IMG/VR virus record: IMGVR_UViG_2974628344_000001
Coordinates: 60,329 to 124,328 of that record
Direction: 5' to 3' (one strand)
Length of the DNA stretch: 64,000 nt
DNA from: Streptomyces virus Wollford
Taxonomy: Duplodnaviria > Heunggongvirae > Uroviricota > Caudoviricetes
How positions within the stretch are numbered: the first letter of the stretch is position 1; every line of letters starts with the position of its first letter. The notes under the pieces were generated by a model. It saw only the letters and a program-made list of their open reading frames with translations. It ran no database searches and was not told the DNA's origin. Positions 1-64,000 of the stretch are shown one piece after another. The position numbers and the translations under genes are program-made.

Positions 1-2470
1 CCGAACCGATATCATCACCAATACGAATCTCGTAGCGGACATGATTGGGGACTATCCTTACCACTCTGGTCTTGACCTTCTTCCTAAGCCGAAGAACGAA
101 GATCCGCAGGCTTTGCTCGAAAAGAAGGCTCGTGCCGGTCTAAAGGCTCTTGGTCTTGATGGGGACAAGAAGTACACTGAACGTCTCGAAGAAGAGCTAA
201 GCATTATCAAGCAGAAGGACTTCTCTGTCTACTTCATCATTGTAGGCAACATGATCAAGTGGGCTAAGGATCAGGGCATTCGTGTTGGTCCTGGCCGTGG
301 TTCTGCCGCCGGAAGCCTTGTGTGCTACACGCTGGGAATTACAGAAGTAGATCCGATCAAGTGGGGCCTGCTGTTTTTCCGATTTATTGACATTGGCCGT
401 GATGACTGGCCTGACATTGACGTTGACTTTGCTGACCGTGATCGTGATAAGGTCAAGCAGTATCTTCGTCGTCAGTACAAGCACGTGGCTGAGATTGCTA
501 CGATTAACAAGTTTCAGGGTAAGGCTGCCGTAAAGGCTGCTGCTCGTGTATTCCGAGTCCCGGTGGGAGAGGTCAACTCTGCTACAAAGGATGTAGACGC
601 ACCTGCCGATAAGCCTGACCTGTTCTTTGATCTATTTAGCAAGTCAGACAAGGGAAAGAAGTTCACCGAGAAGTATCCAGAGGTTCTTGAGCTTGCTCAC
701 CATCTCAGTGGACGTATTCAGTCAATGGGTAAGCACCCTGCTGGTATCGTAGTGGCGAAGGAAGAAATTTCTCGTTACGCACCAATCGAAACGGCAAAGG
801 ACCCCAACGACGCAAATGCGCCACGACTTCCTATCGTTGCTTATGACATGAACGAGGCGGCGGACATTGGGTTGATTAAGCTTGATGCCCTAGGTCTAAA
901 GACTCTGACTGTTATCGATGATACCCTTGCGATGATCAAGGATCGTACTGGTAAGGAAATCGATCTACATAAGATCAATCTGGAAGACCGAAGTGTATAC
1001 CAGATGCTTGCAGATGGTTACACCCTCGGTGTATTCCAGGCAGAAGGAAACACCTTCACCAAGTGGATTCTTGAGGCCGGTGCTAGTGAGTTCAACGATC
1101 TAGTCATTGGTACCTCAATCGCCCGTCCTGGTCCTCTAAACACCGTTGGTGTTAACTATAAGGCTAGGAAGAAGGGTAAGGAAAAGGTTGAGTATGACCA
1201 CTTCATCATGAAGAGGCACACGGAGGAAACTCTTGGTCTTATCATTTATCAGGAGCAGGTCATGCTTGCGATGACTGAGCTTGCCGGAATGTCAATGACA
1301 GAGGCAAACAAGGTCCGTAAGATCATCGGTAAGAAGCGAGATGCAAAGGAATTCGAGCAGTACAAGGACAAGTTCATTGAGGGGGCCAGCACGAAGGTTC
1401 ATCGTTCTGTAGCTGAAAAGCTATGGCACGATTTCGAGCAGCACGCAGGTTACTCATTTAACAAGTCTCACGCGGTTGTGTACTCCATGATCACGTACTG
1501 GACTGCTTGGTTGAAGAAGCATTATCCTCTGGAGTTTATGTGCGCTCTGCTCAGGAACGAAAAGGACACAAGTAAGAAGACTTCAAAGCTGACTGACTAT
1601 CTGATTGAGGCTAAGCGCCTGGGGATCAAGATCCTTCTTCCTCACGTAAACGCTTCTAAGGAGGAATTCAGCATTGAAGAAAATGCAATCAGGTTCGGTA
1701 TCACCAACGTAAAGTACATTCGTGGAAACACGGGTAAGAGGCTTCTGGAGCATGCTCCGTACGCCAACTACGCGGCGCTCTACGAAAAGGTCAATGAGAA
1801 GGGCAGTGGACTAACGTCCCGAGTCCTCACAGCCTTGAACGCGATTGGTGGAGCTGCATTCGAGGACAATCCTCGTACTGGACATGAGCGGGACAACTTC
1901 TACGAATATTTGATGATTCCTGCATTCGGGACTCAGAAGGTAATTCCTAGGGTCATGAATCAGTTCAGGACTCTGGACGAATATTCTGGCACCGGAGCCT
2001 TCGCTGTTCTTGCAATGGTCAAGGATGTTCGTAGAGGTGAAGGATGGGCGCGGGTGGAAATGGTTGATGAAACAGGTACGGCTGGTGTGTTCACCGATAA
2101 GGAAACTCCTATCGAAGCAGGCCAGATGTATGCTATCCTGGTATCTGACAACCGAGTCCACAGGTATGCTACGATGGATGAGTTGATCAGCAAGATCGAC
2201 ACACCGTTTGTCGAGTATCTGTATGCTAAGGACTACAGTGATATTCCTTCTGGAATGTACAAGGTTCTTAGCTTCCAACCATACAAGACAAAGGCAGGAA
2301 AGATGATGGCCTACACTGTTCTAGCTGATTCTGAAAAGGGTCTGCTTCCAGTGATGGCTTTCCCAACAACATTCCACAAGGCTTATGGTAAGTGCAAGCC
2401 CGGTGCAGTGATTGATCCTGTATTGAAGCAGACTCAAGAGGGCTCATTCTTTTTCGACAATATCCTATAA
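1..2470 (+). CDS. dnaE: DNA polymerase III alpha subunit (DnaE-like), C-terminal portion; 5' end cut by window start
   Basis: ORF open to window edge; translation contains Pol III alpha core motifs (GPGRGSAAGSLVCYTLGIT...WPDIDVDFAD) and C-terminal OB-like region. Confidence 0.85.
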   Translation, partial: RTDIITNTNLVADMIGDYPYHSGLDLLPKPKNEDPQALLEKKARAGLKALGLDGDKKYTERLEEELSIIKQKDFSVYFIIVGNMIKWAKDQGIRVGPGRGSAAGSLVCYTLGITEVDPIKWGLLFFRFIDIGRDDWPDIDVDFADRDRDKVKQYLRRQYKHVAEIATINKFQGKAAVKAAARVFRVPVGEVNSATKDVDAPADKPDLFFDLFSKSDKGKKFTEKYPEVLELAHHLSGRIQSMGKHPAGIVVAKEEISRYAPIETAKDPNDANAPRLPIVAYDMNEAADIGLIKLDALGLKTLTVIDDTLAMIKDRTGKEIDLHKINLEDRSVYQMLADGYTLGVFQAEGNTFTKWILEAGASEFNDLVIGTSIARPGPLNTVGVNYKARKKGKEKVEYDHFIMKRHTEETLGLIIYQEQVMLAMTELAGMSMTEANKVRKIIGKKRDAKEFEQYKDKFIEGASTKVHRSVAEKLWHDFEQHAGYSFNKSHAVVYSMITYWTAWLKKHYPLEFMCALLRNEKDTSKKTSKLTDYLIEAKRLGIKILLPHVNASKEEFSIEENAIRFGITNVKYIRGNTGKRLLEHAPYANYAALYEKVNEKGSGLTSRVLTALNAIGGAAFEDNPRTGHERDNFYEYLMIPAFGTQKVIPRVMNQFRTLDEYSGTGAFAVLAMVKDVRRGEGWARVEMVDETGTAGVFTDKETPIEAGQMYAILVSDNRVHRYATMDELISKIDTPFVEYLYAKDYSDIPSGMYKVLSFQPYKTKAGKMMAYTVLADSEKGLLPVMAFPTTFHKAYGKCKPGAVIDPVLKQTQEGSFFFDNIL

Positions 2471-2478
2471 GGAGTACA

Positions 2479-2676
2479 ATGGAAGAGGCAGTAAGGGCGG
2501 AGGATCTTCTTCGCCTACTGCTCCTTGTAAAGGGTGATATTGTAATCACCGCTGAGGAGCTTGGACGCGCAGTGAATGATCACACGCGCTATTCAGTGGG
2601 TCTAAGTCATGATCCGCTTAAGAAGGAATTCACATTTCACCTGATTGGAAACGATGAACGACCTGTCAATGACTGA
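2479..2676 (+). CDS. hypothetical protein
   Basis: 65-aa co-oriented ORF tightly packed between polymerase and MazG-like gene. Confidence 0.3.
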   Translation: MEEAVRAEDLLRLLLLVKGDIVITAEELGRAVNDHTRYSVGLSHDPLKKEFTFHLIGNDERPVND

Positions 2677-3004
2677 TTACCAGATGGCTGCCGCTGAGAC
2701 TGGCATCTATCCTGGGCATGGCGAAGCAACTACCGAGGCAATTGGATACACTGTTCTTGGCCTGGTGGGTGAAGCTGGCGAAATCGCCAATGGATTCAAG
2801 AAGTCCATTCGAGACGAGAATGGCGTAGTAACTGCGGAAAAGGCTCAGGCACTTGCAGCCGAGCTTGGAGATGTTCTCTGGTATGTTGCTAATCTAGCCA
2901 ATGAGCTAGGTTACCCACTAGAGCTTATTGCCAAGCAGAATCTACAGAAGCTAAAGTCTCGTCAAGCTCGTGGAGTAATTCAGGGTAGTGGCGACAACCG
3001 CTAA
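2645..3004 (+). CDS. MazG-like nucleoside triphosphate pyrophosphohydrolase
   Basis: 119 aa; paired EAGE...ELGDVLWY motifs typical of all-alpha NTP-PPase (MazG/HisE) fold. Confidence 0.65.
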   Translation: METMNDLSMTDYQMAAAETGIYPGHGEATTEAIGYTVLGLVGEAGEIANGFKKSIRDENGVVTAEKAQALAAELGDVLWYVANLANELGYPLELIAKQNLQKLKSRQARGVIQGSGDNR

Positions 3005-3168
3005 GAGCTGATATACTGGGTTCATGAGCACAGAAGCATATTTCCTCCGGGGAGTCGAAGAAGAACACCTATTGGTATTCCGAGGCGATGACCCGGAGGA
3101 AATTTTGTTTATTATTAAGCGGTTAGCCGCCTGCCGCGATAAGAAAATAAAGGCAATGGCAGAAAAAC

Positions 3169-4200
3169 TTGAAGAGGAATGGAATCAAAGAGAATATGGA
3201 AATCGAAGAGGAGATTCTGGCAAAGCTAAGCCCAAAAATTCTGGCAAGAGCTAAGATGGCCTCAGAGGTTGTTTTGGAAAAGCAGCCTACTCCAAGCACA
3301 GGACTTAATTCTGCATTGCGTGGAGGGCTAGGCTATGGCCGTCAGAGCCTTATTTGGGGAAGCAAGTCAGCAGGAAAGTCAACGTTCTGTCTAGGAACTA
3401 CTGCAATCGCTCAGTCATCCGGAAAGCGTGTGGCGTTCATTGACTCAGAGCAGTCATTCGACCCTTCTTGGGCTGCAAGACTGGGGGTTGATACAAGAAA
3501 GCTGATCTATACAGATGTAAAGACCATCGAAGATATGGTTGGAGCCGGTGTAGAGTTTATGAAGGCTGGTGTTGATCTTATTACAGTGGATTCAATCTCA
3601 GCACTTCTATCATCAGCCTACTTTGAGAAGGACAAGAAGGGCGATGAACTAAAGGATCTATCTGGTACTAAGCAGATTGGATCAGAGGCAAGAGAGCTTG
3701 CGAACGGCGTAAAGATGCTGAATTACGCCAACAAGAACACCGCGCTTGTTCTTATTTCTCAGGTAAGAAACAAGATTACAACTTATGGCGCAATGCATCA
3801 AGCGACCGGTGGTCATGCAGTAGACTTCTTTAGCAGTACTGTCATTAAGCTGTGGTCATCTGCCCGTGAGGCTGATCAAATTCAGGGTGAAATCTTCAAT
3901 GGAGACATGATCTTGAAGGAACCAATCGGACGAGAAGTGACTTGGAGCATTGACAAGAACAAGCTAGGTCCGCCTAACAAGACTGGCAGTTACAATCTCT
4001 TCTATGATGGATCATTCATCGGAATCGATAACCTTGGCGAAGCAATCGATCTAGCTATCGCTCTGGGCATTGTAGAAAAGAAGGGAAACTGGCTTTACTA
4101 CCAGGACATTAAGGAAAATGGTAAGGCTGGATTTACAGCCGTTCTACGTGCAAGCGAGGAGCTTTCTGCCAAGCTAATTGGGGAGGTAGAAAATGCATAA
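3169..4200 (+). CDS. RecA-like recombinase/ATPase (Sak4/RadA-like)
   Basis: Walker A GSKSAGKST, RecA-fold layout; real start may be the Met near 3250. Confidence 0.65.
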   Translation: MKRNGIKENMEIEEEILAKLSPKILARAKMASEVVLEKQPTPSTGLNSALRGGLGYGRQSLIWGSKSAGKSTFCLGTTAIAQSSGKRVAFIDSEQSFDPSWAARLGVDTRKLIYTDVKTIEDMVGAGVEFMKAGVDLITVDSISALLSSAYFEKDKKGDELKDLSGTKQIGSEARELANGVKMLNYANKNTALVLISQVRNKITTYGAMHQATGGHAVDFFSSTVIKLWSSAREADQIQGEIFNGDMILKEPIGREVTWSIDKNKLGPPNKTGSYNLFYDGSFIGIDNLGEAIDLAIALGIVEKKGNWLYYQDIKENGKAGFTAVLRASEELSAKLIGEVENA

Positions 4201-4393
4201 CCCGTTTGACGATGCTCCTGAGCCGAAGCAGAAGGCTGTATCTCCAGGAATCATCATTGAGGGTGATTTCAGATGTATGACATGTGGAGAGTCTGTTGAG
4301 ATAGCTGAGTTTTTGCCAGTCGACAAGATGCTTGGCTGGCTTTGCTCAGAAGGCCATAAGTCAATGATTGAAAACTTCACTCTAGGAATATAA
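4193..4393 (+). CDS. hypothetical zinc-ribbon protein
   Basis: 66 aa, CxxC...C..H pattern, overlaps stop of upstream gene. Confidence 0.35.
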   Translation: MHNPFDDAPEPKQKAVSPGIIIEGDFRCMTCGESVEIAEFLPVDKMLGWLCSEGHKSMIENFTLGI

Positions 4394-4713
4394 TGTCAGA
4401 GCTAAATGAAATCAAAAGAGACGGTGGCAAAGCTCAGAAGAATTCCGGTCGAGGAAAGATTCAAAAGGGTGATGCCAAGCTGGGACCTTTCTGTTACGAC
4501 ATTAAGGAGTATGCTAATTCATTCAGTGTCTCCAAGGAGGTCTGGGGCAAGGTTTGCACAGATGCCTTCCGATCTGGTAGGATGATACCGGCACTGAAAC
4601 TTGTACTGGGATCTGGTGACGCCAAGACTAGAGTCTGGGTTATCGGAGATAATATGTTTCACGAAATGCTAGAAGCTTGGGAGGAGAAATATGGTGAATC
4701 TAACGAGAATTGA
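4393..4713 (+). CDS. hypothetical protein
   Basis: 106-aa ORF, start overlaps upstream stop (ATGA). Confidence 0.35.
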   Translation: MSELNEIKRDGGKAQKNSGRGKIQKGDAKLGPFCYDIKEYANSFSVSKEVWGKVCTDAFRSGRMIPALKLVLGSGDAKTRVWVIGDNMFHEMLEAWEEKYGESNEN

Positions 4714-4903
4714 GTTTATTCGTCGTGATAACGGCGAGTGGATGGCCTATCAGAAGTTCGAGGACGGAGCTGAACAGGGAGGCCCGGTGGGCTATGAAGA
4801 GGCCCGACAAATCCTTTCATCCGCCTTTGGTGAAGATGAATATGGACCATTCACTATGGATCTAGTAAAGGAAAACAATGAAGCTGATAATCAGAGTTCC
4901 TGA
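4691..4903 (+). CDS. hypothetical protein
   Basis: 70-aa ORF in co-oriented tightly packed gene train. Confidence 0.3.
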   Translation: MVNLTRIEFIRRDNGEWMAYQKFEDGAEQGGPVGYEEARQILSSAFGEDEYGPFTMDLVKENNEADNQSS

Positions 4904-5063
4904 GCAGGTCTTTGAATACGAAATTCCAGAGTATGTAGCAGAGCGATATCGAGAGATGATGGCCGCTCCTCATGAAGATTGGGAGGAGACAGACTTCTGG
5001 GATACTTGGTCATCTGATACGTGGCCCGAAACATATTTGGAGGTAGAAGATGACTGCGAATGA
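4878..5063 (+). CDS. hypothetical acidic protein
   Basis: 61-aa ORF, acidic, in gene train. Confidence 0.3.
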   Translation: MKLIIRVPEQVFEYEIPEYVAERYREMMAAPHEDWEETDFWDTWSSDTWPETYLEVEDDCE

Positions 5064-5394
5064 GGAAAATCCCCTCGTTCTCATTTCAAAGATTTCCGAG
5101 TTCCAAGACGTTCATGAATTCATGGAAGACGAAGATCTTGACAGAGCGCTGCATTATGTCATTAAGCTGATGATGAAGCCAGATGTAAAAGATCCTCTAA
5201 AGGCGCAGCAGCTTATTATTCAACTGCAAGCGTATGCTGCCAAGTTTGCCATGATGGCCACGATCTATAGCACAATTAAGAAGGATCGCGGTGGAACAGT
5301 AAACGGAATGAAGAAGAATATCTACTACACAGCAGCCGCAGAATTGGATAAGGTCGTACAGTCCTTGAAGTATTCATTCAAGACTCACCTGTGA
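5050..5394 (+). CDS. hypothetical protein
   Basis: 114-aa ORF, overlaps neighbours by a few nt. Confidence 0.4.
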   Translation: MTANEENPLVLISKISEFQDVHEFMEDEDLDRALHYVIKLMMKPDVKDPLKAQQLIIQLQAYAAKFAMMATIYSTIKKDRGGTVNGMKKNIYYTAAAELDKVVQSLKYSFKTHL

Positions 5395-5421
5395 TATACT
5401 TGTATTCAACAAGAGAAATGG

Positions 5422-6201
5422 ATGAAAATGGCAACGGAACTGATTAAAACTGTACGGCTTGGAAAGAAGCTTTCTTTTGATACAAAGAAGTTCCTTTCTG
5501 TTATTGAGCAGGCTTATGTCAACTCAAGGCCGAAGAGTAGATATTCCAAGAAGGTTTCATTCTCTCCCTCTTCAATTGGCTATGGTGCTGGTACCTGTCC
5601 TAGGTACTGGTACCTAGCTTTTACTGGGGGAGAGTTTGTTGACACCTTTGACGGACTAAGTGTCGCCAATATGGCAAACGGTACAGCAGCACACGACCGA
5701 ATTGAAAAGCTTTTTGCTGATGCTGGCGTACTGGAAGAAGCAGAACGAGAGATTACCCATCAGAATCCCCCAATCAGGGGATTTGTTGATGTTATCGTGA
5801 ATTTTGAGGGAAAGAGAGTTGTTGGCGAGTTCAAGACTACTCGTCAGGAGTCTTACATTCATCGTGAGGCCAATGGAACAGCTATCGATTACCACAAGGT
5901 TCAAGTCCTTGTATACATGAAGGTTCTCGGTCTTGATGAGGGATTTGTTCTTTACGAGAACAAGAACACGCAGGAACTGTTCCTGGTCCCAGTAATCATG
6001 GACGAAGCCAATAAGGAATACACTGACTATATCTTCAATTGGATGAACGAGGTTAGAAACCTATGGGAGGCGGAAACCCTTCCTACTCGTCCATTTACAC
6101 AGAAGAGTAAGGCGTGCAAGTCATGTGCGCTATTTAATGTTTGTTGGAACGAATCTCCAGAAGGCGACATTGATTACGCACCATTGGGGGTGAGAAAGTA
6201 A
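5422..6201 (+). CDS. Cas4-like PD-(D/E)XK exonuclease with C-terminal Cys cluster
   Basis: N-terminal CPRYWY, DVIV...EFK nuclease core, C-terminal CKSCALFNVCW (Fe-S like) as in Cas4/RecB-family phage exonucleases. Confidence 0.6.
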   Translation: MKMATELIKTVRLGKKLSFDTKKFLSVIEQAYVNSRPKSRYSKKVSFSPSSIGYGAGTCPRYWYLAFTGGEFVDTFDGLSVANMANGTAAHDRIEKLFADAGVLEEAEREITHQNPPIRGFVDVIVNFEGKRVVGEFKTTRQESYIHREANGTAIDYHKVQVLVYMKVLGLDEGFVLYENKNTQELFLVPVIMDEANKEYTDYIFNWMNEVRNLWEAETLPTRPFTQKSKACKSCALFNVCWNESPEGDIDYAPLGVRK

Positions 6202-6483
6202 TTGATTTGCGCCTATGGAGAATGCGGCAACATGTTTGAGCCCAAGACTCATAATCAGAAGTTTTGTAGCTCAACATGTTGCCGTAAGGCGACCAACGCA
6301 CGAATTATGGAAAAGTATTACGCCAGACGTGATCGTAAAAGAGGAAAAATACGAACATGCTCTGAGTGCCCCACTGTCCTTTCCCGATACAATAGTTCAA
6401 ATAAGTGTGAAGGTTGTCAGGGAAAAGCCCGGCGGGATGAACGAGCGGAACTATTGGAGTTGATCGGAAATGCCTCTGTCTGA
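6202..6483 (+). CDS. hypothetical Cys-rich (zinc-finger) protein
   Basis: 93 aa with 4 CxxC pairs. Confidence 0.4.
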   Translation: MICAYGECGNMFEPKTHNQKFCSSTCCRKATNARIMEKYYARRDRKRGKIRTCSECPTVLSRYNSSNKCEGCQGKARRDERAELLELIGNASV

Positions 6484-7039
6484 TATACATAAGACAAGAG
6501 CACAGAAGGTCATGGGTATCGACTGCTCCACTAAAACCATCGCGTTTACCATCTTTGATGGAGAAAACTTCCACAAGTGTGGCGAAGTAAGCTTCAATGG
6601 ATCTACCGTATTTGAAAGAGCTTATGACGCACACGCAAAGACTTTGGCACTATATGAAGATTTTGATCCTGACTTTGTTGCTATTGAAGCTGCGATCATG
6701 GTAAGGAGCACATCAGTAGCCATTAAGATGGCATATGTATTTGGAGCTGTAATTGCCGCTCTTTTGAAGGGCGGAGCTAAGGTGATTGAAGTTCCACCTA
6801 TTTCTTGGCAATCATTCATTGGAAACAAGAATCTTACGAAAGCTGAGAAGGACGCGATAAAAGCTGAATTTCCTGGAAAATCTGCTAGTTGGTATCAGAA
6901 TAAGGGAAGACAGATCAGGAAGCAGCGAACCATTGACTTTGCCAAAAGAGAATTTGGCATTGAGCTTGAAAGTGATAACGTAGCTGACTCACTGGGAGTT
7001 GCCTGGTGGGCAGTTCAGAACAAGACTAAAAGGAGCTGA
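6470..7039 (+). CDS. RuvC-like Holliday junction resolvase (putative)
   Basis: N-terminal MGIDCSTKTIAFTIFDG...AIEAA resembles RuvC-fold resolvase catalytic start. Confidence 0.45.
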   Translation: MPLSDIHKTRAQKVMGIDCSTKTIAFTIFDGENFHKCGEVSFNGSTVFERAYDAHAKTLALYEDFDPDFVAIEAAIMVRSTSVAIKMAYVFGAVIAALLKGGAKVIEVPPISWQSFIGNKNLTKAEKDAIKAEFPGKSASWYQNKGRQIRKQRTIDFAKREFGIELESDNVADSLGVAWWAVQNKTKRS

Positions 7040-7040
7040 C

Positions 7041-7505
7041 ATGATAGTAGCGGGAACTGGACATAGAGATCTGAGGGACCGAGACTGGATTGCTAGCCAA
7101 ACGGAGAAGGCCCTCATCGATATGGGGGCCTCTCTTGTTTATGTTGGCATGGCCTCTGGCTTCGATCTGCTATTGGCTAAAATCTCTTGGGGTCTAGGTA
7201 TTCCATTCATTGCTGCAAAGCCCTGGAGGGGCCACAAGCCTCGTATAACTGATGAGTATGACTATGGCCGAGCGCTGCATTACGCTCAAGAGGTTGTTAA
7301 TGTAACTAGCTATGATGACTACCCTGGAGCATGGGTGTATGATGAGCGCAACAGGTTCATGGTTGACAAGTCAGATGCTTGTCTGGCAGTATTAGAGGCC
7401 GGACGTACTGGCGGAACATACAACTGCATGAAGTATGCTTCACGCAAGGGCAAGCCTGGGATAATCATTGATCCACTAATGAAGGAAGTGACAAAGATTG
7501 GCTAA
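7041..7505 (+). CDS. hypothetical Rossmann-like (SLOG/DprA-like) protein
   Basis: MIVAGTGHRDL... GxGxR motif; ORF in track starts 6999, internal Met 7041 more plausible. Confidence 0.3.
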   Translation: MIVAGTGHRDLRDRDWIASQTEKALIDMGASLVYVGMASGFDLLLAKISWGLGIPFIAAKPWRGHKPRITDEYDYGRALHYAQEVVNVTSYDDYPGAWVYDERNRFMVDKSDACLAVLEAGRTGGTYNCMKYASRKGKPGIIIDPLMKEVTKIG

Positions 7506-7648
7506 TCTTTATGAAAGCAAGACGTGGCTACAGGAGAAGTACAGAACGATGACTGCTAAGCAAATTGCTGATCTATGCGGCAAGTCAGAAATGACTATCA
7601 CTCGATGGCTTGCCAGGCATGGTATTCCAATCAGAAGGAGTCGTTGAT

Positions 7649-8269
7649 ATGATCAAGATCGGGATGACTGGTGCTCATGGTACTGGTAAAACATCAATGG
7701 CTCAGGCTATGACAGAAAGCCCGGCGTTTAAGGATTTCGTCCTTGTGCCTTCTTCTGCTCGTCAAATTAAAGAGTATGGATATCCCATCAATAGGGAAGC
7801 AACAGAACTAAGTCAGTTGCTCGTTCCAATTCTCAGAATGGTAGACGAGCATGAGGCAATGACAAATCCTCAGAACACTCTGTATAAGCATGGAATCATC
7901 TCTGATCGAACACTGATCGACTCTCTTGCCTATACATATTATCAGAATGAAAAAGTATGGGACAACGGCGCTCTCGTTGAGAATGTAACTCGAAGACTGA
8001 CAGAGATGCACATGTCAACATATCACTTCGTTCTTTACTTCCCAGTTTACTGGGATCTGGAAGCAGATGGAGTTAGAGATCCAGACGAAGATTACCGAGT
8101 CAAAATTGATGACTACGTAATCCAGGCGCTAGAACTTCTTGGTGTCCCATACTTCACAGTTCCAGACGTTAATCCTTCTGAAAGGGTTGACTGGTTTGTT
8201 GAAGAGATTCAGCAGATCTATGCAGAGGCGGAACGCAGATATCGAAGGCGCTTTGGCGATCTGCTATAA
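7649..8269 (+). CDS. P-loop NTPase (AAA_28/NadR-kinase-like)
   Basis: MIKIGMTGAHGTGKTS Walker A right at N-terminus. Confidence 0.55.
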   Translation: MIKIGMTGAHGTGKTSMAQAMTESPAFKDFVLVPSSARQIKEYGYPINREATELSQLLVPILRMVDEHEAMTNPQNTLYKHGIISDRTLIDSLAYTYYQNEKVWDNGALVENVTRRLTEMHMSTYHFVLYFPVYWDLEADGVRDPDEDYRVKIDDYVIQALELLGVPYFTVPDVNPSERVDWFVEEIQQIYAEAERRYRRRFGDLL

Positions 8270-8291
8270 TAAATCTTGAAAGTGAGGAAAC

Positions 8292-8618
8292 ATGGGAACC
8301 GTTAGACGCTTTAGGCAAAAGGCTGAAAAGAATCCTGATTCATGGTGGCAGTCAGGTGCTTATGGTGGTACGCCGCACATTGTGCCAGCATTTGAATTTG
8401 AATTTGAGGGAGAGACGATCTACCCGAAGGCTTTGATCAAGTTCAAGAACACCAGAGGAACATTCAAGTTCCGCTGTGTGGCAACCAACATCCATACTGG
8501 AAAGACATGGATCGATTGCATCAATGCTGACACAGGAGAATGGAAGTCATTTTATGTTGAAAAGCTCAAGGGACCTGTGAAGCCTCGTAAGACACGTAGG
8601 AGGAGAAAGGTTGCCTAA
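8292..8618 (+). CDS. hypothetical protein with basic C-terminus
   Basis: 108-aa ORF; KPRKTRRRRK tail. Confidence 0.35.
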   Translation: MGTVRRFRQKAEKNPDSWWQSGAYGGTPHIVPAFEFEFEGETIYPKALIKFKNTRGTFKFRCVATNIHTGKTWIDCINADTGEWKSFYVEKLKGPVKPRKTRRRRKVA

Positions 8619-9135
8619 AGAGCTAGAGCAGATCGACAGAATTGAAAGAATGAATGATGTTGTAACTGCTCATCTAAAGGGCGACAATCCAACTCAGATT
8701 GCTAAGCTTACTGGTCTAAAGCGCGCCGAGGTGCTTCAATACCTTGACGAATGGAAGTCCATAGCTCAGAACAATAAGACAATTCAGGCGCGTGCCCAAG
8801 AAGCCATTACCTCAATGGATGAGCATTACAATATGATCATCCGTGAGCTGTGGGAAACAATGGAGCAAGCAGACCTGAACAATGATCTTAAAACAAAGGC
8901 ATCTGTGCTGAAAAGCCTGGCAGATGTTGAAGGCAAGAGAGTCGATCTCTTGCAGAAGGCAGGTCTTCTAGACAATCAGCAAATTGGTGATGAAGTTGCG
9001 GAAATGGAAAAGAAGCATGAAATCCTCATCAACATCTTGAGAGATGTTACATCTGATTGTCCACACTGCAAGGTTGAAGTAGCAAGAAGGCTTTCCACAG
9101 TCACCGGCCAAACAGAGACGATTGTCGTCAACTAA
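8611..9135 (+). CDS. putative terminase small subunit / HTH DNA-binding protein
   Basis: 174 aa immediately upstream of large terminase; HTH-like segment NPTQIAKLTGLKRAEVLQYL. Confidence 0.35.
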   Translation: MPKELEQIDRIERMNDVVTAHLKGDNPTQIAKLTGLKRAEVLQYLDEWKSIAQNNKTIQARAQEAITSMDEHYNMIIRELWETMEQADLNNDLKTKASVLKSLADVEGKRVDLLQKAGLLDNQQIGDEVAEMEKKHEILINILRDVTSDCPHCKVEVARRLSTVTGQTETIVVN

Positions 9136-9137
9136 TT

Positions 9138-9194
9138 AAATCCTATATCCTTTCATGATATACTGTTCAATATGAAAGGATATAGGATTTTTTA
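9138..9194 (+). terminator. Rho-independent terminator (long perfect inverted repeat + T-run)
   Basis: aaatcctatatcctttcat ... atgaaaggatataggattt tttt. Confidence 0.6.
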
Positions 9195-11015
9195 ATGCCA
9201 GCAGATTTTACTGAGTTTTTCAATGCTCTCTCCGATGAGGATTTCGAAGAGATTCCTGTTGATATTGAGACTTTCGTACAGAGCCAAGACTACTTGGGAA
9301 TGCCTCACCTGTCCGAATATCAATATCAGCTTATTCGTGCCTCCAGTCAAATCTATAAGGAGAGCACGCTTTACAACATTTACGAGGCACAAAAGGCCCG
9401 GCGCAGATGGGAAGAGACATGCAATGAAGTAATTGCATGTCTAGGTAAGGGAAGTGGTAAGGACTTCACATCTACCATTGCCTGTGCCTATATCGTCTAT
9501 CTATTGCTATGTCTTCGTAATCCGGCAAAGTACTTTGGAAAGCCGGTGGGAGACAGCATTGATATCTTGAATATTGCTATTAACGCAGCACAGGCAAACA
9601 ACGTCTTCTTCAAGGGGTTTAAGAGCCGTATCGAAGGCTCACCTTGGTTTGTAGGAAAGTTCACCACTAAGGCGGGTCACATTGCTTTCGATAAAAACGT
9701 CAATGTCTACTCAGGCCACTCAGAGCGTGAAGCCTGGGAGGGCTATAACCTGATCTATTGCGTACTTGACGAGATCTCTGGTTTCGCCATCGACAATACT
9801 TCTGGAAACGAACAGGCTAAGACTGCTGATGCCGTTTATAAGATGTATCGAGCATCTGTCGACTCAAGATTCCCGGCGGAAGGCAAGGTAGTTCTTCTAT
9901 CATTCCCTCGATTCAAGAATGACTTTATCTCTCAGAGATACGATGCAGTAGTTGCTGAAAAGCAGGTGGTTGAAAGAAGTCACACATTCAAGCTTGATCC
10001 AGATCTTCCCGATGAAATTGAAGAAAATAAGTTCAGCATCGCATGGGAAGAGGATCATATTATTTCTTATACCATTCCACGTGTTTATGCTCTAAAGCGT
10101 CCAACATGGGAAGTGAACCCTACAAAGAAGATCACTGACTTCACTAGAGCATTCTTCACTGATCCTGTTGACGCATTGTCTAGATTCGCATGCATGCCGC
10201 CAGACGCAATTGACGCATTCTTCAAGGACAAGGAGAAGGTTGAATCTTCATTCTGCCGACAAAATCCAATTGATGAGGATGGAACGTACTCTCCTGACTT
10301 TGTTCCAAAGGAGGGTGTGCGTTACTATGTCCATGTTGACTTGGCGCAGAAGCACGACCGGTGTGCAGTTGCCCTTGCCCATGTAGAGAAGTTTGTTCAA
10401 AAGAAGATTGGTGGCGAACTAAATGAAGTGCTTCCATTTGTAGTAGTAGATGCTGTACGCTGGTGGACACCTAAGCCTGGTCATGATGTTGACTTTGCCG
10501 ACGTAAGAGAGTATATTACTGGATTGAAGCGCAGAGGTTTCGACCTTCGCCTAGTAACATTTGACCGATGGAACTCTAATGATCAAATGAAGTATTTGCG
10601 CGGTGTAGGAATCAATTCAGAAGTGCTTTCCGTAGCAAAGAAGCATTATGAAGATCTTAGCTGGGTAGTGTATGATCAAAGACTCATCGGTCCTGATGCT
10701 GGTGTTCTTCGCAGAGAGCTGCTACAGTTGAGGATCATGCCCAACGACAAGATCGATCACCCAAGAACTGGATCAAAGGACTTGGCTGACGCTGTCTGCG
10801 GCGCTGTTCACAATGCAATTACACATACTCCTCGCGAAGACAATGCTGTTATTGAAGTGCAGACTTATCAGACTCTTCGACGTGCTGAAATCAAGGCTCG
10901 TGAGGAAGAGCTTGACAGCCAGCGAGAACGTGATAATGTGATTATAGCTCCACGTGAGAGACGAGAGATGCCAGATGACATTCAAGAATATCTCACGAAG
11001 CTAGAAATTATCTAA
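9195..11015 (+). CDS. terL: terminase large subunit
   Basis: Walker A GKGSGKDFT, Walker B VLDEISG, C-terminal RNaseH-like nuclease region; 606 aa. Confidence 0.85.
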   Translation: MPADFTEFFNALSDEDFEEIPVDIETFVQSQDYLGMPHLSEYQYQLIRASSQIYKESTLYNIYEAQKARRRWEETCNEVIACLGKGSGKDFTSTIACAYIVYLLLCLRNPAKYFGKPVGDSIDILNIAINAAQANNVFFKGFKSRIEGSPWFVGKFTTKAGHIAFDKNVNVYSGHSEREAWEGYNLIYCVLDEISGFAIDNTSGNEQAKTADAVYKMYRASVDSRFPAEGKVVLLSFPRFKNDFISQRYDAVVAEKQVVERSHTFKLDPDLPDEIEENKFSIAWEEDHIISYTIPRVYALKRPTWEVNPTKKITDFTRAFFTDPVDALSRFACMPPDAIDAFFKDKEKVESSFCRQNPIDEDGTYSPDFVPKEGVRYYVHVDLAQKHDRCAVALAHVEKFVQKKIGGELNEVLPFVVVDAVRWWTPKPGHDVDFADVREYITGLKRRGFDLRLVTFDRWNSNDQMKYLRGVGINSEVLSVAKKHYEDLSWVVYDQRLIGPDAGVLRRELLQLRIMPNDKIDHPRTGSKDLADAVCGAVHNAITHTPREDNAVIEVQTYQTLRRAEIKAREEELDSQRERDNVIIAPRERREMPDDIQEYLTKLEII

Positions 11016-11028
11016 GGAAAGGCATGCC

Positions 11029-11550
11029 GTGGCAATCTTAAAGCCTAATCGAAAGGAGATTGTTCGGGCCCTTACTGATCGTGATGGACTCATTTGCCAG
11101 TACCCTGGCTGTGTGTTACCCTTCACGAAGGATAATGGTCCGACAATCGACCACTGGTTTCCATTAAGCGCCGGTGGAACTTGGGATTTAGAAAATCTCA
11201 AGCTTATGCACAAGAAGTGTAATGCCGCTAAGGGAGACAAGATCCCTCTTGACGACGGAACCCTTCCTGTGGTAGAAAGAAAGCCGAGAGTAAATCGTGC
11301 TCTCAAGCGTGCTGAGCGTCCAGTAATTTGTGAGTCCTGTCAGTCAGGTCGCCTGCTTGGACCAGATGAAGAATGCGCAAAGTGCGGCAGTGGACCAATG
11401 CCACCAACTTACCCTCAATGGGCTAAGGTAAAGCCAAACGAATGTCCTCACGAGGGCATCTGGTGGTGCTGGTGCTGTATGTCTGGTATCATCGAAAGAG
11501 TACCAGCAAGCAAGTATGTATTTAATGACGGTGAGCCGGGTATCGACTGA
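11029..11550 (+). CDS. HNH endonuclease
   Basis: DHWFPLSAGGTWDLENLKLMHKKCNAAKGD HNH core plus C-terminal Cys cluster; adjacent to terminase. Confidence 0.8.
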   Translation: MAILKPNRKEIVRALTDRDGLICQYPGCVLPFTKDNGPTIDHWFPLSAGGTWDLENLKLMHKKCNAAKGDKIPLDDGTLPVVERKPRVNRALKRAERPVICESCQSGRLLGPDEECAKCGSGPMPPTYPQWAKVKPNECPHEGIWWCWCCMSGIIERVPASKYVFNDGEPGID

Positions 11551-11573
11551 TACCCGGCCCCGGGAAGGATAAA

Positions 11574-12191
11574 ATGTCAACTACAGCAATGTTGCTCATC
11601 GTTGATCGTTCTGGTAGCATGGCTAGCATCCAGATGGAAGCAGAGCAAGCGCTCAATGACTTCCTGTCCAGTCAGAAGGAACTACCTGGACGATGTGGTA
11701 TTCATGTGGTACAGTTCGATGGACAGGTTGAAGATCTGTTTGGACCGCTGCCTCTGGCTGATGCACCTGAGATCAAGATTGTACCTCGCGGAATGACTGC
11801 ACTACTTGACGCAATTGGCAAGTCTGTGACAGAATTCAGACAGACAATGGACCATTTGCCGGTGGATAAGCGACTTGTCGTTATTCTCACCGATGGTCTT
11901 GAGAATGTTTCTCAGGAGTGGGAAGTAAATGCAGTCAATAAGCTGATCAATGAGTCAAGGGAACTTGGTTACGAGTTCATCTTCCTTGCTGCAAATCAGG
12001 ATGCGATTGCAACCGGTGCTCAGATGGGCATTCCAACAGCTTCAAGTCTAACCTTTGCGGCAAGTCCTGCTGGTGTACGTGGTCTTGGTAAGACAATGGA
12101 CGCGTATGTCACCAATTATCGCGCAGGCAAGGCTGCTCAGTTTACTGATCAAGATCGGCAGACAGCGAGCGGCTTGACAGACGAAGACTGA
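11574..12191 (+). CDS. von Willebrand factor A (vWA) domain protein
   Basis: LLIVDRSGSM MIDAS motif, TDGLEN, 205 aa. Confidence 0.7.
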   Translation: MSTTAMLLIVDRSGSMASIQMEAEQALNDFLSSQKELPGRCGIHVVQFDGQVEDLFGPLPLADAPEIKIVPRGMTALLDAIGKSVTEFRQTMDHLPVDKRLVVILTDGLENVSQEWEVNAVNKLINESRELGYEFIFLAANQDAIATGAQMGIPTASSLTFAASPAGVRGLGKTMDAYVTNYRAGKAAQFTDQDRQTASGLTDED

Positions 12192-12297
12192 TCTGTTAAA
12201 GTAGTAAATGTGGGTCGAAGGGCTCGGTCGGTTATCTTACATTGGAATCAGATCGCCATTAAATTGGCACCCGACTCCCAACACTTATCCACATTAT

Positions 12298-12371
12298 GCG
12301 GATGTAGTTTAATGGTAAAACCCCTGCCTTCCAAGCAGACGACGGGAGTTCGATTCTCCTCATCCGCTCCA
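12298..12371 (+). tRNA. tRNA-Gly (UCC), CCA encoded
   Basis: cloverleaf by hand: acceptor gcggatg/catccgc, loop cuUCCaa, T-arm gggagTTCGATTctcct, 3' cca. Confidence 0.8.
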
Positions 12372-12500
12372 TAGACCCGGATTCGCCTCTGTCATCTTTT
12401 GTGATATGCTACCGGCGAGATGTAGTCTAGAATGCATCTCGGTATCTGACCCGGATACGTTAAGAGAGCGCCAGGCTCTACAACTGGCAGGGTAACACAT

Positions 12501-12573
12501 TCCCCATTGGTGTAACTGGCAACACAGCAGACTCTGACTCTGTCGTTCCTAGTTCGAATCTAGGGTGGGGAGC
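12501..12573 (+). tRNA. tRNA-Gln (CUG)
   Basis: acceptor tccccat/gtgggga, anticodon loop cuCUGac, T-arm cctagTTCGAATctagg. Confidence 0.6.
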
Positions 12574-12804
12574 TGGTCCGACTTTACGATATCGGCGGAA
12601 ATAATCGAATCGGAACGCACGCAATAACCTAGGTAAAGGTGCGGAATGAGGAGAGGAAATATGCGGGAAGCGATGGGTAAAACCTCCTCGGACCGACAAT
12701 TTGCGGCCTAGTTGCAGGCCAGAATAGAACAATGGATTTCCCTGGGTTAGGCGCTTACGCCGTTCATTGTTTGAATTCAAAGGGGTCACGCCCAAGCAAC
12801 TTAT

Positions 12805-12876
12805 GCGTCCTTAGTGTAATGGTTTGCACACGAGCTTCCAAACCTCTTAGAGTGGGTTCGATTCCTACAGGACGTG
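12805..12876 (+). tRNA. tRNA-Trp (CCA)-like, weak anticodon stem
   Basis: acceptor gcgtcct/aggacgt, loop uuCCAaa, T-arm gtgggTTCGATTcctac; only 3 bp of anticodon stem pair. Confidence 0.45.
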
Positions 12877-12883
12877 CTTTGAA

Positions 12884-12916
12884 TAAAACCCCGGTGTCTA
12901 ATAGCACCGGGGTTTA
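12884..12916 (+). terminator. Rho-independent terminator
   Basis: aaaaccccggtg tctaata gcaccggggttt. Confidence 0.65.
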
Positions 12917-12930
12917 GCATTAGGAGACAA

Positions 12931-13377
12931 ATGGGATACTACACTAGATATCAATTAGAAATCGTAAGAGACAGTGAAAGAGCCAACGATCTCATTGACG
13001 ATGCTGAGAATGTCACAATTCCTGGAAGCTACGATCTGAATCTATCTAGATTGATCAATGGCAATTACGATACCATGAAGTGGTATGACTGGGAAAAGGA
13101 CATGGCATCTCTATCAAGAGATTGGCCAAACGTCCTCTTTGCTCTAAGTGGAGAGGGCGAAGAGCCTGGTGATCTCTGGAAGGCTTGGGTAAGAAACGGT
13201 AAGGTCATTAAGGTTCAAGGTAGAATCGTCTACGATGTACCCGACCTTGACAAGGTGCTTCCAGTCAACGATACTGTGGAAAAGGAATACAAGGCACAGA
13301 AGAAGGCAGAGCTTCAAGCCACCATTATGGATCTTGAGAACAGGTTGGCGAAGCTAAAGGGACTATCTAAGGATTGA
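12931..13377 (+). CDS. hypothetical protein (C-terminal coiled coil)
   Basis: 148-aa ORF after terminator. Confidence 0.45.
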   Translation: MGYYTRYQLEIVRDSERANDLIDDAENVTIPGSYDLNLSRLINGNYDTMKWYDWEKDMASLSRDWPNVLFALSGEGEEPGDLWKAWVRNGKVIKVQGRIVYDVPDLDKVLPVNDTVEKEYKAQKKAELQATIMDLENRLAKLKGLSKD

Positions 13378-13378
13378 A

Positions 13379-13537
13379 ATGGCACTAGTTGGAACTGGCA
13401 ATACTTGTTGGTTTCAGCGATGTGGCAATGCTCCAATTCACCGAATTAGATATCATAATAAAACTGTGATGGTTTGCAATAAGCACAAGAATCTCGATGG
13501 ATTAGGATGTTTGCCAAGTCGCAGACGACCAAAGTGA
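13379..13537 (+). CDS. small Cys-rich zinc-ribbon protein
   Basis: 52-aa ORF not in track (below 60 aa): MALVGTGNTCWFQRCGNAPIHRIRYHNKTVMVCNKHKN... Confidence 0.3.
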   Translation: MALVGTGNTCWFQRCGNAPIHRIRYHNKTVMVCNKHKNLDGLGCLPSRRRPK

Positions 13538-13609
13538 TTGAGAAATTTGCTTGATATCCGAATATCCTTTACTCTAGTTATGACCTTTTAAGGTCAATCT
13601 TTAACTGGG

Positions 13610-14605
13610 GTGAAGGATATGGTCGATAGACCACCCACAGAACAAATGCCTTCCAGAAAGAGAAGAGAAGGCATTGACCTAGAGGCCATTGTTGCAGCCG
13701 TTAATGCACAAGTTATTGCAGAACGAGATGTTATTTCTATTCCTGGCCCTAAAGGTGAAAAGGGTGATAAAGGTGAAGACGGTCCGCAAGGAGAATCAGG
13801 AAAGTCTGCCTGGAAAGAATGGATTGACGCAGGCAATTCTGGAGATGCCAGAGAGTTTCTGAATGCTCTCACTGGACCAATGGGTCCTCAAGGAATCGAA
13901 GGTCCGCAAGGACCACGCGGTGAACCTGGAAGAGATGGAACATCTGTAAAGGGTGAAACAGGCCCAAAGGGTGAAAGAGGAGATCCAGGACCAGTTGGAA
14001 TGACTGGACCTCAAGGTGTCCAGGGCCCTCCAGGCGAATCAATCATTGGTCCAAAGGGAGATCAGGGGCCGCAAGGAATTCAAGGCGTGCCTGGTCCTGT
14101 AGGCCCAGAAGGATCACAGGGTATTCAAGGACCAATTGGACCTCCGGGACCCAAAGGTGACCAAGGAATTCAGGGCCTAAAGGGCGATAAGGGAGATTCC
14201 GGCATTCAGGGAATTCCTGGCCCACAAGGCTTGAAGGGTGATCAAGGTATAGCTGGCCCAAGTGGATCAAAGGGTGACAAGGGTGACCCTGCTACTGTAT
14301 ACTCAGATGGACAGGCAAGAACGAATGTCAAGATCATCACCGGAAAGGTGTTGACAGATGCCACCGGAAAGTTTACAGTAGATCTATCAGGTGCTGGACT
14401 TACAACGATCTATTCAGCTACGGCGACTGCTGCTGCAACGGATGCGACAGCGGCCGGTGTTGGAATGGTCAGCATTCAGACCTTGACAACTACCTCTCTA
14501 GTAGGTACAGTAGTAAGAGCATCACAACTAAGTGTTCTTGGTATCCTATCTGTAACACTTGTTGGATCTGGAAGAAATGTCTACTACACCGTAATAGGAA
14601 GTTGA
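13610..14605 (+). CDS. collagen-like (Gly-X-Y repeat) structural protein, probable tail fibre
   Basis: about 70 uninterrupted G-X-Y triplets ([19 protein letters not shown]...) followed by a non-collagen Thr/Ala-rich C-terminal domain. Confidence 0.85.
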
Positions 14606-14675
14606 CACGATCTGCTGGGTCTGCTAAGATTAAGTACAACGCAGCAAGCAAACATCACACATTGGTTGCTGCTAT

Positions 14676-14747
14676 CAGGCACGGGGAAGATGGTAATCCG
14701 TTGGCTTTGGAAGCCTAAGACACTCGGTTCGATTCCGAGGTGCCTGA
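14676..14747 (+). tRNA. tRNA-Pro (UGG)
   Basis: acceptor caggcac/gtgcctg, loop uuUGGaa, T-arm ctcggTTCGATTccgag. Confidence 0.65.
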
Positions 14748-14771
14748 CCGAATGCAGTTCCTAGGGGCTGC

Positions 14772-14850
14772 ACGTCCTGCGGGCGCGATGATTGGAATGG
14801 TAAGGTGACGTCCTGCCATCAAGGTTCAACTCCTTGCGCGTCGCGAACTG
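14772..14850 (+). tRNA. tRNA-like element (T-arm caaggTTCAACTccttg); acceptor pairing not resolved by eye
   Basis: canonical T-loop at 14823-14833 inside ORF-free stretch between two tRNAs. Confidence 0.3.
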
Positions 14851-14876
14851 GGTGTGATACGATAACTCACAACAAC

Positions 14877-14947
14877 TGGTACTAGTGTATGGGGAAGCAC
14901 GAGACATTTGGGATGTTTTAGGCGGAGTTCGAGTCTCCGGTACCGGA
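14877..14947 (+). tRNA. tRNA-Pro (UGG) second copy (G37)
   Basis: acceptor ctggtac/gtaccgg, anticodon stem agaca/tgttt, loop uuUGGga, T-arm cggagTTCGAGTctccg. Confidence 0.55.
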
Positions 14948-14949
14948 CA

Positions 14950-15015
14950 ATTTGGGTCGAATGGGATACGGTTATCACTCAATGGATAATAGGTTCGATT
15001 CCTATCGCTGGGTTC
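14950..15015 (+). tRNA. tRNA-like element (T-arm ataggTTCGATTcctat), 5' half not resolved
   Basis: T-loop at 14993-15003; no matching acceptor found by eye. Confidence 0.25.
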
Positions 15016-15110
15016 GCCTGGTAGATACAAGTCATCTGAGATTGTGTGTGGTAGGATGACATTAAGGACTACACACTCTCCGTTCCCGCCTTATACCTAA
15101 AGGAATTACC

Positions 15111-15632
15111 ATGACAGTACTTCTGAGAACGATTCATGGCTCTCATTTGTATGGCCTAGCTCATGCAGATTCCGACAAAGACATTTACGAAGTAATTGCT
15201 ACCAGTCGGACTAAGCGTAAGCGAAACATTAAGCAAACCATTTCTGATGGAGTTGACAAGACAGTAGTCGATATGTCAACATTTATGAGAATGGTTGATG
15301 AATGCGTACCTCAAGCACTTGAAGCGCTATGGACGCCGGTAGCTGAGATCGACAAGATCCACGAATTCCGGACACAATATCGAGTGAATCGCGCCAAGAT
15401 GAAAGATGTGTACGTACGAACTGCCCTTAACTTTGCTAAGGGTGATGGGGTAAAGCAGAAGAAGCACGCAGTGCGATTGCTGCTGAATCTTGGTCACACT
15501 TTGGAGTTTGGAAAGTTCAATCCTCGATTGGATGCAATGGATAAGATCATTATCAATGCATCTGTCGGAGACGCGGGAAAGTATGATGCCGTGTTCGACG
15601 CTCTAATTGATGAGGTCGGCCGGTGGATATGA
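15111..15632 (+). CDS. small Pol-beta-superfamily nucleotidyltransferase (putative)
   Basis: N-terminal hGSHLYGLAHADSDKDIY = GS-x9-13-DxD nucleotidyltransferase signature; 173 aa. Confidence 0.45.
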   Translation: MTVLLRTIHGSHLYGLAHADSDKDIYEVIATSRTKRKRNIKQTISDGVDKTVVDMSTFMRMVDECVPQALEALWTPVAEIDKIHEFRTQYRVNRAKMKDVYVRTALNFAKGDGVKQKKHAVRLLLNLGHTLEFGKFNPRLDAMDKIIINASVGDAGKYDAVFDALIDEVGRWI

Positions 15633-15641
15633 TCCCACCAC

Positions 15642-15718
15642 TGGGGCGTATACCCTCTGTCTGATAAACAGTTGAAAGGTTAAGTGGTCACATGTGGGTT
15701 CAACTCCCACCGTCCCAA
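15642..15718 (+). tRNA. tRNA-like (possible Ile GAU), atypical D region
   Basis: acceptor tggggcg/cgtccca, stem-loop ctgt-cuGAUaa-acag, T-arm gtgggTTCAACTcccac; D arm too short, extra 22 nt before T arm. Confidence 0.35.
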
Positions 15719-15755
15719 CTGGTCTCCTTGGTGAGACAATAACGAAAATAGAATC

Positions 15756-17570
15756 ATGGTGGAACTCAACAAGACACATTCAAAAGAACTTGTGAGCCGC
15801 CCCAGCTCAGACCTAGAGCCCAGCTCTAGGTCTTTTAGGCTTTTCAATGCCAAGCATAGGGGCGTATTTAAGCATGTCTCAGGGGGAGCAAGACTGAGCT
15901 TGACAAGTCTTGTTGACTGGTTGACCGTAGCTGACTACAAAATTGAGATTGCTAAGGCTAAGCATGATGGCAACTTCGAGAAGGCACGTAAGCTACGAAA
16001 TGAACAAATGCAGGCGGCACAACCACGCAGGAAGCGTTTTTACATTGCTTCTGCTGGTGTTCTAGCCGGTCTGACGTACCTTGTCAGTAAGATGGGTGGA
16101 GTCGTCCTCGGGGCGGTGCTAGTAGCTATGCTTGTGTACTTTGTCATTACAGCAATGAATAATAAGTCATTTGTGTTTGGTGAAGAAGCAGAAGAGGAAT
16201 CTCTAACAGAACCATTTCCTATTGCTGATGCTCGAAACAGAGATGAAGCAATTGAATGTCTGCGCAGGGCGCTTATTGCAGAAGGTCTGACTCCAAGAAC
16301 TATTCTTGATCCAACTAGATATGATTGGGGATGGGAATTTACGGTCGTCCTTCGCAAGGGAAAGCCTGATGATGTACAGGCAAAGGCAAAGGAAATGGAA
16401 ACTCTGATGAGACTTCCAACTGATGGAATGCTTATTGCAGCAACTCGTTTCCGTGCAGAGATCATCATCAGACTTATGGAAAGAGACCCATTTGAAAATA
16501 TGGTTGCACTTCCAAAGGCTGAGCCTCTTAGCAGAACGATCAATAGCAAGTACAAGATTGCACAGAGAATGGATGGCGTTCCTCTAGAGCTGTCATTGCT
16601 TAGAAATCATGCAGTCATTATCGCCGCGCCCGGTGGTGGTAAGTCCATGTTCATGAGAGCACTAGCAGAAATTACTACTAGCTGCAAAGACTGCGTGACA
16701 TGGGACATTGATGCTGCTGGTAACGGTCTTGAAGTCTTTGGAGATGCTGTTTCCAGGCGAGGCAGGACTGATGAGGAAATTGAAGAAATGCTAGCCGAGG
16801 CTTTGGAGTACACGAAGATTCGTGCAAAGAAGCTGACGAAGCTACGCATGGGAGATAATTGGCGTCCAAGCCCTGAGCATCCAGCTATTGTGATCTTTAT
16901 TGATGAGTTTATCCAGCTCAGCAGAAAGGCGAAGGATCTTGCTATTGAGATCATTCGTAACGGACGAAAGTCTGCAATCACAGTAATTCTGGCCGCGCAG
17001 GAAGCAACGAAGGATGCTCTTGGTGCTGCTATTGCCAATGGAATTTCCATTAAGATCATGTTTGCTTCTCGTCACGCAGATATCACTTTGGTATTTGGTG
17101 AAGGTTCAATCAGTCAAGGATGGCGTCCAGACAAGCTACATCCTGCTTCCGGTGATGATCCAGAAGATGCAGGTAAGTGTTACATTATGGGCGGCGGATC
17201 AAGAGAGCCTTATCTATATAAGGCATATCCAATCGAGCCTGATACTGCTATTGAGATAGGTGATGAAAGAGCCGGTGCAGGAATGCCAGAGCTTGACAAG
17301 GATACCTACCTTGATGTTACAGTGACAGACACAACAGACCGAGTGCTTCTTGAAAACATCATTGATGTGTTTGAGAACTTTGACGAACACGACTGGTTGC
17401 CTGCCAAGATCCTAATCTCTGAACTACGAGGTTACGGACACAACTTGACAGCACGTCAGTTGCATGAGATTCTTGGTGATACCGGTCGAGACAGCCGTAT
17501 CTGGGAAGGTTCCAAGTACAAGGTCGCCGGTTACTTTAGAAAGAACATCGAGAAGCAACTGGAGCAATAA
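15756..17570 (+). CDS. FtsK/SpoIIIE-like DNA translocase ATPase with N-terminal membrane segments
   Basis: two hydrophobic helices near N-terminus; Walker A AAPGGGKS, Walker B VIFIDEF; 604 aa. Confidence 0.65.
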   Translation: MVELNKTHSKELVSRPSSDLEPSSRSFRLFNAKHRGVFKHVSGGARLSLTSLVDWLTVADYKIEIAKAKHDGNFEKARKLRNEQMQAAQPRRKRFYIASAGVLAGLTYLVSKMGGVVLGAVLVAMLVYFVITAMNNKSFVFGEEAEEESLTEPFPIADARNRDEAIECLRRALIAEGLTPRTILDPTRYDWGWEFTVVLRKGKPDDVQAKAKEMETLMRLPTDGMLIAATRFRAEIIIRLMERDPFENMVALPKAEPLSRTINSKYKIAQRMDGVPLELSLLRNHAVIIAAPGGGKSMFMRALAEITTSCKDCVTWDIDAAGNGLEVFGDAVSRRGRTDEEIEEMLAEALEYTKIRAKKLTKLRMGDNWRPSPEHPAIVIFIDEFIQLSRKAKDLAIEIIRNGRKSAITVILAAQEATKDALGAAIANGISIKIMFASRHADITLVFGEGSISQGWRPDKLHPASGDDPEDAGKCYIMGGGSREPYLYKAYPIEPDTAIEIGDERAGAGMPELDKDTYLDVTVTDTTDRVLLENIIDVFENFDEHDWLPAKILISELRGYGHNLTARQLHEILGDTGRDSRIWEGSKYKVAGYFRKNIEKQLEQ

Positions 17571-17785
17571 TGGAAATGTTGATGGTTGGCCCGGTGTTCC
17601 TGTGGGGTCTGGTCAGTCTCTTTCTTGTAAAGAAGAAGGGCAGGCAGTGGCCAGACCTTATTTGGGGAATTCTCGGTGGACTTATTGTCGCCAAGCTATT
17701 TCCGCAAACCGTAGACAGCGTATTTAACCTGTTTAGCGGTGCATGGGATGCCATTGTCAGTGTCTTCAACAGTGTTAGTGGTTGA
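17570..17785 (+). CDS. small membrane protein (2 TM)
   Basis: 71 aa, two hydrophobic helices, start overlaps upstream stop (TAATGG). Confidence 0.4.
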   Translation: MEMLMVGPVFLWGLVSLFLVKKKGRQWPDLIWGILGGLIVAKLFPQTVDSVFNLFSGAWDAIVSVFNSVSG

Positions 17786-17833
17786 CAGATTGTCTGACAC
17801 GTTGTAAGCTTTAGCTAAAGGTCTTCGGACCGA

Positions 17834-17907
17834 GCGCCTGTAGCATATTAGGTAGATGCGCCAGTCTTATATACTGGAGAAAGCGGGTTCAAATCCCGCC
17901 GGGCGTA
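17834..17907 (+). tRNA. tRNA-Ile (UAU)
   Basis: acceptor gcgcctg/cgggcgt, D gcat/atgc, anticodon stem ccagt/actgg, loop cuUAUau, T-arm gcgggTTCAAATcccgc. Confidence 0.75.
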
Positions 17908-17934
17908 CTTGTACTGTTAATTGAGAGGATCAGT

Positions 17935-18102
17935 ATGGCTCTTTCTAATTTGTTTCCTGTGGGAACGCGAGTGAAGGTTACTCGTGGATCTTTTAAGAAC
18001 AAGCGGGGACGGGTTGAAAAGCTTGGCCCTGGAAAGATCGTCGTCCTTGACGATGGAACACCATTGTACGGTTTCAGCGATGAAATGGTAAAGGCGGTAT
18101 GA
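17935..18102 (+). CDS. KOW-like small protein (paralogue family)
   Basis: 55 aa not in track; VGTRVKVTRGSFKNKRGRVEKLG = KOW/SH3-like motif. Confidence 0.45.
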   Translation: MALSNLFPVGTRVKVTRGSFKNKRGRVEKLGPGKIVVLDDGTPLYGFSDEMVKAV

Positions 18103-18309
18103 TGGAAAACAAGGAACAACTAGAAGAGGGAACAAAGATTCTCATTGGCCGTGAGAAGGCTAAGGCCGAGGTCTTTTCCCTTGGAACAAATCCAGATCTC
18201 ATCAAGGCTCTTATGCTTGATGGAGCGCATGAGGGATCAGTTATGCATGTTGTACTTAAGCAAGTACAGCTTGACAACTGAACACCGGGCCTGATATAGT
18301 CAGGCTATT

Positions 18310-18394
18310 GGCGGGTAAGCGATTGGTTAGCAGTCGTGTTGGAAGCACGATAAGGGTGTTAAAGCCCGGCAGAGTTCGATTCTCTGGCCCGCCG
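18310..18394 (+). tRNA. tRNA-Ser (GGA), long variable arm
   Basis: acceptor ggcgggt/gcccgcc, loop uuGGAag, extra arm, T-arm cagagTTCGATTctctg. Confidence 0.75.
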
Positions 18395-18405
18395 CTGGAG
18401 GTGCT

Positions 18406-18633
18406 ATGATTATCTGTGGAGACATGGTTAGAGTAAAGCACAACCGTGAGAATGTTGATCCTGCTTATTACGGTAAGCGTGGTCGGGTTCACAAGCGTAC
18501 TCGATTTCTTAAGAGGCTCGGTGCCGGTGAGTACGAAATTATGTTCTTCGAAAAGGATCTAAATCATCCAATTATGGGTGTAATGGGAGGATTCCTTGAA
18601 GAGGATCTAGAAGTTGTTGGCGGTAAGTGCTGA
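18406..18633 (+). CDS. KOW-like small protein (paralogue family)
   Basis: GDMVRVKHNR...YYGKRGRVHKR motif. Confidence 0.45.
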   Translation: MIICGDMVRVKHNRENVDPAYYGKRGRVHKRTRFLKRLGAGEYEIMFFEKDLNHPIMGVMGGFLEEDLEVVGGKC

Positions 18634-18642
18634 CAGCTTTAT

Positions 18643-18730
18643 GGAAGTGTTAACGTTGGCAGCGTGGAAGGCTCTTGAAAAGCCTACGGTATAGTGATAT
18701 ACCGCGTGAGTTCGAATCTCACCACTTCCG
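18643..18730 (+). tRNA. tRNA-Ser (UGA), long variable arm
   Basis: acceptor ggaagtg/cacttcc, loop cuUGAaa, extra arm, T-arm gtgagTTCGAATctcac. Confidence 0.75.
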
Positions 18731-18733
18731 CTT

Positions 18734-18764
18734 AGTCCGGTGCATAATAGCACCGGACTTTTTC
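18734..18764 (+). terminator. Rho-independent terminator
   Basis: agtccggtgc ataata gcaccggact ttttc. Confidence 0.7.
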
Positions 18765-18923
18765 ATAGGAGCACTATGCTAGGAAAAGGAAAGAAGCAAA
18801 AGGACTGCTATCACATCAATGTGAGATCAATTCACGGTGATGAGATTATCCACAGTGGATACAAGCGGGCCTACTGCTACGATTGCGAACGATATCTACA
18901 AACATTGCCACCGAAAGGGCGAA

Positions 18924-19112
18924 ATGGCTAAGTCAAAGAAAGAGCTGGAAGCCCAGCTAAAGACTTTCCAGAAGGACGTTTCAAAGTACGAAGCCCTTAG
19001 AGATAAGGCATTAAAGGATGGAAATAAGAAAAAGGCTGCCGATTATGCAATGGCTGTAGCCGGACTCAAGAATTCCATCAAGGAAATCGGAACACAACTA
19101 AGGAATATGTGA
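18924..19112 (+). CDS. small basic coiled-coil protein
   Basis: MAKSKKELEAQLKTFQKDV...; internal Met of track ORF 18837..19112. Confidence 0.35.
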   Translation: MAKSKKELEAQLKTFQKDVSKYEALRDKALKDGNKKKAADYAMAVAGLKNSIKEIGTQLRNM

Positions 19113-19501
19113 ACGCTGTACTCATTGGCGTTCTGCTGCATTTTGTTGGTGACTATCTAATCCAGACAGATTGGATGGCCCAATTGAAGACAAAGAGGTG
19201 GGCTCCTGCAATTCTTCACGGAATTACTTATGGTGCTCCATTTCTTTTCGTCACGCAGTCATGGCTAGCTCTACTAGTCATCATCGGAACGCATATCGTA
19301 ATTGACCATTATCGCCTGGCTCGTCATGTAGTCTGGGCGAAAAACCAATTCGCTCCGCGCGAATTCAGATATTCTTGGGCCGAAGGCAGCAAGACGGGGT
19401 ACAGAGATGATGCACCTGTCTGGCTCACCACATGGCTCATGATCATCGCTGACAATACAATACATGTTGCTATCAACACTCTAGCCATCCTCTACCTATG
19501 A
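19109..19501 (+). CDS. integral membrane protein (3-4 TM)
   Basis: 130 aa, multiple hydrophobic helices. Confidence 0.45.
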   Translation: MNAVLIGVLLHFVGDYLIQTDWMAQLKTKRWAPAILHGITYGAPFLFVTQSWLALLVIIGTHIVIDHYRLARHVVWAKNQFAPREFRYSWAEGSKTGYRDDAPVWLTTWLMIIADNTIHVAINTLAILYL

Positions 19502-19504
19502 GGG

Positions 19505-19590
19505 TGGCTTTTGTCATGTCACGATCTTGTCACTGTCATGACACTCTGATGACATGTCACGGTTGTCATGACACTTTTGTCACGGCCTCT
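19505..19590 (+). promoter_or_regulatory. array of TGTCATGACA-type palindromes/half-sites (candidate operator or origin element)
   Basis: ttgtcatgtcac / ttgtcactgtcatgacac / tgatgacatgtcac / ttgtcatgacac / tgtcacgg within 80 bp. Confidence 0.5.
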
Positions 19591-19735
19591 GTTGTGTGTT
19601 GTAACAAATTAGAAAATGCGGCAGGCGTCAGGGTGCCACTGTCATTTCTTCAATTCGTCATGGCCGCGCGGCGGCCCGGCGGCGGGGTTACGTCTTTGCG
19701 GTTCTCCATATATCTAAGAGATGCAAGGAGAGGAG

Positions 19736-19764
19736 TTGACAGAACTACAGAGACCTGTTAAGGT
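19736..19764 (+). promoter_or_regulatory. sigma-A-like promoter TTGACA-N17-TAAGGT
   Basis: matches promoter family seen at least 12 times in window; followed by 85-bp AT-rich tract. Confidence 0.45.
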
Positions 19765-19849
19765 AAATTATACTGGGAAAAGATAAAAGAAGAAGATAAG
19801 TGAAATCGATTTGAAAATCGATACAAGATAATATATTAGGATAATATAT

Positions 19850-20128
19850 ATGAAACTGTTTGAGCTGCACAGAGATGTAGATGCATCAGGAGTCAGCGGT
19901 ACTGGCATCGTTGCTCAAGGTGTACAGTTTGACAACGGACAGTGTGCTATGTCATGGTTGTCTCAGTGGACCTCAGTCGCCTTGTATCCAGATATTGAAA
20001 CGCTGGAAGCGATTCATGGACACAACGGCAACACTCGTGTAGTATGGCTAGAAGAAGAACTGGACTTCCACACTCCCCTTGATCCAGATGTTCGGGCAAA
20101 GCTTGTGGAAAAATACTCTAAGGACTGA
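19850..20128 (+). CDS. hypothetical protein
   Basis: 92-aa ORF after AT-rich leader. Confidence 0.4.
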   Translation: MKLFELHRDVDASGVSGTGIVAQGVQFDNGQCAMSWLSQWTSVALYPDIETLEAIHGHNGNTRVVWLEEELDFHTPLDPDVRAKLVEKYSKD

Positions 20129-20294
20129 CATGTTCAATGGTTTTGGTGACTTCCTTGACACGATGAACAAGAGTATGGCACAGTGGGAAGCAGAGCAAGA
20201 GAAGATCCGAGAAGCATTTGCGGCCGGTGTAGAGGTTGAGTTCGAAGATGGTGAAGTACGAGAGTACGGACCGTTTGACAAGCCCTCTCCTTGA
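20129..20294 (+). CDS. hypothetical acidic protein
   Basis: internal Met of track ORF 20079..20294 (MFNGFGDFLDTMNKSMAQWEAEQEK...). Confidence 0.3.
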
Positions 20295-20425
20295 TGCTAA
20301 TGTAGTTTTAGGTGGTCAGCCATAAGGCGGTAACGTTGAATTGGCCCGCTGCCTATGAATGGTCGGCAAGCAGGTAAATGAGGAACACAGGAGCTTGAGC
20401 AACAACCCCTCTACCATTCAATCTT

Positions 20426-20502
20426 GGCCTATGGGACTGCTAGGTTGTGGTCACCGCCCTGTCAAGGCGGATATCAGGCGGGTTCGATTCCCGTATAGGT
20501 CG
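20426..20502 (+). tRNA. tRNA-Asp (GUC)
   Basis: acceptor ggcctat/ataggtc, anticodon stem ccgcc/ggcgg, loop cuGUCaa, T-arm gcgggTTCGATTcccgt. Confidence 0.65.
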
Positions 20503-20522
20503 CTCTTGTAATCAATCTAAGG

Positions 20523-20747
20523 ATGACTATGGCTAAGACATTCGAAGTGAATGGCACTTACAAGGTTGGCAAGGACGTTCGTCCGTTTTCCAATCTGTAT
20601 ATGGCGGATTCTGCTTCTGCTGCTGAGAAGTTTGCTAAGAAGGAGTTCGAGAAGGAATGCCATCACTATGGCGTGCCTCGTGGTACAAAGCTAAATGTCA
20701 CAAATTCTAGGCCGATCTCAGAAGCAGAGATCAAGCGTAGGAAGTAA
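20523..20747 (+). CDS. hypothetical protein
   Basis: 74-aa ORF between tRNAs. Confidence 0.4.
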   Translation: MTMAKTFEVNGTYKVGKDVRPFSNLYMADSASAAEKFAKKEFEKECHHYGVPRGTKLNVTNSRPISEAEIKRRK

Positions 20748-20767
20748 TAAATGCGCTTCGGCGCTAT

Positions 20768-20839
20768 CCCGGCGTGGTGAACTGGTTATCATGCTTGTCT
20801 GTCGAACAAGAGTAGAGGGTTCAATTCCCTTCGTCGGGG
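20768..20839 (+). tRNA. tRNA-Asp (GUC)-like second copy (G37)
   Basis: acceptor cccggcg/cgtcggg, D gtga/tcat, stem cttgt/acaag, loop cuGUCga, T-arm gagggTTCAATTccctt. Confidence 0.5.
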
Positions 20840-21060
20840 CTTTGAGGGTCGAATGATTATCGGTTATCTGTCTATGAAACAGACTGAAACACGGTTCGAA
20901 TCCGTGGATTGCTTTGGCGCTAGGTTTACGGTCGATATCAACAACTTATCCTCATACAACTTAATTCGGGCCGAAGAAGTTCGATTATCTTACACTGCAA
21001 ATATAAGATCGATCTTCACCAACTTGCCCGATCTTTTCATTTCTACGGAAGGATCAAAGG
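20840..21060 (+). ncRNA. candidate structured ncRNA (Y-RNA/YrlA-like?) upstream of Ro60 gene
   Basis: 220 nt with no convincing ORF; contains tRNA-like T-arm cacggTTCGAATccgtg (20888-20905) without full cloverleaf; track ORF 20853..21083 is low-complexity. Confidence 0.3.
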
Positions 21061-21396
21061 TTGGACACCGAAGCACGCATTGAACGCTTCAAGCAGCTAT
21101 GGCAGTCTGGCGATAGCTATTGGGCAGAAGACATTGTTGACGAGATCAATGAGTCTCTTGCTGATGATGAATTCAAGCTAAGGCATGTAGATCAAATTGA
21201 GGAAGATACTTCCCGGTGGATGGATCACATGCTTGACATTGTTGAGATTGACGAAGGTGTCTTTGTTGGAGTACGCTGGGACAGCGGTAAGACAGAGATG
21301 CAAGAGAATATGTACGAAGACGACAATGTCTATCTACTTGAACGTGTAGAACGAGTTGTTACCACTGTTGAGTGGAATGACGTAAAGACTGTCTAA
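21061..21396 (+). CDS. hypothetical acidic protein
   Basis: 111 aa, Asp/Glu-rich, directly upstream of Ro60 gene. Confidence 0.5.
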   Translation: MDTEARIERFKQLWQSGDSYWAEDIVDEINESLADDEFKLRHVDQIEEDTSRWMDHMLDIVEIDEGVFVGVRWDSGKTEMQENMYEDDNVYLLERVERVVTTVEWNDVKTV

Positions 21397-21431
21397 AATC
21401 AAATGCCCTACGAGGGCCGGAAAGGAAAGAA

Positions 21432-23060
21432 ATGTCCAACGCACTAACTAATGCCGCAAAGGCAACCAACAAGACTTCTCAGTCAATGAAGGCCAAGGAT
21501 GGACAGGTCAAGAACAACGCTGGTGGATTCGTCTTCCAGGTTTCTGATCAGTCACGCCTGGAGCGCTTCTTGATTCTAGGAACTGATGGAGGAACGTATT
21601 ACGTCTCTGAGGTTAACCATACTCAGTCAAACGTGAACTTCCTCAATGAGTTCATTGCTCGTGATGAGGCTAATGTGCTGAACACAATCGTTGATGTATC
21701 TGTCAATGGTCGTGCGTACAAGCAGTCTCCAGCCCTATTTGCTCTGGCTTCTGTCATTGTCAACGGCAAGGACAAGCAGGCAGTTAAGGCTGTATTCAAC
21801 AAGGTCGTAAGGACTGCTACTCATCTCTACGAGGTGGTTAACTATCTTAACGAGCTTGGTGGATGGGGTCGTGCAAAGCGTGAGATCGTAGCTGGTTGGT
21901 TCGATAAGGAAGCTGATAAGCTTGCTTATCAGGCAGTCAAGTATCGTTCCCGTACCTTTGGTGGAAACACCTGGACGCTACGAGACGTAATGCGAAAGGC
22001 TCACCCACAGAACGTCGACACGTCTGTTGCTGATTTCGTTCTAGGCAAGGAGCGCGATGCTACTGATAACCTTCGGGTTATTGAGGGCTTCAAGCTTATG
22101 CAGAAGGCGGAGTCTGTAGAGAGTGTTCATGCAGTTCTGCGGGATTACGAGATGCTTTCTTGGGAGACAATTCCAACGCAGTTCCTCACGGATGCTAGTG
22201 TTTGGAAGCGACTCTTCGCAAATGGTCAGCTTCGTGGTCAGGCTGCTGTTCGAAACATTACTCGCCTTGCGCGCATTGGTGCTTTCAAGGACATGCAGTT
22301 TGCTGCAAGCTTCGCCAGTCAGCTAACGAATGAGGAAATGATTCGTCAGTCTCGACTGCACCCAATTAACTTCCTCAACGCTGCTGTTGTTTATGCAGAA
22401 GGTCAGGTGGATCGAAAGAACATCTGGGGCGAACGTGTAAAGAACTGGGAGACTGAGGCCGTTATTGTCGATGCAATCGATGAGGCGTTCCACAAGTCAT
22501 TCAAGACCATTGAGCCAGCCGGTAAGAGGACGATGCTAGCCATCGACTGTTCCGGATCAATGAGTACACAGGCTATGGGTCTCGACCTAAGCTGTGCACA
22601 AGTTGCTGGTGCTATGGCGATGACCATTGCACGTACTGAGCCAGCTCACATCCTTCGTGGCTTTTCAAGCGCGGGATACAACTGGCGTGATAGCGGTATG
22701 GCCGAACTAAAGATTACTGGTCGCAGCTCTCTTGCTCAGGCAATGAGTGCAATGCGTGCGGTAAACTGGGGCGGTACAGACTGTTCACTGCCAATGACGT
22801 GGGCTCTTGAGAATGGTGTAGAAGTTGACACCTTCGTTGTTCTAACGGATAACGAAACATGGGCTGGAAAGATTCACCCATTCCAGGCTCTCAAGAACTA
22901 TCGTAAGAGCACAGGTATTGATGCACGACTTGCTGTTCTAGGAGTCGCTTCAACTCCATTCACTATTGCTGACCCAAGTGATAGTGGAATGATGGACTTC
23001 GTTGGCTTTGATAGCAACGCTCCACGTGTTCTAGCAGATTTTTCCGCCGGTCGAATCTGA
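21432..23060 (+). CDS. rsr: Ro60/Rsr orthologue (TROVE domain + C-terminal vWA)
   Basis: N-terminal NNAGGFVFQVSDQSRLERFLILGTDGGTYY TROVE signature; C-terminal LAIDCSGSM MIDAS (vWA); 542 aa. Confidence 0.85.
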   Translation: MSNALTNAAKATNKTSQSMKAKDGQVKNNAGGFVFQVSDQSRLERFLILGTDGGTYYVSEVNHTQSNVNFLNEFIARDEANVLNTIVDVSVNGRAYKQSPALFALASVIVNGKDKQAVKAVFNKVVRTATHLYEVVNYLNELGGWGRAKREIVAGWFDKEADKLAYQAVKYRSRTFGGNTWTLRDVMRKAHPQNVDTSVADFVLGKERDATDNLRVIEGFKLMQKAESVESVHAVLRDYEMLSWETIPTQFLTDASVWKRLFANGQLRGQAAVRNITRLARIGAFKDMQFAASFASQLTNEEMIRQSRLHPINFLNAAVVYAEGQVDRKNIWGERVKNWETEAVIVDAIDEAFHKSFKTIEPAGKRTMLAIDCSGSMSTQAMGLDLSCAQVAGAMAMTIARTEPAHILRGFSSAGYNWRDSGMAELKITGRSSLAQAMSAMRAVNWGGTDCSLPMTWALENGVEVDTFVVLTDNETWAGKIHPFQALKNYRKSTGIDARLAVLGVASTPFTIADPSDSGMMDFVGFDSNAPRVLADFSAGRI

Positions 23061-23061
23061 G

Positions 23062-23090
23062 CAAAGCCCCTCTTCGGAGGGGTTTTTTGC
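23062..23090 (+). terminator. Rho-independent terminator
   Basis: gcaaagcccctc ttcg gaggggtttttt. Confidence 0.75.
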
Positions 23091-23102
23091 TATACTTGAC
23101 AG

Positions 23103-23243
23103 ATGATTAGTAAAGAAGAACGAAAGCAATTGAAGCTAGCAAGATCAAAGGCAGAGCTAGTAAGAACTGTGACAAGCATCTTTCAGATGATTATTGCATC
23201 TGCCACTCTCATCATTCTGGTGTACGTAAACTTCATGCGTTGA
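23103..23243 (+). CDS. small membrane peptide
   Basis: 46-aa ORF not in track; hydrophobic C-terminal helix IIASATLIILVYV. Confidence 0.25.
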   Translation: MISKEERKQLKLARSKAELVRTVTSIFQMIIASATLIILVYVNFMR

Positions 23244-23268
23244 CAAGCTGAGCGAGATGCGATAGCTT
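23240..23268 (+). promoter_or_regulatory. promoter TTGACA-N17-TAGCTT
   Basis: member of recurrent promoter family. Confidence 0.35.
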
Positions 23269-23414
23269 AGAGACATGAACAGCAACGAGCCAGGTGTAAC
23301 GCTCTCAAGCCTATTGCGAATGATCTTCAAGAGATCTGTTAAAGTTCGCCCGGCGGTGATAGAGTCAACCTGTGGCCATTGTAAGACTAAATACAATATT
23401 AACGTAGGACATAT

Positions 23415-23681
23415 GTGTCCCTACATCAAAGACCTATACTCCAAATTGGGGGAGCGATGACAGAGCACAAGTACGAAACTCGAACCTACCGCTTTGAAGG
23501 AACACATAAGCTCGCAGACGAAGTTGCACATCTTGCAATTACAAATGACTGTCGAGTAAGCACACGTACTGCTTCTGGAATGCTTCGAAAGAAGAAGCAT
23601 CTCTTTGTAGTGTTTGGTGCCGTGGCTCGTCTTGAGCGTTTCGAAACGCAGATGGAAAAGGCGAAGGGACGGATTCAGTGA
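23415..23681 (+). CDS. hypothetical protein
   Basis: 88-aa ORF. Confidence 0.35.
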   Translation: MSLHQRPILQIGGAMTEHKYETRTYRFEGTHKLADEVAHLAITNDCRVSTRTASGMLRKKKHLFVVFGAVARLERFETQMEKAKGRIQ

Positions 23682-24022
23682 CATTCGAGAAGAAGTTCAA
23701 GCAGGCATTCAAGGACACTCGTAAGGCTGGCATTGTTGCTAAGATGCAGGTCTGGGAATGCTGCCGAGGATGCATTGGTAAGGAAAAGCTTGGGATGACC
23801 TCTGACAATGATCCATATGTTTACACGTATGCTGGTCAGGGATCAAGGGTCAAGTTCGATGGTGATTCCGTAATGTACGCTGACAATGGTCATTCTGTTT
23901 CTCACATCTATGTTTACCACGGAAATGGCGGCGGCGAAAAGTTCACAGAGGTTGCCAAGTCCCTCGGTCTTGATGTAGAGTGGGACGGAGACAAGTGGTC
24001 AGCAATCGTAGTGAAGGTGTGA
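23678..24022 (+). CDS. hypothetical protein
   Basis: 114-aa ORF, start overlaps upstream stop. Confidence 0.45.
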   Translation: MTFEKKFKQAFKDTRKAGIVAKMQVWECCRGCIGKEKLGMTSDNDPYVYTYAGQGSRVKFDGDSVMYADNGHSVSHIYVYHGNGGGEKFTEVAKSLGLDVEWDGDKWSAIVVKV

Positions 24023-24023
24023 G

Positions 24024-24341
24024 ATGAAGCTCTGTCCCATCTGTGACAATGAGAAGCCTCTCAATGAATTTGGCAGGCAGGTCACTAATCCTGCTAAGTT
24101 CTACAAGTGGTGTCGCGACTGTCGTCTGACACTGATTCGTAAGAAGAAGAACAATTACGATGAAGGTCGACAGCTTCGGTCAAAGACTGTTCAGCTAAGA
24201 AAGCTGACTGACGCTCAAGTTGCAGAGGTCAAGCTTCTTGCCGAATGGAAGACTCCATATACTGAGATTGCTCAGCAGTACGGTGTATCTGCAACTACAA
24301 TTTCAAGGGTCGTAAACAGAGGTTATGCAAACGTTTACTGA
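24024..24341 (+). CDS. zinc-ribbon + helix-turn-helix DNA-binding protein
   Basis: N-terminal CPICDN...CRDC; C-terminal IAQQYGVSATTISRVVNRG HTH. Confidence 0.45.
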   Translation: MKLCPICDNEKPLNEFGRQVTNPAKFYKWCRDCRLTLIRKKKNNYDEGRQLRSKTVQLRKLTDAQVAEVKLLAEWKTPYTEIAQQYGVSATTISRVVNRGYANVY

Positions 24342-24567
24342 CATGACTGGTCGTCCGCTTAATGTGGGCGATCGTGTCATTTTTGCCAGGCCACAAGGTG
24401 GCAACTCAAAGGGTGGCATGCTAGACTCTGGAACGATAACCAAGATCAGCAAGGACTCTGGGGTGATCTCCATCCGTGTTGACAACGGTCCCAAGTCTAG
24501 GTATGGTAGAAGGACAGTTGCCACTCCGTGGCACGAAAGAAAGTTCTATAAGCTGGAGGACCAATGA
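24325..24567 (+). CDS. KOW-like small protein (paralogue family)
   Basis: VGDRVIFARPQGGNSKGGMLDSGTITKI motif. Confidence 0.4.
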   Translation: MQTFTDMTGRPLNVGDRVIFARPQGGNSKGGMLDSGTITKISKDSGVISIRVDNGPKSRYGRRTVATPWHERKFYKLEDQ

Positions 24568-24675
24568 TAAGGATCTCAGAAGCATACTTTGACGATGCAA
24601 GCGGCCTGGTGCTAGTAAAGACCAAGAGTGGTTCCTATGCAACGTATGTTTCAACAGATACAGTAGAAGAAGAAC

Positions 24676-25152
24676 TTGAGCGTTACAGAATTCGTAGCGA
24701 CATTTCTACGGTTGTTGCCTCCTCTCTTAAGCGTCTCATTGGATTCCTTGGGAGGCAGAGTGTCTAATAGCTGGTTTCATGCCGTAAGCAGCTCTCGTAA
24801 GTGGGGCGGAAAGCCAGAAGACTACCTAGCTATCCATGAATGGATTGATGGATCAAAGGCTCATTTTGGTGATGCTCGTCACCGGGCCTTGCGTCATCAC
24901 ACAGAAGGATGCTGGGAGGCTGAGAGGGTCTTCGGACCGACTCTCACGGTAATGAAGAAAAACGGCATGGGTTCCCATCAGGTTCCTGTTAGAGAAATTG
25001 CAGAGCAGCACGTTTTCGAGGATCTAGGGCGCATCCCTAGCCTTGCTGACTGGCTAGAATGCATGACTCTCAAGACTTGGATGGGTGGCAAGATCAAGAA
25101 GTTTCTAGGACGCGAGGACGTTCTAAACAACGTTGTTAAGGATGCTAAGTGA
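24676..25152 (+). CDS. hypothetical protein
   Basis: 158-aa ORF; true start uncertain (overlaps 24564..24767). Confidence 0.35.
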   Translation: MSVTEFVATFLRLLPPLLSVSLDSLGGRVSNSWFHAVSSSRKWGGKPEDYLAIHEWIDGSKAHFGDARHRALRHHTEGCWEAERVFGPTLTVMKKNGMGSHQVPVREIAEQHVFEDLGRIPSLADWLECMTLKTWMGGKIKKFLGREDVLNNVVKDAK

Positions 25153-25694
25153 GCGAAGTAGAAGAAGTAACGGGACGCCCTATTACGGGTGATCGTCAGT
25201 ATGCCTCAAGCCATATGGTTGAACAGCGCGATCCGCGTGAGTTTGTTGAGGCAATGGATGCAGTACTTGCGCATCCTAATGTAGTTGCTGTAAAGTGGAC
25301 TCAGTACACACCGGGCTTTAATGACGGAGAGCCATGCACCTTTGATGGTCATTCTCCAGAGGTTAAGCTTGTCGGTTTTCCGAATCCAGATGGAAGTGTT
25401 GAGCTGGAGTCTGGCGATTATCTAGATGATTCAGAGGATGGCACATGGCTATCTGAGTATGATCTCTATGATTATCGAAACGAGGCCGGTGAGAGAGATT
25501 ACCGCAATGGTAAGCGAGTCTATGAAGTAGGTGGACTCAACACCAAGGAAGTCTCCGAACTGCTAGGAAACTTCGAGGCTGTTGTAACAAGTGGTGCACA
25601 TGACGTATGGATGAATACCAACTTTGGTGATCCTGCGGAAGTTGTTGCCACGACCGAGGGCTTTGAAGTAGAATACTACGAGTGCGGCTACTGA
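25149..25694 (+). CDS. hypothetical acidic protein
   Basis: 181-aa ORF, overlapping stop/start. Confidence 0.45.
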   Translation: MSEVEEVTGRPITGDRQYASSHMVEQRDPREFVEAMDAVLAHPNVVAVKWTQYTPGFNDGEPCTFDGHSPEVKLVGFPNPDGSVELESGDYLDDSEDGTWLSEYDLYDYRNEAGERDYRNGKRVYEVGGLNTKEVSELLGNFEAVVTSGAHDVWMNTNFGDPAEVVATTEGFEVEYYECGY

Positions 25695-25888
25695 GGAGTT
25701 ACATGCCTGTTGACAAGGTAGATGCTGAGCGCATCCTAGACGTTCTGACCAGTCATGTTGACGGAGACTGGAACGATGGACTAGAGTGTTACGTATCAGC
25801 AAGTCACGATGGTGAAACGCTGAAGGTCACTGTTACTGACGACGATGAGAAGAAGAAGGTTTTCTATCTCACCGTTGAAAGTGACTGA
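25682..25888 (+). CDS. hypothetical protein
   Basis: 68-aa ORF. Confidence 0.35.
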   Translation: MRLLRSYMPVDKVDAERILDVLTSHVDGDWNDGLECYVSASHDGETLKVTVTDDDEKKKVFYLTVESD

Positions 25889-25929
25889 TCGTTAGAATCT
25901 CTATTGTAGTACAATAGACACCGAAGGAG

Positions 25930-26250
25930 GTGTTACTATTGGCTTACATTGAGATTAACAGCTTCCACTTCGATACTGAAACTGGAAACATCATTGTACA
26001 GTTCTCCAGACCAGTCAATGTCTCATATGATGTTGAAGAGATGTCTGGAGAAGCATATGAAGTTCTAGAGGGAGAGCTGTTTCTTGACGCAAACAGTCAG
26101 GTCATTGGAAATTGGTGGCCCGCGTCCCTTGACGGTGAGATTGAACAAGGACAGTCAGGAAGACAGCAAGGTCAGACAAGAGATGTAGTTCCTGAGACTC
26201 CATTGCAGGATGTTCCAACATCTGATGAAGTTCCTCAGCCTGAACTATGA
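25930..26250 (+). CDS. hypothetical protein
   Basis: 106-aa ORF with Gln-rich C-terminus. Confidence 0.4.
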   Translation: MLLLAYIEINSFHFDTETGNIIVQFSRPVNVSYDVEEMSGEAYEVLEGELFLDANSQVIGNWWPASLDGEIEQGQSGRQQGQTRDVVPETPLQDVPTSDEVPQPEL

Positions 26251-26252
26251 GC

Positions 26253-26281
26253 TTGACACAGTAGCCTACTCACTGTAGACT
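26253..26281 (+). promoter_or_regulatory. promoter TTGACA-N17-TAGACT
   Basis: recurrent promoter family; precedes tRNA-Glu. Confidence 0.4.
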
Positions 26282-26325
26282 GGTTACACAGCGCAGGACG
26301 GAGCGCAGCAACTTAATCCGTTCAT

Positions 26326-26396
26326 GCCCCTATAGTCTAAGGGTAGGATACAAGATTCTCAATCTTGTGGTCGGAGTTCAACTCTCCGTAGGGGTA
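26326..26396 (+). tRNA. tRNA-Glu (CUC)
   Basis: acceptor gccccta/taggggt, stem caaga/tcttg, loop uuCUCaa, T-arm cggagTTCAACTctccg. Confidence 0.75.
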
Positions 26397-26397
26397 C

Positions 26398-26649
26398 GTG
26401 CCAGCAAAGATACCAACCCAAATAGAAGCAAGAATAGTAGTGGCCATTTTAGCAGGAGTAATTGGTGCACTACTCTCAAGCTTTCTCATGATGGGATGTA
26501 TCGCTGAGACAAATGAAACAAGCAAAATGAAGTCCTGCGTCTCAAAAGGTTACGAATGGGTAAACGCGCCCGGCGGGCCAGAATGCAGAAAGCCTCACCT
26601 TGACACCATAGTACAACCAAGCTATAGTAGTACCAGTAAGCCAGAGTAA
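26398..26649 (+). CDS. small secreted/membrane protein
   Basis: 83 aa, N-terminal hydrophobic helix then Cys. Confidence 0.4.
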   Translation: MPAKIPTQIEARIVVAILAGVIGALLSSFLMMGCIAETNETSKMKSCVSKGYEWVNAPGGPECRKPHLDTIVQPSYSSTSKPE

Positions 26650-26673
26650 GTCCTCACGAAGTCACATCAGAAG

Positions 26674-26931
26674 TTGACAAGAGGAGGCACGATGGATTAC
26701 GATGAGTACATGAAGCGGTACGAAGGCTTCAAGCAGTGCGAGCGATGTGGGAAGTATGACATGCCGCCTACGAGATGGCCTAACAAGTACAGCTACAGAA
26801 TGGATTACAGCATGGTCTGTGATGGAATTCCTACATGGGGTCCTGATCCATTCGCAGAAGAGATTCATGGCGATCACTCTGATTACTTCATGTGTGATGG
26901 TGAGCGTTATGAATCTGGTCAGGATATCTGA
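26674..26931 (+). CDS. Cys-rich hypothetical protein
   Basis: 85-aa ORF CERCGKYD...C..C. Confidence 0.4.
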   Translation: MTRGGTMDYDEYMKRYEGFKQCERCGKYDMPPTRWPNKYSYRMDYSMVCDGIPTWGPDPFAEEIHGDHSDYFMCDGERYESGQDI

Positions 26932-26947
26932 CAGCCCGTAAGGGCAA

Positions 26948-27019
26948 AGCCCCCATCGTCTAGTGGCTAGGATCTGAGACTTTCAATCTCAAGGGGAGGG
27001 TTCAATTCCCTCTGGGGGT
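26948..27019 (+). tRNA. tRNA-Glu (UUC)
   Basis: acceptor gccccca/tgggggt, stem tgaga/tctca, loop cuUUCaa, T-arm gagggTTCAATTccctc. Confidence 0.8.
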
Positions 27020-27088
27020 ACGTGGGCCGTGACGCAACAAACTCTTTAAGAGAAAATCCTATGGCGTACGCATAGGAACACGGCTTAT

Positions 27089-27161
27089 GCGGGTGTCGTC
27101 TAGCGGCAAAGGCTCCTGCCTTACAAGCAGGTAATCGGAGGTTCGAGTCCTCTCACCCGTA
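27089..27161 (+). tRNA. tRNA-Val (UAC)
   Basis: acceptor gcgggtg/cacccgt, stem cctgc/gcagg, loop cuUACaa, T-arm ggaggTTCGAGTcctct. Confidence 0.8.
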
Positions 27162-27162
27162 C

Positions 27163-27327
27163 GTGAGATATAAAAAGGGAACACGAATTCAATTCGTTGA
27201 AGGTGGCCTAAGAGGTAAAAAGGGCAGGGTTGTTCGATGGGATAGCCCCGGTGTTCATAGAGTTGTTTTAGATGAACTTCCAGATAAGGAATTCATCGCT
27301 CAAACTCACAGATTCATGAAGATTTAG
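27163..27327 (+). CDS. KOW-like small protein (GTG start)
   Basis: 54 aa not in track; GTRIQFVEGGLRGKKGRVVRWD motif. Confidence 0.35.
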   Translation: MRYKKGTRIQFVEGGLRGKKGRVVRWDSPGVHRVVLDELPDKEFIAQTHRFMKI

Positions 27328-27419
27328 TAATAAACGCAATAAACAAAGTTCCTGTTCAAGAGTAAACTTCGTAGGAGCCTGGCAAAAGCCATAAGGTGAC
27401 CGCAAGAGGTTTATTCTTT

Positions 27420-27497
27420 GGGTCTGACAGGTGTGACGTTACTGAAAGCCGACAATGGACCGGTAACGGATAGTGGGTTCGACTCCCACCAGATCCA
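27420..27497 (+). tRNA. tRNA-like element, 78 nt, anticodon arm ambiguous
   Basis: acceptor gggtctg/cagatcc, T-arm gtgggTTCGACTcccac; interior does not fold into a clean D/anticodon pair by eye. Confidence 0.35.
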
Positions 27498-27606
27498 CGC
27501 TGGAGAATTGAAAGTCTTGAAAAGTTGGTCACTCAGTAGAGATTGTTTCACATGCAGGTCTAACCAGCCTCCATGCCGGGCTCAAATCCGGATTCTTCGT
27601 TAACTT

Positions 27607-27681
27607 GCTCCCATAGCCCAACTGGCAGGAGGCACAAGGCTTAGACCCTTGGTAGTGTCGGTTCGAATCCGACTGGGAGTA
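27607..27681 (+). tRNA. tRNA-Leu (UAG), short variable arm
   Basis: acceptor gctccca/tgggagt, stem caagg/ccttg, loop cuUAGac, T-arm gtcggTTCGAATccgac. Confidence 0.6.
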
Positions 27682-27686
27682 CGCAA

Positions 27687-27761
27687 GCCCGCGTAGGCAA
27701 ATTTGGCAAAGCCGTCGGATTTAGGCTCCGGAATTTGCGAGTTCGAGTCTCGCCGTGGGTA
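27687..27761 (+). tRNA. tRNA with UAG anticodon (second copy, G37)
   Basis: acceptor gcccgcg/cgtgggt, stem tcgga/tccgg, loop uuUAGgc, T-arm gcgagTTCGAGTctcgc. Confidence 0.5.
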
Positions 27762-27762
27762 C

Positions 27763-27812
27763 TTTGAGAATACTCGCGATATTCTCAAATGCATATCAGG
27801 TCGCTCCTGATA
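27763..27812 (+). promoter_or_regulatory. two tandem perfect hairpins between tRNAs
   Basis: tttgagaata ctcgcg atattctcaaa then atatcagg tcgctc ctgatat. Confidence 0.4.
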
Positions 27813-27814
27813 TG

Positions 27815-27941
27815 AGGAATGTAGTTTAATGGCAAAACCGCGAAATGCAATGTCGAACGAGAAGTGCTGCTGAGCTAAAGGCGGGTCTTCTACTAGTAGA
27901 TAACAGAGTAGCAGTTGTGGGTTCGAATCCCGCCATTCCGC
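27815..27941 (+). tRNA. tRNA-like with about 55-nt insertion between D arm and T arm (interrupted or pseudo tRNA)
   Basis: 5' part aggaatg-ta-gttt-aatggca-aaac matches tRNA-Gly 12298 D-arm; 3' part gtgggTTCGAATcccgc-cattccg; 75 nt intervening. Confidence 0.3.
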
Positions 27942-28085
27942 TAGCCTGCACTAAATAGTCGGGTATAAGTCGGCAAAGGAGTGTACAATCCTGACCCGCT
28001 TCCCACAAAGTTCCTTGCAAGGTCTATTTAGTTATAGGGTGAGAGCGTCTTGGCAGGTTCCGGCTCATAACAGGAACCTCCACAA

Positions 28086-28157
28086 GGTCCTTTGGCAGAG
28101 ATGGTAATGCACTCGGTTGAAGCCCGAGATATTGCGGTTCGATTCCGCAGGGGACCA
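28086..28157 (+). tRNA. tRNA-Phe (GAA)
   Basis: acceptor ggtcctt/ggggacc, stem ctcgg/ccgag, loop uuGAAgc, T-arm tgcggTTCGATTccgca. Confidence 0.8.
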
Positions 28158-28205
28158 CTAGGGTTGAAGTTTGACAGATTATTTCAACCCATGTATACTT
28201 ACCAT

Positions 28206-28649
28206 ATGAAGACATGTACTGTATGTGGTAAGGAGAAGGACTCAGATTCATTCGCGTTTAGAAATAAAGCGAAGGGAATCCGACGAGCACAATGTAAATC
28301 TTGCATGAGTGATTACGACAAGTCTAAATATCAGACTCCTGAACGAAAGCAAGCAATCAAGGAGAATGATGCAAGAAGACGACAAGAACTGATTGACAGA
28401 GTTTGGGCAATTAAAAACAACGCCTCATGTGCAGACTGTGGCTATTCAAATCCAATAGCTCTAGAGTTTGACCATCTTCCTCAATTTCAGAAGAGTTACA
28501 ATGTCTCTGAGATGGTTGACAGAAGGTTCGCCTGGAGTAAGATTGAAGAAGAGATAGCCAAGTGCGAGATAGTCTGTGCAAACTGTCATAAGATTCGAAC
28601 TCATACAAGAGACCCACGAAGGGTCAGAAATATTACAGTAGCTTGTTGA
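28206..28649 (+). CDS. HNH homing-type endonuclease
   Basis: MKTCTVCG... zinc ribbon N-term, C-terminal DHLPQFQK...CANCH HNH core; paralogue of 36056..36514; track ORF start 28092 overlaps tRNA-Phe and is rejected. Confidence 0.75.
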   Translation: MKTCTVCGKEKDSDSFAFRNKAKGIRRAQCKSCMSDYDKSKYQTPERKQAIKENDARRRQELIDRVWAIKNNASCADCGYSNPIALEFDHLPQFQKSYNVSEMVDRRFAWSKIEEEIAKCEIVCANCHKIRTHTRDPRRVRNITVAC

Positions 28650-28674
28650 CTCAGTTCGATTCTGAGGGGGACCA
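28650..28674 (+). other. orphan tRNA 3' fragment (T-arm + acceptor 3' strand) duplicating end of tRNA-Phe
   Basis: ctcagTTCGATTctgag ggggacc a versus tgcggTTCGATTccgca ggggacc a at 28135-28157; begins 1 nt after HNH stop. Confidence 0.55.
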
Positions 28675-28747
28675 CAATGAGTAGGTAAGGAACGGTTCGA
28701 TTCCGTGTTTCCCGGGTTGGTGTATGGCGCATAGACCTGCTCAGTAT

Positions 28748-28818
28748 TCCGCAGTGGTGAAATGGTATCACATGGCCTTGCCAAGGCTAAAGCGCGAGTT
28801 CGATTCTCGTCTGCGGGA
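28748..28818 (+). tRNA. tRNA-Gly (GCC)
   Basis: acceptor tccgcag/ctgcggg, D gtga/tcac, stem tggcc/ggcta, loop uuGCCaa, T-arm gcgagTTCGATTctcgt. Confidence 0.7.
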
Positions 28819-28821
28819 CTG

Positions 28822-28920
28822 GTGAATGTAAATGGAGGTAGTATGGTTCGATTCCATACGGCCGGTGGCCCGGTATAAAAAGTTAGCTACTGCCCAAGGT
28901 TCGATTCCTTGACATTCACT
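28822..28920 (+). other. aberrant 99-nt tRNA-like element with two T-arm hairpins
   Basis: 8-bp closing stem gtgaatgt/acattcac enclosing tatggTTCGATTccata, ggccggtggcccgg hairpin and caaggTTCGATTccttg. Confidence 0.3.
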
Positions 28921-28924
28921 TAAT

Positions 28925-28997
28925 GCCTCTGTAGAGTAATGGATAACTCAACAGCCTTCTAAGCTGAAAATTGCAGGTTCGAATCCTGTCAGGGGTA
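28925..28997 (+). tRNA. tRNA-Arg (UCU)
   Basis: acceptor gcctctg/caggggt, loop cuUCUaa, T-arm gcaggTTCGAATcctgt. Confidence 0.75.
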
Positions 28998-29017
28998 CTT
29001 TCTACAATGGAGACACC

Positions 29018-29203
29018 ATGCCTGTAACGATGACTGAGCTATTTCTGGCCGGTGTGATTGAGCACCACGGAATAGAACCAAATGGCGAAGCTCTAATTAA
29101 GATCAATTGGGATGTTCTTCGTGAGTATAACTATGATCTCTATGTACATATGCGGGCGGCGGAGATTGACGCCGACCTAGATGGTGATACAATGGAGTCA
29201 TGA
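29018..29203 (+). CDS. hypothetical protein
   Basis: 61-aa ORF. Confidence 0.35.
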   Translation: MPVTMTELFLAGVIEHHGIEPNGEALIKINWDVLREYNYDLYVHMRAAEIDADLDGDTMES

Positions 29204-29353
29204 ATACGTACGAAGTAACTGTATCCCTATTGGTTACAGTGGAAGCACCTGATGAGTCAGACGCAAGAGAAGCCGTTCAAGATGCATTTGACGTTGGCGA
29301 GTTCTGCGGTCTTGATGTAAAGGATGTAGAGGTTGAGATCATTGAATCTTGAT
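29201..29353 (+). CDS. hypothetical acidic small protein
   Basis: 50-aa ORF not in track, start overlaps upstream stop. Confidence 0.3.
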
Positions 29354-29521
29354 TTCAACACTCTGGCAAAGATGACTGACTCAGATGATATTGAGTTCAT
29401 GATGAAATGCACATTCTGTACAGAACCAGCAACTACAGAGTTGACAGTAAAGGTTGGACCTGATATGGTAGTACCAATGCCGAGCTGCGAAAGCTGTAGG
29501 GCAGATGGCTGAAAGGCCAAT

Positions 29522-29593
29522 GGGCGATTAGTGTTAATGGTAGCACGAGTGACTTGCAATCACTTAGAGCGGGTTCGAACCCCGCATTGTCCA
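29522..29593 (+). tRNA. tRNA-Ala (UGC)
   Basis: acceptor gggcgat/attgtcc (G3:U70), stem agtga/tcact, loop cuUGCaa, T-arm gcgggTTCGAACcccgc. Confidence 0.8.
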
Positions 29594-29687
29594 CGCGATG
29601 AGTTAGGCCAGTACAGCTGCAATTTGAACAATTGCGGTGTCTAACGGTAGAAAACCTGGCGAACTTCCTGCGCAGGAGGTGAAGTAA

Positions 29688-29762
29688 ATGCGAGAAGGTA
29701 GTGTACTTTGGACGATTGTTGCGATTCTCGCAATCGTCGCCCTACTAATTTTCATTCTTTAA
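29688..29762 (+). CDS. 24-aa hydrophobic micro-peptide (speculative)
   Basis: MREGSVLWTIVAILAIVALLIFIL between two tRNAs, GGT-rich upstream. Confidence 0.15.
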   Translation: MREGSVLWTIVAILAIVALLIFIL

Positions 29763-29825
29763 GATTTTGGCTGGCCGGTACGAACCCCATCGTATCCTTT
29801 GCCCGAGGGTTAGGGACCAGCGCTT

Positions 29826-29898
29826 GATCCGGTAGCTCAGTCTGGCCGAGCGGAGGGCTCTTAACCCTTGGACGTGAGTTCGAATCTCACTCGGATCA
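29826..29898 (+). tRNA. tRNA-Lys (CUU)
   Basis: acceptor gatccgg/tcggatc, D gctc/gagc, stem gaggg/ccctt, loop cuCUUaa, T-arm gtgagTTCGAATctcac. Confidence 0.8.
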
Positions 29899-29905
29899 CA
29901 TAAAC

Positions 29906-29934
29906 CACCCGGCCCCTTGTGGGCCGGGTTTATT
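29906..29934 (+). terminator. Rho-independent terminator
   Basis: cacccggccc cttgt gggccgggtttatt. Confidence 0.65.
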
Positions 29935-29953
29935 CATATGTTACAATGTCTAT

Positions 29954-30508
29954 ATGACTACACCAAAGAAGTACACACCAAAGCCCGGTGACATTGGGCT
30001 CACCCGGATTGGTGGTCTAACAGGAGTCCTAGTGGGTCTAGGACAATTTATCATTAGAGATGCAAGTCGATACACCCATGTGTTTGTTGTATTGGATGAT
30101 GACACCGTTCTAGAGGCCATGCCAGGCGGAGCGATCATCAGTCCACTTAGCAAGTATGCTGGAACTACCAAGTATGGAAGCCCGGTGGCAGCGTACCTTG
30201 ATATCAAGTTGACAGCAGAGCAGCGAACACGTATCGTAGAAGAAGCTAGACAGCTCGTAGGAACGCCGTACAGCTTCCTTGACTATGTTGCCTTGGCTCT
30301 GGAAAGATTTGGTCTTAGCTGGAAGAGACTTGAGAACTATGTAGCTTCTACTAAGCATATGATCTGTTCTCAGCTAGCTGACGAGGTATACAAGAGAGCT
30401 GGCGTTCATCTGTTTGAAGATGGTAGACTGTCTCAGAAGGTCACTCCTGGTGATCTTACCTACGTTGGAATGGACCAGCGATATGAAGAAGAACTGCCTG
30501 GGCTGTAA
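29954..30508 (+). CDS. hypothetical protein
   Basis: 184-aa ORF. Confidence 0.5.
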   Translation: MTTPKKYTPKPGDIGLTRIGGLTGVLVGLGQFIIRDASRYTHVFVVLDDDTVLEAMPGGAIISPLSKYAGTTKYGSPVAAYLDIKLTAEQRTRIVEEARQLVGTPYSFLDYVALALERFGLSWKRLENYVASTKHMICSQLADEVYKRAGVHLFEDGRLSQKVTPGDLTYVGMDQRYEEELPGL

Positions 30509-30671
30509 GAAGGACAAGCCTGTCAGTGATTTTGGTACGACTGGCAACGCGAGGGCCTTGTGCTCCAAGTGTCGATCTGCTAGAGTAGTTACCAACAAGA
30601 AGTCCGGTGGCAAGGGTTTTGCTGATGCTATTGGAGACTTCTTCGATGGGATCGGTGATCTGTTCTCTTGA
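30414..30671 (+). CDS. zinc-ribbon small protein
   Basis: CLGCKK...CSKCRS; overlaps end of previous ORF in another frame, start uncertain. Confidence 0.3.
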   Translation: MKMVDCLRRSLLVILPTLEWTSDMKKNCLGCKKDKPVSDFGTTGNARALCSKCRSARVVTNKKSGGKGFADAIGDFFDGIGDLFS

Positions 30672-30696
30672 CAAGAACTCAACTACTTGCTAAGCT
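30668..30696 (+). promoter_or_regulatory. promoter TTGACA-N17-TAAGCT
   Basis: recurrent promoter family. Confidence 0.35.
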
Positions 30697-30861
30697 TGAA
30701 CACAAGCTGAAGATGGCAAAGCGAAACATGTCAGCCGCTAATCAGCGAGACGATCGCGTAGCAATACGTGGCTTTGCTGTAGAAGTAAATGATACAAACA
30801 GCTTTATTCAAGAACTCAAGAGACTCAAAAGTCTCGATTAGTAAATGCCCGAAAGGGCTAT

Positions 30862-30938
30862 TCTCACGATACACCTGTGTGGCTTGGTGTAGCAGACTGT
30901 TAATCTGCCGGTCGTAGGTTCGACTCCTACCGTGAGAG
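30862..30938 (+). tRNA. tRNA-Asn (GUU)
   Basis: acceptor tctcacg/cgtgaga, stem gcaga/tctgc, loop cuGUUaa, T-arm gtaggTTCGACTcctac. Confidence 0.65.
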
Positions 30939-31070
30939 CTGGCCGCCAAAGCTAGAGGAGATAGCTACTTCTAGCAAGGATAAACCGGATGATAGATCAT
31001 AGTTTTCTAGATAAGCTGTGGTTGAAGACAAGGTGGAAACCCGGAGGCAAACCGGGGCACGGCCAACCAC

Positions 31071-31099
31071 TTGACACAGTAGCTATCACGCACTAGGAT
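31071..31099 (+). promoter_or_regulatory. promoter TTGACA-N17-TAGGAT
   Basis: 7 nt upstream of small ORF 31107..31274 (leaderless-type spacing). Confidence 0.4.
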
Positions 31100-31106
31100 G
31101 GGAACA

Positions 31107-31274
31107 TGAACGAAATCGAAGCGTGGCTTCTGAACATCGAAGGCGTCCCTACCTGGAAGGGCCTCTACCGAGAAGAGGCTGTAGTGGCGAATAACGAGGT
31201 CTGGGTTTGGTTCAAGATCGATGGAGGTCAATGGGCTCTCCAGCGGCCACAGTGGATCGTTATTCCTGACTGAC
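31107..31274 (+). CDS. hypothetical small protein
   Basis: 55-aa ORF not in track: MNEIEAWLLNIEGVPTWKGLYREEAVVANNEVWVWFKIDGGQWALQRPQWIVIPD. Confidence 0.35.
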
Positions 31275-31472
31275 TTAGCTCATGGCACGTAGATTCTAAG
31301 ATCGAAGGGGTTTTACGTCTTTTCAAATCCCGGCGTCGAAGATGAAGAACAGTTTAGCGGCTGTACTTGTACAAGAGGAAGACGTTGAGTACAATCGTGC
31401 TAGAGTAAAAGAAGCTGACGGACAGCTTAGAGCAAGAGACCTCGCTCAAAGAGGGAGTGCTGCATCCGACTA

Positions 31473-31545
31473 TGGCCTATAGCTTAATTGGCAGAGCGGT
31501 TGGTTGTTACCCAATCTGGTGCAGGTTCGAGTCCTGCTAGGTCAG
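31473..31545 (+). tRNA. tRNA-Asn (GUU)-like second copy; 3' CUCCA follows
   Basis: acceptor tggccta/taggtca, stem gttgg/ccaat, loop uuGUUac, T-arm gcaggTTCGAGTcctgc. Confidence 0.5.
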
Positions 31546-31573
31546 CTCCAACAATGGCTAACAAAGGAAACAA

Positions 31574-32443
31574 ATGGCATATCTGGTATTCGCCATCATC
31601 ATGGTGGTAATTATCCTCGGCGGTGCAGTTGGTTATCTGTTCACTAAGGATAAGCTAGGTGTACTAGTAGCTGTTGGTGGCGTAGCGGTACTAGGTGCTG
31701 TATCATTTATTTGGTCCATCACCAGTGTCGATAGTCGTAGCGTTGGTATCCAGACCTCATTCAATCGATACCAGGGAACACTTGACAGTGGTTTCCAGCT
31801 AACGGCTCCTTGGACAGAGCACGAAGACTTTACTACCCGTATTCAGTACCTTGATCTAGATGGTGAGAAGTGGTCCGATGGAGCACCTGTCACTTTTAAG
31901 GGCGGCGGTCGTGGTGTTGTCTTTGCTACTCCTCGCTGGAAGATTGACGAGGACTCTGCTGGTAAGCTTTGGAACAAGTACAAGACTTTCGACAATGTTC
32001 GGGATCAGCTTGTCCGTTCCTCAGTAAAGGATTCATTCCGAGCTGTGCTTACTGGCTATACTCCTAATGAGGCTCGTGAGAATGTTCGCGAGATCACTAT
32101 GGCAGTAGAAAAGGATCTGGCCAAGACCCTTACTGATGATGGTATCAAGATCGACTCCATCAGCATTAAGGACATTAAGCTTGACGACCGCACACAGTCT
32201 TCACTAGACAAGATTGTTCAGGCCAACAACGATATTGAGCGTGCTCGTGCCGAGCAGGAGCGTGCAAAGATCGATGCTGAGACCCTGAAGATCAAGGAGA
32301 AGGCTGGTAACCTGTCTGATGGTGGTCTTATGGACAAGTGCCTGACCATGATGGACAAGTGGGACGTCAAGAAGAACGGTAACCTGCCTGCTGGCTTTAG
32401 CTGCAATGGTTCTGGTGCTCCGTTCACCGTCACTAACAAGTAA
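31574..32443 (+). CDS. SPFH/band-7 (prohibitin/HflK-like) membrane protein
   Basis: N-terminal TM helix, SPFH core (QTSFNRYQGTLDSGFQLTAPW...), C-terminal coiled coil. Confidence 0.65.
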   Translation: MAYLVFAIIMVVIILGGAVGYLFTKDKLGVLVAVGGVAVLGAVSFIWSITSVDSRSVGIQTSFNRYQGTLDSGFQLTAPWTEHEDFTTRIQYLDLDGEKWSDGAPVTFKGGGRGVVFATPRWKIDEDSAGKLWNKYKTFDNVRDQLVRSSVKDSFRAVLTGYTPNEARENVREITMAVEKDLAKTLTDDGIKIDSISIKDIKLDDRTQSSLDKIVQANNDIERARAEQERAKIDAETLKIKEKAGNLSDGGLMDKCLTMMDKWDVKKNGNLPAGFSCNGSGAPFTVTNK

Positions 32444-32448
32444 TGTCA

Positions 32449-32472
32449 TGCCGCCCTTCGGGGCGGCTTTTG
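32449..32472 (+). terminator. Rho-independent terminator
   Basis: gccgccc ttcg gggcggctttt. Confidence 0.75.
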
Positions 32473-32499
32473 GCAGTTAGAGGCCCGGCGCAGAAGATG

Positions 32500-32528
32500 T
32501 TGACACGACTCCTTGCCTCTAGTAGAGT
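32500..32528 (+). promoter_or_regulatory. promoter TTGACA-N17-TAGAGTAGTA
   Basis: exact copy of the consensus seen at 33498, 35851, 46876. Confidence 0.5.
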
Positions 32529-32596
32529 AGTACATATCAACAAGCAAACAACTAGAAAATGTGTTATCCTTTAATACACAATTAAAGGAGCCGCAC

Positions 32597-32764
32597 ATGA
32601 TTAAGTTTGCTAAGAGTCTCAAGCCTGGTGACGTGACAATGTATGGACGTGTGGTTGCGAATCAGGTACTATGGACTAACAACACTGTTCAGCTAACGAT
32701 TGCAGAACAGAGCGAGAACGTTTACCTTAAGAAGTATAAGATCGTTCGGACTAACAAAGGATAA
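32597..32764 (+). CDS. KOW-like small protein
   Basis: MIKFAKSLKPGDVTMYGRVVANQVLW; internal Met of track ORF 32561. Confidence 0.4.
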   Translation: MIKFAKSLKPGDVTMYGRVVANQVLWTNNTVQLTIAEQSENVYLKKYKIVRTNKG

Positions 32765-32767
32765 GAA

Positions 32768-33154
32768 TTGAGCATCGAAGACGACATTGCCAAGGAGATT
32801 GCAGGCGAAGCTGAGGCTGAGGCTGCTTCTGGTAAGTCATGGAAGCGTATTGCCGCTGAGTCCGCCTGGAAGTTTTCCAGGGAAAAGGGTTATCCTGCCT
32901 TCAAGGCTGGTGTAAAGTTCCTTTACGCTCAGGGTAAGGATCTCAAGAACAAGCCCACAAAGCCCGGCGACAAGAAGGCATCTGCCCTTCGTCCTGGTGA
33001 TGTAACTGTTCTTGGTCAGGTTTCTGAGTCCAAGAAGGACCCTATTGCCAGAGGTCAGTATCAGATCTCATTCATCTCCTCACGAGGAGTTGTTGTTGAG
33101 ACTGTTCCTGGCAACAAGAAGTTTGGCGTTGTAGAGCGTCGACAGGTTAAGTGA
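32768..33154 (+). CDS. hypothetical protein with KOW-like C-terminal half
   Basis: LRPGDVTVLGQVSESKKDPIARGQY resembles neighbours. Confidence 0.45.
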   Translation: MSIEDDIAKEIAGEAEAEAASGKSWKRIAAESAWKFSREKGYPAFKAGVKFLYAQGKDLKNKPTKPGDKKASALRPGDVTVLGQVSESKKDPIARGQYQISFISSRGVVVETVPGNKKFGVVERRQVK

Positions 33155-33174
33155 TCATCGGCCTCCGGGCCTAA

Positions 33175-33246
33175 GTTCCTGTAGTTTAATGGAAAGAACT
33201 GACGCCTCCTAAGCGTCCAATCCCAGTTCGAGTCTGGGCAGGAACA
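33175..33246 (+). tRNA. tRNA-Arg (CCU)
   Basis: acceptor gttcctg/caggaac, stem gacgc/gcgtc, loop cuCCUaa, T-arm cccagTTCGAGTctggg. Confidence 0.8.
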
Positions 33247-33247
33247 C

Positions 33248-33496
33248 ATGGACGATAAAATGTATATAGTGATTCAGTGGGCAGACAATGATGATCCCGA
33301 TGATCCGACTTATTACGAGTATCTAGGGGTTGCTATGTCAGAGGACCGCGCAAATGATTTCATGAAGTCATTCAATCCTGGACCAGGATGGGATAAGACT
33401 GATGAATTTGAGTGGCGATGGAGCGAAAAGAATCAATACGGCTGGACCCGTTGGGCTGAGACAGGCTTGTTTGTAGAAGCTGTCAACGTTCTTTGA
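33248..33496 (+). CDS. hypothetical protein
   Basis: 82-aa ORF. Confidence 0.4.
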   Translation: MDDKMYIVIQWADNDDPDDPTYYEYLGVAMSEDRANDFMKSFNPGPGWDKTDEFEWRWSEKNQYGWTRWAETGLFVEAVNVL

Positions 33497-33497
33497 G

Positions 33498-33526
33498 TTG
33501 ACAGATCGGCCCAGTGGGAGTAGAGT
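33498..33526 (+). promoter_or_regulatory. promoter TTGACA-N17-TAGAGTAGT
   Basis: consensus copy. Confidence 0.5.
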
Positions 33527-33577
33527 AGTTAACAGATCGACAGTGAGCGTCTTAAGTACACACACTGGAGGTTAAAA

Positions 33578-33731
33578 TGAAGGTATGGTTGGTAGTTGCA
33601 GAGTGTGAGTGCAACTGGTATGGCGGCGAAGAAATCAAAAAGGCTTTCGATTCAGAAGAAAAGGCGAAGGACTACATTGCCAAGCACAAGGATGGCAAGT
33701 GGTTTTACACTTCTGAACTGGAGGTCGAATA
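33578..33731 (+). CDS. hypothetical small protein
   Basis: 50-aa ORF MKVWLVVAECECNWYGGEEIKKAFDSEEKAKDYIAKHKDGKWFYTSELEVE. Confidence 0.3.
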
Positions 33732-33746
33732 AGCCGAAAGGCTTCT

Positions 33747-33822
33747 GGGGTTGTAGCTCAATTGGAAGAGCAGTTCAATGGCATTGAACAGGTTGTGGGT
33801 TCGAGTCCCATCTTCTCCACCA
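33747..33822 (+). tRNA. tRNA-Ala (GGC)-like with poorly paired acceptor; CCA encoded
   Basis: D gctc/gagc, stem gttca/tgaac, loop auGGCau, T-arm gtgggTTCGAGTcccat, 3' ...a cca; 5' ggggttg does not pair with 3' cttctcc. Confidence 0.35.
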
Positions 33823-34070
33823 GTTTTTATCAGTTTTCTCCACTAGTTACCTGAAAACTGAACGAGGCAGGTTCTAGCAGACCTTATTGGATGCAAGGTA
33901 TAGCCCGTATACCCCTTGCAAAGAACAGACTACATGTGCTAGCATGGTTCTTATGCGGCGAAGGGTTAGTCACCCTGACCTAGCTTTTATATCGAGGCCC
34001 TAAGCCTCAAGCCTAGCCTAATAGGAACAGCCGCTGATGAAGTTGGCACTCATCGGTGAGGTTGTGTAAG

Positions 34071-34143
34071 CTCCGGTAGCTCAGTTGGTAGAGCAGTTGA
34101 CTCTTAATCATCAGGTCCACGGTTCGAGTCCGTGTCGGAGTAC
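34071..34143 (+). tRNA. tRNA-Lys (CUU)-like (anticodon stem 4/5)
   Basis: acceptor gctccgg/tcggagt, D gctc/gagc, loop cuCUUaa, T-arm cacggTTCGAGTccgtg. Confidence 0.55.
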
Positions 34144-34267
34144 AAAGCGATTATGCATGATCGCTCAATCGTATTGGGGTTCGATTCCCTCTGGTGAAAC
34201 AATACGGTGTAATTGAGCAGGAAAAGGCGGTCCCATTATGCGGGATGCTGTCTAGCCTCTCTCTTAT

Positions 34268-34344
34268 GATTCGGTAGCTCAATCTGGTTGCAGCGGCAGG
34301 CTCTTAACCTGTGTCTTATGTGGGTTCAAATCCCACCCGAATCA
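34268..34344 (+). tRNA. tRNA-Lys (CUU)
   Basis: acceptor gattcgg/ccgaatc, stem gcagg/cctgt, loop cuCUUaa, T-arm gtgggTTCAAATcccac. Confidence 0.65.
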
Positions 34345-34528
34345 CGTTTGGAAGCAGGCAAGCACACACCCCACGACTAGCCCAGAAGCCTGTGTAAGCT
34401 AGTCCGGCATAGAAGCGGCGCAGACAAGGGAAGGGCCGCCAGGTGGGAGTACCGCTACAGTGTGGCGATTGTAGTAGGCACAAGGGATGAGACCACCAGC
34501 CAACATTTATTCAAATCTCTGGGGAGCT

Positions 34529-34699
34529 ATGGCTAACAACAAGGTATGGAAGGTCGGAGACAAGGTAAAGTCTAACGACAACAAGTACAGTGGCAAGGTT
34601 GTTGAGATTATCAACGAGACGCATGTAAATGTAAACGTTGACGGACATGGCAAGATGCAATTTCGTAATAGAGAGCTGAAGCGCCAGTTTGGTGGCTGA
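34529..34699 (+). CDS. KOW-like small protein
   Basis: VGDKVKSNDNKYSGKVVEI motif. Confidence 0.45.
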   Translation: MANNKVWKVGDKVKSNDNKYSGKVVEIINETHVNVNVDGHGKMQFRNRELKRQFGG

Positions 34700-34706
34700 T
34701 GCCCAA

Positions 34707-34779
34707 GATTCCTTAGCTCAGTTGGTAGAGCAGCGGACTTTTAATCCGAAGCGCGTCAGTTCGAGTCTGACAGGAATCA
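34707..34779 (+). tRNA. tRNA-Lys (UUU)
   Basis: acceptor gattcct/aggaatc, D gctc/gagc, loop cuUUUaa, T-arm gtcagTTCGAGTctgac. Confidence 0.8.
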
Positions 34780-34807
34780 CGTAAGAAAGGTGTAAAGCCT
34801 TATTTAT

Positions 34808-34880
34808 CCCTCTGTGGCGCAACGGATAGCGCAGCGGTCTTCGAAGTCGTTGGTTGGGGGTTCGAATCCCTCCAGAGGGG
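34808..34880 (+). tRNA. tRNA-Arg (UCG)
   Basis: acceptor ccctctg/cagaggg, D gcgc/gcgc, loop cuUCGaa, T-arm gggggTTCGAATccctc. Confidence 0.7.
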
Positions 34881-35057
34881 CCTTGACATAGCCAGACTGG
34901 CATGTCAGTATGTAAGAGAGCACACGGACAAGGCTTTGGCGGATGAGAGTAGTTCAAGCGGTGGTAACTTAAATGCCCACTTAATGATGCTCAACAAGCC
35001 GGTGGGATGCGAGTGGTGATGCTCTCTTTTGATATTCAATCCTATTCAAGGAGTAAC

Positions 35058-35849
35058 ATGGGATTCCTTCCCCGTAAGAAGAAGGCTTTTATTCCGGCGA
35101 AGAATCTGTCAGCCAAGAAGACTGTTTCTCTGACTCCGATCGAGTCTGGTAAGCCTGCTGCAAATGTCAGCCTTATCAAGCAAAACGGCGTGAACTTCGA
35201 GAAGAAGGTCAACAGCGCTGTTAGTCTCCAGAAGGACATGGGCGTTGCAAATCGATTCGATGTTATCGGTCTGATCGATGAGTCATACTCAATGGACGAT
35301 CTGTTTGACAACGGAACTGTTCAGGAGATCACCGAGCGTATTCTTGCTTGGACTGCTGGAGTTGATGCTGACGGAATGGCCCCGGTGGGAGGATTTGCCT
35401 CCGGTTTCGAATGGCATGGAGAAATTGACCTAAGCAACGTTATGGGTTGTGCCTCTACCTGGAACACCTGGGGCGGAACTGATCTAACTGCTGGTCTTCG
35501 CGAAGCCTTTGAGGTTGCCAAGGGCGCTGACAACCCTGTTTATCTGTTCATTGTCACCGATGGTGCTCCGAACGACCGACAGGCTGTCATCGACCTTATC
35601 GCTCAGATGAGTGAGTACCCGATCTTCATCAAGATTGTCCTTGTTGGTGATGATCCGCAGGGCAAGAAGTTCGTTGAGTACCTTGACGATCTTGAGAAGC
35701 ACGAGCCTGGTCGTCGTCTCTTCGACAACACTGACGCTCAGCACATCCGTGACGCCTCTCGTGTCAGCGATGACGATTTCAACAAGGCGATGACGGAGGA
35801 AGTTCCTTCTGCGATTGACGCAATGCGTCAGGTTGGTCTGGTCGTCTGA
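35058..35849 (+). CDS. vWA domain protein (TerY/TerF-like)
   Basis: IGLIDESYSMDD MIDAS motif, FIVTDGAPND; internal Met of track ORF 35007. Confidence 0.6.
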   Translation: MGFLPRKKKAFIPAKNLSAKKTVSLTPIESGKPAANVSLIKQNGVNFEKKVNSAVSLQKDMGVANRFDVIGLIDESYSMDDLFDNGTVQEITERILAWTAGVDADGMAPVGGFASGFEWHGEIDLSNVMGCASTWNTWGGTDLTAGLREAFEVAKGADNPVYLFIVTDGAPNDRQAVIDLIAQMSEYPIFIKIVLVGDDPQGKKFVEYLDDLEKHEPGRRLFDNTDAQHIRDASRVSDDDFNKAMTEEVPSAIDAMRQVGLVV

Positions 35850-35850
35850 T

Positions 35851-35879
35851 TTGACAAGCGCTGCTTGATCCTGTAGAGT
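35851..35879 (+). promoter_or_regulatory. promoter TTGACA-N17-TAGAGTAAT
   Basis: consensus copy, precedes tRNA-Met. Confidence 0.5.
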
Positions 35880-35907
35880 AATTACTACAGAAGCCCGAAA
35901 GGGCAAT

Positions 35908-35979
35908 GGCTCGGTAGTGAAACGGCTATCACGCTTCGCTCATAACGAAGTATTTCGGGTTCGAGTCCCGGCTGAGCTA
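35908..35979 (+). tRNA. tRNA-Met/Ile2 (CAU)
   Basis: acceptor ggctcgg/ctgagct, D gtga/tcac, stem cttcg/cgaag, loop cuCAUaa, T-arm tcgggTTCGAGTcccgg. Confidence 0.75.
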
Positions 35980-35981
35980 CA

Positions 35982-36022
35982 AAGCGGATTAGTGAAACGG
36001 TATCACGCGAGGCTCATAATCT
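35982..36022 (+). other. 5' half of a CAU-type tRNA (acceptor + D-arm + partial anticodon arm)
   Basis: gcggatt ag tgaa acggta tcac g cgaggCTCATAAtctgc; no T-arm follows, HNH gene starts 34 nt later. Confidence 0.4.
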
Positions 36023-36055
36023 GCTTCATAATATGAGTCAAGATACAATGGCTTT

Positions 36056-36514
36056 ATGAAGACGTGTATCAAGTGTAAGAATTCACTAGAGCTTAGTGCA
36101 TTCAGCAAGAATGCTGCTAAGAAGGATGGTCTCCAGAACACATGCAAGGAATGTCGTAAGGCATACCAGAAGACATGGTATAAGGAGAATTCAACTGTCC
36201 ACAAACAAAGAGTTTACTCATCCAGAAACCTGATTAAGCAGTGGGTTTACGATTATCTAGCAAGTCATCCCTGCGTTGACTGTGGAGAATCAAGAATTCC
36301 ATGCCTAGACTTTGACCATCGAGACCCATCAGAAAAGTCATTCAATATTGGTGGTCTTGGAGCTTCAATCAATGGGCTTGACAGGGTGAAGGCTGAGGTA
36401 CTAAAATGTGACGTACGATGTTCAAACTGCCACAGAGTAAGAACGGCTGAACAGTTTGGATGGTACGCATTCACGATGCAGGATGGTGGAGGTAGTTCCA
36501 TGTCGGGCTCATAA
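36056..36514 (+). CDS. HNH homing-type endonuclease
   Basis: MKTCIKCK... zinc ribbon, C-terminal DFDHRDP...CSNCH HNH; C-terminal 9 residues (GGGSSMSGS) read into tRNA-like sequence. Confidence 0.75.
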   Translation: MKTCIKCKNSLELSAFSKNAAKKDGLQNTCKECRKAYQKTWYKENSTVHKQRVYSSRNLIKQWVYDYLASHPCVDCGESRIPCLDFDHRDPSEKSFNIGGLGASINGLDRVKAEVLKCDVRCSNCHRVRTAEQFGWYAFTMQDGGGSSMSGS

Positions 36515-36545
36515 CCCGAAGACCCCAGTGCGACTCTGGGTCCTG
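36484..36545 (+). other. D-armless tRNA-like element with CAU loop and non-canonical T-loop TGCGACT
   Basis: tcgggCTCATAAcccga ... cccagTGCGACTctggg tcctgcc; overlaps 3' end of HNH ORF. Confidence 0.3.
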
Positions 36546-36723
36546 CCACTATGAAAAAGCAATGCCGAATAGGTAGGAAAATCACCATTGATGGTGTAAC
36601 ATTTCCTAAGAGGTGTCTACTCGCTGTGCATGGAGAAGACGTAGCTCATTATGATGGCGATGAATGGTTCATCACTTTTGAGAAGATTAATCCAGATTCT
36701 GAAAGTTCAGTAGTCGTTTACGA

Positions 36724-36930
36724 GTGATTCCTGTTCGAATCAGGGTCCGCCCCCACTTACTTGGAGACAACATGGCTTGCTTTGAAGTTGATGAAGAACT
36801 GGTTGCCAAGAGGGCAGCCGAGATGCTACGATATTTCAAGAGTCAGGAAGCAAAGAAGAAGATGCTGGAGATAGCACGAGAGCTTCCAGAGGTCGCCAAG
36901 GTAGACTACATTTCACTTATGTCAAAGTGA
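36724..36930 (+). CDS. hypothetical protein
   Basis: 68-aa ORF. Confidence 0.35.
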   Translation: MIPVRIRVRPHLLGDNMACFEVDEELVAKRAAEMLRYFKSQEAKKKMLEIARELPEVAKVDYISLMSK

Positions 36931-37128
36931 TAGTGAAAGGAAGCATCATAAAGATGCGATACGATTAATCTCCCTCTACTAACAGTAGAGGGAGGTGGAA
37001 AATGCCAGGACCAATGAGTCGTCCAGATGGTGTTCGCGAGAATGCCGAACAGCGCAAGGAGCGCGGACGAAAGATTATTGCCGGTAAGCCTGTTAAGACA
37101 GGCAAGACTGCGAAGAAGTGAGGTGTTC

Positions 37129-37314
37129 ATGGCTGATCGCTTCGTCAAGGATCTTGGCGAGGCCGATAGTGAAGAACATGCTTGGGCAATCTGTGTAGAA
37201 CTTAGGCAGAAAATGTCAAAGGGAGCAGTTGCTGAATTCAAGCGTAAGAATTACATCTTCAAGGCTCACAAGATTAAGAGCAGATGGCACGCCTGTCTGT
37301 TCCAGAAAACATGA
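37129..37314 (+). CDS. hypothetical protein
   Basis: MADRFVKDLGEADSEEHAW...; internal Met of track ORF 37027. Confidence 0.35.
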   Translation: MADRFVKDLGEADSEEHAWAICVELRQKMSKGAVAEFKRKNYIFKAHKIKSRWHACLFQKT

Positions 37315-37334
37315 TAAACGGCCTTCGGGCCTAA

Positions 37335-37417
37335 GCATGAGCGGCGAAGTTGGAGAGACGCGACGGTCTGTAAAACCGTTCCCTCTGGGTGAGTCAGTTC
37401 GAATCTGACCTCATGCA
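37335..37417 (+). tRNA. tRNA-Tyr (GUA), long variable arm
   Basis: acceptor gcatgag/ctcatgc, stem acggt/accgt, loop cuGUAaa, extra arm, T-arm gtcagTTCGAATctgac. Confidence 0.8.
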
Positions 37418-37419
37418 CG

Positions 37420-37607
37420 CAACAGGCAAAGTCATACCTTAACTAGCTAGGGGTCCTGGAGAAAAGTGACTAGCTGAGCGGGAAGCGATTCCCCTTCTGG
37501 GCTGACAACCGCGACTGTCAATCCGTGCGCGGCACACGGAAAAGCTATCGAGCTTACCCATGAGGGCGACGGTCCAAAATGCGTAAACTCGATAGCATGC
37601 CCCATCT
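37420..37607 (+). ncRNA. structured non-coding spacer (unknown RNA) with 9-bp and 5-bp perfect stems
   Basis: no ORF; gctatcgag...ctcgatagc inverted repeat (37543-37595), ccgcg...cgcgg stem, gggaAGCGATTcccc T-arm-like hairpin. Confidence 0.3.
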
Positions 37608-37679
37608 GCATGTAAGCCAGGGATAAGCTAGGCGGGCCTGTAAAGCCCTACCTCGTTGGTTCGAATCCAACTACATGCA
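37608..37679 (+). tRNA. tRNA-Tyr (GUA)-like, short variable arm
   Basis: acceptor gcatgta/tacatgc, stem gggc/gccc, loop cuGUAaa, T-arm gttggTTCGAATccaac. Confidence 0.5.
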
Positions 37680-37681
37680 CT

Positions 37682-37754
37682 GTGACGTAAGCCGAGCGGT
37701 TAAGGCACTTGGTTGTGACCCAAGGTTTGGCGGGTTCGACTCCCGTACGTCACC
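37682..37754 (+). tRNA. tRNA-His (GUG)
   Basis: acceptor gtgacgt/acgtcac, stem cttgg/ccaag, loop uuGUGac, T-arm gcgggTTCGACTcccgt. Confidence 0.8.
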
Positions 37755-37756
37755 CC

Positions 37757-37828
37757 GGGCATGTAGCTCAGTTGGTAGAGCACTGGTGTGAAGTACCAGG
37801 CGCGAGGGTTCGATTCCCTACTTGCCCA
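37757..37828 (+). tRNA. tRNA-Phe (GAA)-like second copy (G37, one acceptor mismatch)
   Basis: acceptor gggcatg/cttgccc, D gctc/gagc, stem ctggt/accag, loop guGAAgu, T-arm gagggTTCGATTcccta. Confidence 0.5.
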
Positions 37829-37829
37829 C

Positions 37830-38159
37830 ATGAAAAGAATGAGAATAGTGGCCGGTGCTGCTATGCTTCTCGTTCTTGTTGGTTGCAATAGCGATAACAA
37901 GGATAATCTTACCAATAGAGATAAGGCGTATGTTCATACGTTGAGAGAAGAGATCACTGGCGTAAAGGAAATGTCCGATGGAAAGCTTATTGCTATAGGA
38001 CATGAAGCCTGTGCATCTTCTGACAACGGAGATGATTTTGGCCAGGTGGTTGACAAGGTCAGTTCATACGATCTGACTCATAGCGACTCTGCATATCTTA
38101 TCGGAGCCGCATTCATGGCTTACTGCCCTGAAAATCTAGAATTTGGATCTGGGAGATAA
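37830..38159 (+). CDS. lipoprotein
   Basis: MKRMRIVAGAAMLLVLVGCNSD lipobox LVGC; track start 37788 overlaps tRNA and is rejected. Confidence 0.55.
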   Translation: MKRMRIVAGAAMLLVLVGCNSDNKDNLTNRDKAYVHTLREEITGVKEMSDGKLIAIGHEACASSDNGDDFGQVVDKVSSYDLTHSDSAYLIGAAFMAYCPENLEFGSGR

Positions 38160-38160
38160 G

Positions 38161-38412
38161 ATGCAGATCGGTTTTGAATACATTGAAGGCGAAGGTCCAT
38201 TTACTGTAGTTGGATTCATTGGTGATAGCTTCAATCCTTTGAAGCAGCCGTTTGAACTTCACTATCATGATGGATTTGCTGAGCTAGTGGTGATCACAGA
38301 TGACTATGTAGCTTATGCAACTGGAGAGTATAATAGAGGCATTGGGGTTCTCAATGCGGGCGAAACCGGTCAACTTATCTTCAATCTTGTCAACGAGCTT
38401 GACAAGGAATGA
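38161..38412 (+). CDS. hypothetical protein
   Basis: MQIGFEYIEGEGPF...; 83 aa. Confidence 0.4.
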   Translation: MQIGFEYIEGEGPFTVVGFIGDSFNPLKQPFELHYHDGFAELVVITDDYVAYATGEYNRGIGVLNAGETGQLIFNLVNELDKE

Positions 38413-38434
38413 TGACTACTGTAATGTAGTTAAT

Positions 38435-38509
38435 GGCGCTGTTGTAGAGAGTTTCTGCCGGTAGTCTGCAAAACTACTTGATTAGAGGGTGCGACTCCCT
38501 CCAGTGCTT
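38435..38509 (+). tRNA. tRNA-Cys (GCA)-like with non-canonical T-loop TGCGACT
   Basis: acceptor ggcgctg/cagtgct, stem gtagt/actac, loop cuGCAaa, T-arm gagggTGCGACTccctc (G at position 55). Confidence 0.4.
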
Positions 38510-38555
38510 CGAAGCCTTTAGGAAACCGTTGGGCTGCTGGACAACGGAACCACTT

Positions 38556-38630
38556 GCCGGATTAGCTCATTTGGTGTAGAGCGGCGCTCTTGTAAAGCGC
38601 AGGCGATCGGTTCGAAACCGATATCCGGCT
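38556..38630 (+). tRNA. tRNA-Thr (UGU)
   Basis: acceptor gccggat/atccggc, D gctc/gagc, stem gcgct/agcgc, loop cuUGUaa, T-arm atcggTTCGAAAccgat. Confidence 0.8.
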
Positions 38631-38722
38631 CAATGGAGGACCAACCTAGGGAGAATGCAACCGAACTAGGCAATGGGAATTCAGGACGGTCTAGTACCTA
38701 GTTGCAGGGGAACGGCCTTTAT

Positions 38723-38794
38723 GCCCCCATAGTGCTAGTGGTAACACGGTATCTTGGTAAGATACTATCGTCAGTTCGATTCTGACTGGGGGAT
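38723..38794 (+). tRNA. tRNA-Thr (GGU) with G1-A72 mismatch
   Basis: acceptor gccccca/tggggga, stem gtatc/gatac, loop uuGGUaa, T-arm gtcagTTCGATTctgac. Confidence 0.7.
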
Positions 38795-38812
38795 CTGGAA
38801 GGGTGTGATTTC

Positions 38813-38905
38813 ATGTACAGGCTAAAGGCTCTAGTAGCAAGACTTAAGCCACATCTGCCAACAATTCTTGCTTGGTGGAAGACCCGTAAGAACAGGACTC
38901 GATAA
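38813..38905 (+). CDS. 30-aa basic micro-ORF (speculative)
   Basis: MYRLKALVARLKPHLPTILAWWKTRKNRTR between tRNAs. Confidence 0.15.
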   Translation: MYRLKALVARLKPHLPTILAWWKTRKNRTR

Positions 38906-38913
38906 GAGTCTAT

Positions 38914-38985
38914 CTCTCCATAGGCTAATGGATAAACCAGAAGACTACGAATCTTCTATTGTCGGTTCGAGTCCGGCTGGAGAGA
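38914..38985 (+). tRNA. tRNA-Arg (ACG)
   Basis: acceptor ctctcca/tggagag, stem gaaga/tcttc, loop cuACGaa, T-arm gtcggTTCGAGTccggc. Confidence 0.75.
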
Positions 38986-38987
38986 CT

Positions 38988-39024
38988 GGCCGGTGCTTAT
39001 TGCACCGGCCTTACTTTATGTTTA
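38988..39024 (+). terminator. Rho-independent terminator
   Basis: ggccggtgc ttatt gcaccggcc ttactttatgttt. Confidence 0.7.
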
Positions 39025-39036
39025 AGGTGATTTAAC

Positions 39037-39180
39037 ATGTGTGAAATCGAACGGTGGGAAGGTGAAGGAGGAAAGTCCACCAAGACACCTTGCATCTTTC
39101 ATGGTAAAGAATACAAACAACACGACTTCTATTATGGTGATCAATGCCGTAGATGCGGAGTCTGGAAGGATGAAGATTGA
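39037..39180 (+). CDS. Cys-rich small protein
   Basis: 47-aa ORF MCEIERWEGEGGKSTKTPCIFHGKEYKQHDFYYGDQCRRCGVWKDED. Confidence 0.3.
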   Translation: MCEIERWEGEGGKSTKTPCIFHGKEYKQHDFYYGDQCRRCGVWKDED

Positions 39181-39734
39181 AGATCTTCTATGATACAGAA
39201 TTTTATGAAACTGGGCCAGAGGAGCCAATTAGGTTCATCAGTCTCGGCGCGGTGCGTGAGGATGGCGAACGACTCTACCTGATCACGAACAACCTCTATA
39301 CGCTCAACAGAGCAAATGAAAATCCGTGGTTGAGGGAGAACGTCATCAGTCATTTGCCAGTAAAGCAGAACGGCGATGGAAGCCTCTCATGGGACACTCA
39401 GCACCCTGACTATTCAAGGGTTCTGCCCAACGAAGCGATTGCTGGATTGTGGAGAGACTTTGTGCTGGACTATGATGCCCACCACGACCTTGACAGGCCA
39501 GAGCTGTGGGCTTACTATGGTGCTTATGACCACGTGGTAGTCAGTCAGCTTTTTGGAAGAATGATTGACTTGCCAGAAGGCATGCCAATGTATACTATGG
39601 ATCTCAAGCAGCGTTGGCACAGAGAAGGAAGGCCACAACTGCCTGATCAAGAAGGCGCTGAGCACAACGCCCTTGACGATGCCATATGGAATAAGGTAGT
39701 ATCAGAGTATCTAGACGCTTATGGCGAAAGGTAA
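39177..39734 (+). CDS. DEDDh-family 3'-5' exonuclease (DnaQ/oligoribonuclease-like)
   Basis: Exo I FYDTEFYETG, Exo III AEHNALDDA (H-x4-D) motifs; 185 aa. Confidence 0.6.
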   Translation: MKIFYDTEFYETGPEEPIRFISLGAVREDGERLYLITNNLYTLNRANENPWLRENVISHLPVKQNGDGSLSWDTQHPDYSRVLPNEAIAGLWRDFVLDYDAHHDLDRPELWAYYGAYDHVVVSQLFGRMIDLPEGMPMYTMDLKQRWHREGRPQLPDQEGAEHNALDDAIWNKVVSEYLDAYGER

Positions 39735-39738
39735 TTAG

Positions 39739-40134
39739 ATGGGTGATCGTACCAATGTTGGCGTAGTTATGCGTAACAGCAATGGACAAGAAATGCTTGG
39801 AATCCTCTGGGTTTATTCACACTGGGGTCTGCCTGGCATCACTACTTCTGTTGCGAAGGCTCTTGACAACGCTAAGGGTCGATGGGATGATGACATGTAT
39901 GGGCAGCGAATCTTCGTTCAGTCCATCATGGAGGCCGGTGGCATGGAAGCTGACTCTGAGCTAGGCGGTGGACTAAGCTTCAATTTCATCGCTGACAATG
40001 AGCATAAGCTTTGGGTCGCTGACTTTTATGACCAAACAATGTATCTGTTCCCTCAGTACAGCGGAGGTCTTGACACACCGGAGCCTCTTGTAGTAACATC
40101 ATTTCAGAACTTCGTCACTAAGTATCTTAAGTGA
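39739..40134 (+). CDS. hypothetical protein
   Basis: 131-aa ORF. Confidence 0.45.
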   Translation: MGDRTNVGVVMRNSNGQEMLGILWVYSHWGLPGITTSVAKALDNAKGRWDDDMYGQRIFVQSIMEAGGMEADSELGGGLSFNFIADNEHKLWVADFYDQTMYLFPQYSGGLDTPEPLVVTSFQNFVTKYLK

Positions 40135-40339
40135 CGTAAGCCCTTCGGGGCTCTAGGGGATGTAATGGTTTCGACTGGCGCGGATAGCTTTAGTTTGCAG
40201 CCTGACATTGAGGAAATGTCATTAAAAAGCCTCAAACAAATAAATGCCAACTCTAACGTTGCATCTGCCTACGCCCTAGCGGCGTGATGGCCGGGCGGCA
40301 ACTGCCTAGGAACAGAAAGTTGCGAATGTTTGGCCCGGT

Positions 40340-40434
40340 GGGGATAAACACACTGTACAACCTGCTTGACACATGGCTGTGTATAGACTACTGTTAGATT
40401 CGTCAGGACGCGGGTTCGACTCCCGCCATCTCCA
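40340..40434 (+). tRNA. tRNA-like element (T-arm gcgggTTCGACTcccgc), about 95 nt if closed by ggggata/catctcc
   Basis: canonical T-arm 40410-40426; 5' boundary and anticodon unresolved. Confidence 0.25.
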
Positions 40435-40447
40435 CTTAAGGATCATC

Positions 40448-40762
40448 ATGAACTTGACAGGTCGCTCCACTATGGTAGACTTCGATCTGAGCGAGCAAGA
40501 CGCTAGAACGATCCAGAAGAGCATGCGAACTGGACTTGTGACTCTCAAGGTTACTAGGGTTCAGATAAGTTATACATATGGCGCGGTGCTAGTTGGTCTT
40601 GATCGTAATCCTGGTCCTCATTACAAGGTAAGGGTATCAGGATATCGAATGAAGGCTGGCATGAAGCAACGTGATACTGTTGTTCAGCACAGCTATCTCA
40701 ATCCTGATCTCCCTGACTGGCTAGAACAAATGGTTGTTGACAATGCTCCCAACTGGTACTAG
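40448..40762 (+). CDS. hypothetical protein
   Basis: internal Met (MNLTGRSTMVDFDL...) of track ORF 40373, whose 5' part overlaps tRNA-like element. Confidence 0.4.
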   Translation: MNLTGRSTMVDFDLSEQDARTIQKSMRTGLVTLKVTRVQISYTYGAVLVGLDRNPGPHYKVRVSGYRMKAGMKQRDTVVQHSYLNPDLPDWLEQMVVDNAPNWY

Positions 40763-40771
40763 GATGTAAAC

Positions 40772-40996
40772 ATGCCGAAATGGATGCGACTTCCGGGAAC
40801 GGATAAGGAGGCCAGTCTTAGTGACAGGGTTGGCTCTGCCTTTGAAAATGGTTATGGCGATGAAGGGCCTCTGGCCAGGGGAATCGTCATCGGAGGATGT
40901 ATTTTTCTCCCTCTATTGATTACTGCTGGCGCCTTTGGTGGCGCTGCGTATGGACTCTGGAGACTTGCCGAATGGCTCTGGACTATGATAGCCTGA
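40772..40996 (+). CDS. small membrane protein
   Basis: 74 aa, Gly/Ala-rich hydrophobic helices. Confidence 0.4.
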   Translation: MPKWMRLPGTDKEASLSDRVGSAFENGYGDEGPLARGIVIGGCIFLPLLITAGAFGGAAYGLWRLAEWLWTMIA

Positions 40997-41047
40997 TGAA
41001 GAAGTGGATGGAAACAATCCGCAGGATCGAACAGCGTAAGGATTGAA

Positions 41048-41452
41048 ATGCGTACCAAAACAGTTACTAAGCTGGTGCGTAATCTCACGCAAAAGGAATA
41101 CAGTCAGTGCAAGTCTCTGAACTTTCGCTATGATGGCTGTATGATGTATGATCTTCCCTGGTCCAAGAAGGCTTTTCCAAATGACGCCAGGGTTGTCATG
41201 ATCAAGGATGCTCAAACAGACTTGCTCATCGCATGGTGTCTTGCGTATCCAAACAACTCAGGTGACAACTTCATCACTCAGTATTACACTAGAGTGAAGT
41301 TCCGTAACATGGGCTATGGAAGCCGTCTAATCTTTCACGTAAGAAAGTTTGCTCCAAGTCCAGTAGTAATGCCGCACGATCCAAATAGTCGTGCATTCTT
41401 CCGTAAGCACGAAGACAAGATCACTGTCCGTGCTTCTCACTCACTTTACTGA
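41048..41452 (+). CDS. GNAT-family acetyltransferase (putative)
   Basis: RNMGYGSRLI resembles GNAT motif A (Q/R-x-x-G-x-G/A). Confidence 0.45.
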   Translation: MRTKTVTKLVRNLTQKEYSQCKSLNFRYDGCMMYDLPWSKKAFPNDARVVMIKDAQTDLLIAWCLAYPNNSGDNFITQYYTRVKFRNMGYGSRLIFHVRKFAPSPVVMPHDPNSRAFFRKHEDKITVRASHSLY

Positions 41453-41462
41453 AAGGCCCAAA

Positions 41463-41678
41463 ATGGCTAAGCGTGTCAAGGCTCTTGAGCTTCGTTCCAC
41501 CGACCGTGACAACTTCTTCAACCTCTACGTTTCTGGTGTTTGGAAGGGTCTCGTTGAGACCAGCAAGGTCGGCCGTAAGACCAACTTCCGCGTTCACGGT
41601 GCAAAGCGTAACTTCGAGGACTTCACCGGCACCAAGAAGGACTTTGAGGCTTTTGCCAAGGATCGCTTCTCCAACTGA
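41463..41678 (+). CDS. hypothetical basic protein
   Basis: MAKRVKALELRSTDRDNFFNLYVSGVWKG... Confidence 0.4.
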   Translation: MAKRVKALELRSTDRDNFFNLYVSGVWKGLVETSKVGRKTNFRVHGAKRNFEDFTGTKKDFEAFAKDRFSN

Positions 41679-41687
41679 GAGGTAACG

Positions 41688-41942
41688 ATGTTTGACAGAC
41701 TTGTAAGGAGTTATGACTACTCTTGCAATGCCTGTCCGGTGATTGTAGATGGCTTCCTGATTAGCGGGGAGCCTTTCTATTTCCGCCTCCGTCATGGTGT
41801 TGCTAGGCTTGTTCTAGAAGACACAAAACGCGCGGCGGTAATGAATGCAATCGATGGTCTAGATGGTACATGTAGCAATGAGCAATTCAAGCAAATGTTC
41901 ATGCGACTCTACCTTGAGATCATCACAAAGGACCCGGCGTAA
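41688..41942 (+). CDS. hypothetical protein
   Basis: 84-aa ORF. Confidence 0.4.
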   Translation: MFDRLVRSYDYSCNACPVIVDGFLISGEPFYFRLRHGVARLVLEDTKRAAVMNAIDGLDGTCSNEQFKQMFMRLYLEIITKDPA

Positions 41943-42017
41943 AAGACAATATCAATTAGACTTCATAATCTTCCTCCTGCTATACTATAACTGCCTAATC
42001 CATCAGAGGCAGGAGGA

Positions 42018-42473
42018 TTGAATATGGACTTTGTGGAACACCTAGGTTACCAATACCTCTCTGATCTTCTGACGGAAATCCGAATGGGCCAGCAGAGATT
42101 GGAGGATAGAATGGCAGACCTAACAACTGAGGTTGCAAACCTCCGCGATGCGGTATCAGGCGTAAGTGCAAGAGTTGATGCCCTTGTTGGCCCTCTTGCG
42201 GATGCCGTTAGAGAGGCACAGGATGCTCTAGCAGCCGAGCGTGAGGCCGCTGAGGCATTGCGTGTAGCTGAGGATCAGGAAGACGTAGAGCAGAATGCTG
42301 CATTGCAGGACGCTCAGACTCGTCTCGATTCAGCGCTTGCTCAGGCATCTGACGCAGCCGATCAGATCAGTGCAGAAACAGCACGTCTGAATGAGGTTGC
42401 AAAGCCAGCAGAGGCAGAACAGCCTAGCGAACCAACACCAGACCAGCCTTCTGGTCCCGGTACAGAACTCTGA
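42018..42473 (+). CDS. Ala/Glu-rich coiled-coil protein
   Basis: 151 aa, long heptad-like AEA repeats. Confidence 0.45.
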   Translation: MNMDFVEHLGYQYLSDLLTEIRMGQQRLEDRMADLTTEVANLRDAVSGVSARVDALVGPLADAVREAQDALAAEREAAEALRVAEDQEDVEQNAALQDAQTRLDSALAQASDAADQISAETARLNEVAKPAEAEQPSEPTPDQPSGPGTEL

Positions 42474-42584
42474 TAAAGAGTCTTGACAGCCAGCTTAATA
42501 AATATTAAGCTGGCTGTCGCATGCCAGGGAAGTTCTTTGGTAAGAACAGTCTCTCTATAGTGTCATTTGACTGTGCACGGTCTC

Positions 42585-42613
42585 TTGACACCTCTTAGTA
42601 GCGCTGCTAAGAT
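42585..42613 (+). promoter_or_regulatory. promoter TTGACA-N17-TAAGAT
   Basis: recurrent family. Confidence 0.35.
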
Positions 42614-42657
42614 GACAGAGTAGAAAGGTTGGAGGTTCGATTCCTCCCCCTGGCCCT
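42595..42657 (+). tRNA. tRNA-like fragment (T-arm ggaggTTCGATTcctcc)
   Basis: T-loop 42631-42647; no complete cloverleaf found. Confidence 0.25.
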
Positions 42658-42689
42658 ACAATCTTGGCCCCAAGAGGCAACTAATGGTC

Positions 42690-42794
42690 ACCGGGATGCA
42701 TACCGCCCATTGGTCCTTATCTGGGTACCACGTTTATGCAACCGACGGGTTGAGCCCATAAATAATGGGGCAGGTTCAAATCCTGCTGGGGTCT
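42690..42794 (+). other. tRNA-like 3' module (T-arm gcaggTTCAAATcctgc + acceptor tggggtc) on an over-long (about 129 nt) element
   Basis: nearest complementary 5' strand ggcccca lies 129 nt upstream. Confidence 0.25.
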
Positions 42795-42835
42795 CTATGA
42801 AAATATATGAGCCTGGTTAAGTAGCTTGACAAGCT

Positions 42836-42864
42836 ACACTACAACAACTAGGATGTGATGTATG
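42836..42864 (+). promoter_or_regulatory. promoter TTGACA-N17-TAGGAT
   Basis: recurrent family; 8 nt before ATG 42862 (leaderless-type). Confidence 0.4.
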
Positions 42865-43146
42865 GCTACTGGCAAGGAGCGAGGCTTTAAGGAATGGAAG
42901 GGTTCCAAGAACTTCCGTCGTAGCGCTCGCAACTACACCGAGTCCGACACCGTTGGCAAGGCTAAGAAGAAGAACACCCGTAAGTGGTGTAAGGGTAAGG
43001 AAGGACGTAAGCACGTTCTTGCTCTGTACAACAAGTACACTTTGATCTACAATCGCAAGTGTGTGAATTGCGGTAAGGAAATGTGGGGTCCTCTCAACCG
43101 CGAGGATTTCGATTTCGTAGAGAAGCGCTGGGAAGACTTCCACTGA
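42862..43146 (+). CDS. basic zinc-ribbon protein
   Basis: 94 aa, Lys/Arg-rich, CVNCGK. Confidence 0.45.
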   Translation: MATGKERGFKEWKGSKNFRRSARNYTESDTVGKAKKKNTRKWCKGKEGRKHVLALYNKYTLIYNRKCVNCGKEMWGPLNREDFDFVEKRWEDFH

Positions 43147-43331
43147 TGCAAATGAAGATGTACGCTATTGCCTGTGACCAAGCAGAAGCTATCAAAAACT
43201 GCTACACAGGCAAGTACACTAACCAACCATTTTGGCCAGATCATAAGACTCTGGTCCCATATCTAGAAAAGGCTAAGGAAGAGAATCCTGGCCTTCCACT
43301 AAAGATCTTTGTCATTAAGGTGAGTGGATAA
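43146..43331 (+). CDS. hypothetical protein
   Basis: MQMKMYAIACDQAEAIKN... Confidence 0.35.
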   Translation: MQMKMYAIACDQAEAIKNCYTGKYTNQPFWPDHKTLVPYLEKAKEENPGLPLKIFVIKVSG

Positions 43332-43333
43332 AA

Positions 43334-43597
43334 TTGGCCGGTAACAAGAACAGCCGTAAGAAGTGGCTTTGTCTGGACTGTGGCGTTGACACAGGAAAGA
43401 TTGGCGAACACTTTTTTCTCGACATGAACGTCTGGTCCTTGACGGGACTTGGACACGAAGGTATGCTCTGTGTAGCAGATGTTGAGAAGCGACTCGGCAG
43501 GCGTCTTGTTCCGGCCGATTTTACGTCTGCCTACATCAACCGCTTGAACAACGGGTTCAAGTCTGCTAGGCTGGTCTCACGAATCAAGGGGAACTAG
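43334..43597 (+). CDS. zinc-ribbon protein
   Basis: LCLDCGVDTGK... Confidence 0.4.
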   Translation: MAGNKNSRKKWLCLDCGVDTGKIGEHFFLDMNVWSLTGLGHEGMLCVADVEKRLGRRLVPADFTSAYINRLNNGFKSARLVSRIKGN

Positions 43598-43813
43598 ATG
43601 ATTACATGGTATTGGCTTGACGCAGCGCCAGAGGCCGTGGCATACTTCAAAAAGAAGAAAGCCGTGAAGGTGAACACCATCAATGGCATTGAAATTTGGA
43701 GAGATGCTTTCGGCTACTCTCGGCTCATAAAAGAGTCTGATGGCAAGATTCAAATCAGCTCTCATGACTTCCTGTCAATCAAGGAAGCAACTAACGCAAT
43801 TAACGATATGTAA
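43598..43813 (+). CDS. hypothetical protein
   Basis: 71-aa ORF. Confidence 0.4.
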   Translation: MITWYWLDAAPEAVAYFKKKKAVKVNTINGIEIWRDAFGYSRLIKESDGKIQISSHDFLSIKEATNAINDM

Positions 43814-43825
43814 ACAGGAGGACCG

Positions 43826-44893
43826 ATGAAGTTCACCAAGATTTTCTCACATGAGCTGCTTGATGAGATGATCTCTGAGGGATACGTCCGGGTGCAAACT
43901 CATCCGGTCCTGCCTCTCAAGATTCTCAATTACAGCGAGAAGACTCAGTTCGCCGGAAAGTGGAACGAGTGCACGCTTAACTGTCGTGGCACGATCGTTG
44001 ACTTTGATGGCAATCTGATCGCTCGTCCTTTCATGAAGTTCTTCAATCTTGGTGATTCTCAGTCAGCACAACTCGACTGGGATGCGCCTGTTGAGGTGAC
44101 AGATAAGAAGGACGGATCTATGGGAGTTCTGTACTCCTATGGTGGTCAGATGGCGATTGCCACGCGTGGTTCATTCATGTCAGATCAGGCAATTCATGCG
44201 ACTCGTGTTCTTAACGAGCGCTACAGCCACATTCAGTTCGTATCAGACTACACATTCATCTTTGAGATCGTTTATCCTGAGAACAGGATTGTTCTGGACT
44301 ACGGTTCAATGGACGATCTGATTCTTCTGGGAGCGGTTCACAAGGAGTATGGCTACGTCTGTGGTCCTGTAGAGGCTCAGGCAATTGTAAATTGGGACGG
44401 GCCGGTGACGGAGGTCTTCAATTACCACTCTTTGCGTGAGGCTGCTGTAGCAGATTACCGTAAGAATGCAGAGGGTTTCGTAGTCCGTTCTGGCAACAAG
44501 ATGGTTAAGATCAAGCAGGCAGATTACGTTGAGTTGCACCGCATGATCTCCATGCTTTCTGAGCGTTCTGTATGGAGTCAGCTTTCCCAGGGAAAGACCA
44601 TTCTGGAGATTTGTGAGGCTCTGCCTGACGAGTTTCACCAGTTCGTCAAGGATGTTGGTGGAGAGTTGCTGCGGCAGTTCCGTGACACTGAGATCCTTGT
44701 GTGGGACCACTTCAATGCGTTGATTGAGAGTCTTCCTAGTGATTTCTCTCGGCGTGACTTCGCAATGAAGGCAAACGGAGTGGATCTTTACCGTTCTCAC
44801 ATGTTCAACCTGCTTGACGGGAAGAGCATCGATGAGCTAGTCTGGAAGCAGTTGAAGCCAGAGGCTAAGAAAGAGGATGGTTACCCGCAGTGA
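43826..44893 (+). CDS. ATP-dependent RNA ligase (Rnl-type nucleotidyltransferase)
   Basis: motif I K-x-D-G (VTDKKDGSM) of covalent nucleotidyltransferases; 355 aa; adjacent to Pnkp. Confidence 0.6.
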   Translation: MKFTKIFSHELLDEMISEGYVRVQTHPVLPLKILNYSEKTQFAGKWNECTLNCRGTIVDFDGNLIARPFMKFFNLGDSQSAQLDWDAPVEVTDKKDGSMGVLYSYGGQMAIATRGSFMSDQAIHATRVLNERYSHIQFVSDYTFIFEIVYPENRIVLDYGSMDDLILLGAVHKEYGYVCGPVEAQAIVNWDGPVTEVFNYHSLREAAVADYRKNAEGFVVRSGNKMVKIKQADYVELHRMISMLSERSVWSQLSQGKTILEICEALPDEFHQFVKDVGGELLRQFRDTEILVWDHFNALIESLPSDFSRRDFAMKANGVDLYRSHMFNLLDGKSIDELVWKQLKPEAKKEDGYPQ

Positions 44894-45180
44894 AAGCAAA
44901 TGAAGCGTGGCGCAAAGATCCTCGTCGTCGTGTGCTGGCAAGGCGTCTCTGTTCAAAGAGGGCTCGGCTGTACAAAATGATGATCGAGGATCTTGAGCGC
45001 GCAGAGCGTGCCCTTCGAATGATTCGAGAAACAGGCGAAGAAATTCCTAATGCCTACAATGGCTATCGGGCAATCAGCCTTTACTCTGACATTCAAGAGG
45101 CAAAGAGGAAGTACGATCACTGGAACAATCCCACAGATGCCCTGATTGGGAATCTTGCTGCATTTGGAGAGGGTGCATGA
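44890..45180 (+). CDS. hypothetical protein
   Basis: 96-aa ORF. Confidence 0.4.
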   Translation: MKANEAWRKDPRRRVLARRLCSKRARLYKMMIEDLERAERALRMIRETGEEIPNAYNGYRAISLYSDIQEAKRKYDHWNNPTDALIGNLAAFGEGA

Positions 45181-45368
45181 ATCCTAGAAAGATGGCTGCT
45201 GATGCAGTCAAGAACAAGAAGTGTGTCAAGCTTAATGCTTATGTCGGATGCGGCAAGTCTATTGATCCTGACACTGAGTTTAATGACCAAACATCAGCAC
45301 AGGAATATATGATCACCGGCCTGTGTCAGTCTTGTCAGGACAGATTCTATGGTGATCTCGATGAGTGA
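45177..45368 (+). CDS. Cys-rich small protein
   Basis: 63 aa. Confidence 0.35.
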   Translation: MNPRKMAADAVKNKKCVKLNAYVGCGKSIDPDTEFNDQTSAQEYMITGLCQSCQDRFYGDLDE

Positions 45369-45540
45369 AGCCATTAGCTTTGCAGGAGGAGTAGTGGTTG
45401 GTCTTCTAGCAGGGCTTGTCATTGGGTGTACAGCTCTTATATATGGATTCATTGATGGGTTGACAAACATCGATGGTCCGCCTAAGATGGGTATCATCCA
45501 AGACTGGAAGAATCGAAGGGCTTACAAGAAGGGTAAGTGA
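45349..45540 (+). CDS. small membrane protein
   Basis: 63 aa, one TM. Confidence 0.35.
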   Translation: MVISMSEAISFAGGVVVGLLAGLVIGCTALIYGFIDGLTNIDGPPKMGIIQDWKNRRAYKKGK

Positions 45541-46427
45541 TGCAGCTTCTCATTCTCCGGGGTATTCCCGGTTGTGGAAAGAGCACTTGGGCCCACGAGT
45601 GGCTTAAGGAAAATCCGAACGGCGTTCGTGTCAATCGAGACGACATTCGTATGCAGCTCTTTGGCCGAGAGGTCGGAGTAGATGAGCAGCTTGTTACTCG
45701 GATTGAGCATTCAATGGTTGATGGCGCGCTAGCGCAAGGTTACTCAGTCATTGTTGATGACACAAACATCCGTCACAAGTACATCAAGGAATTTGTTAAG
45801 ATCGGGCAGCGCTTTGGTGCTAATGTCTCAGTGAAGCAGTTCGATGTTTCTGTTGAAACTGCCATTGAGCGTAACAGCGCTCGTGCTGCGGCCGGTGGTC
45901 GAGATGTTCCTGAGTCTGTTATTCGTAAGATGCATCAGTCAATGAAGTCTAGTGGAGTCTTCACTGATTTCCACACGACTGTTACGGCTGTTCGTCAGTA
46001 TGAGCGTCCTGACAATGCAGAGATGGTCTACCTATTTGACATTGATGGCACGCTTGCTGAGATGAACGATCGTGATCCCTTCTACTGGAAGGGTGTTGGC
46101 AATGATGATCCGCGTCGACAAGTGATTCTTACTGCTCAGGCTCACGCCAAGGCAGGATATAAGATCATCGTCATGAGTGGACGAGATGGCTCATGTCGCA
46201 ATGAAACAATCGCTTGGCTGGACCTATACGACATTCCTTTCTCAGAATTGCACATGCGTGCTGAGGGAGACATGCGTAAGGATTCTATCGTCAAGCAAGA
46301 GCTGTTTGATCAGCACATCCGTGACATTTACGATGTTGTGGCTGTGTACGATGATCGTCAGCAAGTTGTTGACATGTGGCGTGCAATGGGCATAGACTGT
46401 TTCCAGGTAGCACCCGGAAACTTCTGA
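45537..46427 (+). CDS. pnk: bifunctional polynucleotide 5'-kinase / 3'-phosphatase (T4 Pnkp-like)
   Basis: N-terminal P-loop GIPGCGKST + RDD; C-terminal HAD phosphatase motif FDIDGTLA ... GRD. Confidence 0.8.
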   Translation: MMQLLILRGIPGCGKSTWAHEWLKENPNGVRVNRDDIRMQLFGREVGVDEQLVTRIEHSMVDGALAQGYSVIVDDTNIRHKYIKEFVKIGQRFGANVSVKQFDVSVETAIERNSARAAAGGRDVPESVIRKMHQSMKSSGVFTDFHTTVTAVRQYERPDNAEMVYLFDIDGTLAEMNDRDPFYWKGVGNDDPRRQVILTAQAHAKAGYKIIVMSGRDGSCRNETIAWLDLYDIPFSELHMRAEGDMRKDSIVKQELFDQHIRDIYDVVAVYDDRQQVVDMWRAMGIDCFQVAPGNF

Positions 46428-46460
46428 CAAAAGGGAGCTTCGGCTCCCTTTTGTTGTTTG
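46428..46460 (+). terminator. Rho-independent terminator
   Basis: aaagggagc ttcg gctcccttttgttgttt. Confidence 0.75.
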
Positions 46461-46467
46461 GAGACAT

Positions 46468-46656
46468 ATGGAAATCATAGGAATGATCGCAGTCACATTG
46501 TTTTTTGGTTGGCTGGCGCTCATGGGAATTGCAATCAATATGATTCCTGCTGAGATGAATGGATACCAAAGAATTGCTGCTCTGGCATGGACTGCCGGAT
46601 GGGTATATCTTTGGTGGATCGTAGTAGGAACTAATATACAAGTGACGGTGGGATGA
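46468..46656 (+). CDS. small membrane protein (2 TM)
   Basis: 62 aa. Confidence 0.4.
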   Translation: MEIIGMIAVTLFFGWLALMGIAINMIPAEMNGYQRIAALAWTAGWVYLWWIVVGTNIQVTVG

Positions 46657-46889
46657 TGTACGCTAATCCAGAAAAGTTTGAATTTATCACTGTATGGGAG
46701 TCTGGATTCAGAAAGTGGTCTGTTCTTGGCGTTGAAAACAATGGACAAGAGCAGATTATTAAGGGCGGATTCAGCAGCAAGATCCTGGCACAGTACTGGA
46801 TGGATGAATATCTAAACAGATACGTAAAGGAACACATGTTCCCCCACGATCTTGATGAGTTCGAGTTCGAGTACCTTGACGGCGAGTGA
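46653..46889 (+). CDS. hypothetical protein
   Basis: 78-aa ORF. Confidence 0.4.
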   Translation: MMYANPEKFEFITVWESGFRKWSVLGVENNGQEQIIKGGFSSKILAQYWMDEYLNRYVKEHMFPHDLDEFEFEYLDGE

Positions 46890-46904
46890 CGACTACGATA
46901 GAGT
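46876..46904 (+). promoter_or_regulatory. promoter TTGACG-N17-TAGAGTAGT
   Basis: consensus copy overlapping end of upstream ORF. Confidence 0.45.
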
Positions 46905-46933
46905 AGTACCAACAACAAAGACGAAGGGTCGAA

Positions 46934-47326
46934 ATGAACAAGCTGACTAATTTCGCTGTGTCATCCGTTGTCGTTGGTGGTCTTGCCTTCGGTTTGGTAG
47001 GATGCAACAACGATGCTCCTGATGATTTTCAGAAGCGGTGTGACAAGGCAAATGGTAAGGTAATGCGCGAGGACGATTTCGAGGGCGAAACTCTCGGAAT
47101 GGCTCCAGTTGCTTTTGTTGCTGGTAAGGGCGGCGGCGGAAGTCGTGGCGGATCTGGCTCAAAGAGCGGCGGTTCAAAGTCCAGCAAGGGGTCTAAGTCC
47201 AAGGGCCTTGGCATGGGGAGCGGAGAAAACAGCAAGCCGAAGCCGAAGAAGAGTAAGAAGTCCAAGAAGCATGACAATGAGTGGATCTGTGTCAAGAATG
47301 ACGAGATCCTTTTCGAAGAGGACTGA
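46934..47326 (+). CDS. lipoprotein with Gly/Ser/Lys-rich low-complexity region
   Basis: signal + LVGCNND lipobox; GGGGSRGGSGSKSGGSKSSKGSKSKG. Confidence 0.5.
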   Translation: MNKLTNFAVSSVVVGGLAFGLVGCNNDAPDDFQKRCDKANGKVMREDDFEGETLGMAPVAFVAGKGGGGSRGGSGSKSGGSKSSKGSKSKGLGMGSGENSKPKPKKSKKSKKHDNEWICVKNDEILFEED

Positions 47327-47329
47327 TAC

Positions 47330-47728
47330 ATGGGTTTGATGGACTTTTTGACCGGTGTGGGTAATCCAATGAGCGCAACTTCCCGCGCCGGTCGAAAGCT
47401 GGAAAACGAAGCACTTCGATGGGCATGTAATAGGTGCAAGCTTCACACGCCCTATTACGTACGCATGGAGATTGCTGATAGCTATAAGGCTACGTATAGT
47501 GGAACAAATCCTGATGGCTATGTGTACATGGAGTACGTCTTCACAAAGAAGACTCGGATTCACAAGATTCCGATGACTGCTCATGGCGCACGAGCCAATC
47601 AGATTTACTACTACTACAATGGTGAAATCACTTCAAAGCGTCCCAAGAATTACCTGACTAGCAAGCAGCTAAAGCAGCTTGAGGACAGGATTATGCGGGA
47701 ATGCTCTGAGGGGTTCACCTTCGATTGA
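47330..47728 (+). CDS. hypothetical protein
   Basis: 132-aa ORF. Confidence 0.45.
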   Translation: MGLMDFLTGVGNPMSATSRAGRKLENEALRWACNRCKLHTPYYVRMEIADSYKATYSGTNPDGYVYMEYVFTKKTRIHKIPMTAHGARANQIYYYYNGEITSKRPKNYLTSKQLKQLEDRIMRECSEGFTFD

Positions 47729-47747
47729 TTAAAGGCCGAAAGGCCCG

Positions 47748-47820
47748 GCGCTTGTAGGCAAATGGCAAAGCCACTGGACTTAAAATCCGGAGTATGAGAG
47801 TTCGAATCTCTCCAGGCGCA
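47748..47820 (+). tRNA. tRNA-Leu (UAA), short variable arm
   Basis: acceptor gcgcttg/caggcgc, stem ctgga/tccgg, loop cuUAAaa, T-arm gagagTTCGAATctctc. Confidence 0.65.
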
Positions 47821-47821
47821 C

Positions 47822-47986
47822 ATGGCAAGTTACAAAGAGGGCGATAAGGTGGAGTTCATCCGAGGCCCATACGATGGCAAAAGAGGAACAATCAAGTTCG
47901 TCACAGCTCACGGCAAGTTGCTTGTTGACTTGAAGGACGGCAGTGATGTATACTCAAATTCAGAGGATGTGAAGAAGGTTGGCTAA
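47822..47986 (+). CDS. KOW-like small protein
   Basis: EGDKVEFIRGPYDGKRGTIKFV. Confidence 0.45.
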   Translation: MASYKEGDKVEFIRGPYDGKRGTIKFVTAHGKLLVDLKDGSDVYSNSEDVKKVG

Positions 47987-47996
47987 GCTAGGCGAC

Positions 47997-48131
47997 ATGG
48001 TCACTGTGAAGAAGACTGCTATGCTTGCTAAGGTTATTGGCAAGTCTGAGGTCTTTGGCAAGGTGACTTACGAAGTTGAACAGCTTAACGGCAGACGAGT
48101 TACAGTAAAGCAGAACGAGATCAAGGAATGA
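47997..48131 (+). CDS. KOW-like small protein
   Basis: 44 aa. Confidence 0.3.
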   Translation: MVTVKKTAMLAKVIGKSEVFGKVTYEVEQLNGRRVTVKQNEIKE

Positions 48132-48137
48132 TCTCTA

Positions 48138-48219
48138 GCGCCTATGGTGGAATGGCAGACACACTAGACTGAGACTCTAGGCTCGAAAGGGCGTCCGGGT
48201 TCAAGTCCCGGTAGGCGTA
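48138..48219 (+). tRNA. tRNA-Leu (GAG), long variable arm
   Basis: acceptor gcgccta/taggcgt, stem ctaga/tctag, loop cuGAGac, extra arm, T-arm ccgggTTCAAGTcccgg. Confidence 0.8.
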
Positions 48220-48220
48220 C

Positions 48221-48424
48221 ATGGTATATCTAAGAGTTGGCGGTTGGGCAATGGTTGTAGAAGATCATTGGATCGGACCAGTCAACTATAAGAATAAGTA
48301 TGGCCGAGTTGTTATGATGACCAGGAAAAAGATCGTTATTGACTTTCCTGGTCATAAGCAATTTGAAGACATTCCGAGGATAAAGGTGGTTGCCTATCAG
48401 CCGCCTAATAAGGAGATAACATGA
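48221..48424 (+). CDS. KOW-like small protein
   Basis: NKYGRVVMMTRKKIVIDF. Confidence 0.4.
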   Translation: MVYLRVGGWAMVVEDHWIGPVNYKNKYGRVVMMTRKKIVIDFPGHKQFEDIPRIKVVAYQPPNKEIT

Positions 48425-48537
48425 GCTGGTGGGCAATTGTTCTGATCACTCTTGGATCACTTGGTCTCGCCTTGTTCGGACTTTTCATATGGGCAATGAT
48501 TCGTGTGGCAAAGTCTCCTGGTAACTGGTCACTATAA
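48421..48537 (+). CDS. small membrane peptide
   Basis: 38-aa ORF MSWWAIVLITLGSLGLALFGLFIWAMIRVAKSPGNWSL. Confidence 0.3.
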   Translation: MSWWAIVLITLGSLGLALFGLFIWAMIRVAKSPGNWSL

Positions 48538-48548
48538 TAAGGAGAAAT

Positions 48549-48770
48549 GTGGATAAGGAACTAAAGAAGTTCGTTGACTCTCTCAAGGATGTTGGCAGCA
48601 TGACGCTAGACGCTCTTGAGATTGCACTTCTTGCCCGTAAGGCTGATCCTGCTCAGCGTAAGGCTGCCGAAGCATATGTCTCTATGTTTGAGGAGCAGCG
48701 AGGCAAGATCAAGACTCAGGAAGACTGGAAGAGGCTTTACAACGGCGTGAAGAAGCGTCTAACTGTTTGA
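48549..48770 (+). CDS. hypothetical protein
   Basis: 73-aa ORF. Confidence 0.4.
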   Translation: MDKELKKFVDSLKDVGSMTLDALEIALLARKADPAQRKAAEAYVSMFEEQRGKIKTQEDWKRLYNGVKKRLTV

Positions 48771-48796
48771 AAAATAGGAGTGGCAACACTCCACCA

Positions 48797-48867
48797 GCCC
48801 GCTTAGTTCAATGGTAGAACGCCTGCACGACACGCAGGGAACGGGAGTTCAATTCTCTCAGCGGGTA
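48797..48867 (+). tRNA. tRNA-Val (GAC)-like (C33 in loop; anticodon uncertain)
   Basis: acceptor gcccgct/agcgggt, D gttc/gaac, stem cctgc/gcagg, loop acGACac, T-arm gggagTTCAATTctctc. Confidence 0.5.
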
Positions 48868-48890
48868 CTCCATCGACCGAAGGGTTTCAA

Positions 48891-49328
48891 ATGAATCTCA
48901 TTCGCGCCGAGCGCCTTGCGCGCGATCTCATGTGGGAGTACGATCTCTTTACCAGAGGTTGGGACTTTGGTTGGAATCGTATGGTGAAGACATACGGAAC
49001 AACTTACCACGTTCAAAAGATGATCAAGCTGTCAAAGACCTGCACTCCGAATCTAACAGAGGATCAGGTTGACAACGTAATTCGTCATGAAATTGCACAC
49101 GCTTTGGTCGGGCCGGGACATGGTCATAATGCTGTATGGCGTGCTAAGGCAATTGAGATTGGCTGCACAGGAAATACCTGTGAGAATTACAAGCCTGCTA
49201 CTCCAAAGTGGAAGGCTGTTTGTCCTGATGGGCATACTGCGGGAACGCGCTATCGCCGCCCGGCGAAGACGAGAGTCCTTGTTTGCACTGTTCATCGTAA
49301 GCAAGTAGATTGGGTAGCAAATGTCTAA
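48891..49328 (+). CDS. SprT-like zinc metalloprotease domain protein
   Basis: IRHEIAHALVGPGHGHN (HExxH + downstream His), C-terminal Cys cluster. Confidence 0.55.
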   Translation: MNLIRAERLARDLMWEYDLFTRGWDFGWNRMVKTYGTTYHVQKMIKLSKTCTPNLTEDQVDNVIRHEIAHALVGPGHGHNAVWRAKAIEIGCTGNTCENYKPATPKWKAVCPDGHTAGTRYRRPAKTRVLVCTVHRKQVDWVANV

Positions 49329-49521
49329 TGGAGAAGTAAAGGTCGCTATGATTGCTGCATCAGTGTTCATTACATTGTTCGCAGCAGTTGGAGTCAGCGT
49401 CAACTACAATGATTATCTAAAGAATCAGACTGCTCAGAAGTGTATTGCTTCTGGCAAGATCTGGGGCGAGGACGCTTGTGTTGACAACGTAGAAGATCTC
49501 AAGTATATTGATAATGACTGA
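49321..49521 (+). CDS. small membrane protein
   Basis: 66 aa, N-terminal TM. Confidence 0.4.
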   Translation: MSNGEVKVAMIAASVFITLFAAVGVSVNYNDYLKNQTAQKCIASGKIWGEDACVDNVEDLKYIDND

Positions 49522-49543
49522 ACGAGACAACGTTAGGAACTAA

Positions 49544-49789
49544 ATGCATTCTTCACGACACCCTCTGGCTGGTCAGACTGTGACTGTTAAGTCTGGTCCT
49601 TATGCCGGTCAGTCATATAAGATCGAAGACTGGTTTGACCGAGTGGTTGGAAAGTCCTGGAAGGATCTGGCTTTTCGTAATCATGGCGCTGCTACAAAGT
49701 ACGCGCAGAGCGGTCAGCCAAACAACGATGAGGTTGTTTACGGTAAAATCGGCTGGAGTGGAGAGGCTATCAACGTAGTCCATCTCTGA
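49544..49789 (+). CDS. KOW-like small protein
   Basis: AGQTVTVKSGPYAGQSYKIEDW. Confidence 0.4.
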   Translation: MHSSRHPLAGQTVTVKSGPYAGQSYKIEDWFDRVVGKSWKDLAFRNHGAATKYAQSGQPNNDEVVYGKIGWSGEAINVVHL

Positions 49790-49814
49790 TGCCAAGCCAT
49801 CTTATGATGGCCCT

Positions 49815-49891
49815 GTCCCTGTAGCAGAATCAGGCAGATGCGCCGGTCTCAAAAACCGGGTCTTATGTGGGTTCGAGTCCCACCAGGGATA
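49815..49891 (+). tRNA. tRNA-Leu (CAA)
   Basis: acceptor gtccctg/cagggat, stem ccggt/accgg, loop cuCAAaa, T-arm gtgggTTCGAGTcccac. Confidence 0.6.
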
Positions 49892-49906
49892 CTTTGAAGG
49901 AGGAAT

Positions 49907-50134
49907 ATGCTACCTGAGCTGTCAACTCCCCCAAATGGATATACGTGGGAGCTTAAGGAGTCAAATGGTGATCCACTGTTTGGCGACATGAAGGGAATGA
50001 CTTACGAAATTTATCTTCGTAAGGACAACAAGATCGTAGAACGTCGGGGAGTATTTGTCCCTGAGAATCGAATGGATGAACTTCCACAATTCATCAAAGG
50101 AATGGAAGAGAGTCTACGTCTCACTCTTAAGTGA
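49907..50134 (+). CDS. hypothetical protein
   Basis: 75-aa ORF. Confidence 0.4.
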   Translation: MLPELSTPPNGYTWELKESNGDPLFGDMKGMTYEIYLRKDNKIVERRGVFVPENRMDELPQFIKGMEESLRLTLK

Positions 50135-50140
50135 GATTTT

Positions 50141-50229
50141 GGAAGTGTGGCTGAGAGGCTTAAGGCACCAGTTTGCTAAACTGGCGAGTGAATAAAGTAG
50201 CTCCGCAGGTTCAAATCCTGTCACTTCCG
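50141..50229 (+). tRNA. tRNA-Ser (GCU), long variable arm
   Basis: acceptor ggaagtg/cacttcc, stem ccagt/actgg, loop uuGCUaa, extra arm, T-arm gcaggTTCAAATcctgt. Confidence 0.8.
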
Positions 50230-50233
50230 CTTA

Positions 50234-50264
50234 TAGAGGGAAGACTTGTTCTTCCCTCTTTTTG
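50234..50264 (+). terminator. Rho-independent terminator
   Basis: agagggaag acttgtt cttccctctttttg. Confidence 0.75.
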
Positions 50265-50424
50265 TTGCCACGATCTAGTCGATCTGCTAAGATCTTAGTA
50301 GGAGGCAAGATGTTTTACATTAACTGCTCTCACTGTGGTCCGCACTACAGCGATGATGACTACATGGAGAATGGAGTTTGTGGACCGTGCATCCTCGTGG
50401 AAATTACTGAAGAGTTGGGATTGT

Positions 50425-50634
50425 ATGAATCAAAAGACAAGGTGGATTAAGCCTGGTTCTCGCATTATGGACCTGGCTTATATGTATGACAAGAGTGGCA
50501 ATGTCCACACTGGTGAGGCTCTATTGCTAGCGCTACTCCTGCATGCCAAAGGAAAGACAAAGCGCGGTGTCAAGGAGCTTCAAGAAGTAAGCAAGATTAT
50601 GAAGGACCCGAATCTACCAAAGGACAAGAAGTGA
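50425..50634 (+). CDS. hypothetical protein
   Basis: MNQKTRWIKPGSRIMD...; internal Met of track ORF 50335. Confidence 0.35.
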   Translation: MNQKTRWIKPGSRIMDLAYMYDKSGNVHTGEALLLALLLHAKGKTKRGVKELQEVSKIMKDPNLPKDKK

Positions 50635-51014
50635 TTTACAGCGTTCTTCCCGAGAAGGTCACCTATCTTGAGTGGCATTACATTGACATGGAAGAGTTTG
50701 TCAAGAATCTGTATGGTCAGGAATGGGAAGGCGCAGCCGCTCTAGGCTTTCCTGCCCAGGACACCTACCATGACTTTGACGTCACTGGCGGTCAGGTGTA
50801 TGATGGCATCAATGACGAAGGCGAAGAGGTCAATGCTCTTTGGATGGATGAAGGTCACACCTTCGATCAAGCCAAGGCTGTGATTGAAAAGTTCAAGACT
50901 GAGGGCATGCCTCGCGAAGAGTTTGCTGACCCTGGTGCTGAACTGATGCTAAACTGGCTTTGTCATGAGGGTCACATTCCTGCGGGCAAGTACCGCATTA
51001 TCGTTTGGTGGTGA
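50631..51014 (+). CDS. hypothetical acidic protein (paralogue of 51005..51295)
   Basis: shared C-terminal ...GHIPAGKYRIIVWW versus ...EILPSGKYLVEVCW. Confidence 0.45.
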   Translation: MIYSVLPEKVTYLEWHYIDMEEFVKNLYGQEWEGAAALGFPAQDTYHDFDVTGGQVYDGINDEGEEVNALWMDEGHTFDQAKAVIEKFKTEGMPREEFADPGAELMLNWLCHEGHIPAGKYRIIVWW

Positions 51015-51295
51015 CAATGTTTAATCCGAAGCGCGAAGTGTACTACACCATTGATGCATTCGATCTGAACGAACTTGTTGAGAGCGAGTTTGGAACTGCT
51101 TGGGACTTCGTGGCCGCAGAAGAATGCAGCAATGACAGTGCTCATGTGATTCATCCTGATCTTAATGGTCTGGGTGAGGACGGAACTGAGGATGCAGAGG
51201 GAATGCAATATGCTTCTGCAAGGGACGTCATTGGTGAACTTGTGAAGCGAGAGATTCTTCCTTCTGGTAAGTATCTCGTGGAGGTTTGCTGGTAA
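51005..51295 (+). CDS. hypothetical acidic protein (paralogue)
   Basis: see 50631..51014. Confidence 0.45.
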   Translation: MVVTMFNPKREVYYTIDAFDLNELVESEFGTAWDFVAAEECSNDSAHVIHPDLNGLGEDGTEDAEGMQYASARDVIGELVKREILPSGKYLVEVCW

Positions 51296-51528
51296 TGGGT
51301 TGGGGATCAGGAACGCGCTACTTTGACTATCCTCTAGACCTCATGTTAGAGTGTGTCCCAGAAGAAAAGCGCAAGGAAGTCATTGAGAAGCTTTATCAAT
51401 TCATCAGAGATGGTGACTGGGACACAGTAAACGAGTCAGCATACTTCGACTTGCTTGTCGAATATGACATTGATAGCTATGGGGTCTATGCTGATGAATA
51501 TGAGAACGAGACAGAGGAACCTTGGTAA
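51286..51528 (+). CDS. hypothetical acidic protein
   Basis: 80-aa ORF. Confidence 0.4.
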   Translation: MLVMGWGSGTRYFDYPLDLMLECVPEEKRKEVIEKLYQFIRDGDWDTVNESAYFDLLVEYDIDSYGVYADEYENETEEPW

Positions 51529-51913
51529 GTGTAAGTGTGGTCGGAATAAGCTAACCGGCCACCTTCGTACCTACAACGGTTATGACAAGAATCTTTGTCC
51601 ACAGTGCAATGCAGAAAGAATGATTTATGAAATCACGGGTCGTACTCCTGCTAACCATCTTGATAGCAATCGGAGTGCTGGGCAATCTGACTCTGATGCT
51701 TGCACTGAATGAGGCAAAGGACTCATTCGTAAAGGAAATATCAATTGACTTACAGTGAGATGCGCATCGATATGCGCATTCGGCATATAACAACTGGCCT
51801 CAAGGCAACCATTGGAAAGATTGAAGGTGGAAAGTTCACATATGTCGATGAAAAAGGACGGACCCGCACACTCGACCGATACTATGCAGGTGAGTGGGAG
51901 CGGATCATATAAC

Positions 51914-52270
51914 ATGGACACCGGTCTTTCTAAGAAGGACCGGTCATTCCTGTCTCTCGCTATGGAACTGTCTGCTAATTCAAATATGAAGCAGAAGCAT
52001 GGCGCGGTGATTGTTAGGTCTGGTCGGGTTCTGTCTCGTGGATGGAACACTTTGAAGAACGATCCTAACAATATCAGTGATGAGCACATTGAGCGGTTCT
52101 GCTCTGTGCATGCCGAAGCAATGGCCATCGCCCGATGCAAGAAGGCCGCTGGAGCAATTATTTATATCGCTCGTAACAAGGATGGCAAGGCTGTTTTTTC
52201 AAAGCCCTGTGACGCCTGTGAGCGATCCATCCTTCTTGCTGGCATTAAGCGTGTGGTCTACACAGGTTGA
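51914..52270 (+). CDS. deoxycytidylate (dCMP)/cytidine deaminase
   Basis: zinc-binding HAEAMAI ... PCDACERSI motifs; internal Met of track ORF 51812. Confidence 0.75.
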   Translation: MDTGLSKKDRSFLSLAMELSANSNMKQKHGAVIVRSGRVLSRGWNTLKNDPNNISDEHIERFCSVHAEAMAIARCKKAAGAIIYIARNKDGKAVFSKPCDACERSILLAGIKRVVYTG

Positions 52271-52324
52271 CTCTTCGATCATCGCTGTGTTAATGTTGTA
52301 CTAACAACGAACGAAGGGAACATC

Positions 52325-53095
52325 ATGGCTAAGATCATGATCGCTGGTGACTGGCATGGCGACACTGTTCATGCTCGTAAGACTGTCCGACGTGCGGATG
52401 CTATGGGTGTTCGTAAGATCATGCAGGTTGGTGACTTTGGTTACTGGGAGCATGACGAGGATGGTGTCACTTATCTTGACGCTCTGAATGAGGAGTGTCG
52501 GAAGTATGGCATCAAGGTTTACTTTGTTGCCGGTAACCATGAGAATTGGGATCGACTCGACTGGCTTGAGAAGAACAATCCCAAGACTTACAATGGACTG
52601 ACAATTATCCGAAGTCACATTCGTTACACCGGGCGAGTTAACCGGTGGCGATTTGACGACAGATGGTTCCAGGCTGTTGGTGGTGCCGTTTCAATTGACA
52701 AGAATCGGCGTAAGCTTGGTAAGACTTGGTGGGCTCAGGAGGCTGTTCCTGAGCGAGTCGTTAAGAGTCTTGAGATTCATGGCAATCAGTCTGATATTCT
52801 TCTGACTCACGACTGCCCAACTCATGCACCATTCGGTTTCCGGTTGAAGGACGATCCTGATTCAACAGCTCATCGTCAGCTTATGGACAGGGTTGGCCGT
52901 GTGGTCCGTCCTACATTGTGGTTTCACGGTCACTATCACACGTGGATGGAGAATTATCCATTTGCTCATCAGCTTGGAGAGGCCAGCGTTTACGGCCTTG
53001 AGATGAACGGGATGTTCTACAACTACTGTGTTCTTGACACGGACAACCTCTCTGTTCAGACTGCAACTGGAAAGATCAACCATCTGCTTGCTTGA
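52325..53095 (+). CDS. calcineurin-like metallophosphoesterase
   Basis: GDWHGD, GDFGYW, GNHEN, HGHYH motif series. Confidence 0.7.
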   Translation: MAKIMIAGDWHGDTVHARKTVRRADAMGVRKIMQVGDFGYWEHDEDGVTYLDALNEECRKYGIKVYFVAGNHENWDRLDWLEKNNPKTYNGLTIIRSHIRYTGRVNRWRFDDRWFQAVGGAVSIDKNRRKLGKTWWAQEAVPERVVKSLEIHGNQSDILLTHDCPTHAPFGFRLKDDPDSTAHRQLMDRVGRVVRPTLWFHGHYHTWMENYPFAHQLGEASVYGLEMNGMFYNYCVLDTDNLSVQTATGKINHLLA

Positions 53096-53181
53096 TCCGC
53101 CTCATAAACAAGTCTGTGCTATTCTTTTAGAGAATTCTTCAAGAATGCGCAGACTTGGAGAGAAGGAGGTGAAAGTAAGAA

Positions 53182-53547
53182 ATGGCAAATGACAAGGATT
53201 ACCAGTACCGTAGCTCTCAGGACGTTGTTGCTCCCCACCTAGATCCACTAGCAGATGAGGATGCAAAGCGTGCAGAGGAAGCCGGTGTTAAGGACTCAGC
53301 TTTTGTTGACTATGAGCAGGCTCTAGACAACTACCAGTCTCGTCCAGATGTTGAAACTCTTGCAGCACGTCGTGCACGTGAGGGTGGATGGAAGTTTGAA
53401 GATGCGGCTTTCCGTCGCTCCACTGAAAAGGACGAACTAACTGGTGGTGGTGTTGTTACAACTGATGACGCTACTGCAAAGAAGACCGAGCAGCAGAATG
53501 AAGTCAAGGACACCAATTCAGCACCAGCTCGTAAGTCAAGCAAGTAA
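53182..53547 (+). CDS. hypothetical charged protein
   Basis: 121-aa ORF, Asp/Glu/Lys-rich. Confidence 0.4.
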   Translation: MANDKDYQYRSSQDVVAPHLDPLADEDAKRAEEAGVKDSAFVDYEQALDNYQSRPDVETLAARRAREGGWKFEDAAFRRSTEKDELTGGGVVTTDDATAKKTEQQNEVKDTNSAPARKSSK

Positions 53548-53636
53548 TCAGACTTTGTAGTACAATTGAACAGGAGGGATCTTCCTTCCTGTTCTTTTGT
53601 ATCTAACAAACAAATAAGCACTATCTAAGGAAAAAT

Positions 53637-53876
53637 ATGTCTGTTGTTCTGGATTACAATTCAGTCGAAGCATTCGTCACTGAGCAGCGCAAGCTAAAGA
53701 ATGACGTTCGCTGGGATGGCTGGACACTTGTTTTCTTCCGCAAGAGTCGCAATTTCTCAGGTTGGAGTAAGCCTAATGGGGCCTACCGCAACAACAACTG
53801 GGGTTTTGAAACTCGTATCGCGGTGGGCAATGATGGGAAGTGGAGGGTACCTTCTCGCAATGTCCGGAATTCTTGA
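53637..53876 (+). CDS. hypothetical protein
   Basis: 79-aa ORF, 17-nt overlap with WhiB start. Confidence 0.35.
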   Translation: MSVVLDYNSVEAFVTEQRKLKNDVRWDGWTLVFFRKSRNFSGWSKPNGAYRNNNWGFETRIAVGNDGKWRVPSRNVRNS

Positions 53877-54171
53877 GCAGAGGGGCATAAGTCCGGAGGA
53901 AGTACAGTGGGAAGACTTGGCTCTATGTCGTGGTCTTCCCACTTCTTTCTTCTTCGAGACTTATGAAGAGGATAAAATCTCAGCCCGATACGTAGATGAA
54001 ATGTGCCTTCGCTGTCCAGTCATGAAGCAATGTGCAATGGCAGCTAAGGAGAACTCAGGATTCGGAGTTTGGGGCGGTGTTTATTGGAACGCTGCTAGGG
54101 TAGATAAGTATCGTAATGCCCATAAGACTCCGGAAACATGGGAGAGAATCAGAGAAAGGCTGGCGGAGTGA
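53860..54171 (+). CDS. whiB: WhiB-like Fe-S transcription factor
   Basis: CRGLPTSFFF ... CLRCPVMKQC four-Cys cluster and GVWGG turn; internal Met of track ORF 53701. Confidence 0.8.
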   Translation: MSGILEQRGISPEEVQWEDLALCRGLPTSFFFETYEEDKISARYVDEMCLRCPVMKQCAMAAKENSGFGVWGGVYWNAARVDKYRNAHKTPETWERIRERLAE

Positions 54172-54476
54172 GCGCAGAGAATGCATACGCTCTCTTGCAG
54201 ATAGAGAACGCCAGGAAGCTGTTCAGGGAATTTGTTTTTGAGCCTGGCACTGGATTCGTCTGTGACTTTGTTCAATACCCTGCAACGCAGCATGACGTTC
54301 CTAACTTCGCTCTGAGAGCCTACAGCAACACCTTTGACAATCTTTCACAGAAGAACAAGCTGTTGATCACCGAGCAGATCGGCAGCTTGATTCAGAAAAT
54401 CCGTTCTCTTGGTGTCAACTGTATTTTGGAGGTAGAGGATGCACCGGGAAAGCCAAGTGGTTCTGGTCGTCAGTGA
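54138..54476 (+). CDS. hypothetical protein
   Basis: 112-aa ORF. Confidence 0.4.
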   Translation: MGENQRKAGGVSAENAYALLQIENARKLFREFVFEPGTGFVCDFVQYPATQHDVPNFALRAYSNTFDNLSQKNKLLITEQIGSLIQKIRSLGVNCILEVEDAPGKPSGSGRQ

Positions 54477-54611
54477 AGGTGTTTACGGAATAATCACCCA
54501 GGTACATAGCTATATGTGCAAGGTGCAGTACTCTGTGGACGGAATTGAGTTTCACGAGTATTTCGATAATGATGACCTTGAAGTCATCGGAGAAATTGGA
54601 TATGAGGAGGA

Positions 54612-54842
54612 GTGAGCGAACTGGTTTGTCAAATCTGTGACAAGCAGAGGAATTCACTGGTTAATTACAAGTCAAGGCTTAATCCAGATATGGAATTCAT
54701 GGCTTGCTCTCCGTGTGCAAGTGGTGAAATCGAGCCTCGATGGCTTGTAATTCTTATGGCTCGTTCTGGAACTGATGTGAGCCGGTGGGTAGAGAATCGT
54801 CTTTACTATGGAGACGACATTACATCAGACCATTTGAATTAA
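54612..54842 (+). CDS. zinc-ribbon small protein
   Basis: CQICDK...CSPCASGE. Confidence 0.4.
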   Translation: MSELVCQICDKQRNSLVNYKSRLNPDMEFMACSPCASGEIEPRWLVILMARSGTDVSRWVENRLYYGDDITSDHLN

Positions 54843-54848
54843 GCCATC

Positions 54849-54906
54849 AGGCCGGGTATACTAGCCAAGACTAGGGAACTATGGGGTTCGAATCCCTACC
54901 GGCCAC
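54849..54906 (+). other. truncated (about 58 nt) D-armless tRNA-like element
   Basis: acceptor aggccgg/ccggcca, 4-bp hairpin ctag-ccaaga-ctag, T-arm tggggTTCGAATcccta. Confidence 0.3.
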
Positions 54907-55176
54907 AATAAATCCCCTTGACGGGAGGAAAATGTACTTTGATGACGAATATTCAACGGCAGAATGCATAAAGGATCTCACAAAGAGCATTTGGATTACC
55001 ATTAAGCTCGTACTGAGATCAGAGGCAACTCCAGAAGAAATTGCTGGTGCTGCTGAGAGGGCTAAATTTCTACGCCTTTATCTAACTAGATATCACAACA
55101 AGAGAATGGCGACGCTCACTGACACAGAAGTTTGGCTTGCACAAGAGGTGGCCGAGGCCGTTGAAGATTTGATTGA

Positions 55177-55205
55177 TTGACTTTTAACTCATCAGTGATT
55201 ACAAT
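55177..55205 (+). promoter_or_regulatory. promoter TTGACT-N17-TACAAT
   Basis: canonical -35/-10 spacing; ATG 6 nt after -10 implies leaderless transcript. Confidence 0.5.
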
Positions 55206-55211
55206 TTGCAT

Positions 55212-55613
55212 ATGTCCAGAATATCTACAGCGTTTGTGAAGATGTACAAGCATCCCCTCGGTACTATCGAGGTGATGATTGCTGTTGGTCTTTTGGTTTC
55301 AGGATTGTATACGATGAGTTGGTTTTATGAACCTGCATCAACGACTCCCTTGGGTGTAGCTGTTGATTCAACCGCAGTGAGAATGAGTATTGGAGCATTT
55401 TATTCACTCTCCGCTCTGACTGTCATTTTTGGATCTGTTAGATCAAATGACGGCTGGCGTGCAAAAGGTTTGTTTGCTATTTCTCTGAGCTATGGGTTTA
55501 TGACATTGCTCAGATGGCTAACTATTGGAATTACTCCATTGACTTGGGTGTTCAGCCTTACTCTCATGTTCATCGTTGCATTCCTTTACTTTAGGATAAG
55601 GTTGCTGAGATGA
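55212..55613 (+). CDS. integral membrane protein (4 TM)
   Basis: four hydrophobic helices; holin-like size. Confidence 0.4.
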   Translation: MSRISTAFVKMYKHPLGTIEVMIAVGLLVSGLYTMSWFYEPASTTPLGVAVDSTAVRMSIGAFYSLSALTVIFGSVRSNDGWRAKGLFAISLSYGFMTLLRWLTIGITPLTWVFSLTLMFIVAFLYFRIRLLR

Positions 55614-55909
55614 TGCCCGAGATGACTACGGCTTGGATTGCCCTATTGGGAACGGTGCTGGGGGGTGTTGGACTTAAGTTTGTTGAACACTGGCTCAGTC
55701 GTAGCAAGGTACGGGATGACACAGCCGCTCAGCTTAGAAATGAGCTAAGGACTGAAATTCAGGGCCTCAAGCAGGAGCTGAACAATGTTGAAGCCGACCT
55801 AGACAAGTGGCGTGGAAAGTATTACGAATTGATGGACAACTTCATCAAGGTAAAGAGTGAGCTAGAAGCAGCCATGAGGCAGCTACAAAACAATCAACCC
55901 CCTGGCTAA
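55610..55909 (+). CDS. membrane-anchored coiled-coil protein
   Basis: N-terminal TM then coiled coil LRNELRTEIQGLKQELNNVEADLDKWRGKYYEL. Confidence 0.35.
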   Translation: MMPEMTTAWIALLGTVLGGVGLKFVEHWLSRSKVRDDTAAQLRNELRTEIQGLKQELNNVEADLDKWRGKYYELMDNFIKVKSELEAAMRQLQNNQPPG

Positions 55910-55942
55910 TGCTGGGGGTGTTGTGTTATAGTAAGGAGCAAT

Positions 55943-56134
55943 ATGCAAACAGTTGCGGAACGTCCGCTGAATAAGACAGAAGATCGTTGCGATAAGTGCA
56001 GCGCTCAGGCATTTGTAATTGCAGAGAAGGAAGATCTTGTACTTCTGTTCTGCGGGCATCATGGCAAGCAATACAAGCAATCACTTGAGGTAAAGGGATG
56101 GAGTCTACTAGACTTCACAGATGAGATCGGATGA
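55943..56134 (+). CDS. zinc-ribbon small protein
   Basis: CDKCSAQ...CGHH. Confidence 0.35.
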   Translation: MQTVAERPLNKTEDRCDKCSAQAFVIAEKEDLVLLFCGHHGKQYKQSLEVKGWSLLDFTDEIG

Positions 56135-56137
56135 TCA

Positions 56138-56353
56138 ATGGGCTACATAGAAGTATGGGTAGATGAAGAGGAATTCGAAGACGACTTCCTTGACGCTCTA
56201 CAGAGTGGCGAGTATGATGAACATGTAAGACGCCGAGCCGAAATGCTTGGACTAGATGTTTCTATAGCTCAGAAGTTTCACGAGCTGCTGCATCCGCAGG
56301 GCACGTTGACAATCGAGCGGTGCAGAGAGTATCCTTGTAACGAAGCCACCTGA
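56138..56353 (+). CDS. hypothetical acidic protein
   Basis: 71-aa ORF. Confidence 0.35.
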   Translation: MGYIEVWVDEEEFEDDFLDALQSGEYDEHVRRRAEMLGLDVSIAQKFHELLHPQGTLTIERCREYPCNEAT

Positions 56354-56366
56354 TGAAAGGTAAGTA

Positions 56367-56780
56367 ATGGAAATCGGAGATATTGTAATTCTTGCCAACG
56401 ACCCTGATGCCGGAAGTGGCTGGGAGGGTCTTATGTGCGAGGTTACTGAGATTAACGAATCCAGGGGTGGATATACATGGGTACGACCTTTTAGCAATCG
56501 ACCTGATGGATTCAAGAAGGCTCCATTCTTCTGGAAGACAAGGAATATGCAGACAAGAAGGATCGAAGATCCTGGCCCTGCAAAGGGTGCTCTAGCTATG
56601 ATTGTTGTCCCCCAGGAAGAAATTGACAGCAATCCCAATCTTGCAAAGTGGCAGGGATTTGAAGCCACTGTAGAAAGGGTTGATGGTAGCATGGTCAGAA
56701 TTCGTGCCCTGTCTCCTCGCCCTGATGGAAACAAGATACTTTCCTTTTATTGGGAAAAGAAGTGGCTCATCTTCGAATGA
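56367..56780 (+). CDS. tandem-duplicated KOW/SH3-like protein
   Basis: two repeats each ending RP(D/F)...RPDG(F/N)K... FxWxK. Confidence 0.45.
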   Translation: MEIGDIVILANDPDAGSGWEGLMCEVTEINESRGGYTWVRPFSNRPDGFKKAPFFWKTRNMQTRRIEDPGPAKGALAMIVVPQEEIDSNPNLAKWQGFEATVERVDGSMVRIRALSPRPDGNKILSFYWEKKWLIFE

Positions 56781-56800
56781 GTCTCGCCCTTCGGGGCTAT

Positions 56801-56875
56801 TCCCCCGTGGTCTGCTGGCATGGCCCACCTGACTTTGAATCAGGTTGTTCGTAGGTTCGATTCCTGCCGGGGGAG
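56801..56875 (+). tRNA. tRNA-Gln (UUG)
   Basis: acceptor tcccccg/cggggga, stem cctga/tcagg, loop cuUUGaa, T-arm gtaggTTCGATTcctgc. Confidence 0.7.
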
Positions 56876-56896
56876 CTTTTAATTGGAGGAGATAAT

Positions 56897-57142
56897 ATGG
56901 CTGCACAGTTCAGCTTTAATGATCCAAACGGTAAGCCTGTAAACAAGGTCGACTACGTAAAGGTAAAGAACGCACCTCGTAATCTAAGTGAGTGGAATGG
57001 TGTAGTGGCAATGGTCATGAGCGTCCCTCTTACAGATCGTACAGTTCTTCTTTCAATTGAGAAGAACAAGCCAAAGAATTACGACCAGCGAATTGTCTAC
57101 ATTTCAACTCAGTACCTATATCTTGAGAAGAAGAGGACTTGA
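56897..57142 (+). CDS. small protein (KOW/SH3-like family)
   Basis: 81-aa ORF. Confidence 0.4.
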   Translation: MAAQFSFNDPNGKPVNKVDYVKVKNAPRNLSEWNGVVAMVMSVPLTDRTVLLSIEKNKPKNYDQRIVYISTQYLYLEKKRT

Positions 57143-57152
57143 TTTGGAAGAC

Positions 57153-57347
57153 ATGGCAGGCAATAAGATCCAGGGTGATAGCATCGTTGAGTTGTACCAT
57201 GAAGGCCCCTGGAACGGCTTTAGAGCAAAGGTTTTAAAGCACCGGGGCAAGAGCATGGTATGGCTTTCTCCATTAGAGCCTAGGCCAGATGGCAACGGTA
57301 TGAGCAAGTTCGTATGGCCACTAAACAGCTTGACGGTGGTCAGCTAA
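57153..57347 (+). CDS. KOW/SH3-like small protein (single-repeat paralogue of 56367)
   Basis: LSPLEPRPDGNGMSKFVWP matches repeat of 56367..56780. Confidence 0.4.
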   Translation: MAGNKIQGDSIVELYHEGPWNGFRAKVLKHRGKSMVWLSPLEPRPDGNGMSKFVWPLNSLTVVS

Positions 57348-57379
57348 TCAACTACTATGGAGGTAGTTGAAAGGAAGAT

Positions 57380-57607
57380 ATGGAACAGTACAGACTGACA
57401 GTAGACGGAGCAGTTCTAGACTCAGATAAGGCAGCAATTCGAAGTCTTAATATGGGAATGGCACTGCTTCTTTCTATTTTGATGGATGAAATCGAAGAGC
57501 CTGATCACTACACAAAGCAGGCTTTCATGGTGACAACTCAGCTACATGACGCTGTTGCTATGTATCTTGAGAGGCATGGTGAATGGGACCTCTCACCAGA
57601 GAGCTAA
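57380..57607 (+). CDS. hypothetical protein
   Basis: 75-aa ORF. Confidence 0.35.
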   Translation: MEQYRLTVDGAVLDSDKAAIRSLNMGMALLLSILMDEIEEPDHYTKQAFMVTTQLHDAVAMYLERHGEWDLSPES

Positions 57608-57843
57608 AGGCTCTGTTTGATCAAAAGGGTTATCGATGGAGAGTTGATGGCAAACTAAAGAAGCCAACGCTCAAGGATATTGATAACGCATTAGAGAAGA
57701 TCACTGAGAAAATGGCCAATGAACCTGTGGGAACATGGGTATATGTTGGCCGTTTGATCGTTGTCAAGGATGCTGATGGTATGCTTGACGTATATGTACA
57801 TCACGGAACAATTGAAGAGGAAAGTGCGAACGCTAGTCAATAA
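57583..57843 (+). CDS. hypothetical protein
   Basis: 86-aa ORF. Confidence 0.35.
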   Translation: MGPLTRELKALFDQKGYRWRVDGKLKKPTLKDIDNALEKITEKMANEPVGTWVYVGRLIVVKDADGMLDVYVHHGTIEEESANASQ

Positions 57844-57873
57844 GCTTCGCAGATTCATCTACGAAGGAATACA

Positions 57874-58302
57874 ATGAATTCATATCAGTACGAATTTCCC
57901 TACACCGACTTTTTCAATGCAGACAGCTCTGCTATTGATGTGATTTTCTACAATAAGGAGGATCGCAGGCTTGCCGTTCTGTTCAATCATGGAACTGTTT
58001 CTGTTTACTCCGAGGTCGGCGTAGATGAATTCAATAAGCTTCACTCAGCCCTGAGTGTTGGTGTTTATTACAATCGATACATCAAGGGCCGCTACATTTC
58101 CGAGAACTGGGGAGACAGGGTTAAGTTCTACAAGCAGGTAGAAAAGAAGCCTCTTAACGAGCATCCTGCGTATGCTCCAGTTGTTGAAGAAAAGCCCGGC
58201 GATGTAAATGTGACTGTTAACATTTATGTCAATGGTAATCCAGAGGACATTGCAAGGGCTGTCGAACGTCTTGCTCCGTCATTCCGAGCAATGAAGAGGT
58301 GA
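57874..58302 (+). CDS. hypothetical protein
   Basis: 142-aa ORF. Confidence 0.45.
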   Translation: MNSYQYEFPYTDFFNADSSAIDVIFYNKEDRRLAVLFNHGTVSVYSEVGVDEFNKLHSALSVGVYYNRYIKGRYISENWGDRVKFYKQVEKKPLNEHPAYAPVVEEKPGDVNVTVNIYVNGNPEDIARAVERLAPSFRAMKR

Positions 58303-58303
58303 A

Positions 58304-58600
58304 ATGATAAAGGTAAACAATCTGCATGATCTGGTAAGCAACACAGATAAGGCTGTCGTTGTTTTCTCCGCTCCAGATTGGTGTGTACCTTGTCAAAGAC
58401 TGCAACCACATCTTGAGAAGCTGGCTGAGAAGCTTGACTATCCTGTCGTGTATGTAGACATTGACAAGGCAGAGGAAATTAGGGATGAGTACGGCATCAT
58501 GTCTGTACCGCGCATTTTTGAATTCGCCAACGGCGATCCTGTGCGTGAATTGACTGGTCGTACAGTCATCGCTCTTGAGAGGGAACTAGCCGCTGAGTGA
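58304..58600 (+). CDS. trx: thioredoxin
   Basis: active site WCVPCQRL (CxxC), thioredoxin-length (98 aa). Confidence 0.75.
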   Translation: MIKVNNLHDLVSNTDKAVVVFSAPDWCVPCQRLQPHLEKLAEKLDYPVVYVDIDKAEEIRDEYGIMSVPRIFEFANGDPVRELTGRTVIALERELAAE

Positions 58601-58620
58601 TCAGCGGCTTTTCTCATAGG

Positions 58621-58649
58621 TTGACACCTAATCAGCTCAGGCGTAAGGT
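58621..58649 (+). promoter_or_regulatory. promoter TTGACA-N17-TAAGGT
   Basis: recurrent family. Confidence 0.35.
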
Positions 58650-58889
58650 GTATATACACGAACTTACAAGGAGATGATCACAGTGACGTGTGCTCAGTGT
58701 GGTGGCGAATGTGATGAATCAGTATGCTTTGAGACATTTGCTGACAAGGTGAAGAGACTGTTCTTTTGCAGTGTTGCACATCGTACCGCCTGGTTCTTTG
58801 GGTGGATGTAATGAGAATTGTTTTAATAGGAGGGGTCATACTATGGCTCCTTCTTATTCTTTTAATTTGCAGGTGGACTTATGTGACCA

Positions 58890-59390
58890 GTGAAAGGCGA
58901 AGTAATGGGTCCAAGAGTAAATCCAATCATTCAGTTCGTTGGTGAGCATTACTATCTCTCCAACTTCTACACCGCGCCAGTCAAACTTGGCAATCTCACA
59001 TTCAAAACCAATGAGGCTGCATTTCAGGCATCTAAGTATAAGGCTATGATTGGGACACAACAAGAACAGTATGCATTCATTGCAGCAATTCTTGACTGTG
59101 ATACGCCCGGTGAGACTAAGAAGCTTGGCAAGAATGTGAGCATCGACCTTGACAAGTGGGAGCAAATCAAGGTACGTTGTATGAGGGATGTTGTTAAGGC
59201 CAAGTTCGATCAAAACGATGACTTGAGAATCAAGCTCATTGAAACCGGCGCTGCTCTGCTAGTCGAAGGAAACGACTGGGGAGATAAGTTCTGGGGCCGG
59301 TGTGATGGAAAGGGTCTCAACATCCTTGGTTCTATCCTAATGGAACTAAGAGGCTACTATTTCTGGAAGGAATACCAGAGTATATGGTGA
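58890..59390 (+). CDS. NADAR-domain protein (YbiA-like; candidate ADP-ribose-nucleotide glycohydrolase)
   Basis: FVGEHYYLSNFY ... GDKFWG motifs of NADAR/DUF1768 fold. Confidence 0.65.
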   Translation: MKGEVMGPRVNPIIQFVGEHYYLSNFYTAPVKLGNLTFKTNEAAFQASKYKAMIGTQQEQYAFIAAILDCDTPGETKKLGKNVSIDLDKWEQIKVRCMRDVVKAKFDQNDDLRIKLIETGAALLVEGNDWGDKFWGRCDGKGLNILGSILMELRGYYFWKEYQSIW

Positions 59391-59887
59391 ACGTACTAAG
59401 AGACATTCGTAAGATGCGTGATCTTCCTGATGCTGAGGTTTCTGGTAGATTCGCTGGTCTTGTTGATGCCTATGTCAAGGGATTGAACGATCCCAAGAAC
59501 AACAAGGGCAATCCTGGTATGGGCTCTGTGCCCAGTAGAAGGGTCAGCAAGATTAAGAGAAAGAAGGGGCAGCTAACTCCCTCAGAGATTCTTTTTGCAA
59601 TGCATGGAGCGCTCTGGAAGATTGGCTGGACACAAGGTGTGCTACGAGACAACGAAGGTCGGATGTGCCTTCGAGGCGCATTAATCTACATGAATCTTAA
59701 GGGTCATGTGCACCCTGATGACTTGAACATTGTTGCTGAGTATCTGCACAATGAGACCCGGCGCAAGAATGGTGACAGTCGTCAGTACAATTTCATCTAT
59801 TGGAACAACGATCCTAAGCGCACACTAGGAGATGTTCTTAAGCTTCTGGAGGATTGCAAGAACCGTGCCAAGCTCGCAGGAGAATGA
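59384..59887 (+). CDS. hypothetical protein
   Basis: 167-aa ORF. Confidence 0.45.
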   Translation: MVNVLRDIRKMRDLPDAEVSGRFAGLVDAYVKGLNDPKNNKGNPGMGSVPSRRVSKIKRKKGQLTPSEILFAMHGALWKIGWTQGVLRDNEGRMCLRGALIYMNLKGHVHPDDLNIVAEYLHNETRRKNGDSRQYNFIYWNNDPKRTLGDVLKLLEDCKNRAKLAGE

Positions 59888-60266
59888 GGATGCTGCCGCA
59901 GTAGTAGAAAGAATTACTGCGGCACTCAATCAGATTGCCGAATCCTTTGAGAGACTAAGTCTCATTGAAGCTTCTTTTGCAGATATAAGGGAGGTGATGG
60001 AAACGGCAGTGGATATCAGACACAATGAATATCCTATGAGAGACGGCTATGGAACCTATTGGTATGATCCAAGTGGATTCCATGCTGACTCTGAGGGCGA
60101 ATGCTTTATGTGCAAGAATCTGACAAGCAGAATTGATATTGACTATCATGGCTACTTCTGCGACTCACATGATTGCAATGAGGCAGTCAGAAAGGAGTTG
60201 GAGCGCCTTAACGGTGGTCCAGAGGAAACAGATGAAAATCGGAATAGAAGTCAGAACGATCAATAA
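59832..60266 (+). CDS. hypothetical Cys/His-rich protein
   Basis: 144-aa ORF; FMCKN...HGYFCDSHDCN. Confidence 0.4.
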   Translation: MFLSFWRIARTVPSSQENEDAAAVVERITAALNQIAESFERLSLIEASFADIREVMETAVDIRHNEYPMRDGYGTYWYDPSGFHADSEGECFMCKNLTSRIDIDYHGYFCDSHDCNEAVRKELERLNGGPEETDENRNRSQNDQ

Positions 60267-60459
60267 GACTTCTTACTACTCAGATCTTCTAGACATGTCT
60301 GGCAAGACTGAGGAGGAGATTGCCACGATCATCAGCGATATTGAATCAATTCTTGATGGGGTGGCGAGTGACAGCGGTCTTACTATTTTGATGGACGGCA
60401 GAAGGTATGCCTTCCCGCCTAGTGCAATCGAATATGCAACAACATACGAGGCTGATTGA
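60234..60459 (+). CDS. hypothetical protein
   Basis: MKIGIEVRTINKTSYYS...; internal Met of track ORF 60133. Confidence 0.3.
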
Positions 60460-60485
60460 CAAAACCATATGTTCTGATCTAGCAT
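60456..60485 (+). promoter_or_regulatory. promoter TTGACA-N18-TAGCAT
   Basis: recurrent family. Confidence 0.3.
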
Positions 60486-60494
60486 GAGAACATT

Positions 60495-60731
60495 ATGAGA
60501 TATACAATCGTAAAGGAGCCTCTTAAAAGAGGTAGAACGGTGGAAGGCTACAACTGGTGCATCCTTGATACTAAGGTCAACAGAGTAGTCTTTCGCCATT
60601 CTAATGAATTCAAAGCTGAGTTCATCAAAGACACCTTCAATGACGCAAATGTAAGCAGTCGATTCGAGTATGAATTGCCAGGCGATGAAACCATTGAAGA
60701 CCTAGATGATTCAGCATTTCAAGGGGAATGA
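60495..60731 (+). CDS. hypothetical protein
   Basis: 78-aa ORF. Confidence 0.4.
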   Translation: MRYTIVKEPLKRGRTVEGYNWCILDTKVNRVVFRHSNEFKAEFIKDTFNDANVSSRFEYELPGDETIEDLDDSAFQGE

Positions 60732-61010
60732 ATGCTGGAGAAATTGGCCTGGCGATATTTGGCCCGGCGCATGGAAGTCCATCGTAAGTCTGGTAGACAC
60801 CATGAAGCAGACCATATAAGAGCAGCACTAGCAACCCAAATACAGAAGCAGTGTGCGCTTTGCTGCGTATTGGAGAATACAGACTGGCTGGCATGGGCAA
60901 CACGTTTTGATCCAACAGCCAATGAATGCAAGGACAACGAGCTATATGCAAGTATTGTTGCAGATGAATCCCGGTTTGGAGATGTGGTTCGGAGAAGTGG
61001 TCTGGACTGA
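60732..61010 (+). CDS. hypothetical protein
   Basis: 92-aa ORF; last + strand gene before repeat tract. Confidence 0.4.
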   Translation: MLEKLAWRYLARRMEVHRKSGRHHEADHIRAALATQIQKQCALCCVLENTDWLAWATRFDPTANECKDNELYASIVADESRFGDVVRRSGLD

Positions 61011-61079
61011 CGAATGGGATTGGGATGAAGAGGACCGGCTTAGTGCTGGTCCTTTCCCATTTTATTGAACATGTTCAAA

Positions 61080-61150
61080 TTCCATAGATTTTTAGTCAGT
61101 GGCCGATTTTTTAGTCACGACATGATCCAATAGATTTTTAGTCACAAAAC
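61080..61150. repeat. three direct repeats AGATTTTTAGTCA(C)
   Basis: tccatagatttttagtcagtggccgattttttagtcacgacatgatccaatagatttttagtcacaaaacg. Confidence 0.6.
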
Positions 61151-61169
61151 GCCCGGCGGCTAGAGTTCC

Positions 61170-62045
61170 TTGTATCATATAAGACTCATAGACATAACCA
61201 TATAAGACAGACTAAACAGAAAGCCCTACAAGCCCTTGTAATAAAGAAGGCATAGTCAGAGACACCAATCATTTAAAGCATTGTGAGAAGTGAACGTAGG
61301 CATGCTAGTGGCCTTGTTGAGAGCACTATATAAGACGTGTTCATAGTGGATAGAAGAAGGAAGTGTCAACCAATGGTTGTCAACTTATCCACAGCCTGTG
61401 GATAACTTTCTGAGATTCACATTTAATCTTCTATTGATACACTAACTAAAAGATAGTGTGTAATGATTGGGGTAATTGAACGCGTTCAAAAAGCACATTT
61501 CCTTACATTCATAGGTAAGAAGGGGGTTCCAGCCTTAGAATCACAGCCAAAATAGCCAGCCAGCCTAATAAACTATGGATTCAAGGGCATAATGGGCCTC
61601 TAAAAACCAGCAAAAATAGCCCCAAAACCTATGAAATCTGTCAATAATCGGCCCAAATCCTTAGAAAACACGGCATTTCTGCACATTTTTGGATGCATTC
61701 GTAAAGGGCATGCCAGATAGACCTTAGAATCATAGCTATGCATGCCTATTTTGCCTTCGATTCGTAAGTCAGCCCACTATGACAGCCAAAGTATGCAGCC
61801 ATGCTATACAGCCTGAGTATCTGATTGAATATTCAGACAAGACATGTTGGTTGTAGTCTTATATGGGGAATTAAAGCCCGGTGGGTATATATGCTTTGTT
61901 CTATGTCTTATATAGAAGGACACCTAACACCACCGGCCAACAATCTCTCCTTGTCCTATGTCTTATATCGTAAAACAGAAGAAGCCTCCCAAAAGCGGGA
62001 GGCTTTGTTTGCTTTCAGCTTGGATATGTCTTATATAAGACAGCA
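61170..62045. repeat. dispersed short repeats (TCTTATAT/ATATAAGAC at least 7 copies; CCTTAGAATCA 3 copies; CATTCGTAAA 4 copies) in ORF-poor tract
   Basis: tatgtcttatata at 61900, 61960, 62020; atataagac at 61182, 61204, 61327; ccttagaatca at 61532, 61715; cattcgtaaa at 61697, 62097, 62144. Confidence 0.55.
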
Positions 62046-62383
62046 GCAATAAATGATCTTCAATTCTAATTGGTAAATCGCCCGGGTTTTCAGGCTCATT
62101 CGTAAAGACGCTTGATCAAATATCGCTGGGAAATTTTGGACTCATTCGTAAACGGGAAAAATTCGGACATGATGGGTCAAATCAAAATATAGATGTACAG
62201 TGATGATGTTAGTTAGGGTAGGTAATGAACCGGGGCGGTCATCTTCGATGACATTGAAAGGTTCCTGGGCTGCTGCCGACCATCAGCTATTTAACCCCTT
62301 GCCCGACTGGACTGATAGGGGGCCCAGGAACACACCTTACTACCCTACTACAATAGTGTAACAAGGCAGTCGCTCTGTGTCAA

Positions 62384-62587
62384 TCACCACTCAAGTTCGT
62401 TCTGCACACAGTAGTGAGAGACGAAGGGGACTACCCACTGCTCATTGAGCAACGATCCCTTGACGGGAAGGACAAGGACACGGTCCTTGGAGTTGAACTC
62501 CATTCGATCTCCGTCGATGTTCTCGAAGATCAGTTCGGCTCGACGGTCATCCTCAAGCACGATGACAGTAATGCGCTTAGAAGCCAT
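62384..62587 (-). CDS. hypothetical protein (minus strand)
   Basis: 67-aa ORF; first of the minus-strand, higher-GC block. Confidence 0.4.
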   Translation of the reverse strand: MASKRITVIVLEDDRRAELIFENIDGDRMEFNSKDRVLVLPVKGSLLNEQWVVPFVSHYCVQNELEW

Positions 62588-62695
62588 TAGGTTCCTTCCC
62601 TAGTTGCTTGATACTAGTCTAACAGAGTAGAAGGGGAGTGTCTACCACCGGGCCAAAATAACCGGGGCGGCTAGCGGGCTTTCGCCCGCTGCCTG

Positions 62696-62845
62696 TCAGT
62701 CCTCTTCGCCAAGATCCTTCAACTTGGCAGTTGCTACCTCGTAGACACCCTTCCAGGGCTCGTAGTAGTCCTTGGGCTTCCTGTTGCCCATCGCAACCTG
62801 ACACGAAGCACGAATCAGGCGAAGCTGTTCTACGGTGAACTCCAT
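62696..62845 (-). CDS. hypothetical small protein (minus strand)
   Basis: 49-aa ORF not in track: MEFTVEQLRLIRASCQVAMGNRKPKDYYEPWKGVYEVATAKLKDLGEED. Confidence 0.35.
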   Translation of the reverse strand: MEFTVEQLRLIRASCQVAMGNRKPKDYYEPWKGVYEVATAKLKDLGEED

Positions 62846-62954
62846 GTTTCCTCCTTGGCTGGTAATCAGAGTCTATCAGAACGACACGAGGGTGTCTAGC
62901 CTTTTTCTATTTGACCGGGGCGGCCAAAAGGGCCCCCGAAGGGGCCCTAGTGAC

Positions 62955-63956
62955 TCAGGCAGCCAGAGCCAGACTCAGCACTGCCTTACGGATCTTGTTC
63001 TTGTCAGAGTTGGTGACCGGGTCGAAACCACTCGCCGCAGCGAACAGGTTATCCACGTTGCCGTTACGCGGCATACGGTACCAGTCCAGACGCTCCGTCA
63101 TGGCATTCAGCGCACCGGCCATCGTGCCAGCCAGAGACAGAGTGGTCTTGGGACCGTCACCAGTGTCGGTGAAGATGCCCATGAGCAGGTCACGCTTGTT
63201 GTCCCACTTGACCTGAGAGCCCTTGACGTTCTCCTTGGGACGCTCGCCGTACACCATCTTGATCAGCTCATCGAACTGATTCTTGGTGCACTCAGTGCGG
63301 AACAGTTCGTTCATCTCGCGCTCGAACTCATCCGCGTAGGCGAAGGTGATGTTCAGCGCCTCCCGCGCGGCGGCCATGCGTCCCTCGATAGTCTGAGTGT
63401 GGCGCATCTTGAACGTCTGCTTCACACCGTTACGGAGTGCGAAATTCAGCGTGTTCTGACACACGACACGGACCGGAGTGACACTCGCCTGAACCGCGAG
63501 AGAACCGTCGTGGGAGGTGTTGACCAGCAGATACATGTTGGTCACGTCGGAGTCACCAACCAGAACCTCTCGGCCGATACGCAGAGATCCGAAGACCTGC
63601 GTACCTTCCTTGATAGAACCGGCAGTCTCCCACGTTCCACCACCCGCGAGGATACCGTCACCAAAGGCGAACAGCTCCTCATTCTGCACCACCTTGTACC
63701 GCTCCGCCACGATGCCGAGGCTGTCAGCCTCCTGATCGAACGGGTTGGTACGGATCACCTCGAACATGTTCTTGGAGGTGCGTCCCTTGCGCTCCAGCGG
63801 CTCCAGTCGGACGTTCCAGTCGGACAGGTGGGCCAGACGAAGCATCTCGGAGGTGGTGAGTTCACCTTCGAAGACGGTGCCGAGGTTGTGCCACGCAGGC
63901 TCCAGACGAGAAGCGAACGCGACCTGACCACGGGTACCGATTTCAAGACCGTGCAT
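62955..63956 (-). CDS. DUF932-like phage/plasmid-related protein
   Basis: N-terminal MHGLEIGTRGQVAFASRLEPAWHNLGTVF...LSDWNVRLEPL resembles TIGR03299/DUF932 N-terminus; + strand ORF 62835..63968 is its antisense shadow. Confidence 0.5.
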   Translation of the reverse strand: MHGLEIGTRGQVAFASRLEPAWHNLGTVFEGELTTSEMLRLAHLSDWNVRLEPLERKGRTSKNMFEVIRTNPFDQEADSLGIVAERYKVVQNEELFAFGDGILAGGGTWETAGSIKEGTQVFGSLRIGREVLVGDSDVTNMYLLVNTSHDGSLAVQASVTPVRVVCQNTLNFALRNGVKQTFKMRHTQTIEGRMAAAREALNITFAYADEFEREMNELFRTECTKNQFDELIKMVYGERPKENVKGSQVKWDNKRDLLMGIFTDTGDGPKTTLSLAGTMAGALNAMTERLDWYRMPRNGNVDNLFAAASGFDPVTNSDKNKIRKAVLSLALAA

Positions 63957-64000
63957 TTGTACTCCTAGTGTAGGTGTTTCTTCTAGCTTACTTGCACGGA

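Follow-up and report, generated by a model that had tools for sequence, protein, structure and literature searches.

An untranslated, repeat-dense tract at the inner border of the long terminal repeat of Streptomyces phage Wofford

A gene-free tract between converging gene blocks

The DNA analysed here, a stretch of 64,000 nucleotides (the window), comes from Wofford, a virulent siphovirus of Streptomyces. It ends inside a direct terminal repeat (DTR) and holds, shortly before that end, a gene-free gap of 1.3 kb. Positions refer to the window unless stated otherwise; the window is 100% identical to the 133-kb Wofford record NC_048722.1, in which the genome position is the window position plus 60328. 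RefSeq annotates no feature at all between gene 258, which ends at 61010, and gene 259 (62384-62587, minus strand). The latter is identical in sequence to gene 1 and closes the leftward block of DTR genes; the promoter scan gave it TAGACA-N17-TAGACT at 62644-62616 (minus strand). The first-pass annotation of this DNA had seen no convincing open reading frame (ORF) in the gap, and a protein-coding tract was rejected also here: the longest ORF within 61070-62383 comprises 75 aa, the small ORFs called by other annotators in relatives are not common to those relatives, and the alignment of the tract across relatives is rich in gaps.

Untranslated, repeat-dense and longer than 1 kb, the tract lies at the inner border of the DTR and overruns it into unique DNA (918 bp inside the DTR, 396 bp in unique DNA); a conserved ORF is absent. 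When the tract was searched by distant BLAST against 50,697 phage records, all 86 matches were to Streptomyces phages. Five relatives have an HNH insertion in the region, and a metagenomic contig, L033, carries the elements described below in the same order on one continuous contig. The literature search found no account of the tract region for BE phages: the DTR is already on record, while the conserved short-site arrays and the structured RNA next to the cut seem to be undescribed.

Transcription runs towards the tract from both sides, through rightward units before it and leftward units after it. The flip of the coding strand to minus and the rise in GC content after the tract, both noted in the first pass together with a proposal to measure GC and skew, are borne out: the GC content is ~0.40 at 61000-62200, the unique part of the tract being lowest with 38%, rises to 0.52-0.59 at 62200-64000, and is back to 45% directly beyond the right DTR edge. 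The cumulative GC skew has its maximum at the tract (121 kb in the genome) and its minimum at ~18 kb, at a divergent strand switch. The minus-strand gene at 62955-63956, described earlier as DUF932-like, matches DUF932 with E = 4e-49. The GC rise is a shift in codon usage of the DTR gene module (GC3 of 72% in DTR genes vs 42-43% elsewhere); the module, with its GC-ending codons, begins where the strand switches and the GC content rises. The DTR genes are small, duplicated, provided with host-type promoters and transcribed inward from the right end. Their GC3 split from the other genes (72% vs 42%) suggests a difference in timing: early genes may be read by host tRNAs and later genes by the 44 tRNAs of the phage.

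The left genome end within the tract

The DTR measures 11,214 bp: genome positions 1-11214 are identical to 121794-133007 with 0 mismatches, and both copies list the same genes. Wofford thereby shows the multi-kilobase identity at both ends of a long-DTR genome end (T5/SPO1 type). The right-hand copy starts at 61466 and continues past the window end (61466-64000; genome 121794-133007). Its boundary, between 61465 and 61466, falls inside the tract; in the deposited Wofford record genome base 1 corresponds to window position 61466, which places the physical left end inside the tract. The Wofford ends were taken from this record and from the method described for its cluster.

The left end is made directly 3' of an invariant 12-mer, TAGTGTGTAATG (61454-61465, plus strand), which is unique in the window. 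All nine BE2 records begin at one alignment column after TAGTGTGTAATG, and the next 50 bp are highly variable. The motif TGTGTAAT(G/A) is invariant in 13 phages of three genera; in 12 phages of two genera the left end follows directly after it, and for Tomas the observation concerns the motif only. The DTR lengths published for three BE1 phages, which were derived from pile-ups of read starts and twofold coverage, also put the end after TGTGTAAT(G/A) (PMC5764925). For MindFlayer, the DTR length computed here and the published one agree at 12,198 bp, and its ends have been reported on the basis of read starts and coverage (PMC10690885). The ends are fixed and non-permuted, lie at a defined sequence and are kept among relatives.

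A genome terminus or a cos/pac region had been among the initial suggestions for the tract. The terminus is indeed located there; a cos site and a headful pac terminus were both discarded, since the ends carry an exact 11.2-kb redundancy and are fixed, not cohesive or permuted. The right DTR end falls on one alignment column in 5/5 phages. A search for a motif common to the left and right DTR boundaries returned none that was robust (nine shared 8-mers vs ~4.7 expected, all of them unconserved in relatives); only ACTAACTA occurs at similar distances from both boundaries, and it was rejected as a shared boundary motif because it, too, is unconserved. Without a robust shared motif at the boundaries, there is no evident common rule by which both cuts would be recognised.

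Repeat arrays, a DnaA-box-like pair and a structured RNA

An intrinsic terminator marks the end of the rightward gene block (61029-61065, plus strand); its 11-pair stem (61029-61055) precedes a T run, and the hairpin is kept via compensatory changes in LukeCage (GGACTACC/GGTAGTCC). A bidirectional intrinsic terminator, GAAGCCTCCC...GGGAGGCTT (61981-62006), has T runs on both strands and shows a compensatory change in Yaboi and Stanimal (CTGCC/GGCAG). Flanked by these terminator-like sites, 61065-61980 may be untranscribed. The promoter scan of the region gave four sites vs 3.3 expected by chance; the loosely conserved, promoter-like TTCACA-N16-TACACT that points across the cut (61416-61443, plus strand) is therefore kept as a weak candidate.

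Several families of short repeats surround the cut. Three direct repeats with the core TTTTTAGTCA occupy 61086-61144 (61089, 61108 and 61135; plus strand), as established by repeat count and alignment, where 0.10 copies would be expected in the window. They had been described as three iteron-like 13-mers, AGATTTTTAGTCA; the number of copies holds, but only two of them are exact, the middle one being CGATTTTTTAGTCA. The cores are invariant in nine BE2 phages and their flanks diverge; BE1 phages, Tomas and the metagenomic relative have two to three copies, located -410 to -300 relative to the cut. Two further copies flank a DTR early promoter (genome 9265 and 9294).

The first reading of the sequence had also counted at least seven copies of another short repeat. 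This family, R (ATATAAGAC), is indeed abundant: nine sites in the window vs 0.35 expected, eight of them in the tract, within 870 bp; outside the tract, the whole 133-kb genome has one site (genome 78192). Left of the cut, the copies are on the plus strand (61176-61336; 61177, 61200 and 61328), the third being present in Wofford and Elmer only. Right of the cut, minus-strand copies, which read GTCTTATAT on the top strand, are found within 61856-62041 (61856, 61905, 61960 and 62028) and are invariant in nine BE2 phages; the copy at 62028 forms a palindrome with a plus-strand copy at 62033. The arrangement is general: in every relative the sites left of the cut lie on the plus strand at -340 to -260, and those right of it (+380 to +560) mostly on the minus strand, with one plus-strand copy per lineage. 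The sequence depends on the lineage, ATATAAGAC in BE2 and C[CT]ATATACA at the equivalent BE1 positions. Fixed positions combined with lineage-specific sequence are the pattern expected of sites that co-evolve with a protein.

Further plus-strand repeats lie on the DTR side. Just inside the DTR, CCTTAGAATCAyAGC direct repeats start at 61533 and 61722 (within 61533-61806) and ACAGCCAAAaTAgCC-like repeats at 61540, 61604 and 61779; among these DTR-side repeats, the block CAGATAGACCTTAGAATCATAG is invariant in nine phages. The repeat listing contains, in addition, ~22-nt repeats TTTTGGAnnCATTCGTAAAnGG at 61687, 62088 and 62134 (span 61687-62155) and shorter [AT]TCGTAAA copies at 61760 and 61967; in all genera, four to six plus-strand copies of this group are located at +212 to +710 from the cut. 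The element CATTCGTAAA occurs three times in the tract vs 0.09 expected. The repeat families together span ~950 bp, several of them keep a constant distance from the cut on either side in three genera, and the spacing between repeats is irregular (19 and 27 nt; 49, 55 and 68 nt). Two palindromes, TTGAACATGTTCAA and TTGAACGCGTTCAA, occur only in Wofford and Elmer and were thus not retained as parts of a conserved machinery.

Short asymmetric repeats and the GC step are the only features in line with two other early suggestions, a stoperator-like cluster of repressor sites and a junction to foreign or host DNA, and this reading is very improbable. Stoperators, the asymmetric repressor sites of cluster A mycobacteriophages, are scattered in large number over the genome of a temperate phage and are a misfit here: 8/9 R sites fall within 870 bp, and BE phages are reported to be virulent, with neither repressor nor integrase (PMC10690885). 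The junction is refuted, as the DNA belongs to one phage genome, the flanks are contiguous in the 86 related phage records, and the GC step is the GC3 shift within phage genes.

Upstream of the cut, an inverted pair of sequences matching the DnaA-box consensus, TTATCCACA gcc TGTGGATAA, is separated by a 3-nt spacer (61385-61405). Streptomyces DnaA prefers TTGTCCACA as its box. The pair is present in 12/13 aligned phages and in L033, 58-94 bp outside the repeat; it is not found in Tomas. From the reverse box to the cut, the distance is 69 bp in nine Karimacvirus phages, 71 bp in three Samistivirus phages and, by our own count, 71 bp in L033; the alignment of the nine Karimacvirus phages has zero indels from box to cut. 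The 60 bp preceding the cut consist of 63-73% A+T. Three other TTATCCACA sites occur in the window, each single and in unrelated contexts.

Origins of the oriC and iteron type likewise combine consensus DnaA boxes, an adjoining A+T-rich stretch and direct repeats close by, and an origin with iterons had been envisaged for the tract. Host DnaA or a phage initiator would then bind the boxes and repeats, melt the A+T stretch and load a DnaB-like helicase. The conservation of the box pair, the direct repeats, the low GC content of the unique part of the tract, the possibly untranscribed interval 61065-61980 and the helicase, primase, SSB and DnaE-like polymerase encoded by the phage are all compatible with such a function, which is nevertheless disfavoured and, in our estimate, improbable. 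The flanking genes are transcribed towards the tract, so that outgoing forks would meet transcription head-on in both arms, and the cumulative GC skew has its maximum here, with the minimum at ~18 kb. An initiator gene is not adjacent (the flanking genes have no Pfam match), the spacing of the repeats is irregular, and one genus does without the boxes, as seen in Tomas. Moreover, similar boxes in T5 are not located at its origin (10.1101/866236). The BE2-helper-dependent satellite MiniFlayer, which lacks a replicase (PMC10690885), has none of the four motifs above chance, which also counts against an origin; for packaging, this absence is uninformative, because the satellite has its own terminase.

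The distal part of the tract contains a putative RNA gene. Covariance model R1 scores 109.8 bits at 62252-62336 (minus strand), where an 85-nt core consists of two arms closed by a 10-bp helix; the model has 16 hits, 15 of them distinct. Pairing is kept in 99.7% of cells, and 9/23 pairs show compensatory changes. The strand is indicated by U-G pairs, which are compatible with minus only, and by the fold z-score (-2.77 for minus vs -1.34 for plus). Rfam has no match at 62252-62336, even at E <= 10, and none at gathering score; the hits elsewhere in the tract under these two settings are chance-level and terminator-like and were dismissed. A sigma-70-type promoter, TTGACA-N17-TACACT (62355-62383, minus strand), agrees with 10/12 consensus positions and has a TG before the second hexamer; both hexamers (TTGACA; TACACT or TAACAT) and their 17-nt distance persist in 13 phages, with a divergent spacer sequence. 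Covariation and promoter match mark 62252-62383 as a small minus-strand gene for a structured RNA, complete with a promoter of its own. Transcription probably begins at ~62348 and stops at the terminator near 61982. As a covarying RNA, the product makes a clean candidate for a new family of phage RNAs.

The tract could, accordingly, be mainly transcriptional: a zone of convergent termination in which the repeats are operators of a phage regulator and ncRNA motifs and play no role at the DNA ends. The two terminators, the conserved promoter and the covarying RNA speak for this view, as do the TTTTTAGTCA copies that flank the early promoter inside the DTR and the CATTCGTAAA copies at 62097 and 62143, which fall in the transcript predicted from the RNA promoter. 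As a full account it is quite unlikely: the R and TTTTTAGTCA arrays of the tract are located between terminators, far from strong promoters, and the cut lies amid the arrays at a fixed distance in three genera. A transcriptional role can coexist with one in packaging.

A candidate site for terminus generation and packaging

The explanation we favour, and regard as fairly probable, is that the tract, which spans the left edge of the right-hand DTR copy, acts in cis in the generation of the terminus and in packaging. These two processes could proceed in the following manner: In replicating concatemers, neighbouring genomes would share one DTR copy, and the tract would be the cis site for end-making and packaging. 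The TTTTTAGTCA, family-R (in opposite orientation across the cut) and CATTCGTAAA arrays may bind a phage protein, for example a small-terminase-like factor. The bound factor would then place a nuclease so that it cleaves after TGTGTAATG. The DnaA-box-like pair, 69-71 bp upstream across the A+T-rich spacer, may help to open the DNA, or it may prime repeat-duplicating synthesis, as in the T7 model. The packaging role of the repeats is what we infer from their sequence and arrangement. A 579-aa protein encoded upstream of the portal gene was considered as a terminase and rejected; its Pfam match is to Laminin_G_3 (a lectin-like fold) only. With dozens of sequenced relatives, a conserved cut, concerted repeats and a fixed box distance, site-swap and binding experiments would be straightforward.

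Known systems share parts of this arrangement. At the T7/T3 concatemer junction, the terminal repeat is flanked by short-repeat arrays and promoters. Wofford resembles these phages in its fixed, non-permuted ends, in the short-repeat arrays beside the terminal repeat and in promoters near the junction; the ends result from sequence-specific cutting, and the repeat is duplicated. The T7 terminal repeat, in contrast, measures 160 bp (11.2 kb in Wofford), T7 uses its own RNA polymerase, and there is no sequence relationship. In P1 pac (4 + 3 hexamers), SPP1 pacL/pacR and the R sites of lambda cosB, repeats bind the small terminase subunit. In these systems, as in Wofford, the cut is bracketed by clusters of short repeats; the sites cover 100-300 bp and go along with headful or cohesive ends, whereas Wofford has ~950 bp and exact direct repeats. 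The ~950-bp span of the repeat families is thus far wider than classical pac/cos sites, an observation that counts against a packaging function.

A different role is suggested by T5. In T5, DNA transfer proceeds in two steps and requires the pre-early proteins A1/A2. The inner end of the left T5 terminal repeat (~10 kb) has a repeat-filled untranslated region of 1.2-1.66 kb that overruns by 270 bp into unique DNA; it contains paired DnaA boxes, of which TTATCCACA is the commonest, and in some relatives an HNH gene lies between repeat regions (bioRxiv 10.1101/866236). Like this Repeat Region 3/injection stop, the Wofford tract is repeat-dense and untranslated at the inner end of the terminal repeat, has a DnaA-box-like pair of the TTATCCACA type and an HNH gene among the repeats in some relatives, and is, at least in part, better conserved than the adjoining terminal-repeat gene. 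Both differ in that Wofford has a single inverted pair outside the repeat and T5 eight boxes inside; sequence homology is absent, the Wofford host is Gram-positive, and the Wofford tract holds a mapped cut site.

The tract could hence be a T5-like checkpoint of DNA entry: the right end would enter first, the early genes of the DTR would be expressed, and entry would pause at the repeats until early proteins release it, possibly by means of membrane-bound host DnaA on the box pair. The topology, with 918 bp of the tract inside the DTR and 396 bp outside it, mirrors that of T5 as described by Davison; the TTATCCACA pair with its 3-nt spacer, the HNH insertion in five relatives and the small DTR genes with host-type promoters and host-like GC3, read inward from the right end, agree with it as well. 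We nonetheless consider a checkpoint unlikely. Two-step transfer is not a known trait of these phages, and entry of the right end first is a premise; even for T5, a role of DnaA is only a hypothesis. The boxes lie outside the DTR here and inside it in T5, Tomas has none, and the tract, which shares no sequence homology with T5, matches Streptomyces phages only. A combined scheme would make the tract a functional equivalent of the T5 injection stop in an unrelated actinophage family: once the codon-adapted early genes of the DTR are inside, entry of the DNA would halt at a DnaA-anchored array, the region would later serve as the packaging cut site, and the 85-nt RNA would represent a new class of phage regulatory RNA with a part in this switch. 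Such a scheme appears rather doubtful.

Terminus generation and packaging at the tract, as favoured here, bear on how phages with ~10 kb terminal repeats recognise and cut two different boundaries, and on the role of repeat-dense untranslated boundary regions, a question of more than 50 years in T5. SPO1, which has no homology to Wofford, resembles it in that its long terminal repeat, a host-takeover module, is dense in small early genes that each have a promoter of host type (PMC5764925).

The left genome end and its cutting site

Window positions 60000-64000 match Streptomyces phage Wofford (NC_048722.1/MH576968.1) at 100% identity; its linear genome of 133,007 bp belongs to Karimacvirus, actinophage subcluster BE2; adding 60328 to a window position gives the genome position. 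The deposited genome starts with ATTGGGGTAATTGAACG, and the same sequence begins at window 61466. Genome positions 1-11214 and 121794-133007 are identical and thus form a direct terminal repeat (DTR) of 11,214 bp. Since base 1 falls at 61466, the repeat-dense tract (61070-62383) consists of 396 bp of unique DNA (61070-61465) and 918 bp at the start of the right-hand DTR copy; the genome terminus that the first-pass annotation had listed among several readings indeed lies within it. The tract had also been described as noncoding and as followed by a strand switch, which holds: no feature is annotated from the end of gene 258 (61010, + strand) to gene 259 (62384-62587, - strand in the RefSeq annotation), the rightmost element of the region, and the largest ORF in the tract is ≤75 aa. 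The terminal repeat and the ends are already public. In the sister subcluster BE1 (PMC5764925), as in the BE2 phage MindFlayer (PMC10690885), read-start pile-ups together with twofold coverage served to place the ends of DTRs of ~11 kb; the 12,198 bp given for MindFlayer were recovered independently here.

Nine aligned BE2 genomes are 72-78% identical in the tract, and the starts of all nine records share one alignment column, directly 3' of an invariant TAGTGTGTAATG on the + strand (cut between 61465 and 61466), the ~50 bp just inside the repeat being among the most variable positions. In three BE1 phages (Mildred21, NootNoot and Peebs), published DTR lengths likewise place the end after TGTGTAAT(G/A), and Tomas, of a third genus, has this motif as well. 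A metagenomic relative (L033; IMGVR_UViG_3300048917_000027), with 122,403 bp about a genome length minus one DTR, carries the entire tract uninterrupted at 550-2150 with the element order unchanged. The terminus, its conserved surroundings, the RNA structure and the promoter and terminator sites are established; as to function, we infer that the region is a cis-acting packaging/cutting site: the packaging machinery would recognise the concatemer at the tract and cut after TGTGTAATG.

At the right DTR end, too, 5/5 BE2 phages share one column, between GCGAAGCATGTAT and C(A/G)TACA; in Wofford (genome 11200-11230) it lies inside a small palindrome, ATGTAT|C ATACAT, with the invariant blocks GGTATGCGAAGCATGTAT and AAAATTACTAACATTTC on either side. 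Comparison of the two boundaries revealed no robust common motif. The sole + strand gene of the DTR (genome 10566-11027, copy at 132359-132820) encodes an HNH endonuclease; it ends ~190 bp short of the right boundary and is kept there in 5/5 BE2 phages. In HK97-type phages, an HNH endonuclease is found within the end-cutting machinery, and by analogy the DTR enzyme could be part of such a machinery.

Repeat arrays and the box pair flanking the cut

The short repeats reported by the first-pass annotation are real, although their sequences and counts needed small corrections. Three direct repeats with the core TTTTTAGTCA (0.10 expected) occupy -377 to -331 from the cut on the + strand; the cores are kept invariant between diverging flanks, and the motif is found in all three genera and the metagenomic relative. 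The family R repeat ATATAAGAC occurs nine times in the window (0.35 expected), eight of these inside the tract, with + strand sites at -288, -265 and -137 and four - strand copies at +390 to +562, around a bidirectional terminator. The whole genome holds one site beyond the eight; with the sites so concentrated, a stoperator cluster is rejected. Inside the repeat, the + strand carries direct repeats CCTTAGAATCAyAGC with conserved blocks and 22-nt CATTCGTAAA units (three CATTCGTAAA in the tract, 0.09 expected), two of which lie beyond the right-side family R copies. In BE1, the family R counterparts read C[CT]ATATACA, not ATATAAGAC, and are placed as in BE2 (+ strand at ~-300, mostly - strand at ~+475 to +555). 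All copies have thus been altered jointly with position and orientation kept, as would be expected of binding sites co-evolving with a protein; this pattern argues against drift or chance, and the arrays flanking the cut are putative protein-binding sites.

Two perfect 14-bp palindromes, TTGAACATGTTCAA (61065-61078) and TTGAACGCGTTCAA (61476-61489), the only such sites in the genome, are confined to Wofford and Elmer, both being replaced together in the other BE2 phages. Elsewhere, at genome 9263-9370, two TTTTTAGTCA copies bracket one CCGGGGCGG on the upstream side of the promoter of gene 20, and an adjoining long hairpin contains CTAAGAATCATAGG, similar to the tract repeat CCTTAGAATCATAGC.

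An inverted pair of DnaA-box consensus sequences, TTATCCACAgccTGTGGATAA, lies at -81 and -69 from the cut. In 9/9 Karimacvirus phages the reverse box lies at -69, in 3/3 Samistivirus phages at -71, as it does in L033 (manual count); the box-to-cut interval is free of indels across the nine-phage alignment, and the 60 bp preceding the cut are 63-73% A+T. Box pair and A+T-rich spacer may constitute a DNA-opening or priming module for duplication of the repeat. A replication origin, as also proposed initially, is disfavoured on several grounds: the tract is where transcription converges and GC skew has its maximum, the flanks lack an initiator gene, the repeats are irregularly spaced, Tomas has no DnaA-like box and a replicase-less satellite is devoid of the tract motifs. 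The motif TTATCCACA occurs five times in the window (0.56 expected), with copies outside the tract at 12285, 18846 and 48548; among these, one lies 5 nt before a tRNA-Gly gene, one in the palindrome TTATCCACAGTGGATA and one over a start codon.

Among described systems, the nearest is an untranslated region of T5, Repeat Region 3 or injection stop region, which spans 1.2-1.66 kb at the inner edge of the DTR, reaches 270 bp into unique DNA and features paired TTATCCACA-type boxes and HNH insertions among its repeats (10.1101/866236). Similarly, five BE2 relatives carry an HNH/endonuclease VII gene in the tract: TomSawyer (L012:503-1045), Wipeout, CeilingFan, KentuckyRacer and Enygma. In TomSawyer, the only carrier aligned, the insert separates TTTTTAGTCA copies 2 and 3 and has an extra motif copy at its end; this resembles a homing insertion, comparable to the one that separates repeat regions 1 and 2 in T5. 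A T5-like injection stop is possible; the tract is without sequence homology to T5, and membership of the T5 family is not claimed. In the literature accessible to us, we found no description of the conserved cut motif, the concerted arrays, the constant distance from box to cut, the RNA described below or the GC3 split.

Terminators, promoters and a structured RNA

The rightward gene block ends in a + strand terminator (61029-61065), whose hairpin is kept by compensatory changes, and the bidirectional terminator (61981-62006) shows a compensatory change in Yaboi. Between box pair and cut lies a weak promoter-like site, a candidate only. To the left of gene 259, a - strand promoter (TTGACA, 17-nt spacing, TACACT or TAACAT) is kept in 13 phages with diverging spacer sequence, and downstream of it the RNAalifold prediction is a 10-bp helix enclosing two arms. 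The covariance model has 16 matches, 15 of them distinct, with one copy per DTR in each BE-like phage sampled; paired cells amount to 99.7% and 9/23 pairs are changed on both sides, slid or shuffled controls all scoring far lower. The L033 copy adds further compensatory changes. One invariant and several other U-G pairs are possible on the minus strand only, and the fold z-score is -2.77 for the minus versus -1.34 for the plus strand. A search of Rfam returned no match, and an IMG/VR pattern scan for the core retrieved BE-like contigs only.

Each DTR copy contains 17 sites of the motif CCGGGGCGG (genome 765-10582; 62230, 62662 and 62915 in the window); one more lies just outside, and the motif is otherwise absent from the genome. 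In the three cases inspected, it lies upstream of promoters of small DTR genes, TAGACA-N17-TAGACT or TTGCAA-N17-TAGACT.

Codon usage of the terminal-repeat genes

The GC increase noted at first is genuine (~0.40 to 0.52-0.59 beyond 62200), as is the DUF932 assignment of the gene at 62955-63956. The coding part of the DTR has 55% GC versus 46.4% in unique DNA, and GC returns to 45% right past the right DTR boundary. GC3 is 72% in the 23 DTR genes (genome 919-11027, seen in the window at 62384-64000; 74% in the HNH gene) versus 42-43% elsewhere, GC1 and GC2 being similar; the gap thus resides almost entirely in third codon positions and marks a codon-usage module. A junction to foreign DNA is rejected on this GC3 shift and the conservation of the join between the flanks across 86 related phage records. 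Judging from a promoter scan, the small DTR genes have host-type promoters; they are probably expressed early and decoded by host tRNAs at a time when the phage's own set is not yet made; the GC3 split suggests host-like codons in early genes and reliance of the remainder on tRNAs encoded by the phage. The phage genome carries tRNA and tmRNA genes. Such genes have been described for the BE cluster (PMC5764925). [quoted passage not shown] The codon TTA is rare in Streptomyces; it is read by a tRNA-Leu(UAA) encoded at 47748-47821.
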